A DNA stretch of 64,000 nucleotides from Obrimoposthia wandeli (lineage: Eukaryota): contig CDROCS010001100.1 of assembly GCA_977020255.1 (NCBI GenBank), forward strand, positions 124,001 through 188,000, written 5' to 3'. The notes below the pieces were generated by a model. It worked only from the letters and a program-made list of their open reading frames with translations, was not told where the DNA came from and made no database searches. Shown here piece by piece: positions 1-64,000 of this stretch. Position 1 is the first letter of the stretch. Every line of letters begins with the position of its first letter. The translations under genes and the position numbers were made by a program.

Positions 1-299
1 TGAACCATTAATTTTGACGAGAAATAATTTAATTTTTTGGACTATTTTAGCTGATATAAGCTATGTTATTGACAACTAAAACGATTTATAATCGACAAAA
101 AGTGTCTAAAACAAGAAGACGACAGTTATGAAAGCTCAAAAACGTTGAAGATACTGAAATGAAAATTTACTCCTTAATCCACGGTTCCATTTCCTGTGTG
201 ACACCAACCAAGAAAGGAATCGTTGGTTACCAAGCCATTTAAACGGCCTAAAACCTTGAAAACAAATATCAAGTTATGACCTTTATAAAACTGTAGCGC

Positions 300-1330
300 G
301 GCGGTCCGTACATTTCTGTTTTGACCACTAACATTTGCTATTACATTCTTTGAAGGCGAAAAAAGATATTGTTTGATAACTCTTTGACGTATTTATTAGC
401 TCTGCTTCATTATTCGACATTTGTCAAATGAATTTGATTTATTATTCAAAAGCGGTTCCTGTTTTCCATTATTTATCGTACACATTCCATCACACTATTT
501 GAATTTTTCTTACCAATCTGCAGTCAACATAGTTGATAATTAAGTGCATTTACCTGCTCACTGCACCAGGCTCGAGAAAAATACACATTTTGTTCCAGTC
601 TACAAACACTTTTCTTAATCCGAATTTAATTCTGACGGCTTTCTTCAAGAAATTCTTAAGCGATGAAGTTTTATTTTCATTCGTCTTCAAATGTTTTGAT
701 TTCATCCATATAGCTATTTGATTACTCAAATTTTCCATTGCAGTCATTAGAATGGCAATCAACATAACGATGTGTGTCATCAGCATATCGATGAAAATGA
801 ATATTACATTACTTTAATAGTCGCTGCGATTGACGAAGTAAACATCGAAAATCGATTGGACCAGAATCGTACCCCGAGGAACACCGCATTTTAAGTATTC
901 GTATTCCGAGACAGTGTCGTCAATCATAACAAATTGTTTGCGCAAAAGTAGGTGGCGCCTAATCCAGTTCCGCTCCATTGATTTTGATATTTTCCAACTC
1001 TTTTTTAATAATAATTCATGAGTATTAAACTAAAGTTCAAGAACCTTCCAAAGAAGTGAGAGATTTGAATTCGGTCTGAAGTTTGAGAGATTTGTTTAAT
1101 CTCCATTTTTGACTTCGAGCGATGGTTTTAATAATGCGCGTTTTGACTTTCAGGGAATTCCTCTGTAATTATTGACATGCTCACTATCTAATAGCATTCA
1201 AGAATTTCTTCCGATTTAAGTAGAAAAGTTGTTTTGACTATGTTCCCGACTATTTCTTCTGTTTCCATATTTAAATATGGGTTCTACTGAAATACTTTCT
1301 GTATAAGATACGATTTAAAAAGATGATCTA
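300..1330 (-). mobile_element. Decayed L2/CR1-clade non-LTR retrotransposon RT fragment
   Basis: Minus-strand remnants across stops and frameshifts: NFRPNSNLSLLWKVLE, CGVPRGTIL, HRYADDTH, WMKSKHLKTNENKT. Boundaries approximate. Confidence 0.75.
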
Positions 1331-1801
1331 ACCTTCAGTTTACAAATACCTTACCTTCAGGTATTTCTTGGAATGTTGACATTAGAATTTTAAAATGTAA
1401 CGAAATTAGCAATCTAAAAATAGACCTGATACTGGCCTGTCTGCGTCATATACAACAACAGCCGACGTAAGTGACCTCAAGAAACCGAAAATTCTTTAAA
1501 TCTAAAGAATACATTGACTTTACGAGCGTATCTGCGCGAATCTTCTAGTCCCGATTCTCATAAATATGTAGAACAGTCCATTAAGCCTCCGTTCAAAGCC
1601 CATATTTTCTCTGAGTTTACTTTACATGCACCGTTCATGTTTTATCTTATTTAAATGTGGATTTCGTACCAAAATGTAATATGCAAGAAGAAAATGCTAT
1701 CTACATACATACACATTCTGTGGAAATTATGCAGTCTTGCAACAGAAGACGCACATAACCGAATTTATTAAAATGACGTACATTGCATATCTTGGTATCA
1801 G

Positions 1802-1886
1802 ACTACGAGAAAAGCTCTGGCCCCCATGTAGTATACAAGACATGCGCATAAAAGTTCACACAACCGGGCAAAGGACACAGAAAGAG
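1802..1886 (+). CDS. Tentative upstream exon of the leishmanolysin-like gene (LREKLWPPCSIQDMRIKVHTTGQRTQKE)
   Basis: tatcag acceptor and GAG|gttcgg donor; ends in phase 0, matching exon 10280; MRIKVH resembles the LRI-x-V strand preceding the first helix of M8 proteases. A further candidate exon ends at a gtaagt donor at 1468 in compatible phase. Confidence 0.45.
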
Positions 1887-2754
1887 GTTCGGTTTTGGAA
1901 TTTCTATAATTTGGAAGGAAACCGAAAACTGATATTAATGATTATTATTCTACCAGCAATGAGACTCGTTCCTCAATCTGATCAGGTTCTAGTGTTAATT
2001 TGCCTTTCCAACAAAAGAAAATGACAATTTTGAACGTCGATTTGAAGAAGATTCAAAAGATAACAGAAATTTCAGCAGTTCCAATTGAATGATTTGGTTC
2101 GACATGGGTTTGAATTTGTCGGAGGAATCTTCGGAATCATTAACTTTAAGATGAAAGGACAAAAATTAATTAGCACTCTAAGTAAAAATTTACGAGTTAG
2201 AGAAAATAAATTTGAACGGTATTTTGAACAAGAAGAAAATTTTCTGTTTTGTATTAATGTGGAATCATGAATTAGCAAAATTAGCACTTAGCATCAATTC
2301 CAATTGGTTATTCTATAAAACGTAAGGAAACATACAAAACTACCAAACACAAAATTGTCCAAGTGCAAAATAATTAAGAAAATTAATTAGTACAAATGTA
2401 CAATTTTTCATCACTGAAATTTGTATCCCTTTTCAATGTCTAACTCTTTATGTTTTTACAATATTTCTCCGATCCTTGCTTCTTTGTTAGGTTTGGCTTC
2501 TTTTTCATTTCATATAATCTCTACGACATTTTCTGCTTATTATTGTGAAGAGTAGGGGAACAGTCAGCTTCCCAAGATAGTTTTTCTCTTCACACTAACA
2601 TCAACGTGCCGCTTCTTTTCCCTCTTTGATCTAAACTAAATTTTCGACCTGATCGATTTATATCTGTGTTTATTTCATGAGTGCGTATTTTAATAAAACA
2701 ACATCATTCTTGAACAATACATACTGATTTTGCTGTTAACCTGTTAGTTTACAT

Positions 2755-3061
2755 CATCGGTTTCCAAAGTGAGGGGGGTGACTGCATTTTTAAAAGGGTC
2801 ATGTTAAAATATTTCGATACTTCAAATAAAAATTTTGAACATTACCATGAAAGATAAATTTTCAATAATTTGCGAAGCTGTTTTTTAAGTTAGACATTTA
2901 AAAAAAGTAGACCTTGAACCTTTTTATGTTAGAAATTTGTTTAATAAAAAAAGCTTTTGAATTAATAATTATAATTGTGTGACTAATTTTTAAAAGGGGC
3001 ATGAAAGTTTTCCTTTTTTTATTGGGGGGGGGGGGGCATCCAAAGAATTTGGAAACCGCTG
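2755..3061. mobile_element. hAT-type MITE, 307 bp
   Basis: 14-bp TIRs CA(T/G)CGGTTTCCAAA (1 mismatch); 8-bp TSD GTTTACAT at 2747-2754 and 3062-3069. Confidence 0.85.
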
Positions 3062-3291
3062 GTTTACATAATTTAAAAAGCGATGTTGTTTACGCTTGTA
3101 GTCATATAGGATTTTATACAGTGAAAATTTACGACAGAAATCGGGGTATGGAGGCTTTTACATTTAGCTACATAATGGTGAACATGCCTAAGCTCTCATA
3201 GGACCACAAACTTAAACAAACTGTTAAAACAGGAACTTTTATTCTTTCTTTCTTTCTTTCCAATGGTTGTCAATCAGTTGTGTGAAAATAG

Positions 3292-5752
3292 CTTAAATTT
3301 TGAAATTTAATAGTGATTTAATGACTTTTGAAGAATTAATATTGCACTCTCACGTTGCTTGCGCCATTAATTAAAATTTCTACTCCACTCTGTCAACCTA
3401 GTCAACAAAACTGGCGGGGCGAGGTTAAACCAGTAAAGCTGTAAATGAAGAATTGTTCAAATTATATTTCTAAAGTTTTATCATATAATCCCAGCCTTAT
3501 TTATTAGAGCTTCTGCTACCGTCTTCAGGTAAAATACCATAACCAAATTTTGCGTAATAAATCAAATACATTCAAAACAAATGATATGGAAATTCGCCTA
3601 GATTCAAATGTAAGGAAAAAGTGAGTAATAAATGTTTGTCGCAAATTTGTTGGCCACATCTGAATTTATTTATCTGAATATTATCGAATAGTCAGCTTAA
3701 CGAGAATTAAGACCGCTGTTAATCGTTATAATTGAAACAATGGCCTAAAACAGGGTTTCTCAACGGGGGGCCACACGAGCCAAACAAAAATAAAAAATTA
3801 ACACCCCTGTTTTCACTGGGTTAAACACTTCGATGGCTGCACACGTGTGCCACAAATAAATGTTTGACATGGAATAAAAACAGAGTATAGACTTCTAGAT
3901 ACATATGGACGCGACGCGTCAACTTATTGCGTGGGCGTACCAGCCCAATGAGGGCCGACGGTAAAACATCATAATATGCCTTTGCAAAAATATCATCGCG
4001 CTACAAAAGTTTGTGTGGCGGATGTGGCATGTGCATAATCATCATCCTGAGTAATCTATGGACTAAAATCAGTAATCGTGTTGTGTCTCAGCGTGTGAAG
4101 AGAAGAGTGTCACACTTCATGTGTACATGCCCAAAATACGCTGCCATTGTAAAATGTTTCCATGACAGAATAGTATAATTGAAAACAATACGTATACGAT
4201 GTAATCTTTTTGTCCATAGTAGAGGGGGGCCACAGCAATTTGCTGCAAACTAAAGGGGGCCGTGGTGAAAAAAGGTTGAGAAACCCTGGCCTAAAATCTT
4301 GATGGATAAATGAGGATGACGTATATAAGAGAGCAGACTGTATATATCAACATGTATGTTTACTTACCAACTGAGGTATTTTTTTTTTATAAATTTCGCT
4401 TGATTTTTGGAAATTTACATAATTTAAACAAAAATTCCACAATCTGATCTCACATTTCGAATACTCAAAGTTTTTAAATTAAATCGAACAGAAAATTCAA
4501 AAATTATTTGATTTATGTTTGTTTAACATTTCGTTTAATGAGGTCAAATATAGCAAATATAAAATTCACTCAATGTAACATTCTAAATATAGACTCATTT
4601 CAATTTATTTACAATATCGCAAACTCAATTTAGGATACGTTTTTAATTAATTTTACGTAACGTATATTTATAAAACCTTTTTTTATAATAACTACCTTGT
4701 TGTAGTCAATGCAAACGCCGATGCTCCAGCTTTTAACTTCATTGTTAATGTAGGTTATTTAAATATATGTTTTGAATTTTGAAATTTAATAGCAATTTAA
4801 TGACTTTTGCAGAATTAATATTGCACTCTCACGTTGTTTGCGCCATTTATTAAATTTTCTACACCACTCTGTCAACCTAGTCAACAAAACTGGCGGGGCG
4901 AGGTTAAACCAGTAAAGCTGTAAATGAAGAATTGTTCAAATTATATTTCTAAAGTTTTATCATATAATCCCAGCCTTATTTATTAGAGCTTCTGCTACCG
5001 TCTTCAGGTAAAATACCATTACCAAATTTTGCGTAATAAATCAAATGTATTCAAAACAAATGATATGGAAATTCGCCTTGATTCAAATGTAAGGAAAAAG
5101 TGAGTAATAAATGTTTGTCGCAAATTTGTTGGCCACATCTGAATTTATTTACCAGGCATCGAGTATTTTGAAATCAAGTTGTTTTGCTTCTTTTGAAGTT
5201 TTGGTATTGATTCAGAGTATTGACTTCTTCCGAATCGAATATGTCATTATTTCGATTATGCAAAATCACGATTAGAATGAGCTTCAGTTTCGATATATTC
5301 GAGAAAATATTTCACAGATTCATAATTCAATTTGGAAAGATAATATGATCTCATTATTTGACACAGGTAAACAACAAGTTGGATTTTTTCACGGTTATTA
5401 TTCTCTATCTTATTGTTTATTTTGTATTTTTCCAAAACTTCTTGAAATTTAGACTTTCATATTTCCATTGGCTTTAGTTTATCATTCCCAAAAGCATTCG
5501 AGCTCTAAGCAACAACAAATCCTGCCAGTTTTCGTTTCTTAGCATTTTGCATATAACAAATTTTCATGAATGAATTCCCAGCATAAAAGTAGTGACCGAA
5601 TCAGATTATCGAATAGTCAGATTGACGAGTATTAAGACTGCTGTTAATCGTTATAATTGAAACAATTGCCTAAAATCTTAATGGATAAATGAGGATGACG
5701 TATTAACGAGAGCAGACTGTATATATCAACATATATGTTTGCTTACCAACTG
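3292..5752 (+). repeat. Local direct duplication (~0.55-kb unit, two copies, each interrupted by a different insertion)
   Basis: 3292-3750 plus 4297-4376 matches 4775-5151 plus 5605-5752 at high identity. Confidence 0.8.
3751..4288. mobile_element. hAT-type MITE, 538 bp
   Basis: 14-bp perfect TIR CAGGGTTTCTCAAC; 8-bp TSD GCCTAAAA (3743-3750, 4289-4296); single unduplicated site in the paralogous copy near 5668. Confidence 0.9.
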
Positions 5753-5924
5753 ACAAGGAAACGTTTCGCACGGTCATAAAAAGAACTCAGTGAAATTTTA
5801 GTATATGATAAACATAATATATTGCAATATTAAAAATGTAGTTTTAGCTGCTATTTATTTATAATAAAAAAGTTATATGTATTAAATTTTTATAAAATAA
5901 ATTTTATGTTTTGGTTTAATTGAA

Positions 5925-7230
5925 ATTATATAATTTTATCTTCAAAATTATCTTCAAAATTACAACAATTTTATCTTCAACATTACACAATTTTATCTTC
6001 AAAATTATCTTCAAAAATATTCAAAAATCAAACAATTTTATCTTCAAAATTACAACAATTTTATCTTCAAATTTATCTTCAAAATTACAACAATTTTATC
6101 TTCAAATTTATCTTCAAAATTATCTTCAAAATATTCAAAAATCAAACAATTTTATCTTCAAAATTACAACAATTTTATCTTCAAATTTATCTTCAAAATT
6201 ATCTTCAAATATATTCAAAAATCAAACAATTTTATCTTCAAAATTATCTTCAAAATTACACAATTTTATCTTCAAAATAATCTTCAAAAATATTCAAAAT
6301 TCAACAATTTTATCTCCAAAATTATCTCCAAAATTATTCAATTTTATCTTCAAAATTATCTTCAAAATTACACAATTTTATCTTCAAAATTATCTTCAAA
6401 AATATTCAAAAATCAAACAATTTTATCTTCAAAATTACAACAATTTTATCTTCAAATTTATCTTCAAAATTACAACAATTTTATCTTCAAATTTATCTTC
6501 AAAATTATCTTCAAAATATTCAAAAATCAAACAATTTTATCTTCAAAATTACAACAATTTTATCTTCAAATTTATCTTCAAAATTATCTTCAAATATATT
6601 CAAAAATCAAACAATTTTATCTTCAAAATTATCTTCAAAATTACACAATTTTATCTTCAAAATAATCTTCAAAAATATTCAAAATTCAACAATTTTATCT
6701 CCAAAATTATCTCCAAAATTATTCAATTTTATCTTCAAAATTATCTTCAAAATTACACAATTTTATCTTCAAATTTATCTTCAAAATTACACAATTTTAT
6801 CTTCAAAATTATCTTCAAAAATATTCAAAATTACAACAATTTTATCTTCAAAATTACACAATTTTATCTTTAAAATTATCTTCAAAATATTCAAAAATCA
6901 AACAATTTTATCTTCAAAATTACAACAATTTTATCTTCAAATTTATCTTCAAAATTATCTTCAAATATATTCAAAAATCAAACAATTTTATCTTCAAAAT
7001 TATCTTCAAAATTACACAATTTTATCTTCAAAATAATCTTCAAAAATATTCAAAATTCAACAATTTTATCTCCAAAATTATCTCCAAAATTATTCAATTT
7101 TATCTTCAAAATTATCTTCAAAATTACACAATTTTATCTTCAAATTTATCTTCAAAATTACACAATTTTATCTTCAAAATTATCTTCAAAAATATTCAAA
7201 ATTACACAATTTTATCTTCAAAAATATTCA
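5925..7230. repeat. AT-rich satellite of TTATCTTCAAAA-type subunits with higher-order repeats; essentially G-free on + strand
   Basis: Direct reading: repeated TTATCTTCAAA(A)/ATTACA(A)CAATT/AATATTCAAAAATCAAAC blocks. Confidence 0.95.
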
Positions 7231-7839
7231 AGTTACTTTTCTTACCGTTCTCCGAATAGGCCTACTCGTCCTCGTGTCCTTCCTTGGTTCCGGACGTCTC
7301 ACTCAGTCTATGCAATTTCCAATAAGAGAGCCTCGTGTCTGTGGCCTTTCACAGTTTCCTTTCAATTCTTCCGATTTTTAACAACTTTTTCCTGGAGGTT
7401 TAATTCGATTAATTTTCTCTGGCAATTTAATTCAATTTACTTCTGGCAAGCTCAAGTTACTTCTGGCAAGCTCCACTCTATTTCACTTCTTTTATGAGCT
7501 CAATGCTGCACGGTTCTCTCGCGGAGTTTCACAGACTTAGCGGCTGGCTCGGTTCCCAGCGGTCTTCCAATTGCGATTTTCCTGCAAACAATTAATAGCA
7601 CTTAGCCTAATGCAGTTCTTACCGTGATATCGGTCGGCTGGTTCCTTTCCCAGTGTTGTCGTGCTCGGCTAATGGATCCGTAGACGTCTGCTAATGGGTA
7701 GCACTCTACTTGATTTTCTCGATCGCATAACGGCTGGTCTTTTTCTCAGTGGCCTTCTAATTTATCTTTCCTTAATTGGCTTTTCTTCGTAATTAACTTC
7801 TTTTCTTGTTCTTTTCTGACTTCTTTTTGGGGCCCATAT

Positions 7840-8113
7840 TGTAATTCCAAAATCTATTAAATACTCACACATTACACATGACCTTCGTGGTCCTAATATT
7901 TTCCCGATGATTTTATTTTAATTTTCAATTTAAAATCAATTTTATTCTACATTTAACCTTGCTTTTAAGGATTTTTATTTTAGTATAAAAACAATTAATT
8001 ATTTTAAATTAATCAAAACCTAATTATAACACTTTAATAACTTGAAATTTAAATGCATTATAAATTGAATAAAGTTGTAAAGTTTTTATATTGATTCTGA
8101 TTATATTATAACA
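7840..8113. mobile_element. Possible LTR (TGTAAT...ATAACA) adjoining a GC-richer leader-like region 7246-7839
   Basis: TG...CA ends with short imperfect inverted repeat; no partner LTR, convincing PBS or TSD found. Confidence 0.3.
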
Positions 8114-8129
8114 TGTAATAAAATTTATA

Positions 8130-9000
8130 AAGTTTGTTTACTAATAAATGGTTATAGGAAGAAGAAATGTTGGAAATTTTAAAAATGCATTGAAAAGGAA
8201 AATCCTAAAGAACGGATATTAAAATTTGCTAAGATATCCTAAAACTGTCAGATTTTTTAATACGTCAAATAATTATGGATAGGGTCTGAGAATTATGTTT
8301 GAGAAGAAAAAAGAAATAAAAGACAACAACGACGTATTGTAAGGCAAGCAAACATAAATAAATAATCTGTTAGAAAGACAGTAAGAACAAAGGATGTCCC
8401 GGTTAGTAAAGATACTGTTTGGCAATGTTTAAACATGAGTTTCCTTAACCGATATAAAAATTGAAAGTTCTAACTTCGAATAAAGTTCAGTGATAAACCC
8501 AATAGATTTCTTATAGGAAACACTTAGAATGCCTCGGTTATTGGAATAAAATAAGTTTTCCAATGGAGATAGATTTTGCCTAGAAAAGCCTGATTAGTAT
8601 GATTATTATTAGCAGGATGGAAGACCAAGAATTAATTTCTGAAATAAATAGCTTCAGACTACTGATATGGAGCATATATCAAATTCTGGATAAATGGCAA
8701 TGTCAGTCTTCGGTAGTAATATAAGAAATATGATCATTTATTACCTTATGACTGCATACGAAATGATTCTCATTTCCAGCAAGATTACGCAAGATCACAC
8801 GTTGCTAAATATCTGGGTTAGATGAAAATTATATTGTTTAAGATGATGCAAGGTCGCACGTTGTACTCCATTCATGCTCTGATAGATAATCTTTCTCACC
8901 TTGCTACATATCTAAGCAAATGTCAATAACTGCATTCACATCTATTTGTTACAATAGACTCAGTGTGTTTCAATCGCAACTCATATTCTTGATAATTCGA
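8130..9000 (+). mobile_element. Decayed Tc1-family transposase
   Basis: Remnants of F-S-D-E-K-x-F-x-L-D-G-P-D (ttttccaatggagatagattttgcctagaaaagcctgat) and FQQDYARSH. Confidence 0.6.
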
Positions 9001-10279
9001 CGAATATGAACCATTTTGAACCGTACACTGCATGCAGCACTAATCATGAAACTGAAGTTTGAGCTGAACAATATTCTCAATGCAATTTAATGTTATATTA
9101 CTGTTAAGAGGCAATGATTAGTATTATTAATTATCGTTTCAATATTTAAGCGCCATTTTGTATTTTATTTTTGTAACTAATGCATTCAAACAATCGAATA
9201 AACAATCGAAAGTTTTTAGTAATCTTCCATATTAATTACTATTAGGTATAGGCAATGTTACTTACTTACAATGTTTTATAAAACTTGATTATTTACAAAT
9301 TCTAGAATTTACAAACAATAAAATTAGTTACAGATAATTAATTTTTGTATTGTTTTCTTCTATAATAGATTTCTGCAGAATTTATTCCTGGGTTAAGTTT
9401 CATGCATTTTTCTACTTGTAGCAGTGTGCTTTTTTGATGTTGCAGTTATTTATATTGCTGTCTCATTTGGTATTGGAAGTTCAAAAGATTTGCATTTGTC
9501 TTCAATAAATTTCTTAATTAGATGAATTTTATATTAGTTTCTTTTATCCAAACTTTGGTGATTATTTGAATTTTTCTGTAATATTACAAGTTTATGAGCA
9601 TGAATCGAGTACGAATAGTAAATATTTATTTCAAATAAGCAATTGGAATTTTATGAATTTCAAATAGAAAAGTCATTGTAATTTTGCTTATATTAATTTC
9701 TAAACAGTTCCCAAACACGAAAGTTTGAATTTAACGGCCAAAATATCGACATTATTTTGTTAAGATCAGGGTTGACATCATCGGTACAGTTTGGATGTGA
9801 ACATATGAGATTATATTTGATAGTTAATTAGTCGCCTAGTCTATGATTCTAAAAGACTTCAACAGTTTAAAATCCCTCGAAGAAAAAAATATTGAAGCAA
9901 TATTTTCAATCATCAGTTCAAAGTGAGGAAATTCCCAATCCATATAAAACGAAAATAGATTGATTGAAGTTTTTCCCAAATCAATAAATTTAGCTAATTA
10001 GTGTTTTTTAAGAGGTTAACAAAAAATTTTGTCCAATTTGATCTTATTCTTTTATAATTAATATTGAATACAATTTTCTATCTAGATTCATAATTCGCAA
10101 ATATTGAAAGAATTGTCAAAAAAACGTGGTCAAGACGATACCTTCAAATATTTTTATCGCAATCACGAGGGAAAACTATCCATAGAAAACTTTTTTTTAT
10201 TAGATGAAACAGTTTCATGTTGCGTTGAGTTTTTATTGTGACTATGAGCCGTAGTTGAGTCTGATTCTCCTAAATTCAG

Positions 10280-10365
10280 GACCAAATTGTAGAGCCGGCT
10301 ATCAAGTACTGGGAACTAGCTTTGGTTGCCAAGCAGCCGTTACAGACTCCTCTGACTATTGACAG
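10280..10365 (+). CDS. M8 protease exon DQIVEPAIKYWELALVAKQPLQTPLTID(R)
   Basis: ttcag/gttggt boundaries; phase 0 to 2, joining QCKG. Confidence 0.8.
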
Positions 10366-13300
10366 GTTGGTTGTTTATTTACTGATGTGTCCAATGGTGA
10401 TGTGGCATTTACTTTCGATACTCATAAAATATTCTTTATGTAAAGATTCATCTTAAAACAGTGCTTAAAACAAGCTATTTTCAATCGAAAGTAAAGTAAA
10501 TATCATGTACAAATTAATTAATTTTAGATTTGTTCAAATAATATTGCTACAATTTGTGATTGGGTAGACCTAACGTAAGAAGTGCACCGGAGGGGGAGTT
10601 AAGATTAGGTTGATCATCTGTCGTCGTCTTAATTTCCTTTCTTAATCAACTATGAATTTCCTTTCAGTTCCAATCATTATTTCTTTCAAATCCTTGACTT
10701 TTTCAACATATTCCTTTAATATTTTCTTTCCAAATATGTTTTTCTGGAGATTGGAGTTTCTATTTCTTCTTGGGAGTATTATTTACACAAGTTTAACTTT
10801 TGTTTTACTGAACTAATGTGTGCGATAATTTAAAAAACTTTTCGTGTGCAATTTAAATTCAAATATATTTTCATTATATAATTTGATGTGGCCATGACCT
10901 CGCGCGAGTTAAACTGTCCTGCATTACCAGACTGCAATCATGGCACCAATTAAATATTTACGCTTTTGTTTATAGTACAACTACAGTTTGTGGGGATGGG
11001 GGAGGGCATGCGGTGCATTTCACAGTCTGTGGGGATGGGGGGAGGGCATGCGGTGCATTTCACAGTCTGTGGGGATGGGGGGAGGGCATGCGGTGCATTT
11101 CACAGTCTGTGGGGATGGGGGAGGGCATGCGGTGCATTTCACAGTCTGTGGGGATGGGGGAGGGCATGCGGTGCATTTCACAGTCTGTGGGGATGGGGGA
11201 GGGCATGCGGTGCATTTCACAGTCTGTGGGGATGGGGGAGGGCATGCGGTGCATTTCACAGTCTGTGGGGATGGGGGAGGGCATGCGGTGCATTTCACAG
11301 TCTGTGGGGATGGGGGTGCATTTCACAGTCTGTGGGGATGGGGGAGGGCATGCGGTGCATTTCACAGTCTGTGGGGATGGGGGGAGGGCATGCGGTGCAT
11401 TTCACAGTCTGTGGGGATGGGGGAGGGCATGCGGTGCATTTCACAGTCTGTGGGGATGCGGTGCATTTCACAGTCTGTGGGGATGGGGGAGGGCATGCGG
11501 TGCATTTCACAGTCTGTGGGGAGGGGGGGGGCATGCGGTGCATTTCACAGTCTGTGGGGATGGGGGAGGGCATGCGGTGCATTTCACAGTCTGTGAGGAT
11601 GGGGGAGAGAATGCGGTGTATTTCACAGTCTGTGAGGATGGGGGGAGAGAATGCGGTGCATTTCACAGTCTGTGGGGATGGGGGGAGGGCATGCGGTGCA
11701 TTTCACAGTCTGTGGGGAGGGGGAGTGGTGCATTTCACAGTCTGTGGGGATGGGGGAGGGCATGCGGTGCATTTCACAGTCTGTGGGGAGGGCACATTTC
11801 ACAGTCTGTGGGGATGGGGGAGGGCATGCGGTGCATTTCACAGTCTGTGGGGAGGGGGAGGGCATGCGGTGCATTTCACAGTCTGTGAGGATGGGGGGAG
11901 AGAATGCGGTGCATTTCACAGTCTGTGGGGATGGGGGAGGGCATGCGGTGCATTTCACAGTCTGTGGGGATGGGGGAGGGCATGCGGTGCATTTCACAGT
12001 CTGTGGGGAGGGGGAGGGCATGCGGTGCATTTCACAGTCTGTGGGGATGGGGGAGAGAATGCGGTGCATTTCACAGTCTGTGGGGATGGGGGAGGGCATA
12101 AGCCATTTCACAGTCTGTGGGGAGGGGAATGCGGCATTAAAAATCACAGTCTGTGGGGATGGGGGAGGTGCATTTAACACAGTCTGTCATGCGGTGCATT
12201 TCACAGTCTGTGGGGAGAGGGCACCATTTCACAGTCTGTGGGGATGGGGAGGGCATGTGGTGCATTTCACAGTCTGTGGGGATGCATGTGTCACAGTCTG
12301 CGATGGGGAGGGCATGCATGCATTTCACAGGCTGTGGGGGAGGGGGAGGGCATGCGGTGCATTTCACAGTCTGTGGGGATGGGGGAGGGCATGCGGTGCA
12401 TTTCACAGTCTGTGGGGATGGGGAGATGCTGCATTTCACAGTCTGTGGGGAGGGGGAGGGCATGCGGTGCTTTTCACAGTCTGTGGGGAGGGGGAGGGCA
12501 TGCGGTGCATTTCACAGTCTGTGGGGAGGGGAGGGCATGCGGTGCATTTCAGTCTGTGGGGATGGGGGAGGGCATGCTGCATTTCACAGTCTGTGAGGAT
12601 GGGGGTGCATGCGGTGGGGAGGCATCGTATCACAGTCTGTGATGGGGGAGGAAAACATGTGTGCATTTCACAGTCTGTGGGGATGGGGGGCATTGCGTGC
12701 ATTTCAGAGTTTGTGGGGATGGGGGGAGGGCATGCGGTGCATTTCAGCCAGCTCTAGCCAGGCATGCGGCAGCAGATTTTGACTGGTTGATACTGCATTT
12801 CACAGTCTGTGGGGATGGGGGGAGGGCATGCGGTGCATTTCACAGTCTGTGGGGATGGGGGAGGGCATGCGGTGCATTTCACAGTCTGTGGGGATGGGGG
12901 AGGGCATGCGGTGCATTTCACAGCCTGTGGGGATGGGGGAGGCATGCGGTGCTTCACCTCTATCATGGGGGAGGGCATGCGGTGCATTTCAAAGTCTGTG
13001 GGGATGGGGAGGGCATGGCATTTTAGGTCTGCATTTTTCAGAGTCTGTGCGGTGCATTTCACAGTCTGTGGATGGGGGTGCATTGTAGTCTGTGAGGATG
13101 GGGAGAGTGGGTGCATTTCACAGTCTGTGGGGATGGGGGAGGGCATGCGGTGCATTTCACAGTCTGTGGGGATGGGGAGGGCATGCGGTGCATTTCACAG
13201 TCTGTGGGGAGTCTGTGGGGATGGGGGAGGGCATGCGGTGCATTTCACAGTCTGTGGGGATGGGGGAGGGCATGCGGTGCATTTCACAGTCTGTGGGGAT

Positions 13301-16300
13301 GGGGGAGGGCATGCGGTGCATTTCACAGTCTGTGGGGATGGGGGAGGGCATGCGGTGCATTTCACAGTCTGTGGGGATGGGGGGAGAGAATGCGGTGTTT
13401 ATAATACTTTATTAAAAAACATTTAGACTTTACATTTTTGCATACTTTAGTCTTGTATAGTGGCGCTGGCACGGTTTATCCTGTAAACCCGGGACCTATA
13501 CTGTATCACCAAGACACGCGGGAAATTTCAGAAGAAATATTTTAAATTCCCTGTTTTTTCTGTAGATAATCTAAGAATATTTTATTATAAACTTTTGTAA
13601 TTTTTAATATTCAATTTTGCCAATGAAAATTTTCTTATTTCTTCATAGTTTTTAAATTAAAATTATCGATGTCAAAACTGTCAAAAATAAAAGATAATTT
13701 AAATAAAACTAATTAAAATAAAACACAATTTTAACTGTACTGAAAGAAGTTATTGAAAGTAAAAGAATCTATTTTAACAATATTCATATATCGATTTTTC
13801 ATATTTAATTCAACTATATCTGATGAGATTTATCTGATCATGTAACTAAAATTCGATTACTTTTCGTTAATCTAAAAAATAGTTTGCAAATATGTAAGGA
13901 TAATTTGTTTTGTAAATATATAAATATTAATTATTTATAAGCATAAGTAAGCACATCTTTAATAATTATAATTGAGATATGAATAACCTTTACCAGAATA
14001 AAAAAAGGTCTGTCATTTGTTATTGTTGGCGTCATTGACTACGGACGTAGAAATTCAGAAATATTCATTCAATCTAATACACACTAATCTAATATATTAC
14101 TAAGAAATAATTGCTCTATCATGTTTTTAAACTTCTGAAAACAGTAGGAAATTCCAAAAGGGAAATAAAAATTTTAAAAGTTAAATAATCACAACTAAGT
14201 TATTGTCATTTAAAAATGAACTTGTTCAACTACTTACAGTTGTTAGTAACACATAAGTTGTGATATCTTTCTAAAGTTTTCTAACGACAAAATTATTTTG
14301 CAGACAATGTAAAGGAGCTTTCAGCACGCGTACGATTAACGGATCCCGTAGAGTGGTCTGTGAAACTAGCTGCGTTATACCACAGACCTGCGTAACTACA
14401 GCAGTACCAGAACAACTTTTACAGGTATATACTTTGATAAATCATCCAACCTTTTCTTCAAATACCAAAATCAAAAACACTGCTAGAAAATTCAAATTGA
14501 ATAGTAACTAATCTTTAATGTTTAATATTAAATTAAATCGCTTACAGAAAAATATATAACAAAGCCACCAGAATTATATTTAAATTAAATAAAAGTTCTG
14601 ATATCGAGTGAACATTTAGTGAAGTTCCATTAGTTGCTGATCAAAGTTAGAATTGAATTCAAGATCCTACGTACAATCAGAAAATTTTATTCTTGATTTT
14701 TGCTTTGTCCATATCCTCACGCTCACATTTGTATACATATTCAGTTTCCTTCTTTTTCTGTGATTCAGCTCACATATTGTGTGTCCATGCGACCTCCAAA
14801 TACGATACTTTCTCCGACTAATGTGAAAAAGGTTTATGCAATTTAAAATATGTGCAATAAATTTGTAAATAATTTTTCTTTTAATATAACTTGAAAGTCT
14901 TAAAAACTGTTAAAAGATCTCTTTTAGTGTTAAAACATGATAAGATCTGCAACAAACCTATAATGGTCGATAATTGGGACCTGCTTGTAGCTAGGAAAGA
15001 TTATTTGAAAGTTTTAAAATTTAAAAACAACAACAGTAGCATATTTAATATTGTGCTAATATCTAATAAATCGCTGATTTACTGAATAGTGAAGTCTTCA
15101 GCCGATTCTTGAATTTTTCAACATTGTACAGTTTGTTATATTCATTGGAACATTATTAACTGAAGTCATCATCGTTGCTCCTAAGATGCATATACATGCT
15201 CTATGCACCAGGCTCAAGTAGATCATAGAAATAATTTAACTTTTATGGGAAAATACATTTTCTAATGATGAGTAAATCTTGAATTCAATTCTGGTAATGA
15301 TCGCCACCCAATGGAACTTCTTTAATTTGAATATAATTCTGACAGTTTTTTTGCAAGTGATTCAATTGATATTAAACAGCAAAGAGCATTGAAAATCAAA
15401 TCTTATCAGTAGTTACCTCAATAGTTAGGTGTTTTCATATTATATAAATATTTTTGATATGGTAAAAATATTTTCCCCGACGAGTATAAAACTCTTTTTT
15501 CATCTTTAATAGGAGTTAGAGACTCATTTTTTTATTCAGTTATTATTGTCTTTATTTGATCCATATACCTATTTCATTAAAACGATTTTCTTTTCCAGAA
15601 AATGTGATTTCATGGTCGATAGAATCAAAATCAACATAAAGTTGTGTGTCATCAGTATAAAGGGGAAAATGAATATTGTATTTCTTAATTATCGATACGA
15701 TTGATGAATTGTAAATCGATAAATGGATTGAACCCTGAGGATCACCGCATTTTAAGTTTTCACGACCTGAAACAGTGTCACCAACTATAACATGCTGTTT
15801 GTGCAAAAGCAAATTACTTATTTATGTAGATTTTATGCACAAGTTATGTATTGATAAAATAATTGATTTGTATTGTGTTCTGTGGTTATGAATAACATTA
15901 AGGTTAAATTACAAAGTTACATACAACATGTATAAAAGATGAAAGAGTTGTATCATAAATTATTTATATATTTTTTCAAATGACACTTCTCAATTTATAT
16001 CACCGATGTACGTGAGGTATTAGCAAAATATCCAACACTCAGAAACCAAATCTGCTTTTGTTTTAATGTACGAAAAATACGTTTCCATGACAACATAGAA
16101 AATTAAGATTTTTTTGAAATGTAATCTTAATGATTAGCAACCCACGAAAATAGCTACAATAATCGACCGTTCCCTCGCTGTATGGCACCTCATGATTGGC
16201 TGGCTGATGCTTCAATGCAGCAATGCTTCATCTCAGCGGGAGGCAACAGCTACACTGCTAGCGGCCCTGTGCCCACAGGAGCAGCCAACACAGACCTGGC

Positions 16301-19300
16301 AGTAATGGTGACTCACAAGTCCGATCGGTGCGGCGAGAGCACTCTGGCATACGCCAGTGCCTGCGATCTGGACTCCAGCACAGACCGACCGGTGTTGGGC
16401 ATCATCAACCTCTGTCCAGGCCGCATCAAACTCGGTAGTGGAATCAGCATTGCCTTCTCGGTGCTGCGCCACGAAATTGCTCACATCCTGGTGAGTCGAG
16501 CTGGCTCTGGATGATTATTTTTTAGAGAAGTTCATTATAATATTCTATAAGCATTTTTAGTGCTGATTTTTAAAAAAATAATTAAAAAAATAAATTCAGT
16601 TTGTTATTAGTTTATTGCGTTTTTATAAATTTATGTGGTATGTAGAACAATTTTATAATTTTTATGTCAGAAAAGTGATTCAAAATCGATCTGAACCAAA
16701 CGGATTATTTTTATATCAATATAACTTAGGTCTCAGGGCAGCAGAAGCCTCATAGATATAATATTTGGTAAAGGTACTGCTAATGATAGAGCCACTTAAA
16801 GGTGGTTTGAAAAGTTTGAAAAAGTATCACTGTTTGATGGTCAATGGTATTATACACTACACATTTTGAATCCAGGTGAAACAATCAGTCCAGACTCATA
16901 TTGCAACTAAATTGATATATGCCATCAATGATTAATAAAACAACCAAGTTTAGCTAATCGAAAAGGATCCATTTTGCTCGCTATAATGCCAGTATTTATC
17001 GTTATTTCTGGATTGATAAAAATTTGATAATATGGATAGTGTAAAGTCACAGATATGCAACTTCTTCAAGTTTAGAAATCAAAGATTTTTTCAAACAATT
17101 TTTTGCAGAGAAAAGCGTTAATTTTAGATTAATGCATATTTAATGTCAGTTCTAATAAATAAAAATACAAGACAAATACACACTTATCAATGTTTTGTTA
17201 GAGTCAATTTTCTTGGATTTCTCTCATTGTGCAATCGATCTTCCAATCTGATCTCTTTGCCACTAGAATCTGCGGGTAGTGTCAATTGACTCAACTTTGA
17301 TTTTTCCGATTAGTTTGTAAATAAATTATGCCGTCTAAGGAAGTCATCATATGTTTATTCAGAAACACAAATGCAAATTATTCAAAGTCATCAAAGATCG
17401 AAAGGTTACCCCAAACAAACAAGCTACACGTTTCGTACACGAATGGTTCTGTTTAGATGACAATTGCTTTTAAGTGCACAATTAACGTGGTGCGTCAATT
17501 TTTATGTTTACGGTTTATTTATATTGCAGTACCCAATAAATTTATTCTTTGTTCATATGACGTTAAGTTCTTCACGTCATTTCTAGCATAAATGTAAACG
17601 TTTCAAAAGTCTCTTTTATTGTAGATTGATGGTCATTAAACGAAAGCTGGACTGTAGTGAAGTGTCATTGTGTTCTTTCTGCAACAAGATAAATTAAAAA
17701 TTCGCCAAAAAAGATTTTGTATGGAACTTGACAAGTTTTCACTGTAATGATTAGAGCGGATTTTTTAATGATATATCATCAGAAGTCATATTTTTGTAAT
17801 TACATAAAAAGTTGATTTTTTTTTCAACAATATTTTATCATGTACAATAAAAGGATTATAATTTATAATAAATGAAATGATCATTTTTAATTAAAGGTTT
17901 ATAATTTCTTTAAATTTTATTTTTGTTAGAAGTGTAAAGTGTCGGTTCTAAAACAATAGCACACAAAGCCCCCCCCCCCCGAACAAGGCACAAGGAACAA
18001 AGCACATCTGAAATTTGATTAGTCATACAGATGTGCTTTGTTCCTTGTGCCTTGTTCGGGGGGGGGGGGGCTTTGTGTGCTATTGTTTTAGAACCGACAC
18101 TTTACGTCTCGAAATTTGTTTGGTCTTATGCGTCACCTTACGATTATGTAGGTTAATATTTTGTAACATTTGTATATAGTTTAAAAATTTCAAATTTCAA
18201 AAACTTAAAATTAAAAAATTAAAAAATTAAAAACTTAAAATTAAAAAATTAAAAAATTAAAAACTTAAAATTAAAAAATTTAAAAATTTTAAAAATAACA
18301 TTTTGAAATTAAAAAATTTTAATTTTGAAATTAAACATAATTGACCGTCCCAAATTTTTATTTGCAACTATTTAATTTACTTAGTACTGCGACCTCATTC
18401 CAGGAGTTAGACTGCCCCGCATAACCGGACAGCTATCGCAGTTTTTATCTTAAGAAACGTTATTGTTTATAGTAGGAGTTTAGTAAAAAAGCTTTGTGTG
18501 CTATTGTTTTAGAACCGACACTTTACGTCTCGAAATTTGTTTGGTCTTATGCGTCACCTTACGATTATGTAGGTTAATATTTTGTAACATTTGTATATAG
18601 TTTAAAAATTTCAAATTTCAAANNNNNNNNNNNNNNNNNNNNNNNNNNNNNNNNNNNNNNNNNNNNNNNNNNNNNNNNNNNNNNNNNNNNNNNNNNNNNN
18701 NNNNNNNNNNNNNNNNNNNNNNNNNNNNNNNNNNNNNNNNNNNNNNNNNNNNNNNNNNNNNNNNNNNNNNNNNNNNNNNNNNNNNNNNNNNNNNNNNNNN
18801 NNNNNNNNNNNNNNNNNNNNNNNNNNNNNNNNNNNNNNNNNNNNNNNNNNNNNNNNNNNNNNNNNNNNNNNNNNNNNNNAAAAATTTTAATTTTGAAATT
18901 AAACATAATTGACCGTCCCAAATTTTTATTTGCAACTATTTAATTTACTTAGTACTGCGACCTCATTCCAGGAGTTAGACTGCCCCGCATAACCGGACAG
19001 CTATCGCAGTTTTTATCTTAAGAAACGTTATTGTTTATAGTAGGAGTTTAGTAAAAAAAAGTCTATGTTTATACATAATTATATTCATTGTCACAATCCA
19101 TGCTTTCTTCTTCTTCTTCTATTTTAATGATTGTTGCAACTTTAGGTTTAAAGTCTCCATTAAACAGGTGATACATATAAAGTTCTTCAATCCTTGAGAC
19201 AAAAAGTTCTGGTGCAACAAATAAGCTAAAGTACTTTTCAGTATACTGGGCCATCAAGGTAGGGCTCAGGTTATCATAGAGAGCTTGCAATTTTTCTTTA

Positions 19301-22300
19301 GAAGTAGTCATTTGAAATAATGAGAAATTGGTTGATTGTAATGTGTTTATATTTATAGAGAATTTGTTAAAATTATCCAATGAAATTATCCAATGAAATT
19401 ATCCAATGAGTAGCTAGTAGGAAGTCAAGACATGGTTATGATACATACAATGTATTAAAAATAAACATCAATAAAAATATATACATACTATAGCATTAAA
19501 AATATATACATACTATTGCATTAAAAAGATACATACTATCACATTAAAAAATAAGAGGATATTAGTTAATACTTTCAAGAGGTTACCCCAGATTTTAGAC
19601 TATAGTGTCCATATGCGACGGATTTGTTTTTCTCAAGCCAAACCCTTTTATCGTCATAACACCTTAGAAGTGTTGTTTAAAACAATAGCACACAAACAAG
19701 AACAAAGCACATCTGAAATTTGATTAGTCATACAGATGTGCTTTGTTCCTTGTGCCTTGTTCGGGGGGGGGGGGGGGGGCTTTGTGTGCTATTGTTTTAG
19801 AACCGACACTTTACGTCTCGAAATTTGTTTGGACTTATGCGTCACTTACGATTATGTAGGTTAATATTTTGTAACATTTGTATATAGTTTAAAAANNNNN
19901 NNNNNNNNNNNNNNNNNNNNNNNNNNNNNNNNNNNNNNNNNNNNNNNNNNNNNNNNNNNNNNNNNNNNNNNNNNNNNNNNNNNNNNNNNNNNNNNNNNNN
20001 NNNNNNNNNNNNNNNNNNNNNNNNNNNNNNNNNNNNNNNNNNNNNNNNNNNNNNNNNNNNNNNNNNNNNNNNNNNNNNNNNNNNNNNNNNNNNNNNNNNN
20101 NNNNNNNNNNNNNNNNNNNNNNNNNNNNNNNNNNNNNNNNNNNNNNNNNNNNNNNNNNNNNNAACATAATTGACCGTCCCAAATTTTTATTTGCAACTAT
20201 TTAATTTACTTAGTACTGCGACCTCATTCCAGGAGTTAGACTGCCCCGCATAACCGGACAGCTATCGCAGTTTTTATCTTAAGAAACGTTATTGTTTATA
20301 GTAGGAGTTTAGTAAAAAAAAAAGTCTATGTTTATACATAATTATATTCATTGTCACAATCCATGCTTTCTTCTTCTTCTTCTATTTTAATGATTGTTGC
20401 AACTTTAGGTTTAAAGTCTCCATTAAACAGGTGATACATATAAAGTTCTTCAATCCTTGAGACAAAAAGTTCTGGTGCAACAAATAAGCTAAAGTACTTT
20501 TTCAGTATACTGGGCCATCAAGGTAGGGCTCAGGTTATCATAGAGAGCTTGTAATTTTTCTTTAGAAGTAGTCATTTGAAATAATGAGAAATTGGTTGAT
20601 TGTAATGTGTTTATATTTATAGAGAATTTGTTAAAATTATCCAATGAAATTATCCAATGAAATTATCCAATGAGTAGCTAGTAGGAAGTCAAGACATGGT
20701 TATGATACATACAATGTATTAAAAATAAACATCAATAAAAATATATACATACTATAGCATTAAAAATATATACATACTATTGCATTAAAAAGATACATAC
20801 TATCACATTAAAAAATAAGAGGATATTAGTTAATACTTTCAAGAGGTTACCCCAGATTTTAGACTATAGTGTCCATATGCGACGGATTTGTTTTTCTCAA
20901 GCCAAACCCTTTTATCGTCATAACACCTTAACGCAATTTTATCATTATACATTGTAAATAATTGATGATTGCGAGATAAAATACGTGTCTGACCGGCAGT
21001 TATAATTTCATCATCAACATAACACTTTATGTAATGCTCATGTCTGATTTCGGTTTGTTTAAGGGAGATACCCTTAGCCCTCATACTCGTTTTCAATGAG
21101 TAGCATTTAGGTTTCAGAAATACCCATTCATCATAAAGCACTGTCCCCTTGCTTTCATCTTTAAACTTTCCAATCACATTTCGATGAGAATCGTTAAATA
21201 ACTCATGTGTGATCGGGTAATTACTCGTATCTAACATCTGATCTTTAATCATTTGTTTTAAGAGGACATCTTTATCTATATGCTTACACTCTAAGAAAAC
21301 GAGTCTGTATCCATTGCAACTATGTTGATATCACAATGATATTGCTTACGATACCGGTCAAGATCACTATACTGTAGTTGGTACATACGTAGTTTAGATA
21401 AGTCCAACACAGCTTGACCAATATATGATGGGCGATCCAGACAAATTTCTTTCTTTTGCATAAATAAAAGATTGAGATTGTCGGTTATTTGGGTATGCTT
21501 CTTAAACCAGGGGCTTGAAACAAGTTTAGTAAACTGACGATCATTCTTGGTAAGACGGATATCTTTACGCTTTTTAAGATTTTCCACTGTCTTACCATAT
21601 ATTGAATTATTTTTGAGTTTATAAAACTCTTTATCAAATGTAGTAGTACCCTCTGCCCGTTTCTGGCTATTGATATCAATATATGTTTTAAATATAGGAG
21701 CTTGATGAAACTTTATTGCTCTATGCACTTGTTTAATTTCTGCACCCAGAAACAAGTAAAATTGTAGTAGTTGTGAGTGTATGATGTAATTATTTTTATC
21801 CTCATGGGTCATCAACAGCTTTGAAGCTTTTTGAGCCGGGAGGGATTTCTCTATTAGGCGCAATCGGTAAGTCATCAAGTTTATCATGAATACTGATGGG
21901 TATGCCTAAATCAATTTCCAACAAGTATCCATGTTCTTTAAGACTCAAGTCCTGCATATTACCGTGAATATCCCTCTCAGTTATAAGCTCAATTATCGCT
22001 TCAAAACCGTCATATACCCATGTAAAATCTGTATGTGGTAACGGTTGACTCAAGGCCCAACCATATAAGTTATTTATGTCAATATATAGAAGGAATGTTT
22101 CATCTGTTGTTTTAACGTAATGTTTATTGATGAAAGTCATCCCTCCCCGTATCCCTGCCTCAAACATGTTATACATTTCGGGATCATGCAATAAATCCAC
22201 ATCATACTCTAATGTTTTTAATGCGCTAGCCCAACTGAGACCAGGGATACTAAAGAAATTGAGCGCCTCTAGATTATCATCATCCCTTACTTTCTGTCTA

Positions 22301-25300
22301 AAGGCCTCAAAAACATCACATAAGAGATACACGTCAAGTTTCATATACTCAAGCATGTAGTCTTTAATAGTATTACACCCTAATACGGTCCACATCATTA
22401 GGGCTTCATTATATTGTTGATCAGTGACTCGAGAAGGAAACTCAGATTTAGCGGGTAACTGCGTCTCCATAAGCCTATCAACACCACTAATATATTCATA
22501 TGGAAATACCGCCTTACTTGTTGCAATATTAGGGTTTAGGTATTGTGTAGTATAAGGGCAACTTGGCAAGTATGAAACTAAGGATTCAAGACTTGACGTT
22601 GTAAAAAGGTATGAATCAATGAATTTCAATGTCCCCTCTTCATCTCTATACGGAGGGACATGAACTTTTCACTTGATTTAGGGATAATTGAAAAGGATTT
22701 ACCTTTCAAGTCGGCATATTTTAAAATATGATGTATGTCATAACCCATAAGGTTATGAAACACCACAGGTAAAACCGGTCTCTTTGCAAACTTGCGACTT
22801 AAATTGCATTTGTTGCATGCCGCACCCAAGTATTTACCCGTGATATGATCATGATCTCTAACCATACGATCGTTTAATTTTTTTACAAAGATAGCAATTA
22901 GTGCAATCTCTAAAGTTCAACATGTCATTATTAGTAAAAACCATAGGAACATTAATACTATTTACCCAAAATCTGCCACTTCACCATTTATCAACTCAGT
23001 TAATTTATCTACAAAGTTTTTAGCACACTGCAGACCGTAATAACTGAAATATTGTATTGAATTATTAGTGTTGTTTTTCAAAATCATCCCTATAGATATT
23101 GGTTTATGAATATGTTTGAAAGTATTATGTGGCTCGAGTATTGACTCAAAGTCGGCATATACAACAAATGGTGGCGCAATAGATTTAGACCAGTCGGAAA
23201 ATTGACACTTGATCTCTTTGGGCATTGTAAACAAGGTTGTTAAATCTGTATTAATATTACAATGTGCCCTGTGTTTGTCATATGAAATCGTGGTTCGAAA
23301 TCCAAAAAGACATTTCTCACACCAAAAGAGACGCACATTATATTTTTGAGTATTTAAAAGTCTATTCAGGTTTGTTATCCCTGTATAGTGATAATTACCG
23401 CTCTGTTCCAACAGCAACAAGTTTACTACTTTTTCGCACTGTTTAAGACTCGTTCTATAAATAACATTAACATCTGGGTTTTTAAACACTAGATGACTAC
23501 TATGAGGCTCTACCTTTGTAGGTTTATAGGAGAATACTGTTATCGCTATATTATTGAGTTTTTCAAACGCCTTGATGCCGTCTATCCTCATAGGACCAGG
23601 CTCACATATAAGTTCATTTAAATAATCATTATAGTTTTCAACTCTTTGTCTGTTTCGATTGAAATCTTTATAGTGTAGGATACTGAGAACAGCGTATTTA
23701 AAACACTGATCATCAGTATTATTTACGTTCACTATAGATAGTGTTTTAGCAAGCGCAACCGGGGTTTTTATAAATGATGATCCTGCTACGTTTGAAAGTG
23801 CAGTAAATTTAAAGGATACCAACAGAATTTTAAATACTGACCATCCTGAACTCATATCCTTATAAATTTCAATTTTATTGTTGAGCTCAACTGTTCTTGT
23901 AGTGATAAAATCTTGTTCAAAAATATTTGCTTTACAGCTTACATGCCATGTTTTATGTTGACCCTCGTTATTGACAAATTCGGTTTCAACACCAAACTGT
24001 ATTTTACAGGGACCAAACACATCTATACTGTTAGTAAGTTCAGTTAGCATAGTATCGTTAATGTATAGTTTAAGCATGTTTAATCCACTAACATCAAAAA
24101 CAAGGTTTGATTGAATTGCACCTCCTATTTGATTGTTAAAAGTTAATGTATTATCTGAATTAATTGTAACAATATTATCAAAGTCATCATCCGTAATAGT
24201 TAGGAGTGAGTCGAAAAAATCATTTTCTGTTATAAACTCGTCCTGATCTATAAGTTCATCAATATTATTATTATTTAAGATTTCATTAGGGCTTAAAGGC
24301 TCAATAATTTCTACAACTTCAGGATAAGTATCAATTTCTACAACACTATCCGGTTCCCACGAGTCTACCACATCAAACTCTTTCATTAAAATTATTAGTT
24401 TTTGCTATTTTATTGTTGTCTATTGTTGGTACTCTCATTACTTTACGTTTGTATGCTGACTTTTTAGACTTAAAATACGTCAGATGATCCTTATGATTGT
24501 TATAAAATGTTTGATAGTCAATACAATATAACACATCACAATGTGGACAAATAAAACCGCTTTTAAATTTATAATATTTAAGCATTACACTATGACATTC
24601 TATTCCATGATTAACGTTTGTGCAATACTTGTACAATGTACATAAGTTACTTCCTCCACGAAGTTTAGGGTATACATGGATAATAGCCCCCTCATGTAAA
24701 AACATCACCGATAATAGCTTCCCTTTCAAAGGGCATGCCATTACGGTTAAAATAAATTTGATCAGTCTCAAAGACTTTATATAATTTATTTGCCAGATCT
24801 GTAATTTTCAGACCTGGACTAATATTAATGGGTTTGCAAGACCCTAATAAATTTGCAAATATTGTTATGTCTGCTGGTAGTTTTCTCAATCTACGCAGCT
24901 TCTGACGAAATCTTTTACCTTTCCTACCTTCTGTTTTAAGTTTACTTAAATCAATATTTTGATTTTTAGCTTTCTTTAACTGGTTAAAATATTTTTTAAA
25001 CGGGATATTTTCAAAACCCGAGTATATTTCATTTACGTCGAAATTTTCTACTGAATTAACAGGTGACCCAACAGGTGTTCCTGGTTTAAAAAGTAAGGGG
25101 TAACCTCTTGATTTAATTAACTTATTCTGCGACCCCATTCCAGGAGTTAGACTGCCCGCGTTACCGGGCAGCTATCGCAGTCGGGAGAATAAGATTTTAT
25201 ATCCCTTATGTCCCCAAAAGTTTATGTAAATGATCGTCGTATGGAGACAAAACATGAGAATGAGAATGAGAATAAGATGAAGAAGAAGAAGAAGGAAGTT

Positions 25301-28300
25301 GAGAAGATTTCTCAAGAGATAAAAAAACTTTTGGATTCTTCTTATCATCATTATCCTCATCATATGTTGTCGACATCTTCTGTTTTCTTCTTATTTTCTT
25401 AGTAGCATCATCCGCAATCCATGGTGCAATCGATATTGGTGTTGTTGTGACACTGGGCTAAATGAAAATTAAATTAAAAAATACTAATAAAACAAATTAC
25501 TTTTTTAACCGGTGTCGCATCCAAGTCGACATCATCATCATCCATATCGACTAAAGGAGGCTTTATGGTCCATATTTTCTTTCCGTTTCGGGCAAAAATA
25601 ATTTTTGACATCTAAAGAAATAAAATTAAATAAAATTAAAATAAAATAAAAAAACTTACTTTTCGAATTGTGAATGAAATTGATAAATGACACTACACTG
25701 ATTGTTTATATATGGTTCACAATCAGTGTAGTTGCTGCCCTAGATGTACACGTCACACATCACGTGTGTACTTACAAACTAGGAATGCGTAATAAAGACT
25801 CTTTATTCCCTAGTTGCTACACACGTGATCATAAAGGTTAATTACGGTCAATCAATTATGAATATTTTCATAACCGATATTCACACCGTTAGAGTTTAAA
25901 TTTTTAAAAATAATTAACACCATAAATTTTCTCTTAATTAGTAGATTTTAAATCTCTTTTTAAATTTATCAAAACTCAAAATAAAATTTTTAAATTTCAA
26001 TGGGGCAGCTATTTATAAAACAAATACAATTTTGAATACAAATTTTATTAACAATCAACACAAATAAAAAACAGACATTTATATAGTTTGATCATACAAC
26101 CATAAGATACATAGTGGACCGCAATTAGTAGTCAGTGGGTTTTGAGAACGAATTTTGTTGTAATATACATGTTTTCCTTGAGACTCTACATGCTTGATAA
26201 GTTTTCCCGGATAGTATACTCCAAGAGGGTCATACACATGTACAGAATTCCGTCTCACGAATAACGCAATCCAGTGTTCTCCAGGAAGATTTGAGGTATG
26301 TGTATTGACAATATATCCCCCAGGCGTTAATGTTGGGATTTTTTCCAACGGGTATACACCCTTAAATCGCGGTCCGAGCAGCAAACTAGTTATTTCATTC
26401 ACCTGAACAGTACTTTGGATTAATAAAATCTTAAAATATAAATTAAAAACTCACTTCATACAATCACACGTCGGCCTTTAGTTATTTCAAACTCAGAATC
26501 AAAAATCCCGTAAATCAGTACGTTTGTTGGGACTGTTAATGACTTGTGAAACTTGATGTCAAGGCGTAAATTACCCTGTTTTGCTAATTGGTTTTGCGTG
26601 ATATCAAAGTCAGGGGCTAAAACAAACGTGAAAAATGGATATTTGGTTTTGAATTCATCCAGTGATACGCCATTGTTTATATTCTTATCCAAATTACCCA
26701 TATTTCTAATGATAGATTGGACATATGCAAAGGTGGTTTCACCTGTTTCAAAGTTTGTACTGTAAGATTCGTTAAAATCACTGTTTCTAGCAAGACTGAT
26801 AGTGTTAACATTAGAATGATCGAATGTTGAAGAGTCTGTAGCACCATTACCGATAAGTTTTTCACCTGCTTGCAACGTAATCAGCACAAATTTAGGCAAT
26901 TGTTCATCATCAAACACTTGATCCTTGTAAAAACTCGTAGAACCGATGGCTAAGGTATGATACATTAGCTTTCTGCGAGTATAGGGATATACAGCATTCC
27001 TAGATTCAAGACCAATATTATGTCCCATTAAAACATCATTCTCAACTCTAACTCTTCTGACTTTAAGTTTAGCTTCAATAAATATGATTCGCGCTAGAGT
27101 CGTTCCGTAGTTCAGACTAAACATAGATTTATTAGGTACAAGTCTTACCATGATAGACACACCAGGTAAGAGATACTTTGGTTGCTCAAAAATATCAGAT
27201 CGAAGAGTCCCACACAAGTCAATTTCTTTTGAGCGAGCAGCCCAACCTTTACGCTTATCATCATCATCATCATAACCTATACTCGACAAACAAGTGTCTT
27301 TAGTGTCTGTGCTATAGTTTAGTATGGTTTCAATCATAGCTTTTTGTGCATATTGAGGATGGGTTTCTACTACAGTATTGTTCATTGTTATATCTATGCT
27401 TTTTAAATAGGGAATGCATCAAGAAATTTGATGGGACCACATTATCTGCAACAGCTAGTTCTGTACCATCAGTTTTCGTTACTTTAATTTTCACAAACAA
27501 CAAGGTATCATTCAAATCTAAGTACTCAATATCTGAACCTTGAATTTTAAACAGAATCTCTGATGTTCTTGTTCCGGTAATATTGTTTGTTGGATATATA
27601 TCTTCAAAGCTACCATTACTTACAACTACCTGGGGCAAAGCTCGATCAAAAATACATAATTCAGATTTACCACAAGCCATTATTAAGCAAATATAGTACC
27701 TTGTTTTCTTCGTTTGTTTATACTAGATGCTTTCTTTCTACCACTACCCTCTTGCTTTTTAGTTTCGGGTTCAACCGTTTGTGCTGCTTCACTTGCTTTA
27801 CGTTTACGTCGATTTTTAATAATTTTAACAACAGTACCAAAAGCTTCCTTAGCCTCTGGTATGGCTCCGGCAACTTCCCCTAGTGCATGTTGTTTAAGCA
27901 TTGGTAACACAGATTTGTTGTTCATTATTACATCTTGAACTGTTTTAACTCCAACACGGCCTAATCTTTTCAGTATAGGGAATGCTAACCGCCCCAATGT
28001 TTTCAACCATCCCGAACCGTACTGTTTACCTACAAAATATGGTAATTCACCACCTTGTTGAGGTCCACTAAATGTCTCAATTATATTCATAACTGTAATG
28101 GACAACTATTTTTGAATACAGATTGTTTATACCTGATCTATACAACGGACATGTATGGTAAGGGATACTTTTGCATTGTTGGAAAAACTTATTGGAACAC
28201 CTGCATCGTTTCTAATATTAATTTCAATGTTTGAGATTACATTTGATGCTAAAGGGATATACATGGGTCTGTATATTGCGATATTAACCGTGTCTCCTGG

Positions 28301-31300
28301 TGCTTTATTTTTATCTAACCATATAGATTTTAATAAGGGTATCATTTGACCTCCAACGTTTACAGGTTCACACAGACTAGAATACAAGTACATGTGATCA
28401 AACTCGTAATTTAATCGAGGTAGTCCAGACCCGTTGCCCGTAAATCGTGATTTATCTAACCCTAATACATACATTAAACGTTGATCAAATCCAATATGCT
28501 CAATTCCATTCTTTAATACAAATTTTATTAGCTTATCATTATCATCAATATAAAATCTTTTAAATATGACGTCGCATTTAGATTTAATGTATGCTACTAA
28601 TGCATTTACATTATTATTATTTAAATCTTCTGTAAATACAATTTTCTTGTTGTATGAACCGGTTTTATAATGCATATATTGTAAATTATGTGCACTGCAA
28701 TCAGGTCTGATAGACGTTGATCCAAGTAAAACTCCTTTATCATCAGACTCGAAACCTTCTGAAGTTAATGTATTGAAAATGAATCCTAATTCATTTTTAG
28801 CGTCAGCATCCATCTTGATATAGAATTTTTTGTTGTTGACGGATTTTATTAGTACAACATTATCCTTTTTATCAATACCTACACCAACTGTGCTTAAGGA
28901 AATAGAAAGCTTTGCAATCTTATCTTTAGACGTGACGGTGAGTTTTGATATTTTATTAATTGTCTTTTTAATAACTTTTGGTTCTGATTTATCACCATGC
29001 AATTGCGGTTCTTTCTTTTCTACTTCTACTTGAGTATGAATTACTGATAAAGATATTTGATCAGTCTGTTGATTGGAGAATTTAATAGAATAATTAATTT
29101 CACTGCCCTTATTTAAAATAACAGGAGTGTTTGTGTACGTAAATTCAGTTAATGCCGCCTCCCATTTACCATTTAACGTAATTGGATTCTCCCAATCTAC
29201 AGTGAATAATGAAGCCATATTATTAGGTTGAGTTTTCGGACAACTATTACTCGGTAAAATCATATAGAAGTCTCTATCTGGCTTGCTTTGATCCATGTTG
29301 ATTCAGAATATCCATGCCACTTTACGAGATATTGTTTATTCTTACCACGGCCTTTAGATTTTACGACTTCTTGGATACGGAAAAGTGTAGGTTTATCAAT
29401 TACTTGTAGTTCAGGTTCATAAAATTTCCCTGTTATTACATTACAGTCATCATCAACTATAGAGTACATTACAGGATTTGCACGTTTGTCTATTTTCTCT
29501 ATCCTAAACACTTCATCACTCCAATTCTGATCAAAGTTTTTAATAAAGGGGCTACCACTAAACTTTGATATCCGAACATAATCACCAGTCTTATGTTTGG
29601 GTTTATTAACTTTATCGACTTGATTACGACTCAACCAAATTTCCATTGCATTTTTATCATTAATATCGACAGGTCTCAATCCGTCTAAACCTCTATGCTT
29701 ACTGTGATTGTATGAAGTCATTACTTTTGGTAAAACGTCAACCCATCTTTTATTGCCTTGTGCAATAAAATGTCTTTAATCGATCTCTCAATGTTCTATT
29801 AAACCTTTCAACTAGGGCAGCTTTGAATTGTGAAACTACAGAGTAATGTTCAATATTTAATTTTTTAAATAAACTACCTACATTTTTGTTGTAAAACTCT
29901 TTACCCTTATCAGTTTGCACATGTATGGGGACAGTTTTATCAGTCATTATACTTAGAGCAGCCTCTATATCCTTACCTGATTTAGATTTTACAGGTAATG
30001 CACGCGCATACCTTGTAAACACGTCAATACATGTTAAAATATACTTGTTACCATCATTGATACTTGCATATGGTATCATTTCCATCAAATCGGCCTGCCA
30101 TAAATCGTTAGGACCGCTTGTTCTGTATGCTCGAGTCGGGAACTTCCGCTTCATTGGCTTGTTTAGACTGTATGCTAGCTGATTGCTCAGCCATTTCTGA
30201 GTTTTCTTTTGAGTCGATTGACTTTTTAATGATAGTTTGCCAATGCCGCTGTACCCAGCTGGGTTTTCGGGATCGTACCATATCGTTTCCATTACAACAA
30301 GTGAATTTAAAATCGATGTTTGGTATGTTATTACCCATTTTGTTTATGAGTTTATCAATTTTGCAATCAAAGGAGATACTAAAGTAGCAATTATAGGTAT
30401 TAATGCACCGATAAAACCACCTTTTGTTTTAGAATTACTCTACGTTTACCAGTTTTACTTTTAGTATTCACTAAATCAAGTAAAGCTTTTTGATGTTTTC
30501 TAAGGTTATGTTTATGATTACCGATTTTTACAGTACCTTTTGTAATATTAAACAAGACTTCAACCAACTTATCAATAACAAAGGGTGGAAATGACTTGAG
30601 TATACGTTGTCTATATATGCTTGGAGCCTTGATTAAAGCCTGAAAGTAGGGAAGTATAGATTTTGATAACATGTTTAATGAATTAAACTATTTGCAATAT
30701 TGTTTATAGTTTAATCCATTTACCAACTAGTTTATTTACACGCTTTTTATCCGACTTCTTAACCGACTTTCCAACTGCTTTCTTAACAGGTTTCTTCTTT
30801 AATGGTTTCTTTTTTACAGGTTTTCTCTTTACTGTCTTTACCGATTTCTTTAATGATTCATCGACTACTTTACGTTGATGAAGCACTGATTTAATAAGAT
30901 TTTTAATATGAGCATTCTTCTTTAACATCAAATTGTTATCATTAGCGTGTAATTTATCACCCGGTCTCCATTTAGGTCCAACTCCACTAGGCATTGTTTC
31001 TTTCATAAATGACATGATTAACAAGTAGATAGGCTTTTCTTTTGTTTATATACAAAATCATTATTGAAAATATCGGTTCTCACGCGTAAATCGTCTGGAC
31101 ATTCCTGTGTAAAATCTAAAAACAAGTATCCATGAGGGTTAGTTGTAGCATCTTGAAATGCGTCAATCAAATATTGCTTATTACAAGGGAAAGCTTGACG
31201 GGCAACAAAGTCGATAACCGTTTGATCTCGCGGATTTTTAAATAATACTAGATAATGTACATTTAAATTCCGAGTACATTTTACTTTATCGGTTGAATCA

Positions 31301-34300
31301 TCATCATGTTTATAAAATCCGGCTTTTGCTAAATCATTTACAGATTGTTTCCCTTTAAAATTTATAATTAATGATCTTAATCTTTCACTTTCACGTCTAT
31401 ATTTCCAATGTAAAACTTTCATTCTAGAATAACCTACTTTTCGTCTAACTAAAACATCATCAACAGTTGTATAATGAAGTATATAATCAACTAGCATTTC
31501 AAATCATGTAAGAATAAAATTCAACTAAAATTTATTGTTTATATCAAAAGTAAAATATCAGTTATTATCAAAGTCACATCAAAGTGATAATCCAAATCCT
31601 TGAGACCGAGTATGACCACTTTCCCGCTTGCAAATATGTTGACGCACAGAGGATTGTGTTTTGTAAACCTTAAAGCAGGAAACAACTCAGGTTCGAACAT
31701 GCATGCAGCTCCACACTTTTGAGACAACTTGTATAGGTTCACCTTCTTACCTAAATCGACAGTAACCGTTACTGATTGAATACGATCAATCTTTATTCTA
31801 AATGGACACTTGAGCAAAGTTGTAGTAATAGGTTTCTTGCAACCCATTATCCTGCATGCTCCTAATAATAACTAACTAACTAACTAACATAAAAACATAC
31901 CTGAACGGAAGATTATAAGGGTATAATCCTTACACCTGTGCACGTACTGACATGGTTTCCCGGTTTTGAAGGGTAAGTGACTGATGTCTCCTTTAACTTT
32001 ACCTTTATAATTAATATTTGCAAGATTCATGATTGAATTGATGGAAATAACCCAATCTATATATAAAATTTTTAAGCTAAAGATTATCCAATCAGAATCG
32101 AGTATGATATATATATATAAGCTACCACTTTTGGTATAGAATTCATTATTTTGATATGAACTCTAAACAAACGAAATCTCTTAAGTTCGAGAAGCCACCA
32201 CCACCAACAAGGATTACAGACACAGATGTGGATACCGATGATGATGATGATGTAGTTTTTATATCAAAACCAAAGAAGCAAACTATGACAAGCAACAACC
32301 ATAAACAAACCAAGACTATCAAGATTGAGAAGCAAGCAACAAATGAGGATCTCTTTATTGATGATATAGTCTCTACACCCAAACATAAGAAACCGTTCAA
32401 CAATAAACCATCAGATGTAATATTTGAGTCTAATGATTTGAAGTACACCAAGCCGGTTATGTTTTATAACTGGCAAATGAATTTTTTGAAGACTCCAATC
32501 ATATATGGATTCATGTTTCCGGTGGCTCTGAATAAGTCAAAATACGATTTCAAGATACATAGATTAAATCCGTCAGATATTGATGATCTTAACAAAACTT
32601 TTGAGTCGATGCATCTCAACATCATAGTTGGGAATCATATAATAATTCGAGCTGATCCTAATCTTTTCAAGCGAGATCACGACTTTAATGTTGACAATAT
32701 GGGAACTGGACTCAAGTGGATGATTGTCATTTCAATACAGGGATACAAAATCAACTGTACAGGTCTTCATAAACCAATCTGGAAAATTACTGATGGACAA
32801 GTTCGCTTATAATTGTACTAATATATATTTATCGATGTTACTTTGCTTTCTTCAATATAGACTCCTACTATAAACAATAACGTTTCTTAAGATAAAAACT
32901 GCGATAGCTGTCCGGTTATGCGGGGCAGTCTAACTCCTGGAATGAGGTCGCAGTACTAAGTAAATTAAATAGTTGCAAATAAAAATTTGGGACGGTCAAT
33001 TATGTTTAATTTCAAAATTAAAATTTTTNNNNNNNNNNNNNNNNNNNNNNNNNNNNNNNNNNNNNNNNNNNNNNNNNNNNNNNNNNNNNNNNNNNNNNNN
33101 NNNNNNNNNNNNNNNNNNNNNNNNNNNNNNNNNNNNNNNNNNNNNNNNNNNNNNNNNNNNNNNNNNNNNNNNNNNNNNNNNNNNNNNNNNNNNNNNNNNN
33201 NNNNNNNNNNNNNNNNNNNNNNNNNNNNNNNNNNNNNNNNNNNNNNNNNNNNNNNNNNNNNNNNNNNNNNNNNNNNNNNNNNNNNNNNNNNNNNNNNNNN
33301 NTTTGAAATTTGAAATTTTTAAACTATATACAAATGTTACAAAATATTAACCTACATAATCGTAAGGTGACGCATAAGACCAAACAAATTTCGAGACGTA
33401 AAGTGTCGGTTCTAAAACAATAGCACACAAAGCCCCGAACAAGGCACAAGGAACAAAGCACATCTGTATGACTAATCAAATTTCAGATGTGCTTTGTTCC
33501 TTGTGCCTTGTTCGGGGGGGGGGGGGGGGCTTTGTGTGCTATTGTTTTAGAACCGACACTTTACACTTCTTTTGTTGTTCAAATAATTTTAAAATTTTTA
33601 AATGGCAAAAGAAAGCATTAATTCATTGATTTTATATATATTTAGGTCAAAGTCATATTTTTCTGAACTTTTGGGTGATACAAGACACCCTAGTAATAAC
33701 TTGAAATTTGAAATATGTTAGAGATAACTTGAATGTTTATGCTTGTCGAAAACAACAGCTATTTGATGAAACTTGATTCATTCTGTTCAGCTACTTTGCT
33801 GGAAGTTATAATTATTTTGCATACCTTCATTTTAAAGATTAACATATTTCTTCTTATTTCATTTCAATCGATGCTTGATATTGCCATATATCCAGCATTT
33901 GATATCAATACATCTTTCGTGACGCTAATATTATGTATATCCATCTGGCCCTTCCTAATTTTGATACAGGAAATCGACACCTTCAGGGATTTTTTGTTGT
34001 TGCTATGACTGCCGCCTTCTTTTTTGTCTTTTGTCCCTTTGTGGGACAATTATGACTAATAACTGTTCAGCTGCAGTTTGCACAGATGAACAAGACGCAG
34101 TCAAAATGAAGAACAAATCGGGAAGTCCCAGAATTTAGGATTCAGAAAACCCACCAAAATCTTTTAAAATGTTCGCATTGGTTTTTAGAAACATGTATGC
34201 TGGCGGCTCGCAGTAGGTGGATGTGTCCGGTCTAATCCACACCCCCCTGTCCTTTAAAACCGTGCATGTGTGTGGAGTGATATTTCACTCCACACACCTA

Positions 34301-37300
34301 CACGAAATTTCACTCCACACACATGCACGGTTTTAGAGGACAAGGGGGGGGGTTGATTTGACCGGACACATCCACTTACTGCTCGCACTCAAAATTTCGC
34401 TTCCGTCAAGCATGATCTCAACTTAAGTGATCGGCAGACATCTAAAGCTTGTTCCAGATATAAGATTGAAAATGGCCCCAAGAAATGTTATGACAGAAGA
34501 ATCATCAGCGAGATCGCTATTTCACAGTCGCGCCTGCCAACTGCGTCAATACGGAAAATCCGCAAATTGTCCAACGTCAATTACAAAGCACAGTTTTTGT
34601 CTCAAAGTTGATCAACTGATTGAAGAAGACTCTCATTTGGGATTCGTATCGGCATCGACGGGGTGAATGATGTATGGAGATCAACACGTATACTTTGGAA
34701 ACAGACAATATAACTGGTGAGATTGAGATATCTAAAGGAGGGAAAATTTATTCTCGAAATTCAGAGAGTATGGAATTATACCTATTCATATTTTGGCTAC
34801 CGTACCCGATACACAGGTAGAATTATAAAAATACAAAGCTAGGGTTGCCCTTACTCACAGAACTCTTTGTCAGTGCTGCTGATCTGAAGTTGTGCAATAT
34901 ATTGCTCGGTTTGATGGCACACGAAAGCAAGCATCCTGCAGGGAGTATCGCTCTGACAAACATTATCTCAATCAAAATGGCGACAAAAGCACAATGGATT
35001 GCTCGGATGAAACACCAAATGTTCCTGCAACGTTCTTCATCTTCTTTTACATTAGCGATTGAGTGAATGTCACCACCCAAATTGAATCCTCCCACATCGT
35101 CATGTTCATTGGGCTCCAAAATGGACTGATGTAGGTTCTTGACTGGAAGAGAGCAACTACGTAGAGGTTGTTTCGCAGGAAATAGTGCTAGACGACTTTT
35201 GAAAGGAGAAGATCTACGGAGTGCTTTAATGGAGGCGTTGAATCTTGCTACGGAATACATTTTCATCCTTATTCTAAGACGAGCGTCGAAATTGCCAAGG
35301 TAGCATACATGGAGTTAGGAGTTGTGGAAGCGCTTCACAGTTGTTCGTGGGGATCCAACCTATGGAACTGGAGCTGTCAGTGCAGTGTGGTCAAATATCA
35401 GTCGCCATATTCTCCAATCGAGCAAACTGAGTGCTAGATAACGTCCCTCATTTCAGGGTATGCTATTTATAATATTGCATCTATAAGTATACTTTATGTT
35501 TTCTATAGATGACGTTCTATCGGATTTAATACATTTCTCAGTCGAAATTGCTTTGATTTTGAAATTTTCACCGGTTTCAGTTTTAAGGACCGCCATTTTG
35601 AAAGAAATTTTTTTAACGTATTTTGAAAGCCTTAACCATTAGGAGTTGAAAAAGGGTCTCGGCAATGGTATATTTTTTCTATCTAAAACTTGGTTCCGAC
35701 TCACCGTGTTTAAAATTTCAAAACTTTCCATCATTAAGCATAAATTAGCCTTTATATCCATTTTCAAAATTATAACATCTAGTGTATCATACCATACTTC
35801 CAATTAGAAGTAGTATATAATTTATGTTTTTAAAAATTTTATTCAGGGATTCAGCTCCAATTTGTATGCCTTTTATCGCTTCCCCAACGGTACTGCAAGG
35901 ACACCAAGAGATGCAAGTGGTCTTCCTACTGTCATAAAGACAATCGGTCAATCTCGGTAAGTATTTCTTAGTCATATTAGATGTTGACTCTGAACTGGAT
36001 TTTTTTTAAATGAAAGATAGCTTTATTTATATTGAAAACGTGTTAATATTTTTCTAAAATTGCGACAATCTTAACATATTTTGTATTCTCTTCTAGAGTA
36101 GACATTTGTAATACAGTGCTCATAAATCTCCCATATAAGTTGATACACTGGTTAGAAATTAATTCTGAACAAAGTGTGAATTTCTTCAATGTGGAGAGCC
36201 TATCTACTCTAGTGGTGGGCTATTGATAGAAACTCTTGCTAAGCAAACCAATCTCCGAGGCAATGATAAAGAAATTAGAGTATTACAAAGTTCAAAAGAT
36301 CATATAATATGTATAAAATAAGGTACTATAGCGAGTAACATGCTCTAGCAGGATGCTATAAAAGGCATCACTGGAAAGTAGAGGCACGATATGGTAGTTC
36401 AAGAAGTATATGCCCTACTTAAACTTGCCCTAAAGGACGGAGATACTATTGCCATGGAGGAAACTACTACGGTCATGGATGACAGTGACAATATTCAGCG
36501 AGCAAGACCAGATATTTCGGTAAAAAGTGGAAATTGAAGTTCCCTTCGACAGTAATATGAGTCAAAATAATAGTTGCAGCAAAGCAATGGACAAATATCA
36601 AAATCTAGTTGAGACTACGCGGAAAGATAATAGTGACAAAATCGTAGAATTCTATGTCATTAGAGTAGGGACCCTCGAGTTCTGGAAAACCGACAACAAC
36701 CAACTTTTCCAGGCCTACAAATATTCAGCTGTAGAAAGAAAAAAGATTAAAATACGAATCGCAAGTAAAGTCATAGAACATACTTGTGCCCAGTGGAATT
36801 TTTTTAGACTTCGTGGAGTTTCAGAAACTGTCGATACAATACCTGATCGAGTAGATGCTCTGACTGCCGACAAGTTGGAGAGGATTGAAAAGTGGATGTA
36901 TGTATTATGAAAATAAATTACCAAATAAAATTTCTGACCTATACCTTTTGAAGAAATTGAAATTCCAGAAAATATAATATTTACTTTTTCCATACCCTGG
37001 AATTAATCAGAAAATGCAGTCACAACCCGGGAAACCACCAAACAGTGTCGCAAAACAATCTCCCTGGAGATTCATCGGTCCTACATGAAGTAAAAGACAC
37101 CTTACGGTTTATTGCTATAGGGAATTTAATACTCTGCATGTGTTTGCTAGGATTATAGTTTTCTTTTCTTTTTATATATATATTTGAATGACAATTAAAT
37201 AAAGAAAGTTTTGGATTAAGTGTATTATTTTATTATAAGTTGTTAATTTTCAATTAGTATACAAAGAAAGGTCCATATTGACCGCTAATCTTTATATGAA

Positions 37301-40300
37301 AGAATAAAGATTCTCGATTATAGATACAAATTATCTTCAATAACCATCATGAGGATAATAAACTCATCTGGTGTATCATAATCATATGCGACGTTTAGGT
37401 TCATGCTTTTTCAAAGAGACAGTAACTGGTGACTTATATCTAAACATTCTTCAAAATTATTTCCCACCACAATTCCTTCTTTTGCCAAACATGCAAGATG
37501 GATCACCAGCTCACTATTCAACAGTTGTACACACTTTTTAGGTGATCATTTTCCTGGCACATGGCTTGAAGGAGCTATATTGGCCTCCTACTTCCCCGAC
37601 ATGACACCGTGGATTTTGTTCTGTTGGGATCAAACCAATAATATTGTTTTCGAAGAACCAATTTCTTCACTTGGTACGCTCACAATAAAATAACACAAAG
37701 GTTCCAAACGATTTCCAGTGAATTATGAGAAAATGTTTGTTCTTCAGTGTCTGGAAGATTACAACGATGCCTGGAGACGAAAGGGAAACATTTTTTATAC
37801 CTATCTGATCTTGTTAATATTTTATTCGCGATTTAAGTTGTATTACTATAAAAACCCACCCGTTTATTTTATTAGATAATAAAACCATATTAATAGCAAA
37901 CACATGCAGGGAATTTATTTCCCTCTAGCAATAAACTGTAAGGTGTCTTCTATTTCATGTACAGCCGATGATTCTCCAGGGGAAATTGTTTGTCTGACAC
38001 TGCTTTGTGGTTTTCGAGGTTGTAACAGCATTTTCTGATTATTTCCAAAGTATTGGAAAGAATAAGTAATATATTTTCTGGTATTTCAATTTCTTTCAAA
38101 AGGTCTTTATCAAAAATTTTAATTCGTTAATTTTAATTATTTTTTGATACATACACCCACTTTTCAATCCTCTCCCACTTGTCAGCATCCACCGGTTTAT
38201 TTTTATCAAAGGCACACGAAACAGTTATGCATGAACTCTTGTGGTATTTTTTAAATCGCCGAGTCTTCGGCATTGTTTTATACGAGTCTTTTCTGACAAT
38301 TCTAGATACATAATGGTATATTATTATTATACAAATTTGCATATTTTTGGATCGAAGCTTTTACAATTTGCTTTTGCGTCTCATCACTTCTGAATGTCAT
38401 AAAAATTTGAATTTTTAAATTTTATCACATTGCTTATGTATGTTAGTAGCTAATGTCGTTTTAAACTTCATTGTGTTATGGTGTCTCTTTCTCGTATTTG
38501 AAATACTAATCTTGCTGTTTTGTTAGAAATACTTTGTAGCTGATTCAAATGTTAAATAGACAAGTTGCATAGCAGTAGATACTGGAAATTAAACATAATA
38601 CTCGGTCCAGGATTTACCAGTACAGTACAAACACTATCGTGGAGAAGACATACACTTTCGCCTACAAAGCCGGATTCACAGAAGAGAAAAAATATAGCGT
38701 AATTATAACACCGACAGTTCAGGTAGGTTTTCTTATTTATTTAATTATGGCAGTTAACAGGTTTTGAGAGAGACCCGTCTAATTCTTTTACTAAGCTGTA
38801 TCTGACAAAAGTATAAAGGAAAATTGGGATTTAACTTTGGTTGGTCCAAATAATGGGAATGAGTAAGATAAAGTTGGTTAGAGTCGAAAAGAAATGGTTA
38901 TATTAAGAGATGTTGTCACGAGAAAGAGCAACAAAGCATAGAGAAATCCCGGTGAACCTGCCCAAAAATTGCATCATGGACACAATCTAAATAAAGTTCC
39001 ATTGTATAGTGGCACCATAAAAATGGTTCATTGTATAATATCAACCAATTGGTAAACCCCAGGTAGTCCAGATTTTAATTTGTTTGGCCAGTGCTATTTT
39101 ATTTATTAGAATCTAAGCGCCGTCACAAAAATTTAGAAAGTTATGACGACTTGAAAGACTCTTCATTTACACTTGAATGAAGTGAATAAACGTTCTGTGC
39201 TTCAATTCTAGGATCTTGCCTTTTGATTATATCCTTTCCCTTACCCCAAGCAAGAAGACATCGATGACCTCATCGAGAAACATTTGTCAATCTTCTTAAC
39301 ACTTAGAGAAGGTTTGTATTATTGCAAAAACAACAGAGTAATATTTGACGCTATTGAGATAGACTACAATGTCTCTGACTAGCGATTCCACACAATACAG
39401 TTCAGCGGCCTTCAATCCCTCTTGTTCATTCAGTGCACACGAAAGAAGAATACAAGATAGTCAAAATAGTCTTGAACCTTAGTATGACCAATTCAGATGT
39501 GATTTCAAGATGATCGCTTTCTTGACGGGTCTTCAGGTATGTCTCACCATCTTCCCCGCTTAGTGGCTCCATGGCATAGCAAGTATGGAAGAACGAAATC
39601 AAGACAGATGGGATGAATCCATGATGGGAGACTACATAATGGAATCAATGCCTCATAATTCAAATAAGCAAAGTAGAAAATCTAGATTGAATGTTCATTT
39701 TTGATAAAGAATTTATGTAAACAAGTCCAAATATATGTACATTGTTGTAAAAATGCTGTTTTCTTGTTTTCTTTCCGTATTTTGATGGATACAATGTCAT
39801 ATTTTAACATGTTATTCAATAATTAATGACATTTATGAAAGATTTGCAATGTCTACCGCTTACAAACCTTTTTCATTTATATTATTAGGTTTGTTTACCT
39901 CGGTTCTACCATTAATTTAATGCGTTTTTGTCGCCTTATTCTTAGATTGTTTGTTTTCAGGCCGAAATGAGGACTTATTTCAATTGCTCGACGATTGATG
40001 GTGCCTTTTTGGAGGACTTTGGAGGTACCACCAATTCTTTGTCGCATTTTGAAAAGAAGATGTTTCTGGTGAGATTTATAATGTCCTAAAAATTGTAAGA
40101 CTTCGGGGATTTGCCAAAAGAGTAATTGAATATAAAATTAGAAAATAAATGCGTTAGAATATTTGATTATTAGAGCTTTGACAAAACAATTTTCCATTAA
40201 ATTCAGATTCCAATATCATAGCAAGATGAGAAAACATTGAAAAATATCATCTATTATAACTCAGTTCCATTTTGTAAAAAGACTTTTCCTAAACAATACA

Positions 40301-43300
40301 TTTTGATCCATTAATATTATATATATGAATTTGCTATGTAAATGCTAGTAGGTAATTCCAAATGATGATCTTTACGGATCTTTCGACATATATAGGGCAG
40401 TAGCACCAATGCCTGTTCAAACAAAAAACTGATTTTTGGTTATCGAGATTTTTCATCATTGATAAATCCAAAAAAATTTAATAGTGCAATATTTTTAAAA
40501 CTAATTTTCATTTAAAATTAATATTTTATTTCTCAATTTTAAATGGATGTGATGCTGAATCTTTCTGTAGAATTAGACGAATTTTGAATTCAATTTTGGC
40601 TTTAATCGATATATCATTTTTGAAAGATTTGTTCATTTTTATTATTTTTACTTTCATAAATGTATCATTTTAAATATTCTATTTTTCTTAATACATTTGT
40701 TTTTGATATACAGATTGTTTACTTGTACATTAATGTATTTAAAAATAGAGCTCTCAAACTTTATCAATCTTTAGTCGAGAGTTAGACCAAACAAACCCTT
40801 TGCTAGACATGTGGATGACAGTGCCAAATTTTAACTGCTGTGCAGAACGAGCTGATGACAGCGGTAATAGCCGCAGACGGATCGCTCTCCCGGTTCACCT
40901 TGGCATTGATGCAGGACACGGGGTCAGTCAGAATTGATGCTTTCATCACTAGCTGGGTTTTGGCGCTGGAGCCATAAGGTTCCCAATTAAAATGGTTCTG
41001 TTTGTCTTTTAATAGTATAAAGTTCGTTTAATAAATGACTTTATTAATAAATGACCACAAATTCAAAACAAACGCATTGTTATAAAATCAGGGGGCCAAC
41101 AATTGGGAGAGTGCATAAGCATTTACTATATTATTTTAAAATTTATAACGAGAACATTTAAAACTAAACTAAACTACTTGAACCCCACTACGCTTGATGC
41201 GTTCGGGGGGGGAATTAGAATTGTTCTAACTGTATCTCTCATAACTTGGGCGGGGAAGCAAAATCTGGATCAAACGGTAAACATTCTAAGTATACAAACT
41301 ACGCGTAAAGGATACACACTGTGGTGATATGGCGCATTAAAACTGAACGAGGACTTAAATATCCATATATTTTTCTGTGTCTAACGTTTTATTAATCATA
41401 GCCTGTACACGTTGTCTAAATGCCCCCGACGATTTACTCCACTCCTGCTGGATGACTTTCTTGAGGGAGTCAATGTTAGGGGGATAGGTTTTGTTGGTTA
41501 CTCTCTCTAAGTTGCTCTACACAGCGAAGTTCATTGGGTTCAGGTCGGGGCTGGAGGAGCAGTAGTCTGGTCCCAGAAATCTGCATAGTTAGACCGACAG
41601 AACTGGTGGAATTTCTTAGCCGTATGACCAGGTGCCCCATTCTGGGTCTGCACATAGTTTTATTCGGGGTACTCCTTCTTCAACCAAGGCAGAACTTGCC
41701 GCAAATTTTCTTTAGCTGACACATAATTTGAAAATTTTAAGTGTAATAAAAACGAATCATCCTTAATAAATAAACAAATTTTATAAAATAAATCTAAAAT
41801 TTACTTTATGTATTTATATGGTTTTTACTGTCTATTTAACACTGTATGTAGTAAAAGAGACACATATTTTTAAACAAAAACAAGACGTTGGACCCTATTA
41901 TTAATTTATTCCACTAGTCTTATCAGTTTCATGGATAAATGATCAGCGGAAAGAAGATGTACAGTTTTTAGACTTTACAGTTTCCACTACGACTGCGATA
42001 ATTACGTTTGAAGAACTTCATCAATCACTGAAAGATGTTGATTTAGATCCTTCAAACTCCACTGCATTTCCGGCAAATAACGGTAAGGCCATGATCGCAC
42101 CAGCAAGAAAATTTGTCGATTCTGAAACTGAAATTACTTAGAAAATGAAGATGCCCAATTTGACTGTGGCATTTGTTGGGTGTCACAGGTTAAATAATGT
42201 CATATTAAATGTAACGAATGGAGGGATATTTTACCAAGAGGTTCTTATTTACAATTTTGTAGCTGGTTAAAAGTTTACTTTCTATACCTGGGTCATCATT
42301 TTCTGATACTCATTGAAATGGGCAACGCAGACAGCTGCTTTGTGTTCAAGAATCGGGAAATGTTTGAAGAAGAGAGGAATTTAAATCCAGACTTTACTCA
42401 TTGCTTGATCGTCTTGCTCTGAAGCAAATGTTTAATGTGCTGGAAAACAAGATGCTACTAGGAAAAGTTTTAAAAAAAATGGCGGTACCCGATCGAATTG
42501 TTGCACAGGTAAGATAGATACAAAATTTTGTTAATTTACTTGTGCAAAGTGATGGAATACTGACATACAGTGTCAGAATTTGTGAGGAGACTGGATAAAG
42601 AACCTAACTTATCAAGGAGGTTCGAAACCTTCACTGACATTGTATTGGTGCTAGTATTGACTAATCCAGAGCTGTGTGAAAGAAAGGAATAAACTGCAGA
42701 AGAAACAAAATATGCCGTAAATTTTATTGTAAGCACCAAAAAACAAGATTAAGCCGATCAATGCATCGCCTAAAAGGACAATGAACAATTGAATAGCAAC
42801 AATGAAAATCAATGGAATCAAGACGTATCTGAATTTGATCCATGGAATGCAATATTTGACACGGTCAATGAAAAAAAAACAGAGCATGAGATGCGATCTT
42901 AAGAAGGAATAGAAAAAACCAAAGTGACATCATTTGACGGAGAGTTAGAATATTTTCATTCTACTGTTGGTGAAGCAAACTCGCATTTGCATATTTTCAT
43001 GATAATTCAAAAAATATCCTTATCTTACCGACTGTACTCGTTACTTTCTTTCAATTATTCTTTCGTCTGCAAACTCAGAAAAGGCCTCTTCAAAGGCAAA
43101 GTTATTATCTGAGAGAAGAACGAACAAATTGTCTGACTCAAACTAATAGAGCGGCATTAGAATAGCTTGAATTTTGAGTACATTTATCTAATGTTTAGTT
43201 AGAAGCATCAAAATACTTTCACGTAGAATAATCAATGATAATGATTAATCGCTCCAAAATGCATCACTAATAATGATAAAATCTTTAATTCCTTCTATAT

Positions 43301-46300
43301 TTTTTTAAAATATTTAAACTTAAAAATGAAAATAAAATAATTTAAAAGGAAAAAAACTGTTATTTAATCTCCATACAGTAAAGAAAAATTGCCTAAGGCT
43401 GATTTGTATTAGATTGTTAATATTCAATTATTTTTAGATTAGTAATTTTATTTTCACTTGCACCTCCACAAATCATATTAAAGTCTTTTGAAAATATCTC
43501 GATACATTTTCATCGAGAATTCTCTCTTACTGGAATATTGCCCTTTCAAAGTTGCAGAAATTCATTTCATTTTCGAGTATAGTTTAGAAATTCAAATTCG
43601 CGATTTTCAAATTTGATCATCTCAAAAAGTTTGGAAACCCCTGCTCTAACCTAAGCTGGTGTCTGAATATTTGAAATAATTTTCTTTTTTCACTTCGCTT
43701 AGTCAATAAAAATCCGTCAAAAGTCAATAATAACTAAACTGATCTTGTTTTTATTTATCGTTAAATGAAATGATTGGAGATTTTTACTTTTCTTTAAATT
43801 CGTAGAAAAATTGTGAAAGTAAATAGTATGCCTTTTATAATTATCGTTTATAGTATTTTCCTTCATCTTTAATACAAATACACGCATTATTAAATATCAT
43901 TTCCTCTACTAAACGGTAGATACCAGTTCAAGTACACTACGTATTACTTTTTAAATTATTTACTTTGTTACTTTTTTATCATCGACAGTGTATTTTGTGT
44001 AGTTAAATTAAATCGATAATTTTCAGATGGTACACAGTCAATTTCCTCAGTGCCGACAAGTACAATCAAACACGGAATATCGGCTGCGACTTTCTCACCA
44101 AATCCTGTTACGACTTTATGACCAGCATGATTAGTAGGTAAGACACTTAAGAGCATTTAATATTTCCGGATCGTGGGTGCTGGGTTTGTTCCACTTACTC
44201 ACAGTCAAGTTTTACGAATCCACTTCAGTACAACACATCTCGCCTACACAGTCTACAGTCACATACCCTGCGACATGACAAAGCAGGCAATTCAAATATT
44301 GCTACCGTGTTTAGCCTCATATAAGTAAACATCCCCTACGTTAGAAAATATATCAAAGAATAATTTATGGCCCACAAATAAGAGGCAGCACCCTTTTAGG
44401 TTTAGGTACGTTTTCAATATATGTTAATGGGTGTTATCTTACTATTGTTCCTTATGACGTTTTTATACGTTTTTTGGTTGAAAAAGTACCTAACCTATTT
44501 ATATATTATGCTTACCAAACCACTGAAAGCTATATATTTATAAAGTTCTATCTACAGTTCCGTGAATCACGTTTAACATATACATTTTCAGTAATTGGAT
44601 TTATAGTACGCACCCCAAATTTGGATTTGATAAATCGATGTTTCAGTGCGTCTTATCTGTGGATACATTTGGTAGTCACTACGTTATTGAATCAAATTAT
44701 AATTAATTGATCTAACAATCAATATAAAAGTAATAAACAAAATATAACTAGTATATTGACGCCTCCTCGCCAACTTCTTCGCAGAAATCAGCCGATAGCG
44801 CCGTACTGCAACAGTGTCCAGACCCTCTTCTGCTCTGAGGATGCTAGCACTGTCCAGTACTGTCCTCTTGTGTTAAGCAGCTTCACAATCCCTAACCAGT
44901 ACCGATACATGTCTGACCCAAACCTCATCTACCCAGATCACTATAGCGATTATTGTCCTTTTGTGCAGGTCTGTGGTCCTCTTTCTGCTAGTTTATTTCC
45001 TTAATTTCGGAAATAATTTAATGCTCAACTGCCCCGACAGTCTAATCTTGAACAAAAGAGACAGTTTTTGATTCGAAATTATCACCTAATTTATATTCAT
45101 ACACTAAAATGTTTTCATTTTATAAGAACGTCGGTATAGTTTTTATCGGTTAGTCTGTATTTAGTTAACATTTATTAATGTATATTTTAAATATTTATTT
45201 GTTACGTTAAATTAATATTGCAAATAATTTTAGAATTTATTTCAAAACGTTTATTTTTTAATTATTATTTATTTAGTTAAGTGTATATATCAGATAAAGT
45301 GTATAAAACTGATTCATAAAAAAGTAATATATAGAATAATATGTTTTTATTACTTACAATTTTAAGTAAATTAGTTAAAAGTAATCATATGTTTATGTAT
45401 AAATATATTCGATTCTTAAAAATTGTATTTAAGACAAAAAAGTAAATTAAAAAGTAAATAATAATAATGATAGTAAAATCGTATATTAATAAATTTTAAC
45501 TTAATACAGATGGATCGATAAAACTTTACAGTTGTGTGTTTTATTGTATGGATATAAATTAAACCGGTCATTCTGAGTCAAAAAACCCTCAATTTAAAAT
45601 TACGTGAATTTTTTTTTCTTCTATTTATATAATGAAATACAAATGAGAGAAAACGAATTAAGAAAAAGATTATCCATTGATAGAGATCTAAATAAGGAGA
45701 AATATATTAATTTAAAATGTAGTATAATAAAGGTCAGTTTGGTTTTCTATCGTATACATAATTCAAAAGAATCCGATTCTGCAAACACAAAGTAATTGTA
45801 TACTTGGGATTTGACAAATAAATATTGCTGGTAGGATATTTCCGGTTATTCAAATTTACACTTCCTCTGCCATTCGATTCTTCTGGGGAGGATTCCTCTT
45901 GGAAACTGACTTGATACCTGTCGTGGACTCCAGAATTATATTTTTCTATATGGGCCTTCATACTGGTCACTATACTTGCTTCTTTTAATTGGTTCCTTTT
46001 TAACAAGCACATTTTCATTTACTTCAAATATTCTTTCCCCTCTTCTTTCATTATCTAACTTCTTTAACTTTTCAGCTGCGGTTTGTTGGTTCTTCCTTAC
46101 GTCTTGAATGATATTTTCTTTATTGTTTGTTGTTGTATTTGATGCTTGGATTGTTATTTTTCTCCATAAATGACCTCAAACGGTGAATGTTTTGAAGAAC
46201 TATTTACTGTTGCATTTATAGCAAATTCAAATAGTGACAATAAATCGTGCCAACATTTTCCTGTTTTAGTAGACGCTATTGTCGTTACAATCATATATTT

Positions 46301-49300
46301 TACTGTGCGTATAACTCTTTCTGCTAGACCGTTAGCTTGGTGTTGATAAGGTGTTGTAAGCTCCTGTTCAATACCAAATTTTCCTAGCCAATTCTGAAAA
46401 TAATTTCCAGTAAATATTCGTCCTCTATCTGTTAAAATACTCTTAGGTTTTCCAAATGTATGTATCTAATTTGTCTTGAGGGCTTTAGTAATTGTTATTT
46501 CATCTTCTTTCGAGGTTGCTGATAGTGATACCAGTTTACTAAATCGATCGATTACTATCAACATATATTTCTATTTAAATCTTCCTTCCTTCATGTGAGC
46601 TATATCGACAACTATTTTATCTAAAAAATTACTTTGATTATAGGAATATATATTTCTTTTGTTCTGCTTGTTTCAATTTTTCTTTTGGCACAGTAAACGC
46701 ACTTTGATATACATTCTTTACTTTCTTGAACAAAACCTTTTAAATAGAAGTTATCTTTCATATAGTTATAAACTTTTTGTATTCCTAGGTGACAAAGATA
46801 TTGGTGACTTTCATTAATAATTTCATTGGTGTTCTTCGAAGATATGACAATTAAATCTGTAAAGTTTTGTTCAAAATAAAGGATATCATCACAGAGTTTA
46901 AGTTTCTCTCTTATCTGATAAATCCAACTTCTTTTGTATTCTTCTGATAAATCCTTACTTTCCAGTTGGAGGAAAACTTTCATTTCCTTCACATAAATAT
47001 CTTCTTGATGTATTTTCCTTATCTTACTCAAGAGGTTCTCTTTATTTAGTGAGTTAATATATCGTATTTTAGATCTCTTCTCCTGTGCATCTATATGTTT
47101 ACTTTCACACTTAGCAGAGTGTTTCATTCAATCTTGACATACCATCGGCATTACCACGGTCAATACCTTTACGGTGTTCTAACTTAAAATTAAATTCTGA
47201 TAAATTTGCCGGCCATGTTTGAAATTGAGGACTGATTGGTTTTTTCGTCGTTCTTAAAAACACTAATGCTTTATGATCTGTTCTTGCCTAAAATTATGTT
47301 CCATATAAATATTGTTTGAAATGTATAATAAATTTGTATACTGCTAAAAGTTAATTTTTGGTAATAAATATTCTTTCTCATGGGAAGTCAGATGTCTTGA
47401 AGCGTATGCAATCACTTTTTCGTTTCTCATTTCATCCAGTTGGCTCAATACTGCCCCAATCGCACCAAAGCTTGCGTCTGTATCAATTATAAATTTTCTA
47501 CTTCGCCTGAGAAAGTCTAATATGGGAGCTGTTGTTAATTTTTCTTTGAGGAGTGCAAAACTTATTTTACAATCCGGTGACCATTGTATTGACTTCTTAT
47601 CTCCGGACCCCGCTGCATATATTTGCATAATCTTTAATAAATCATCGATAATAGTTTGTCATTCCTAATAATGATTTTACTTTTCTGCTACAATCTGGTT
47701 CTTTGGAATTTATAATTTCGTTGACTTTCGACTGATTTGTTTTCTGACCGCTTTCTGTTACGGTATGACCTAGGAATTTTACTGTTTTTGATCAATGCAG
47801 CACTTATTAGGGTTTAGTTTAGCCCTGCAGCTGCAATTCGTTTGAATAATTTCTTTAATAAGTTATAATGTTCTTCTTGGTTGGTACTATAAACAAGGAT
47901 ATCATCCAAATATACAATTGCTCCTTTGAACAGCAAACCATCTAAAATTTTTCAAGGATATCGTCAGTTTCGATACGAACTTGAAAGTTTCTTGCTGATG
48001 CGATCATGGCATTACAGTTTTTTGAAGAATCCCATGGCTGAGTTAAGGCAATGTTGAGTTGATTCAGTATAAAGAATTGCAATGGAGTGCTTGTGGTGAC
48101 TAGGAAGCCACTGGGATGCAAGAAAATTAGAATAAATTCTGTCGCTTTATTTGTTTTGAGAATACAACATAACTGCAAAATTAATTTACGGGTTAGATTT
48201 AATCCAAATCCAGAACAAAAAAATCTGAAAAAAAAAAGTGTCATTTGTTCAATTTCAACATATTCTTTTACGACACTATTAACACGTACATATTAAATGG
48301 ATCGCACTCGAATGTGTAATGAATTGTGCACAGACCTATGCTCAATACAGCACATCCGGGTCGTTGGAAAATACGGGAGCCTGTACGGATTCCAACAATA
48401 ATGCCGTTTCCGGTGAGTATAACAAATTCCTGGGGAAACGCCATTTATACTTAGTTTAAACCTTTGTCTCAGAACTAAATACAATGTAGAAATTCTGATT
48501 TTACCAAATTATTACAAGGAATTCCACTACACTTTTTCTATATTCTACAGTCAAAGTATGCTTAATTTATAAATAAAACGGCAATGAATTCAGCATATGA
48601 TCAATTTAAAAAATGTTCCTAAGTGTCTCAGATCCATATTGAAATGTATAAAATTTAACAATAAAAAAGATTCTAATTAGCAAAACATGCAATTTTAAAG
48701 TTTCATCACATGATTTAATTATCGCACCATTTAGTTTTTGAAATGATATCAAATCGTTTAATAGTTACAGCATCTCAATTTAATAGTTGCAGCAAATTAT
48801 AAATTATAAATTCGTCACATAATATTGTCATTTGGCGATTATTTTGATAAATTCAACATTTGAATTGCAGGTTTTAAAAAATGCTTCGACGTCTGTTACT
48901 GTTTCGAACTTGTAAATTGTTTCATCCAACATCTAATTTGAAATATCATCGACATGGTCGTTACAATATATTCCCGGGCTTGGAGCACCCAAAAGAATCT
49001 TGCTTTTTTCTAGAACGTGGATTCGAAATTTCATTCTGTTTCCAGCCATATCAGGGTCGGACATTGTTGAGCAATAATGAAGATTCACTTGTGAATCAAT
49101 GATACTTTAATTAAATCAGTAACTGCCGAAAATAACACATATTTCATAGAAAAAGTGTTGGAAAAATTAATTTAGATAGATGCAAACTCAATTAAACTAA
49201 AAAGTGTGTTAAAATAACTAATTCTGATGTTAAACTATTAATTTATTGAAGAATTATTAAATACTACTAAAAAACAAAAATATGCCTTTGAATGTATGCT

Positions 49301-52300
49301 CTTTACACTTTAAAACAGAAGAACTAATGAAGCTTTACTCTTAATATCGTCAGAAATAGTTTTGTCCATATATAGTTCCTAACCACTATTCCCCAGACAT
49401 TTTCCTCTATGTTCAAATCTGGGTCTAAGTAGGGAAGTCCAAAACTTCAAATTGTTGTCGACTAAACCATTTCTTTCTTGCTGTGGCAGTATGTGGGGAA
49501 TCATTATCTTGCTGGAAAATAGCTTGTAATAAACTTTCTGAATTTTCATCACTAAAAGCGATACTTTTGTGATATTATTTCGCTTTCTTAGAATATTTTT
49601 AATGAAATTTACTCGGTTTATTTTGTAATCTTTGGTAAGAACGGGAGGCTTCTTTCTTTTGTTTGCCATATTTTAACATGGACTTCGTTAATATTAGGTG
49701 TACACTAGACTTGCTGACTTGGTGATTAATACCGCGTGAATCTCACCGACGATGATTTGTCTTTTCTTGCTGCTCGTAGAATAAAGGTAGCCGATCTGTT
49801 TCCGATATTTATATCGCCATCTATTTTCTGTCTTTGTTTCAATGTTAACAAACTCTCTCTTGACAGTATATACTCCTAAAATAAAAGTAATTGATAATAT
49901 CTCACAGTTACGCTTTGATTTGATGGAAATAAATCGCTTTAACAGGTCAATTCTTAATGGTTTTGGGACAGATAAGTTTTTACAAAATAATATTTGATTA
50001 TTGTATTTTCACAACCAGCACTATTTTATAGCTCCAACCTTTTGAAGCTTCCTATTAAAATGAAAAATATTTTAGATGTCGGAGACAGGGCATAGTCAGT
50101 GCTGATTTGTCAATTAAAGTAACCGGTTCGGAGTGGGAGCGAGTGGGGAGTTGGGAAATCGTAAACATAAAAATATTTGCTATTCAGAAAGGAACGTAAT
50201 ATTTTAATTGATTGAATGACCAAGCTAAAGTGCGCTTCAGAAAAACATCAACATAACAATTGAAAAAGAAAGAATTTTTAAAGTCTTCATAGACAAGAGG
50301 ACATTAGGCCATTAGCTATTTGGGGATATATTGTACTTGATTTTTACCATACATACAGCCTTTGTTACTTGGATTTCCCCCATAGACATTTTCTGTATGT
50401 TGTTCTTTTACCATTTTGGGATTTTTTCTATTTCAATTATCATCAAAATTTATATAGAATATCATTGATTGAATTTCTTTGATTTATAAAAACTGGTTTT
50501 TCATTTGTATTTGTCCTTATATAAACAATTGTCGTCAGTGCCCTGTGCATTGGGTATACAACTATTTTCAAATATTACAAAAAATAAGTTCCGCATGCAC
50601 TCACTAGATGTACATTTTATTTTCTACCAGAAAATCATAATTCCCCTAATCAAAACGCAAAAAAAATACCGCGTCAAAACGAAACGAAACTTTATTGCTT
50701 ATATTATGTTGAAATAAGCAAGCTTTTAAAATTTATGTATTTAAATGGAATAAATAATTTAATATATCATTGCAAATAAATAAAACAATTATTCGGGTTT
50801 GTTCGACACTAAATTTTAAAGAGTGAGGTGTTTTACAAAGTGGTTTAATATCTTGTAAAATTTTGATTGCTCTTTCAGTTAAATTCTGAACAAAAATGTT
50901 TCAGTTAAATTCTAAACAAAGAACGGGAATAAACTCCAAAAAAAATCGGGAAAATTTATGAGACTTTAAAAAGTATTGAAAATTTGTCTAAAAATAAAAA
51001 TTTCATGTTTCTCATATATTGAATTATAAAGCACAAACATTAGTTCTAGGTACATGTAATGGTGAAGGATCTCCAACATTTATTGATCGTTGATTGTGCA
51101 TATCCATGTTTTGAACGCTACCTCAGGTACAAGTTCGGACTACTTCAACCAGAGGTTTGGGTCGTCGTCCACTTGTGTTCCGTTTGACCCGTCAGTGAGA
51201 TGGTCGTATCAGAGATGCAATACAAGGACCTTTCTACGATTCTCGGGTGCCGGTTGTTATGTGGTTAGCGCTATACATGTATATTTATACAACATACGAC
51301 TTCAAATTTTCATAACAACAAATACATTAAAATTACGACAGTACATCTTTATTTGTCGGTAGGAACAAGGGCGGTCGTTGATTGGGCTTAATGAAGCCAT
51401 GAGAAACTGCCTTAATGCCTCTTGAATATTTGAGTTGCTCTTTTGTTTGTGCATTTGCTTTCATGTGGCCTGGTTTGTTCGTAATAATTCCGGTTCACCT
51501 TGTTTCACATGCACTTCTAGGTATCGCCTTTACTTTCTGGATACACATCAGACTCATCTGAGAAAAATACAATATCTCAGTATCGGTCATTTTCATATTT
51601 ATATATTATATTTTGACAACAACCACATCTCTAATGACCTTGACAATTATCGTTCGGGGATTTCGCAATAAATGTGTCAGTAAACATTGACGCTACCTTG
51701 TTCCCATGCAGGGAGCTGCATAAGTTGAGGTCGTCGACACATTCCCTCATGTATATAGGACTCTATTGCAAACTTTCTCGAACCAGAACACCGAACTCCT
51801 GGGAACGTCGTCTCACACATGCGGGGTGATTCATTCAATTGGGACTAAACTCCAGAATATTATAATGAATTATTTGATCTCTTTCAAACCGAATCTGAAT
51901 TTGATGACCTTGATTAATACAATTGAACTTTTAAAACTTCGTGTCGATAGCAAATCGTTTTAGTTTCTCCTCTTTAATTTTTACATAGAGTTTCTAATCA
52001 TGACTTGTTGCAGCACAAGTGCTCAACTTCGTATGGTCTGGTGATTGTGGTCAATGGTCTCTCCTATCAGTGTCGCACTACCGGTCAGGTCATCGATGTC
52101 ACCTCCAAAAATCAATTCATCGTCCCGAGTGGTCAACTCATCTGTCCGGCATGCAACAGTCGCTGCCCGGTTAGTTGCTACCTACTCTAATCCACACTGA
52201 TCCATAAACCCTTTACGTATACTGCTTCAGTTGCCCTCTGATTCCAATAGAGACAGCTTTCAAGGCATAGTAAAATTAGTAAATTAGTGTAGTAAAAATA

Positions 52301-55214
52301 TTTTCATGTTTTTGACCTTTTCATATGATTTATATTTAAAATCAATTTTGTACTATAATAATAGCATTTATATTTTTTATAATGATAAAATTCAAATAAC
52401 TAAATTAGTAGCTAATGGTAACTAATTATAGTAGCTATTAAATTAGGAAATTTAAATAATAAATAGAAAATATTTACAGAATATCATGTGAAATTTACTA
52501 TATTAATTTGACAGTTATATTATTTTCAATATGCAGCCAACCCTAGATTTAGTGTCCCCCCCCTTATAGTGTCATGATTTTTTAGATTAATATTATGTAT
52601 TACATAATTTTTAACGGATTTCTTGCTTCAAAATATGTTTGAAAAAAATACATGAGTTTAGATTTTGCAATTAAAAAAAGATCTAAAAAAACCCAGTGTT
52701 TCAAAGAAGAGGAGTTAAAATACTGAAAAATGTCTATAAAATTATCCGACAGCTTGCAGTTTAACTCCTATATTTGAAGAATGGGTAGATAATTTTAATT
52801 CAGAAATGGCCCTGTGTAACAGAAATATAAATAATATTTATTGAAAAGCTAAAAGGAAAAGATACTCTTGTATCTTTTAAAGCTTATTTAATTAAAAGTG
52901 TTATAGAAGAATTAACAGATGATTGGGATGGTGTTGAAATTTCTACAACGCAATGTCTGTACAAAAATAGTATTTCGTAGCTTTGATGATTTAGTGACAC
53001 TCTTACTGGAAAATTCCCCAAGAGTGGCACTATATCGAGGGTTGACTGTATTTGTTTATTTTACATTTTATTATAAATTATTTATTAAGTTTACTTTTTT
53101 TTTCTCCAAATATTAGATATATTTCATAACTGAAATATAGCATTTCTGCGTTTATTTTGCGTAAAAACTGATTCATTTTGAGCTCGTTTGGAAAAACCTT
53201 GGGAGAGTTATAAAACGTACCATTATCTCTCTATATGCAATATTTCATTCAATTCCAAGCGACTACAGTAATTATTCACCTGTAAGGGTATTCATTAAAA
53301 CATGTTTTGTGAGAGAGACCGACACCGAATCACTTATAGATGCATTATTTAAAAGTCTCACCTGTAAGGGTACAGTCGAATATTCAAACAAGAACTTAAA
53401 ATCCTGAAAAGATGTTTACTTACATTAATTACATATGTTCAGATACATTTATATGAGGGGGGAAATGATGAATAAATCGATCATTGAGTTGAATTTTCTC
53501 TGTGATTAAAAAAAAATCAAGGACTTAAATCCGGTCACCGGGCACCCTTATAGGTGAAGCGTGAAATTTTCGGTGACCGGACACCCTTATAGGTGAATAA
53601 TTACTGTAGTCGTGAAACCTCCCCAAGTTGGCCAGCTGACAATCTACTTGATGAGCTTACTAAACCTCTTGAAAAGTTAAATAAGGCTGCATTAGAGGTT
53701 GTTTTCATTCATCCGACACGTAGAGGTAATCTTTTACAAGTGTTTAAGACAGTTTCTATTAAAACAAGATGTGTTTTACTATCTGAGCCATCGGTCTCTA
53801 TGGTAGCCGACGAGTCAACAAATTCAAATGATGAATATTTTTCTTAATATTTCAGGGGTTCCAGCTGTTGTCAAATCGGGTCATGATAATCTTGTTTCTT
53901 ACTTAATTAGACAACAGTCTGCTGAAGAAATATCTCCTCATTTGTATAAGTTCGCTTTTCCGGGTCTACGCTCATGAGTAATCTAAAAATATGAGCGAGA
54001 CTTTGAAAAAAGCCCTCAACCGCTCCAACAAACAAACTAAACCAGTGTAAATCTAATTAAAAAGCTTATATTATAATATGCTAATATTTGTTTCTTGTTT
54101 TAATACATCAAATATTATTTGTTTCTTTAATTCATCTGGTTATATTCTGCCCCTATTTGCAAATTCATCATATTATTTGCAATATTTTGAAATTTCTGAA
54201 TAAACTAAACTAGCCATTTGAAACCTCATTGGCATTTACACATAATGAGTTGTTGTAATTTATGTTCATTTTCTTCAATATATTGGAAATTTTTATAAAA
54301 TGTTACCTCAATTATTGGACTATAAATTTATATGATGCTTATGAAAGTACTAAAATAATTCGAAAATAAAAATTGTTTACTATATTAAAATGAACATAGA
54401 AATAACTCAATATATCATCATATGAAAATCATTCCTTAAGGCTTCCCAGTATACCCTTCGTCAACCTTTGTGGGGTTTATATTTACCCGTTTCGTTCTAT
54501 TGGTAACTGTTTTGGTCAATGGGCCATTTGTTTGAGCTATAGTTCTGATTTTACGATAATTTTCTTGATTATTTGGGGCATTTCTTTCAAAAGTTATATA
54601 AATGACAATTTTAGTTCATTTGCTCTAGTTTATTTCATTTGTTCTTTGTTTCTATTTTTTTCATTTAAATATTCCATTGGGGATTCTTACAGACATTTAA
54701 AATACATTTACTCAAAGAATTTGTAATATTTCAGAAATATACTGAATAAAAGACATTTCTAGCGTTTCAATTCAATTATGAGCGTTTCTTGGTCTTCACG
54801 TTGGCCCGTAGATAAGATGAGACAACATAGTAGTTGCTGATCCGCTTCCGGTACAGAAAACTCCTCATTGGCTGGTTACATACACGTCCGGGATTGTGAC
54901 ACCGACAAAATTTCAATAGGAATGTTAGCGGGTATGGCTAATTTCCAAACTGTTTGTCAAAAACACGATTACGATCATTTAAAAAAATGCGAATTTTGTC
55001 TGATGTTTAAAGCGATAAACTGACAATCGTCCAGTCTCAGTTGTGCCAAAAGGCTGCGGAGACTCTGGCAACCCCCTGCAACAACATAAACCGCGTCTGC
55101 CCAGGTGAATCAATATCAGCCATTCCATGTAGTGCTTCGACAAAGACGACCGCGGCCTTGACAACCACGATGCTGTGTCTTGCAGCTGTACTGATCGGGA
55201 CAATGACCTTGTGA
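10280..55214 (+). CDS. LMLN: Leishmanolysin-like (invadolysin, peptidase M8) gene, 13 exons, 576 aa from this exon; 5' end incomplete
   Basis: Exons 10280-10365, 14304-14424, 16221-16490, 35847-35956, 38611-38722, 39961-40068, 40846-40922, 44027-44137, 44785-44968, 48334-48412, 51127-51263, 52014-52169, 55035-55214 all have AG/GT boundaries and compatible phases. They give HEIAH, third-ligand SHFEK, Met-turn NELMT, SRFTLALMQDTGWY, DYCP and a hydrophobic C-terminus. Symbol denotes family; orthology untested. Confidence 0.9.
10986..13396. repeat. G-rich minisatellite, ~39-bp unit GGGGATGGGGGAGGGCATGCGGTGCATTTCACAGTCTGT, about 60 copies
   Basis: Direct reading; unit length varies 38-40 bp; degenerate in the 12.1-13.1 kb part; intronic. 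Confidence 0.97.
14304..14424 (+). CDS. M8 protease exon QCKGAFSTRTINGSRRVVCETSCVIPQTCVTTAVPEQLLQ
   Basis: ttgcag/gtatat boundaries; phase 2 to 0; Cys pattern of the M8 N-terminal domain. Confidence 0.85.
15300..15830 (-). mobile_element. Decayed L2/CR1-clade RT fragment
   Basis: LKCGDPQGS and YTDDTQLY (YADD motif) in ORF 15552-15812; same family as the 300-1330 fragment. Confidence 0.75.
16221..16490 (+). CDS. M8 protease catalytic exon (...LAYASACDLDSSTDRPVLGIINLCP...LRHEIAHIL)
   Basis: HEXXH zinc motif and RP-x-x-G-x-I-N-x-C motif; atgcag/gtgagt boundaries. Confidence 0.95.
16670..17000 (+). mobile_element. Internally deleted, decayed mariner (Mos1/SETMAR-like) transposase
   Basis: FLYQYNLGLRAAEA...IFGKG...WFEKF (HTH region) joined to IHYTFLNPGETI...NRKG. 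Confidence 0.7.
17928..18479 (+). repeat. Left TIR (552 bp) of the Polinton
   Basis: Reverse complement of 32861-33570 outside the N gap; contains the terminal palindrome, an A-tract array and the 57-nt motif. Confidence 0.95.
17934..18105. repeat. Terminal 172-bp palindrome (77/78-bp arms, 17-nt loop)
   Basis: Arms are perfect reverse complements except C12 vs G13 run; loop AAATTTGATTAGTCATA at 18011-18027. Confidence 0.95.
19069..19311 (-). CDS. Small acidic Polinton protein, 80 aa (MTTSKEKLQALYDNL...EYNYV); second copy 20332-20575 has a 1-nt insertion
   Basis: ATG downstream of TATA boxes (19346-19357) and triple CCAAT; ORF-track start at 19380 is an alternative codon inside the promoter. 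Confidence 0.6.
   Translation of the reverse strand: MTTSKEKLQALYDNLSPTLMAQYTEKYFSLFVAPELFVSRIEELYMYHLFNGDFKPKVATIIKIEEEEESMDCDNEYNYV
19346..19407 (-). promoter_or_regulatory. Pol II-type promoter: three CCAAT boxes at 13-bp period plus tandem TATAAA (duplicate at ~20610-20671)
   Basis: CCAAT at 19377, 19390, 19403; TATAAATATAAA on minus strand ~35-45 nt upstream of the ATG. Confidence 0.55.
20839..24386 (-). CDS. polB: Protein-primed family B DNA polymerase with N-terminal TP/vOTU region and endonuclease VII-like domain; about 5 frameshifts
   Basis: DQCF...HY (vOTU-like Cys 23703-23705, His 23388-23390); ExoI YADFES; CxxC...VRDHDH.TG.Y.GAAC..CN; ExoII FHNLMGYD; ExoIII YMKLD; Pol motifs DINNLYG, KLKNNSIYGK, DTDS. 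Frameshifts near 22965, 22880, 22630, 21830, 21296. Confidence 0.95.
24373..25138 (-). CDS. Basic leader + ubiquitin-like domain ending LRGG + Cys/His (zinc-finger-like) region; one frameshift near 24705
   Basis: Joining ORFs 24692-25138 and 24373-24771 across a T5 run gives ITIFANLLGSCKPINISPGLKITDLANKL...NGMPFEREAIIGDV(F)LHEGAIIHVYPKLRGG|S, co-linear with ubiquitin. Confidence 0.75.
25127..25181 (-). other. Internal copy of a ~57-nt structured TIR motif (also 18386-18442, 18954-19010, 20215-20271, 32898-32954)
   Basis: Near-identical sequence; three predicted stems preserved through G-U substitutions on the gene-sense strand. Confidence 0.75.
25206..25611 (-). CDS. Spliced 120-aa low-complexity Polinton protein (MSKIIFARNGKKIWTIKPPLVDMDDDD...KLLGT), absent from the ORF track
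   Basis: Coding exons 25501-25611 and 25206-25457; intron 25458-25500 (gtaatt...tttag, 43 nt); 5'-UTR intron 25612-25659 (gtaagt...tttag); open frame to TAA. Confidence 0.75.
25693..25731 (-). promoter_or_regulatory. TATATAAA box enclosed by a perfect 12-bp inverted repeat
   Basis: CTACACTGATTG (25693-25704) / CAATCAGTGTAG (25720-25731); Inr-like TCATT downstream; CACGTG motifs near 25761 and 25822. Confidence 0.55.
26079..26459 (-). CDS. Adenain-like cysteine protease, spliced (MNTVQVNEITSLL...)
   Basis: GEHW, YDPLG, Q-x(6)-CG catalytic residues. ATGAA (26455-26459) overlaps the MCP stop; a 42-nt GT-AG intron 26413-26454 restores an MNT start. Confidence 0.9.
26456..27680 (-). CDS. Major capsid protein (PY, double jelly-roll); frameshift near 27402
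   Basis: KSEL.IF...PQ, YLDLNDTLL, HSLF, Y..KA.IETILNY, DIFEQPKYL motifs; removing one A from an A5 run joins the two ORFs. Confidence 0.9.
27683..28105 (-). CDS. Basic virion core/membrane-active protein with protease-type QxGG/QxGxG motifs
   Basis: QQGG, QYGSGW followed by amphipathic LKTLGRLAFPILKRL, QEGSGR; typical position between penton and MCP. Confidence 0.75.
   Translation of the reverse strand: MSITVMNIIETFSGPQQGGELPYFVGKQYGSGWLKTLGRLAFPILKRLGRVGVKTVQDVIMNNKSVLPMLKQHALGEVAGAIPEAKEAFGTVVKIIKNRRKRKASEAAQTVEPETKKQEGSGRKKASSINKRRKQGTIFA
28127..29296 (-). CDS. Minor capsid protein (PX, penton)
   Basis: N-terminal FYMILPSNS...F...L.GKWEAAL.EF.Y and C-terminal YLYSSLCEP..VG...PLL...Y.PL....I..IEI.IR motifs; intact 389 aa. 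Confidence 0.85.
   Translation of the reverse strand: MDQSKPDRDFYMILPSNSCPKTQPNNMASLFTVDWENPITLNGKWEAALTEFTYTNTPVILNKGSEINYSIKFSNQQTDQISLSVIHTQVEVEKKEPQLHGDKSEPKVIKKTINKISKLTVTSKDKIAKLSISLSTVGVGIDKKDNVVLIKSVNNKKFYIKMDADAKNELGFIFNTLTSEGFESDDKGVLLGSTSIRPDCSAHNLQYMHYKTGSYNKKIVFTEDLNNNNVNALVAYIKSKCDVIFKRFYIDDNDKLIKFVLKNGIEHIGFDQRLMYVLGLDKSRFTGNGSGLPRLNYEFDHMYLYSSLCEPVNVGGQMIPLLKSIWLDKNKAPGDTVNIAIYRPMYIPLASNVISNIEINIRNDAGVPISFSNNAKVSLTIHVRCIDQV
29260..30292 (-). CDS. Retroviral-like DDE integrase with C-terminal chromo-like domain; frameshift near 29765
   Basis: WQADL, QTDKGKEF, VERFNRT catalytic triad; YLVKWHGY...TW tail. Confidence 0.93.
30344..30672 (-). CDS. Conserved small Maverick protein (PW-like) ending KQK-GGFIGALIPIIATLVSPLIAKLINS; frameshift near 30422
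   Basis: EVLFNITKG.V and LRKHQKAL..L motifs; adding one A to an A4 run restores QKGG|FI plus a hydrophobic tail. Confidence 0.7.
30704..31024 (-). CDS. Lys-rich basic protein, 106 aa (histone-H1-like tail)
   Basis: KKSVKTVKRKPVKKKPLKKKPVKK; start overlaps the upstream stop. Confidence 0.65.
   Translation of the reverse strand: MLIMSFMKETMPSGVGPKWRPGDKLHANDNNLMLKKNAHIKNLIKSVLHQRKVVDESLKKSVKTVKRKPVKKKPLKKKPVKKAVGKSVKKSDKKRVNKLVGKWIKL
31018..31497 (-). CDS. Chimeric ORF: N-terminal half of a BIR (IAP) domain fused in frame to the C-terminal part of an A32/FtsK-like packaging ATPase
   Basis: ESERLRSL...LAKAGFY...DKVKC then LNVHYLVLFKNPRD...ARQAFP...DAT..PHGYLFLD...LRVRTDIF; no Walker A/B and no distal BIR Zn ligands. 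Confidence 0.8.
   Translation of the reverse strand: MLVDYILHYTTVDDVLVRRKVGYSRMKVLHWKYRRESERLRSLIINFKGKQSVNDLAKAGFYKHDDDSTDKVKCTRNLNVHYLVLFKNPRDQTVIDFVARQAFPCNKQYLIDAFQDATTNPHGYLFLDFTQECPDDLRVRTDIFNNDFVYKQKKSLSTC
31539..32030 (-). CDS. TATA-binding-protein-like protein, two repeats, 150 aa, spliced
   Basis: Exons 31901-32030 and 31539-31861; 39-nt intron 31862-31900. Repeat 1: NLANI...TLIIFRSGACRIMGCK. Repeat 2: IQSV...FEPELFPAL...VNIFASGKVVILGLK. Confidence 0.85.
32031..32155. promoter_or_regulatory. Divergent promoter between the TBP-like gene and the + strand gene
   Basis: Two CCAAT boxes (~32052, ~32089), each followed by a TATA-like run (TATATATAAAA, TATATATATATAAG), in 125 bp. Confidence 0.55.
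32156..32812 (+). CDS. 218-aa protein: acidic/disordered N-terminus and beta-rich C-terminal domain, possibly an OB-fold ssDNA-binding protein
   Basis: Intact ORF, the only + strand gene of the element; SSB assignment inferred from the alternating hydrophobic pattern (MIVISIQGYK...PIWKIT). Confidence 0.7.
   Translation: MNSKQTKSLKFEKPPPPTRITDTDVDTDDDDDVVFISKPKKQTMTSNNHKQTKTIKIEKQATNEDLFIDDIVSTPKHKKPFNNKPSDVIFESNDLKYTKPVMFYNWQMNFLKTPIIYGFMFPVALNKSKYDFKIHRLNPSDIDDLNKTFESMHLNIIVGNHIIIRADPNLFKRDHDFNVDNMGTGLKWMIVISIQGYKINCTGLHKPIWKITDGQVRL
32861..33570 (-). repeat. Right TIR with N gap (33029-33301) and terminal palindrome (33398-33564)
   Basis: Reverse complement of the left TIR; loop in flipped orientation; C4 vs G16 homopolymer difference between arms. 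Confidence 0.95.
34211..34381. mobile_element. 171-bp foldback MITE
   Basis: CAGTAGGTGGATGTGTCCGGTC...GACCGGACACATCCACTTACTG, nearly fully palindromic; 4-bp flanking duplication CTCG. Confidence 0.75.
34640..35708 (+). mobile_element. Decayed Transib/RAG1-like DDE transposase with probable right end
   Basis: IRIGIDG (34642), AADLKLCNILLGL...HP (34881), FAGNSARRLLK (35178); ends ...CACCGTG (minus-strand CACGGTG, heptamer-like) at 35708. Confidence 0.6.
35847..35956 (+). CDS. M8 protease exon GFSSNLYAFYRFPNGTARTPRDASGLPTVIKTIGQS
   Basis: Canonical GFS continuation of HEXXHxL; attcag/gtaagt boundaries. Confidence 0.92.
36150..37150 (+). mobile_element. 3' end of an RLE-type (R2/NeSL-like) non-LTR retrotransposon
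   Basis: RHDMVVQE, RPDI, EIEVPFD...KYQNL...I.VGTL..W motifs, followed by a ~250-bp 3' UTR. Confidence 0.6.
37330..37800 (+). mobile_element. Decayed IS630-Tc1-mariner transposase fragment
   Basis: FF.ETVTGDLYLNILQNY, MQDGSPAHY, HFPGTW...WPP.SPD.TP.DF.LW remnants. Confidence 0.7.
37893..38340 (-). mobile_element. Second, 5'-truncated copy of the RLE-LINE 3' end, inverted relative to 36862-37149
   Basis: Both ORFs end A-D-K-x-E-R-I-E-K-W-x-Y-V; ~290 bp of divergent inverted similarity. Confidence 0.6.
38611..38722 (+). CDS. M8 protease exon IYQYSTNTIVEKTYTFAYKAGFTEEKKYSVIITPTVQ
   Basis: gtccag/gtaggt boundaries; phase 2 to 0; TP.V motif. Confidence 0.88.
39961..40068 (+). CDS. M8 protease exon AEMRTYFNCSTIDGAFLEDFGGTTNSLSHFEKKMFL
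   Basis: Third zinc-ligand His; tttcag/gtgaga boundaries. Confidence 0.92.
40846..40922 (+). CDS. M8 protease exon NELMTAVIAADGSLSRFTLALMQDT(G)
   Basis: Met-turn; gtgcag/gtcagt boundaries. Confidence 0.92.
41330..41720 (-). mobile_element. Decayed Tc1/mariner (maT-like) transposase C-terminus
   Basis: YV.TQNGAPGHTAK, FW......P.SPDLNP-like, LERVTNKTYPPNIDSLKKVIQQEW remnants. Confidence 0.65.
44027..44137 (+). CDS. M8 protease exon WYTVNFLSADKYNQTRNIGCDFLTKSCYDFMTSMIS
   Basis: DTG|WY junction and GC.F...SC motif; tttcag/gtaaga boundaries. Confidence 0.92.
44785..44968 (+). CDS. M8 protease exon NQPIAPYCNSVQTLFC...DHYSDYCPFVQ
   Basis: P.C and DYCP motifs; phase 2 to 0. Confidence 0.9.
45800..47945 (-). 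mobile_element. Decayed Ty3/Gypsy pol fragment (RT C-terminus, RNase H, integrase); no LTRs seen
   Basis: YLDDILVYS, LKLNPNKC, DTDASFGAIGAVLSQ, H...CHLG...C..C, DRFSK, ILTDRG, TTPYHQQANGLAER. Confidence 0.9.
48334..48412 (+). CDS. M8 protease exon TYAQYSTSGSLENTGACTDSNNNAVS(G)
   Basis: gcacag/gtgagt boundaries; phase 0 to 1 fits both neighbours. Confidence 0.85.
49380..49900 (-). mobile_element. Decayed Tc1-like fragment
   Basis: KKPPVLT...R..F and QQERNG/PH remnants only. Confidence 0.4.
51127..51263 (+). CDS. M8 protease exon TSSDYFNQRFGSSSTCVPF...FSGAGCYV
   Basis: FG..S.C and G.GCY motifs; cctcag/gttagc boundaries. Confidence 0.9.
52014..52169 (+). CDS. M8 protease exon HKCSTSYGLVIVVNGLSYQC...GQLICPACNSRCP
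   Basis: G.LICP.C motif; ttgcag/gttagt boundaries. Confidence 0.92.
53266..53606. mobile_element. Tc1/mariner-type MITE, 341 bp
   Basis: TIR CAGTAATTATTCACCT(G/A)TAAGGGT; TA TSD in a palindromic CGAC-TA-GTCG target; subterminal copies of the CACC..TA.AGG(G)TG motif. Confidence 0.85.
55035..55214 (+). CDS. Last M8 protease exon (SQ)LCQKAAETLATPC...TTAALTTTMLCLAAVLIGTMTL*, GPI-signal-like tail
   Basis: GC-rich, phase 0, Cys-rich then hydrophobic terminus; alternative acceptor at 55041. Confidence 0.75.
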   Translation, partial: SQLCQKAAETLATPCNNINRVCPGESISAIPCSASTKTTAALTTTMLCLAAVLIGTMTL

Positions 55215-57419
55215 CCTCAACATTCTTGACCTCGCTGTGATCCAACACAATATTCTTGTTCTCACCACATTCTCTTTTTAAACAGATTAATTGATCTTTT
55301 ACAACTTATTTGTTTTTTAAAATGTTCTTAAGATAAATATACTTTCCATATTTCTTTTATACAACACAAAAGTACTTCATCGAAATTCGACAACTTGAGC
55401 AGAAAGATTGACTTACACTAAATTCTGCTTGAATGTTTCAGTTAAATTCTAAACAAAGAACGGGAATATACTCCAAAACAAATATCCGGATATTTTAAGT
55501 GAGACTTTAAAAAGTATTGAATAGCTGTCCAAAAATGAAAAATTCATGCTTTTAATATATTGAATTATAAAATGTAACCACACTGAACGATACAATTTTG
55601 GAACTTACTCATAATTTCCCCTTAATTTTAATTTAAAAATAAAAAATAATATTTTTTATATGAAACATTTTTATAAGTTATTAATGTTTTTTTATGTTAA
55701 AGCTTTTTTGCTATATTTACATATTCAGATACTTTAATTTAAATTTAATCAAAAAAACCTCCCTTCAAACAAGATAAGAAAAATAAAATGAATTTTATTT
55801 ATTAAAAATCGGGGTGATTCTGAAGAAGTATTTGACCAGTTTTTATTACTTAATCAAAGACAATAATTAATAAAATATAGTAAACTAAAATGTTACAAAG
55901 GTGCGACAAACTTGATTTTAATTAATGTTATTGACTTTAAATTAATTAAAATACAAAAATACCTTTAATATGAGCAACAAAAAACTCTTTGATAATCTCA
56001 AAGATTATGTATAATGAGTTGTTTGCGTATTTTCTCCATATATTGTGTTATCATTGTTATTCCAAAAGAGAAATCATTCAACTTATAATTGAGAAAACAA
56101 ATTTACTATTCATTAACACAAAATAATATTAAAAATGTACATTAATTGAAAAAGAATATAATATACTCGGGATTAAACAAGGTTAATCTAGTTTAAATCA
56201 ATTAATACTGATTTGCTTACAACTAAAGTATATATTTTCAATTTCTTGAAATCGACAGACCTCTATCAATTACTTTTTATGTAATGGAATATTATAGTAA
56301 TAACTTACAACATATTAAACTAAATATATGCAAAATATATTATGTTTACAAATAATTTTTGAATTTCTAGTAAACAAAGACAAAATAAAATAACACGAAA
56401 GAACATTTAATATTTGAAAGAATAAACTTAATAGTAACTTTTATTTAAAATTTATATTATATGCAGTCGGCGCGATACTTTATAATTAAAATATTTTTAT
56501 AGTTTAAAGATAAAATCACTTGATAAAAAACCACAATAATGAGTTAAAGAAATATTGTTTAATATATAAAATGAATTTTTCGATGAAATAAATTGAATAT
56601 TCATATTATATTAATAAGACAATGGCAAAAATATCAAGTAATTTAAATATATATATATATTTTTGTGAAGATTATTATTATACTAATTAACGGTCTTAGT
56701 TACACTTCCAGTCATACTCTCTAACTCTAGTTCATTTACACATTCGACATTACAAACCTTTTTTTTACTCACTTAGTATCATTTTAAACCATACTCTCCA
56801 ACTCTTATTAACTTTAATTCACTTGAGACTCTTAATTTTACTATTTTATATATTTTTTAAAATTAATTAGAAAGTTTAATAATATATTGAAGTATTAAGA
56901 TGAAAATCTTATATGTTTAAACAATTTGTTTTATTTACATATCAAACACTGTGATTAAAGATTTGGTATAATAATTTATTGACAAAGCTTTCAGTTGTTT
57001 GCTATTATTTTCATGTCTTTGGAAATAATTTTACAATATTTGATACACAGAGAATAAAATTGCTTTGTGAGTTAATTTACTATAATTTGAATATATAAAT
57101 ATATTTTCAAATCTTTAAAATGAGAAACGAATACTTATAATTTTAAAATTATATTTACGAATATATTTTTATAATTAAGTTATTTGAAAATAAAGAATTC
57201 AAATTTATCTAATTATTTTAAAACATTTCAATTAAGAAATGTTATTAAATGAGATAAGACATTTTAACTATTTAATTGCATGAGTGTGTATGAAAGGTTA
57301 ACTTTAACATGGAGATAAATTATGTGAAAATATGAAAGTTCACATCTTAATTATTATAATTTCATCAGGTTGTTACATCATCTTCATTGATTGATAGTAT
57401 TAATTTAATAATTAGCTAG

Positions 57420-58230
57420 TACTCACTTGCAGTTTTAGATTCACTTGCAAAGATTCTTACTTGTATTTGCATTCATACTTGCATTCATTTACATTCATAC
57501 TTGCATTCATTTGCATTCATACTTGCATTCATTTACATTCAATCTAACTATAATTTATTCAAACTATCATTCAATTACATTCAAATACATTATTATTTTA
57601 CTAATATTCATTCATACATTCAAACTTAGTGTTGTTGTCTATTAATCTTGCTGTAATTTAGTCATTCTAACTTTTAACATACTTCAGTATCACTGATTCT
57701 TATAGTTGTTTACTTGTTATTAATCTAACTGTAACTTAACATAACTTTATTCATATGAAAACTTTATTTTAATTTACTTATTGTCTAAATTACATTCGCA
57801 TTCAATCAAACTATCGACACTCTTATTTTTATTTTTTCAATTACATTCACTTGCTAAGACTCTTGCTTGTATTTGCATTCATACTTGCATTCACTTGCAT
57901 TCTAACTTGCATTCACTTACAATCATTATAAGTATCATTCAAATACATTAATATTTTACTAATTTACACTCATATCGTCAAACATAGTATTGTTTTCTAT
58001 TAATCTTGCTGTAACTTAGTCATTCTAACTTTTAACATAACTCAGTATCACTACATCTTATAGTTGCTTACGAAAACTATATTTTAATTTACTTATAGTC
58101 TAAATAACACTTTCATTTAATCATACTCTCGACACTCTTATTTTTCAATTACATTCACTTGCTAAGACTCTTACTAGTATTTGCATTCACTTGCATTCAT
58201 ACTTGTATTAATTCATACAATCGATAATTA
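57420..58230. repeat. Tandem ~390-bp units built around (TTGCATTCAT/CAC)n microrepeats
   Basis: 57445-57840 recurs at ~57850-58150 and partly at 58150-58210. Confidence 0.75.
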
Positions 58231-58439
58231 ATTTTATGTGTTTTTTACAAGACATTTTCATTATTTTAGAAAGTCGAATATTAAATAGAAATACTAAGTT
58301 GATAATCGAATATGTAGATAATTTGATTTATTTACATATAAAACAATATTATTAAAGATTTGATATTCGAATTTTTAGACGAAGCTTTCAGTAGCCTTGA
58401 ATAACATGTGTTTTCAAATGAATTTTCAATATTCGATAC

Positions 58440-58680
58440 AAATTTAAAAAATTGAAGTTATTTTTTAATGTGTTAAAGATATTTTCGAATATTTATAGTG
58501 TAAATCGAATAATGTTAATACTCAAATTATATAAATAAACATTCTTTAACCAGTAAGCTTTGAATAACATGAAGTTTTTTTTTAAAAATATGTTAAAGAT
58601 AATTTCGAATATTTATAGTGTAAATCGAATAATGTTAATACTCAAATTATATAAATAAACATTTCTTTAACCAAGTTCTT
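58440..58680. repeat. Tandem ~120-bp duplication
   Basis: GTTAAAGATA...TCGAATATTTATAGTGTAAATCGAATAATG...CTTTAACCA occurs twice. Confidence 0.75.
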
Positions 58681-60837
58681 TAAAATAAAGAATTCAAATT
58701 TATCAGTTTAAAAAAAAAATTCAATTAAGGAATGTTATTAGATAAGGAATTTTTAATTATTTATGTGTGTGTGAATTGATCATTATAACATGTGAAAGTT
58801 ATGTGAGAGAAAACATACAAACGAAAATTTACATATTAATTAATATAATGTAAACATATTATTAATGTTATTCATTGGTTGCTAGTATTAATTTGAAAAT
58901 TACAGATTAATAATAGCAAATGATTTCTCTTTATATATATATATATATATTTTAATTTGGTTTATAATTATTTTATTTTTTATATATTCATCATTATTTT
59001 AGGCATACATTACAATTAAAAAATAATGTAATTTTAAAATTAATAAATGTTTAAGATATTTAACTTAGAGTTATAATAATTAGGTTTGTATATACATTTA
59101 TTTAAATACATCTAAAGAGATAATATAAAAATCGCGGTAATTAAAAAAATATGTTAAAATTTATCATTTTACAGACTTTTATCAAAATTTAAGTTATTAA
59201 AATCTAAAGAGGGTGTTTAAAGCATAAATTGTAACAACAACAAAAGTATAAGTGAGTTAATATCTTGTAATATTCTATCATTTTTAACATTTGTATTTTA
59301 GTAGTTATTAGTTGAACTTTAAGTATTCTTTATTTTTAAATAAATTATTTAAATTTAAAAACCATCAAATAGTACTTGTAAATTTGTTTATTTTAATAAA
59401 TTAGTTATAATTAATATGAATTGTTTTGTGTTTGAATCTATTTTTGTCATTGTTTTAATATATTAATTGTAAACAATAAAAAAATGCGCAATATTTAAAT
59501 TTTAATATAATAAATTTGTAATTCTTTTCTAAAGTTCCAGTTAGATTATAGAATAATGATATTAGGCTGTCGGACATACATCAATGGATTCGTTGAATAA
59601 CTTGTGGTAAGATGAATATTTATCAAATTATTAATTATTTTATAATTAACATTATGTTTAAAATCAAATTTGTTTAATTAAATCAAAGAAACAACGAAAA
59701 ATTTGGCACAAATTTAAAAATAATTTTATTTTAGAAAATTACAAGTATTTTTCTCCAGGACCCCTTAAAGTATGCATGACATATAATAAATGACATATAA
59801 AGAAATTTTACCATAATTCTTTATATGCGTAAGCCTGGGATAAACTTTGATCTAAATTTTCACATAGAATAGTGTGCGTATTATTACGTAATACATTCCT
59901 TAACTGATAAGAGTGAACTTTCACTTCCACATAGAATAATTGATTGATAGATGTGTTGGTACTTTAATATTTTATTTAAAAACTTTTTAAATTAAATTTT
60001 GTTTAACTTTAATAATATCTAACAAATTAAATTGGAGCAAATTTAAATTATTATTTTGAAGAAAACAAAATTACAAGTTTTTTTTTCCACTAGGAATTGT
60101 TTAATTACATTAATAAAAGGGATAAAAATTTTGGTAAATTTAAATATTTATGAAATAATAATAATAATACTGTTAGTAAAGTAATTTGAGTTTATTAACA
60201 TTTTCCTTAATATTTATTTTAAATAATGTTACTTTAATATTTTATTTAAAAAAACCCGTTAAATTAAAATTTGTTTAATTAAATCAATAGAAACCATAAA
60301 AAATTTGGCACAAATTTACATTTAAATATATATATATATATTTTTTAAAATTACAAGTATTTTTATTTTTTCACAAGGACCACTTAAAGTATGCATGACC
60401 TTAAGGGTATCTTTGAACTCAATTTTCATAGACAAGTACAACCATGTAATAAACTTATTATGTTTGTTCCAAATCTGACCCTTAACTTGTGGACGACCAT
60501 AAAATTTTTACATGATTAAACTCGTAATAGTTTGACAAATACAACCATGTACTTGAAACTATGAAATTCCAAATTTTTTTTAACCCTTCATCTATAGACG
60601 ACTAAACTTTATGGGTGAATTTACCTTCTAAAGATGATTCCAACCATGTACTAAAACCTTGATATTTAAAACTTGGTTTTGTTTTTAGCCCGACCCTTTG
60701 ATTTATGGACGTCCATGATCCTTTAGATGTGACGGCCAACCATAGTTGACCTTAATCATACCTTCAAACCTTCAAGTCAAAACTCTGCCTGACCCTTTAA
60801 ATTATGGACGACCATAACCCTTTAGTAATTGACAAAA

Positions 60838-61053
60838 AGAAGGGTGGAGACTAGATCAATTGACCCTTCCCCCCTCCCCCTATCTTAACCTTTCTGAGCC
60901 AGACCCTTATGGTGTGGCAAGACACCCGTATGGTGAGTCAACATATACCTTTATGGTGTGACATTTCTATGGTGTGACACCCTTATGTTGTAAAATCCTT
61001 TAACATTGTGTGCGCACAAGGGGGGGGTCAAGTGATCTAGACTCCATCCTTCT
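60838..61053. mobile_element. Small foldback element with internal CACCCTTATGGTGTG repeats
   Basis: GAAGGGTGGAGACTAGATCAATTGACCC and its imperfect reverse complement at 61020-61053; no clear TSD. Confidence 0.45.
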
Positions 61054-62919
61054 ACCTACTGGTGTTGCTTTTAATAAGAGATTGCCCTCAGCGTCACGGA
61101 CTGTTATCTGACAGCCGGCTGCAGTGGTGGAGAAATATCGCCAGGACGACAAAAGGAAATGCGAAGGGGGAGGCACGACAACAGTGAGAGAGTTAGAAGG
61201 GAAGTTTCCGCGAGGGAAAGAAAAACTGCAGACGTGGCAGTAGCGTGACATCAGCGCTGTTATTGTTTCCTGAGCGCACTAAATGAGATACAACAGGGAG
61301 GAAGCGTCAGTGGTGAAAGAGAGACTGCGACCAGCCGTGCATCAGTTGTTGTTGCTTCTGATAAAGGAAAATAGGGAGTGATGCTGAGGAAGAGATTGAA
61401 TTAATCCTGAGCCGCCTTCCCGATGAGCCCACGACAGGGCCAAATGGGGTTTTCCACGGCAGAGGCTGAAATCAATTTACCTCCCAGATTGAGGGCATTG
61501 CTGTTTTAATTAATTTTTGTAATAATAGAAAACACAACATTATTATGTTATGCAAAAATACTGATGATGGCAAACTAATTAAACAATTTTCAAATGATAA
61601 TGTTTAAAAAACCAAACTTAGGTAACAGTTGATTTTGTTGTATTCGAATCCAAATTAAATTCAGTTTAGCTATATCATATTTTACATTGTACATTTGAAT
61701 TATAAAATTTTCAACAAAAAAATAACAAAGTTTCAACTGCCTAATTTTATGACTAGTCTTTCATTCAGGGTTATCAATTTTTAAAAATGCTCTACCAACT
61801 GTTTTTACGTTGAGTTTATACATGTAAAACTACTAATATGTATGTACTAAGTACTTATTTAAACTTTATATTTTCAATACAATTATATTATTTGCATAAT
61901 ATTAGATTTTTTGATATTGATTCTTAAATTTGTTGTTTAAAATAGTTTGTTTGAAAAGCTTTAAAGCACTAGTGACTCAAATAAAACTAAATTTTAACTT
62001 TTATTGCATCGTTGTTAGACAAACGACTTTCTTGCGGAACTGTACATCACGATGCCAGACGCCTGGCATATCTGTTTGTATTTAATGTTTTGACTTCATG
62101 CAACCTCACTGGATATTTTTGATTAAAGCCGTTTGAAATCTTGAAAACACCACTGCAGTAAATTGATGCTATTTAATGTTGGCTGTCCTAATTTCTGGAA
62201 AGTTCAACTAAAAATAAACTTAGCTTAAATATATTGCATTGTGTATTAAGTATCCACTGCGTTTATAAAAATAGTATATTTACTTAAACATTAATTTTAG
62301 TAGTATTTAAATGATGATTTTACACATTTTGTAGATTAAATTTTTCACAACATTAATAAAAAATATTAAAGTAATTAAAAAAAGATATAGAAGGTAATAT
62401 TATTAACTATCCTCGGAACTATCTGATTCAAAATCATGTTTCAGTAACGCTGTGATAAGAAAAACTTATTAACTACTACGTTAACATAGATACATAAACA
62501 AAATATAGTAATTAATAAAATATAATACAAAACTCACATTCCAATAATATAATTTCTAAATAAATAATAAAATAATGGAGGTAAAACCCCTTCTAATGTT
62601 TACTGAAAATAAAAATTATGCAATTATACTAATTTTCACATTAAAAGTATAATTGTTAACTCAGACAAGTCTATATTGTAACAACTCTGTACAGAACAAT
62701 TCATCTAATGTCAAAATGTATTTGTTTATAGACAATGTACTTCTCCTAATTGTTACATAAATGAAAGTGGTTAGACACTTGACACTTTGACTTTGATATC
62801 GGAAAATTTTCAAATTAAACCAATCAGAGTAACAAACGTGTTAAGACGTGTCCAATAATCTTTATAAATTGAGTTGTTAATTGTAGACAGATTAGTTTGT
62901 TTAAACGAGACAATTAAAA

Positions 62920-63886
62920 ATGACGGAAATTGAGTTTACAAGGGTAATTTTTTAGTTTTGTAAATTGTTCTGATTTAGTTCTGAAGATATTTTACAACAA
63001 TGAATGGCATAACAGTATTGATGGCTCTACATTTACTACCATCAATCCCGCAAATGAAAAAGTGATAGCTCATGTTCAAGAAGGCAAAGAGCAGGATATT
63101 GATAAGGCAGTGGAAGCTGCTAAGCAGGCATTTAAGTTTGGATCAGTTTGGCGAACCACAGACGCGTCAGCTCGGGGAAGAATGCTGCTAAAGTTAGCTA
63201 ATTTGATTGAAGAGAAGGTGGAATGCATTGCCAAAGTCGAGGCTCTAGACAATGGTAAAACGGTTGCAAGCGCAACTGGTGACATTCATTTTTCTGTGAA
63301 AATGTTGCACTACTATGCGGGCTATGCTGACAAAATTATGGGTGTAACATCAGCACCAGACGGCGATTTTGTGTCCTACACGCGGATTGAGCCGGTTGGC
63401 GTAGTTGGCGCCATCATTCCTTGGAATTATCCATTTGCTCTGTCTGTTCTGAAGGTTGCCCCGGCTATCGCAGCAGGCTGCACTGTTGTTCTGAAGCCAG
63501 CCGAACAGACTCCGCTGTCCATCCTGATTCTGGCTGACTTGGTCATCAAAGCAGGTTAGTGCCGTTATGCTGGCGCTGTAACCTCCATCTCACGGAGAGA
63601 TAGCCAACTCAGAGCGTATTCTCAGCGGCAAATGGACGCAGTTGTAGTGACTCTGTCTCTCTTGCGACAGGATTCCCTCCCGGAGTGGTGAATGTGGTGC
63701 CCGGCTACGGTCCCACCGCGGGCGCGGCTCTGGCGCGTCACCCCGACGTGAACAAGGTCGCCTTCACAGGCAGCACCGAAGTGGGCCACCTGATCATGCA
63801 GTACGCGGGACAGAGCAACCTGAAGAGAATCACGCTGGAGCTCGGTGGCAAATCCCCTCTCATCGTGTTTGCGGACGCCCACGACT
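62920..63886 (+). CDS. Aldehyde dehydrogenase (ALDH1/ALDH2 family), first three exons; continues beyond the window
   Basis: Exons 62920-62943, 62987-63554, 63671-63886: [16 protein letters not shown]...IIPWNYP...KPAEQTP...[14 protein letters not shown]...AFTGST...LELGGKSP. Confidence 0.95.
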
Positions 63887-64000
63887 GTGAGTGCTGTCGA
63901 CACCGGCCCAATTGGCAGGGCCCATTCCCCGAGAACTTTGCAACCTCTAAAACTATTCTGAACGAGAAATTAAACTTCTATCGGAACAAATAAGCCGAAT

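Follow-up and report, generated by a model that had tools for sequence, protein, structure and literature searches.

A sequence-constrained motif in the terminal repeats and polymerase gene of a Polinton, and its tentative reading as a structured RNA

The host Polinton and its motif copies

The window, that is, the whole stretch of 64,000 nucleotides of Obrimoposthia wandeli DNA that was analyzed, contains an element of the Polinton/Maverick group. The element encodes Pfam matches to pPolB, an rve-integrase, an adenovirus-type protease, a DJR capsid and a TBP-like protein, those to the capsid and protease being weak (E about 0.01), and it is bounded by terminal inverted repeats (TIRs) and a 6-bp target-site duplication. 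The TBP-like protein, of a single-repeat type, is encoded at 31539-31847. Hairpins with ~80-bp arms terminate the TIRs; a near-perfect long hairpin lies 6 nt inside each terminus (17934-18105 and 33398-33564), and because its loop showed one orientation in 23/23 copies, we concluded that the terminal hairpin does not flip-flop. The hairpin may serve to restore a duplex origin on a displaced strand; terminal hairpins were also present in other Polinton families. Local duplication at the left end (17928-20800) gives additional TIR pieces and hairpins as well as a second 80-aa ORF region. In the flanking host DNA there are a G-rich satellite of 39-nt units and a tandem array that is AT-rich (10957-13450 and 5920-7160). 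The family of this element, here called family A, is young and high-copy, as all 150 scored integrase matches in the genome were 97-100% identical. An older family-A subfamily, whose PLUS and 80-aa proteins are mostly about 60-85% identical, occurs in the same genome together with several further Polinton families, whose capsids are 47-55% identical.

The initial annotation described a three-stem motif of about 57 nt at both TIRs and at one internal site. Both the sequence and these sites were real; however, the window contains five copies rather than three, namely one internal, one in the right TIR and three at the left end, the last because of the local duplications.

17928-33570, no strand: host Polinton (family A), ~15.6 kb, with a 6-bp target-site duplication and long terminal hairpins
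18386-18442, minus strand: extra TIR-type motif copy from a second local duplication, with its own box at -29
18954-19010, minus strand: left-TIR motif copy, 58 nt past the 80-aa ORF
20215-20271, minus strand: extra TIR-type motif copy from the left-end local duplication, with its own box at -29
25126-25181, minus strand: internal motif copy with an in-frame AUG at 25136-25138, inside the Pol-region frame in sister copies
32898-32954, plus strand: right-TIR motif copy, whose loop-2 AUG opens a 13-codon micro-ORF with its stop just past the motif

A 20-nt core of the motif, with up to one mismatch allowed, had 3,883 matches in the genome versus none for the reversed control. A Polinton usually carries three copies, one inverted and two direct, with spacings of about 9.2 and 4.9 kb. 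The flanks were either TIR-type or internal-type in 70/70 sampled core matches, and no hybrid copy with mixed flanks was found among these 70. The two types differ at 4-5 of the 57 positions and are thus more than 90% identical; their homology starts exactly at the first base of stem P1 and extends ~18 nt past the motif over an A(A/T)TAAA hexamer. Neither this additional 3′ homology nor a promoter box at -29 had been described initially. The distances reported for two of the genes were borne out, with the motif lying 85 nt after the plus-strand gene (PLUS) and about 58 nt after the 80-aa gene.

Conservation, predicted fold and distribution of the motif

We addressed the conservation of the motif by comparing family-A copies (young) with those of the older A subfamily (old), differences being scored on the commonest letter of each column. 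The samples were anchored on exact motif words and the old samples included some near-identical duplicates, so that the p values lean optimistic: variants common to at least three young copies occurred in 0/70 non-anchor motif columns (35 per copy type; 33 internal and 37 TIR copies) versus 19/200 flank columns (p 0.003); young and old differed in 3/75 columns of the TIR motif and tail versus 14/105 of the near flanks (p 0.028), and in 0/57 columns of the internal motif versus 11/45 upstream and 24/273 downstream (p 0.009). At internal third positions the corresponding figures were 0/18 and 13/91 (p 0.08), which is weak taken alone. The motif is a real, sequence-constrained and lineage-specific element. 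The young/old differences within the 13-codon micro-ORF alter amino acids and its synonymous sites are fixed; thus, the peptide is unlikely to be the selected product.

On the gene-sense strand, three stems were predicted with z-scores of -2.4 (TIR) and -3.7 (internal), which together with the low divergence relative to the flanks agrees with the earlier view of a constrained, probably folded element. The opposite strand scored nearly as well (-1.6 and -3.2), so that the strand preference is modest. As to the earlier argument that G-U wobbles and strandedness point to the RNA level, the gene-sense strand does fold somewhat better, but G.U/G.T wobble fits single-stranded DNA too. In one whole natural copy the motif was the most stable non-terminal 57-nt window, and several coding windows had stronger z-scores. 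Changes in P2 and P3 were mostly between C-G and U.G or between U-A and U.G, and P2 was intact in nearly all young copies; the second-outermost P1 pair was U.C in 17/28 in-register old TIR copies, the 22/50 copies out of register having been left out. The covariation by which RNA structure was to have been recognized did not appear in a test of low power, confined to one lineage in one genome: a two-sided compensatory change was seen at 0/18 pairs in eight young copies and at none in the pair tables of four groups. A 4-bp pseudoknot between loop 2 and the tail was considered and rejected, since it could form in 29/29 young internal, 34/35 young TIR and 31/38 old TIR copies but in only 2/9 old internal copies; its chance of arising in the young copies was 2%, or 12% given a tail change that avoids an in-frame stop. 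Taken as a structural model, folding of the motif at the RNA level is plausible.

The motif was found in the A lineage only, with families B, C, E and others lacking it. When 470 kb of sequence, drawn from 30 family-D loci and the neighbourhoods of 19 other elements, was scanned with a covariance model built from the eight young copies, nothing scored below E 0.7. Family D is highly abundant, its central word, a 15-mer, having about 11,000 matches, and its terminal sequences form a short element with inverted ends, ~170 bp in length, at 34213-34384, which lies ~640 bp beyond the right terminus of the Polinton. Near one terminus it carries a GC-rich word (L258-L287; L077:5860-5950), with 286 exact 13-mer matches versus 2 for the control, whose first eight letters are the same as those of the motif, homology being unproven. 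As a homologue, this word was significant neither by covariance model nor by local alignment (P 0.056, 0.062 and 0.20); its consensus fold differs, no box stands at -29, and it shows no covariation, one apparent compensatory pair being at chance level (counts 3046/226/106/13, expected about 8). Outside this genome, none of seven pattern matches (six metagenomic and one from IMG/VR) folded like the motif, and the three with ORFs listed were chance matches in coding DNA. Among 120 further IMG/VR matches, the 80 scored with the model included none below E 0.13; capsid queries of IMG/VR gave no locus, and three integrase loci lacked the motif.

The TATAAAC box and the polymerase reading frame

The features that surround the TIR and internal copies are as follows.

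19033-19039, minus strand: TATAAAC box, 29 nt ahead of the left-TIR motif; a second box (19067-19073) overlaps the stop of the 80-aa ORF
25112-25117, minus strand: ATTAAA hexamer of the internal copy, within the 3′ tail that it shares with the TIR copies; AATAAA in 9/10 old copies
25182-25611, minus strand: predicted Pol exon 2 (25611-25501) and the beginning of exon 3 (from 25457), on GT-AG sequence only; the "120-aa gene" of the initial annotation
25204-25210, minus strand: -29 position of the internal copy, degenerate in the window
25704-25710, minus strand: TATAAAC box in a DNA-hairpin loop, ahead of the predicted spliced 5′ part of Pol
32869-32875, plus strand: TATAAAC box, 29 nt ahead of the right-TIR motif
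32964-32983, plus strand: ATTAAA and AATAAA hexamers, at predicted transcript positions +67 and +81

In 13 element neighbourhoods from several Polinton families, 51 of 208 TATAAAC occurrences were followed by an ORF start 25-55 nt downstream (observed range 29-51), compared with 0.8-3.1% for five control words. Within the host Polinton the coding strand carries the word 16 times and the opposite strand twice; in the window, TATAAAC(A) boxes precede gene starts at 19351, 25710, 27722, 28131, 30708, 31050 and 31543 (-), and every Polinton family sampled has such boxes 29-51 nt ahead of gene starts (loci L068-L087 and L238-L257). Several of the boxes overlap the stop codon of the preceding gene, and TATAAA doubles as a minor poly(A) hexamer. 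Judged from these positions, TATAAAC behaves as the TATA box or gene-start signal of these Polintons. As the shortest box-to-ATG distance was 29 nt, the start site should lie no more than ~28 nt from the first letter of the box.

Relative to the first base of the motif, TATAAAC was located at -29/-28 in 36/36 young TIR copies and at -28 in at least 42/50 old ones, a link that was spotted post hoc; the spacer between box and motif differs between the young and old subfamilies although the offset is kept. A transcript from this box would thus be predicted to begin 0-5 nt before P1. Past the TIR box there is no long ORF, only the micro-ORF and, past it, the two hexamers (+67 and +81); a hexamer as close as 67 nt to the cap is often poorly used. 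The depth of four sequencing runs was flat and DNA-like, and so has no bearing on expression.

The situation at the internal copy is different. Exactly at -29, a TATA-like word was present in 23/32 young copies, and the old copies had TATAAAC (3/10) or TATTAA (5/10). This box is being lost: in 5/10 old copies it is abolished by a synonymous change, its first letter is C in 9/32 young copies, and Asp-Ile codons make TATA-like words locally common here. By eye, the internal 22-nt spacer looks unrelated to the TIR spacer. The frame of the AUG buried in the motif was open for at least 57 codons upstream and through the motif in 29/32 sister internal copies (range 57-139); this count leaves out one extra row, an old TIR copy, and one internal copy failed to match the anchor. 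Downstream, the frame remained open over all 466 tested codons in 3/10 copies followed. In one natural copy (L046) a single frame joins the predicted third exon to the ORF at 22962-24386, taking in first the motif, then the Ub-like domain and then a Zn-finger-like stretch, and by analogy with Polinton gene order it follows that such a frame would continue into the pPolB catalytic domain. The window copy has one frameshift upstream of the motif and one inside it; thus, the "120-aa gene", with a stop that falls 24 nt short of the motif, is an artefact of this copy.

These results bear on several earlier claims. The motif cannot be described as always lying just 3′ of a gene, as the internal copy is inside the Pol frame in 29/32 sister copies, and the reported 24-nt distance was created by a frameshift. 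The motif does contain an in-frame AUG, with the frame open upstream of it, and a translational switch survives only as an internal-start model. Because the internal copy is coding, constitutive self-cleavage or termination is unlikely. The region at 24373-25138 (minus strand) encodes a family-A Ub-like domain ending in LRGG, with a low-complexity, spliced N-terminal region ahead of the Pol-region ORFs. In tblastn, the Ub-like and N-terminal region had no counterpart in the other families sampled, and a weak search found no protein relative of the motif-coded region. The Pol promoter region (25690-25830) contains two DNA hairpins, the loop of one of which holds the TATA box, and words that we take to be like an E-box and an RFX half-site.

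A candidate structured RNA and the alternative readings

On the basis of positions and conservation, we tentatively favor, while giving substantial weight to its failing, the reading that the motif is the folded 5′ end of a short predicted transcript from both TIRs and was reused within the Pol gene. That it is a 5′ rather than a 3′ element seems probable from the sequence, and the placement of the TIR copies at the predicted start of the element's own promoter box was counted against the initial 3′-element reading. In such a mechanism, transcription by RNA polymerase II would be initiated 0-5 nt ahead of the first stem, and the emerging RNA would adopt a three-way junction in which its 5′ end pairs with nt 50-57 to close the structure. 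With transcript ends at the nearby hexamers, each Polinton end would give a structured RNA of ~90-120 nt, in which the invariant junction and loop 3 could be the site read by a protein, and the same fold in Pol transcripts would bury the in-frame AUG. The small RNA might then titrate a shared binding protein, so that polymerase synthesis is tuned by a logic like that of TAR or VA RNAs; this last step is a conjecture and the weakest. The full version, with a small structured RNA gene in each TIR under its own TATAAAC box that competes for one protein with the fold over the internal AUG of the Pol mRNA, TAR/VA-like but of a new fold, is a doubtful possibility.

An unlikely alternative is that the motif acts as DNA, as a cluster of protein-binding sites (a downstream promoter element or enhancer) beside TATAAAC, with the fold a by-product of GC-rich, partly palindromic sites. 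Conservation at the sequence level without compensation is what such sites would give, the GC-rich TIR islands of other families resemble transcription-factor sites (presumably an RFX-like palindrome, an E-box and nuclear-receptor half-sites), and loop 3 read as DNA is like what we assume to be a TEAD site. Family D, with the same first eight letters, a similar 3′ word and a different fold, could be seen in the same light; however, that likeness is not significant (P about 0.06), and against binding sites stand the edge of the TIR-internal homology, which falls exactly at the first base of P1, and the intact P2 of nearly all young copies.

It is improbable, on balance, that the motif is a 3′-UTR structure which, with the adjacent poly(A) hexamer, ends or stabilizes the outward PLUS and Pol/80-aa mRNAs, the internal copy then serving regulated early polyadenylation. 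The A(A/T)TAAA directly after the motif is the first one past both the PLUS and 80-aa stops, and to this extent the 3′-end or terminator function proposed initially could hold for the TIR copies, but is unlikely for the internal copy, which is coding. A canonical internal hexamer was kept through an Asn/Ile change (ATTAAA in 32/33 young copies, AATAAA in 9/10 old), the TIR-internal homology stops just past the hexamer, and giant viruses have hairpin-defined 3′ ends (PMC4402537). Such hexamers are, however, common (12 in the 4.3-kb Pol region and 29 in the structural genes), the ends of the structural genes lack the motif, and the fixed box at -29 is left unexplained.

Likewise improbable is a relic or micro-gene, in which the TIR unit would be a duplicated ancestral 5′ end of Pol (box, short leader, AUG 49 nt past the box and first codons) now reduced to the 13-codon micro-ORF, Pol having gained a new upstream promoter and exons and the fold being incidental. 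The AUG in the TIR loop is indeed 49 nt from the box, within the family range of 29-51, and in the Pol frame; the 4-5 TIR-internal differences in 57 positions are about what drift since shortly before the young/old split would give; and the N-terminal extension is specific to family A. Against this, the 22-nt spacer looks unrelated between the two contexts while the motif is more than 90% identical, the first 20 nt, which are non-coding, are fixed, as is every synonymous site, the young/old changes in the micro-ORF alter amino acids, and the TIR motif is less diverged than its flanks. A new class of self-cleaving ribozyme that cuts the outward and internal transcripts is very improbable, for although a compact GC-rich three-way junction with invariant junction letters is repeated in a mobile element, one copy lies within the polymerase frame, no Rfam model matches (E up to 10), the hammerhead core is missing on either strand, P1 tolerates a mismatch, and the candidate pseudoknot lacks conservation.

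The reading as a folded 5′ end invites comparison with known viral RNAs. In the HIV-1 R region, a TATA box is followed by the TAR fold at nt 1-59 and AATAAA at nt 74-79 (PMC5903597). The Polinton arrangement is similar, with the box at -29, the fold at 1-57 and hexamers at 67 and 81, and it likewise stands at both ends of the transcription unit; the box position of -29/-28 would fit a TAR-like start, in which the fold begins at the transcription start about 30 nt past a TATA box, if the start site lies where the shortest box-to-ATG distance (29 nt) would place it. TAR, however, is one bulged hairpin bound by Tat, whereas the Polinton is a DNA virus that lacks reverse transcriptase, its motif is predicted to form a three-way junction, and a Tat-like partner is not known. 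Among the relatives of Polintons are the adenoviruses. Their VA RNAs, like the EBERs, are small structured RNAs of DNA viruses that act as protein decoys (PMC4378190). A small structured RNA gene in a DNA virus would be VA-like, the decoy role of the motif being conjectural; unlike VA RNAs, which are Pol III products of ~160 nt, the motif has an mRNA-type TATAAAC box and a poly(A) hexamer. It also does not resemble a Pol III gene, since an A-box-like word at +8 is accompanied by no B box on either strand and the first T4 occurs at +90 (internal) or +127 (TIR). In Mimivirus, which belongs to a related realm of DNA viruses, the "hairpin rule" places folded RNA near mRNA 3′ ends (PMC4402537), and the motif, too, has a predicted fold near such ends. 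The Mimivirus hairpins, however, vary in sequence and mark the end of most transcripts, whereas the motif is sequence-fixed, follows two genes only and also occurs inside an ORF.

In size, multi-stem junction and mobile-element setting, the motif is like the small ribozymes (hammerhead, HDV-like, twister, twister-sister, pistol and hatchet), but it has no Rfam match, hammerhead core or conserved pseudoknot. None of the Rfam models for ribozymes, xrRNA, IRES, TAR, VA and tRNA-like RNAs overlapped a motif copy at E up to 10, in keeping with the earlier impression by eye that no known ribozyme class is matched. The hammerhead core consists of CUGANGA and GAAA around a three-way junction; in all five window copies, CUGANGA was absent from both strands and GAAA from the sense strand. 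The pseudoknotted classes (xrRNA, IGR-IRES domain 3 and HDV/twister-like) were rejected because the loop-2 pairing was present in only 2/9 old internal copies, and ARAGORN found 0 genes; no tRNA or SINE origin was found. We concluded that the motif belongs to none of the TAR, VA and Mimivirus-hairpin classes, as it is without a model match, a B box or a known partner.

If the full version of the favored reading is true, a Polinton would have a TAR/VA-like regulatory RNA of a new fold. Transcription start and control in Polintons are largely undescribed in the searchable literature, and a search of titles and abstract openings, with subscription papers outside its coverage, returned no account of Polinton RNA elements or promoters. 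The predicted start site, the predicted RNA length and more than 1,000 young genomic copies make a direct test easy; moreover, TATAAAC at gene starts in at least five Polinton families encoding a TBP-like protein would offer a promoter handle whatever the motif is. A GC-rich three-stem fold, with variable loops and without an Rfam match, also opens each of the two inverted copies of another repeat (L082:1-222 and L083:7187-7402), where it is possibly the start of an LTR.
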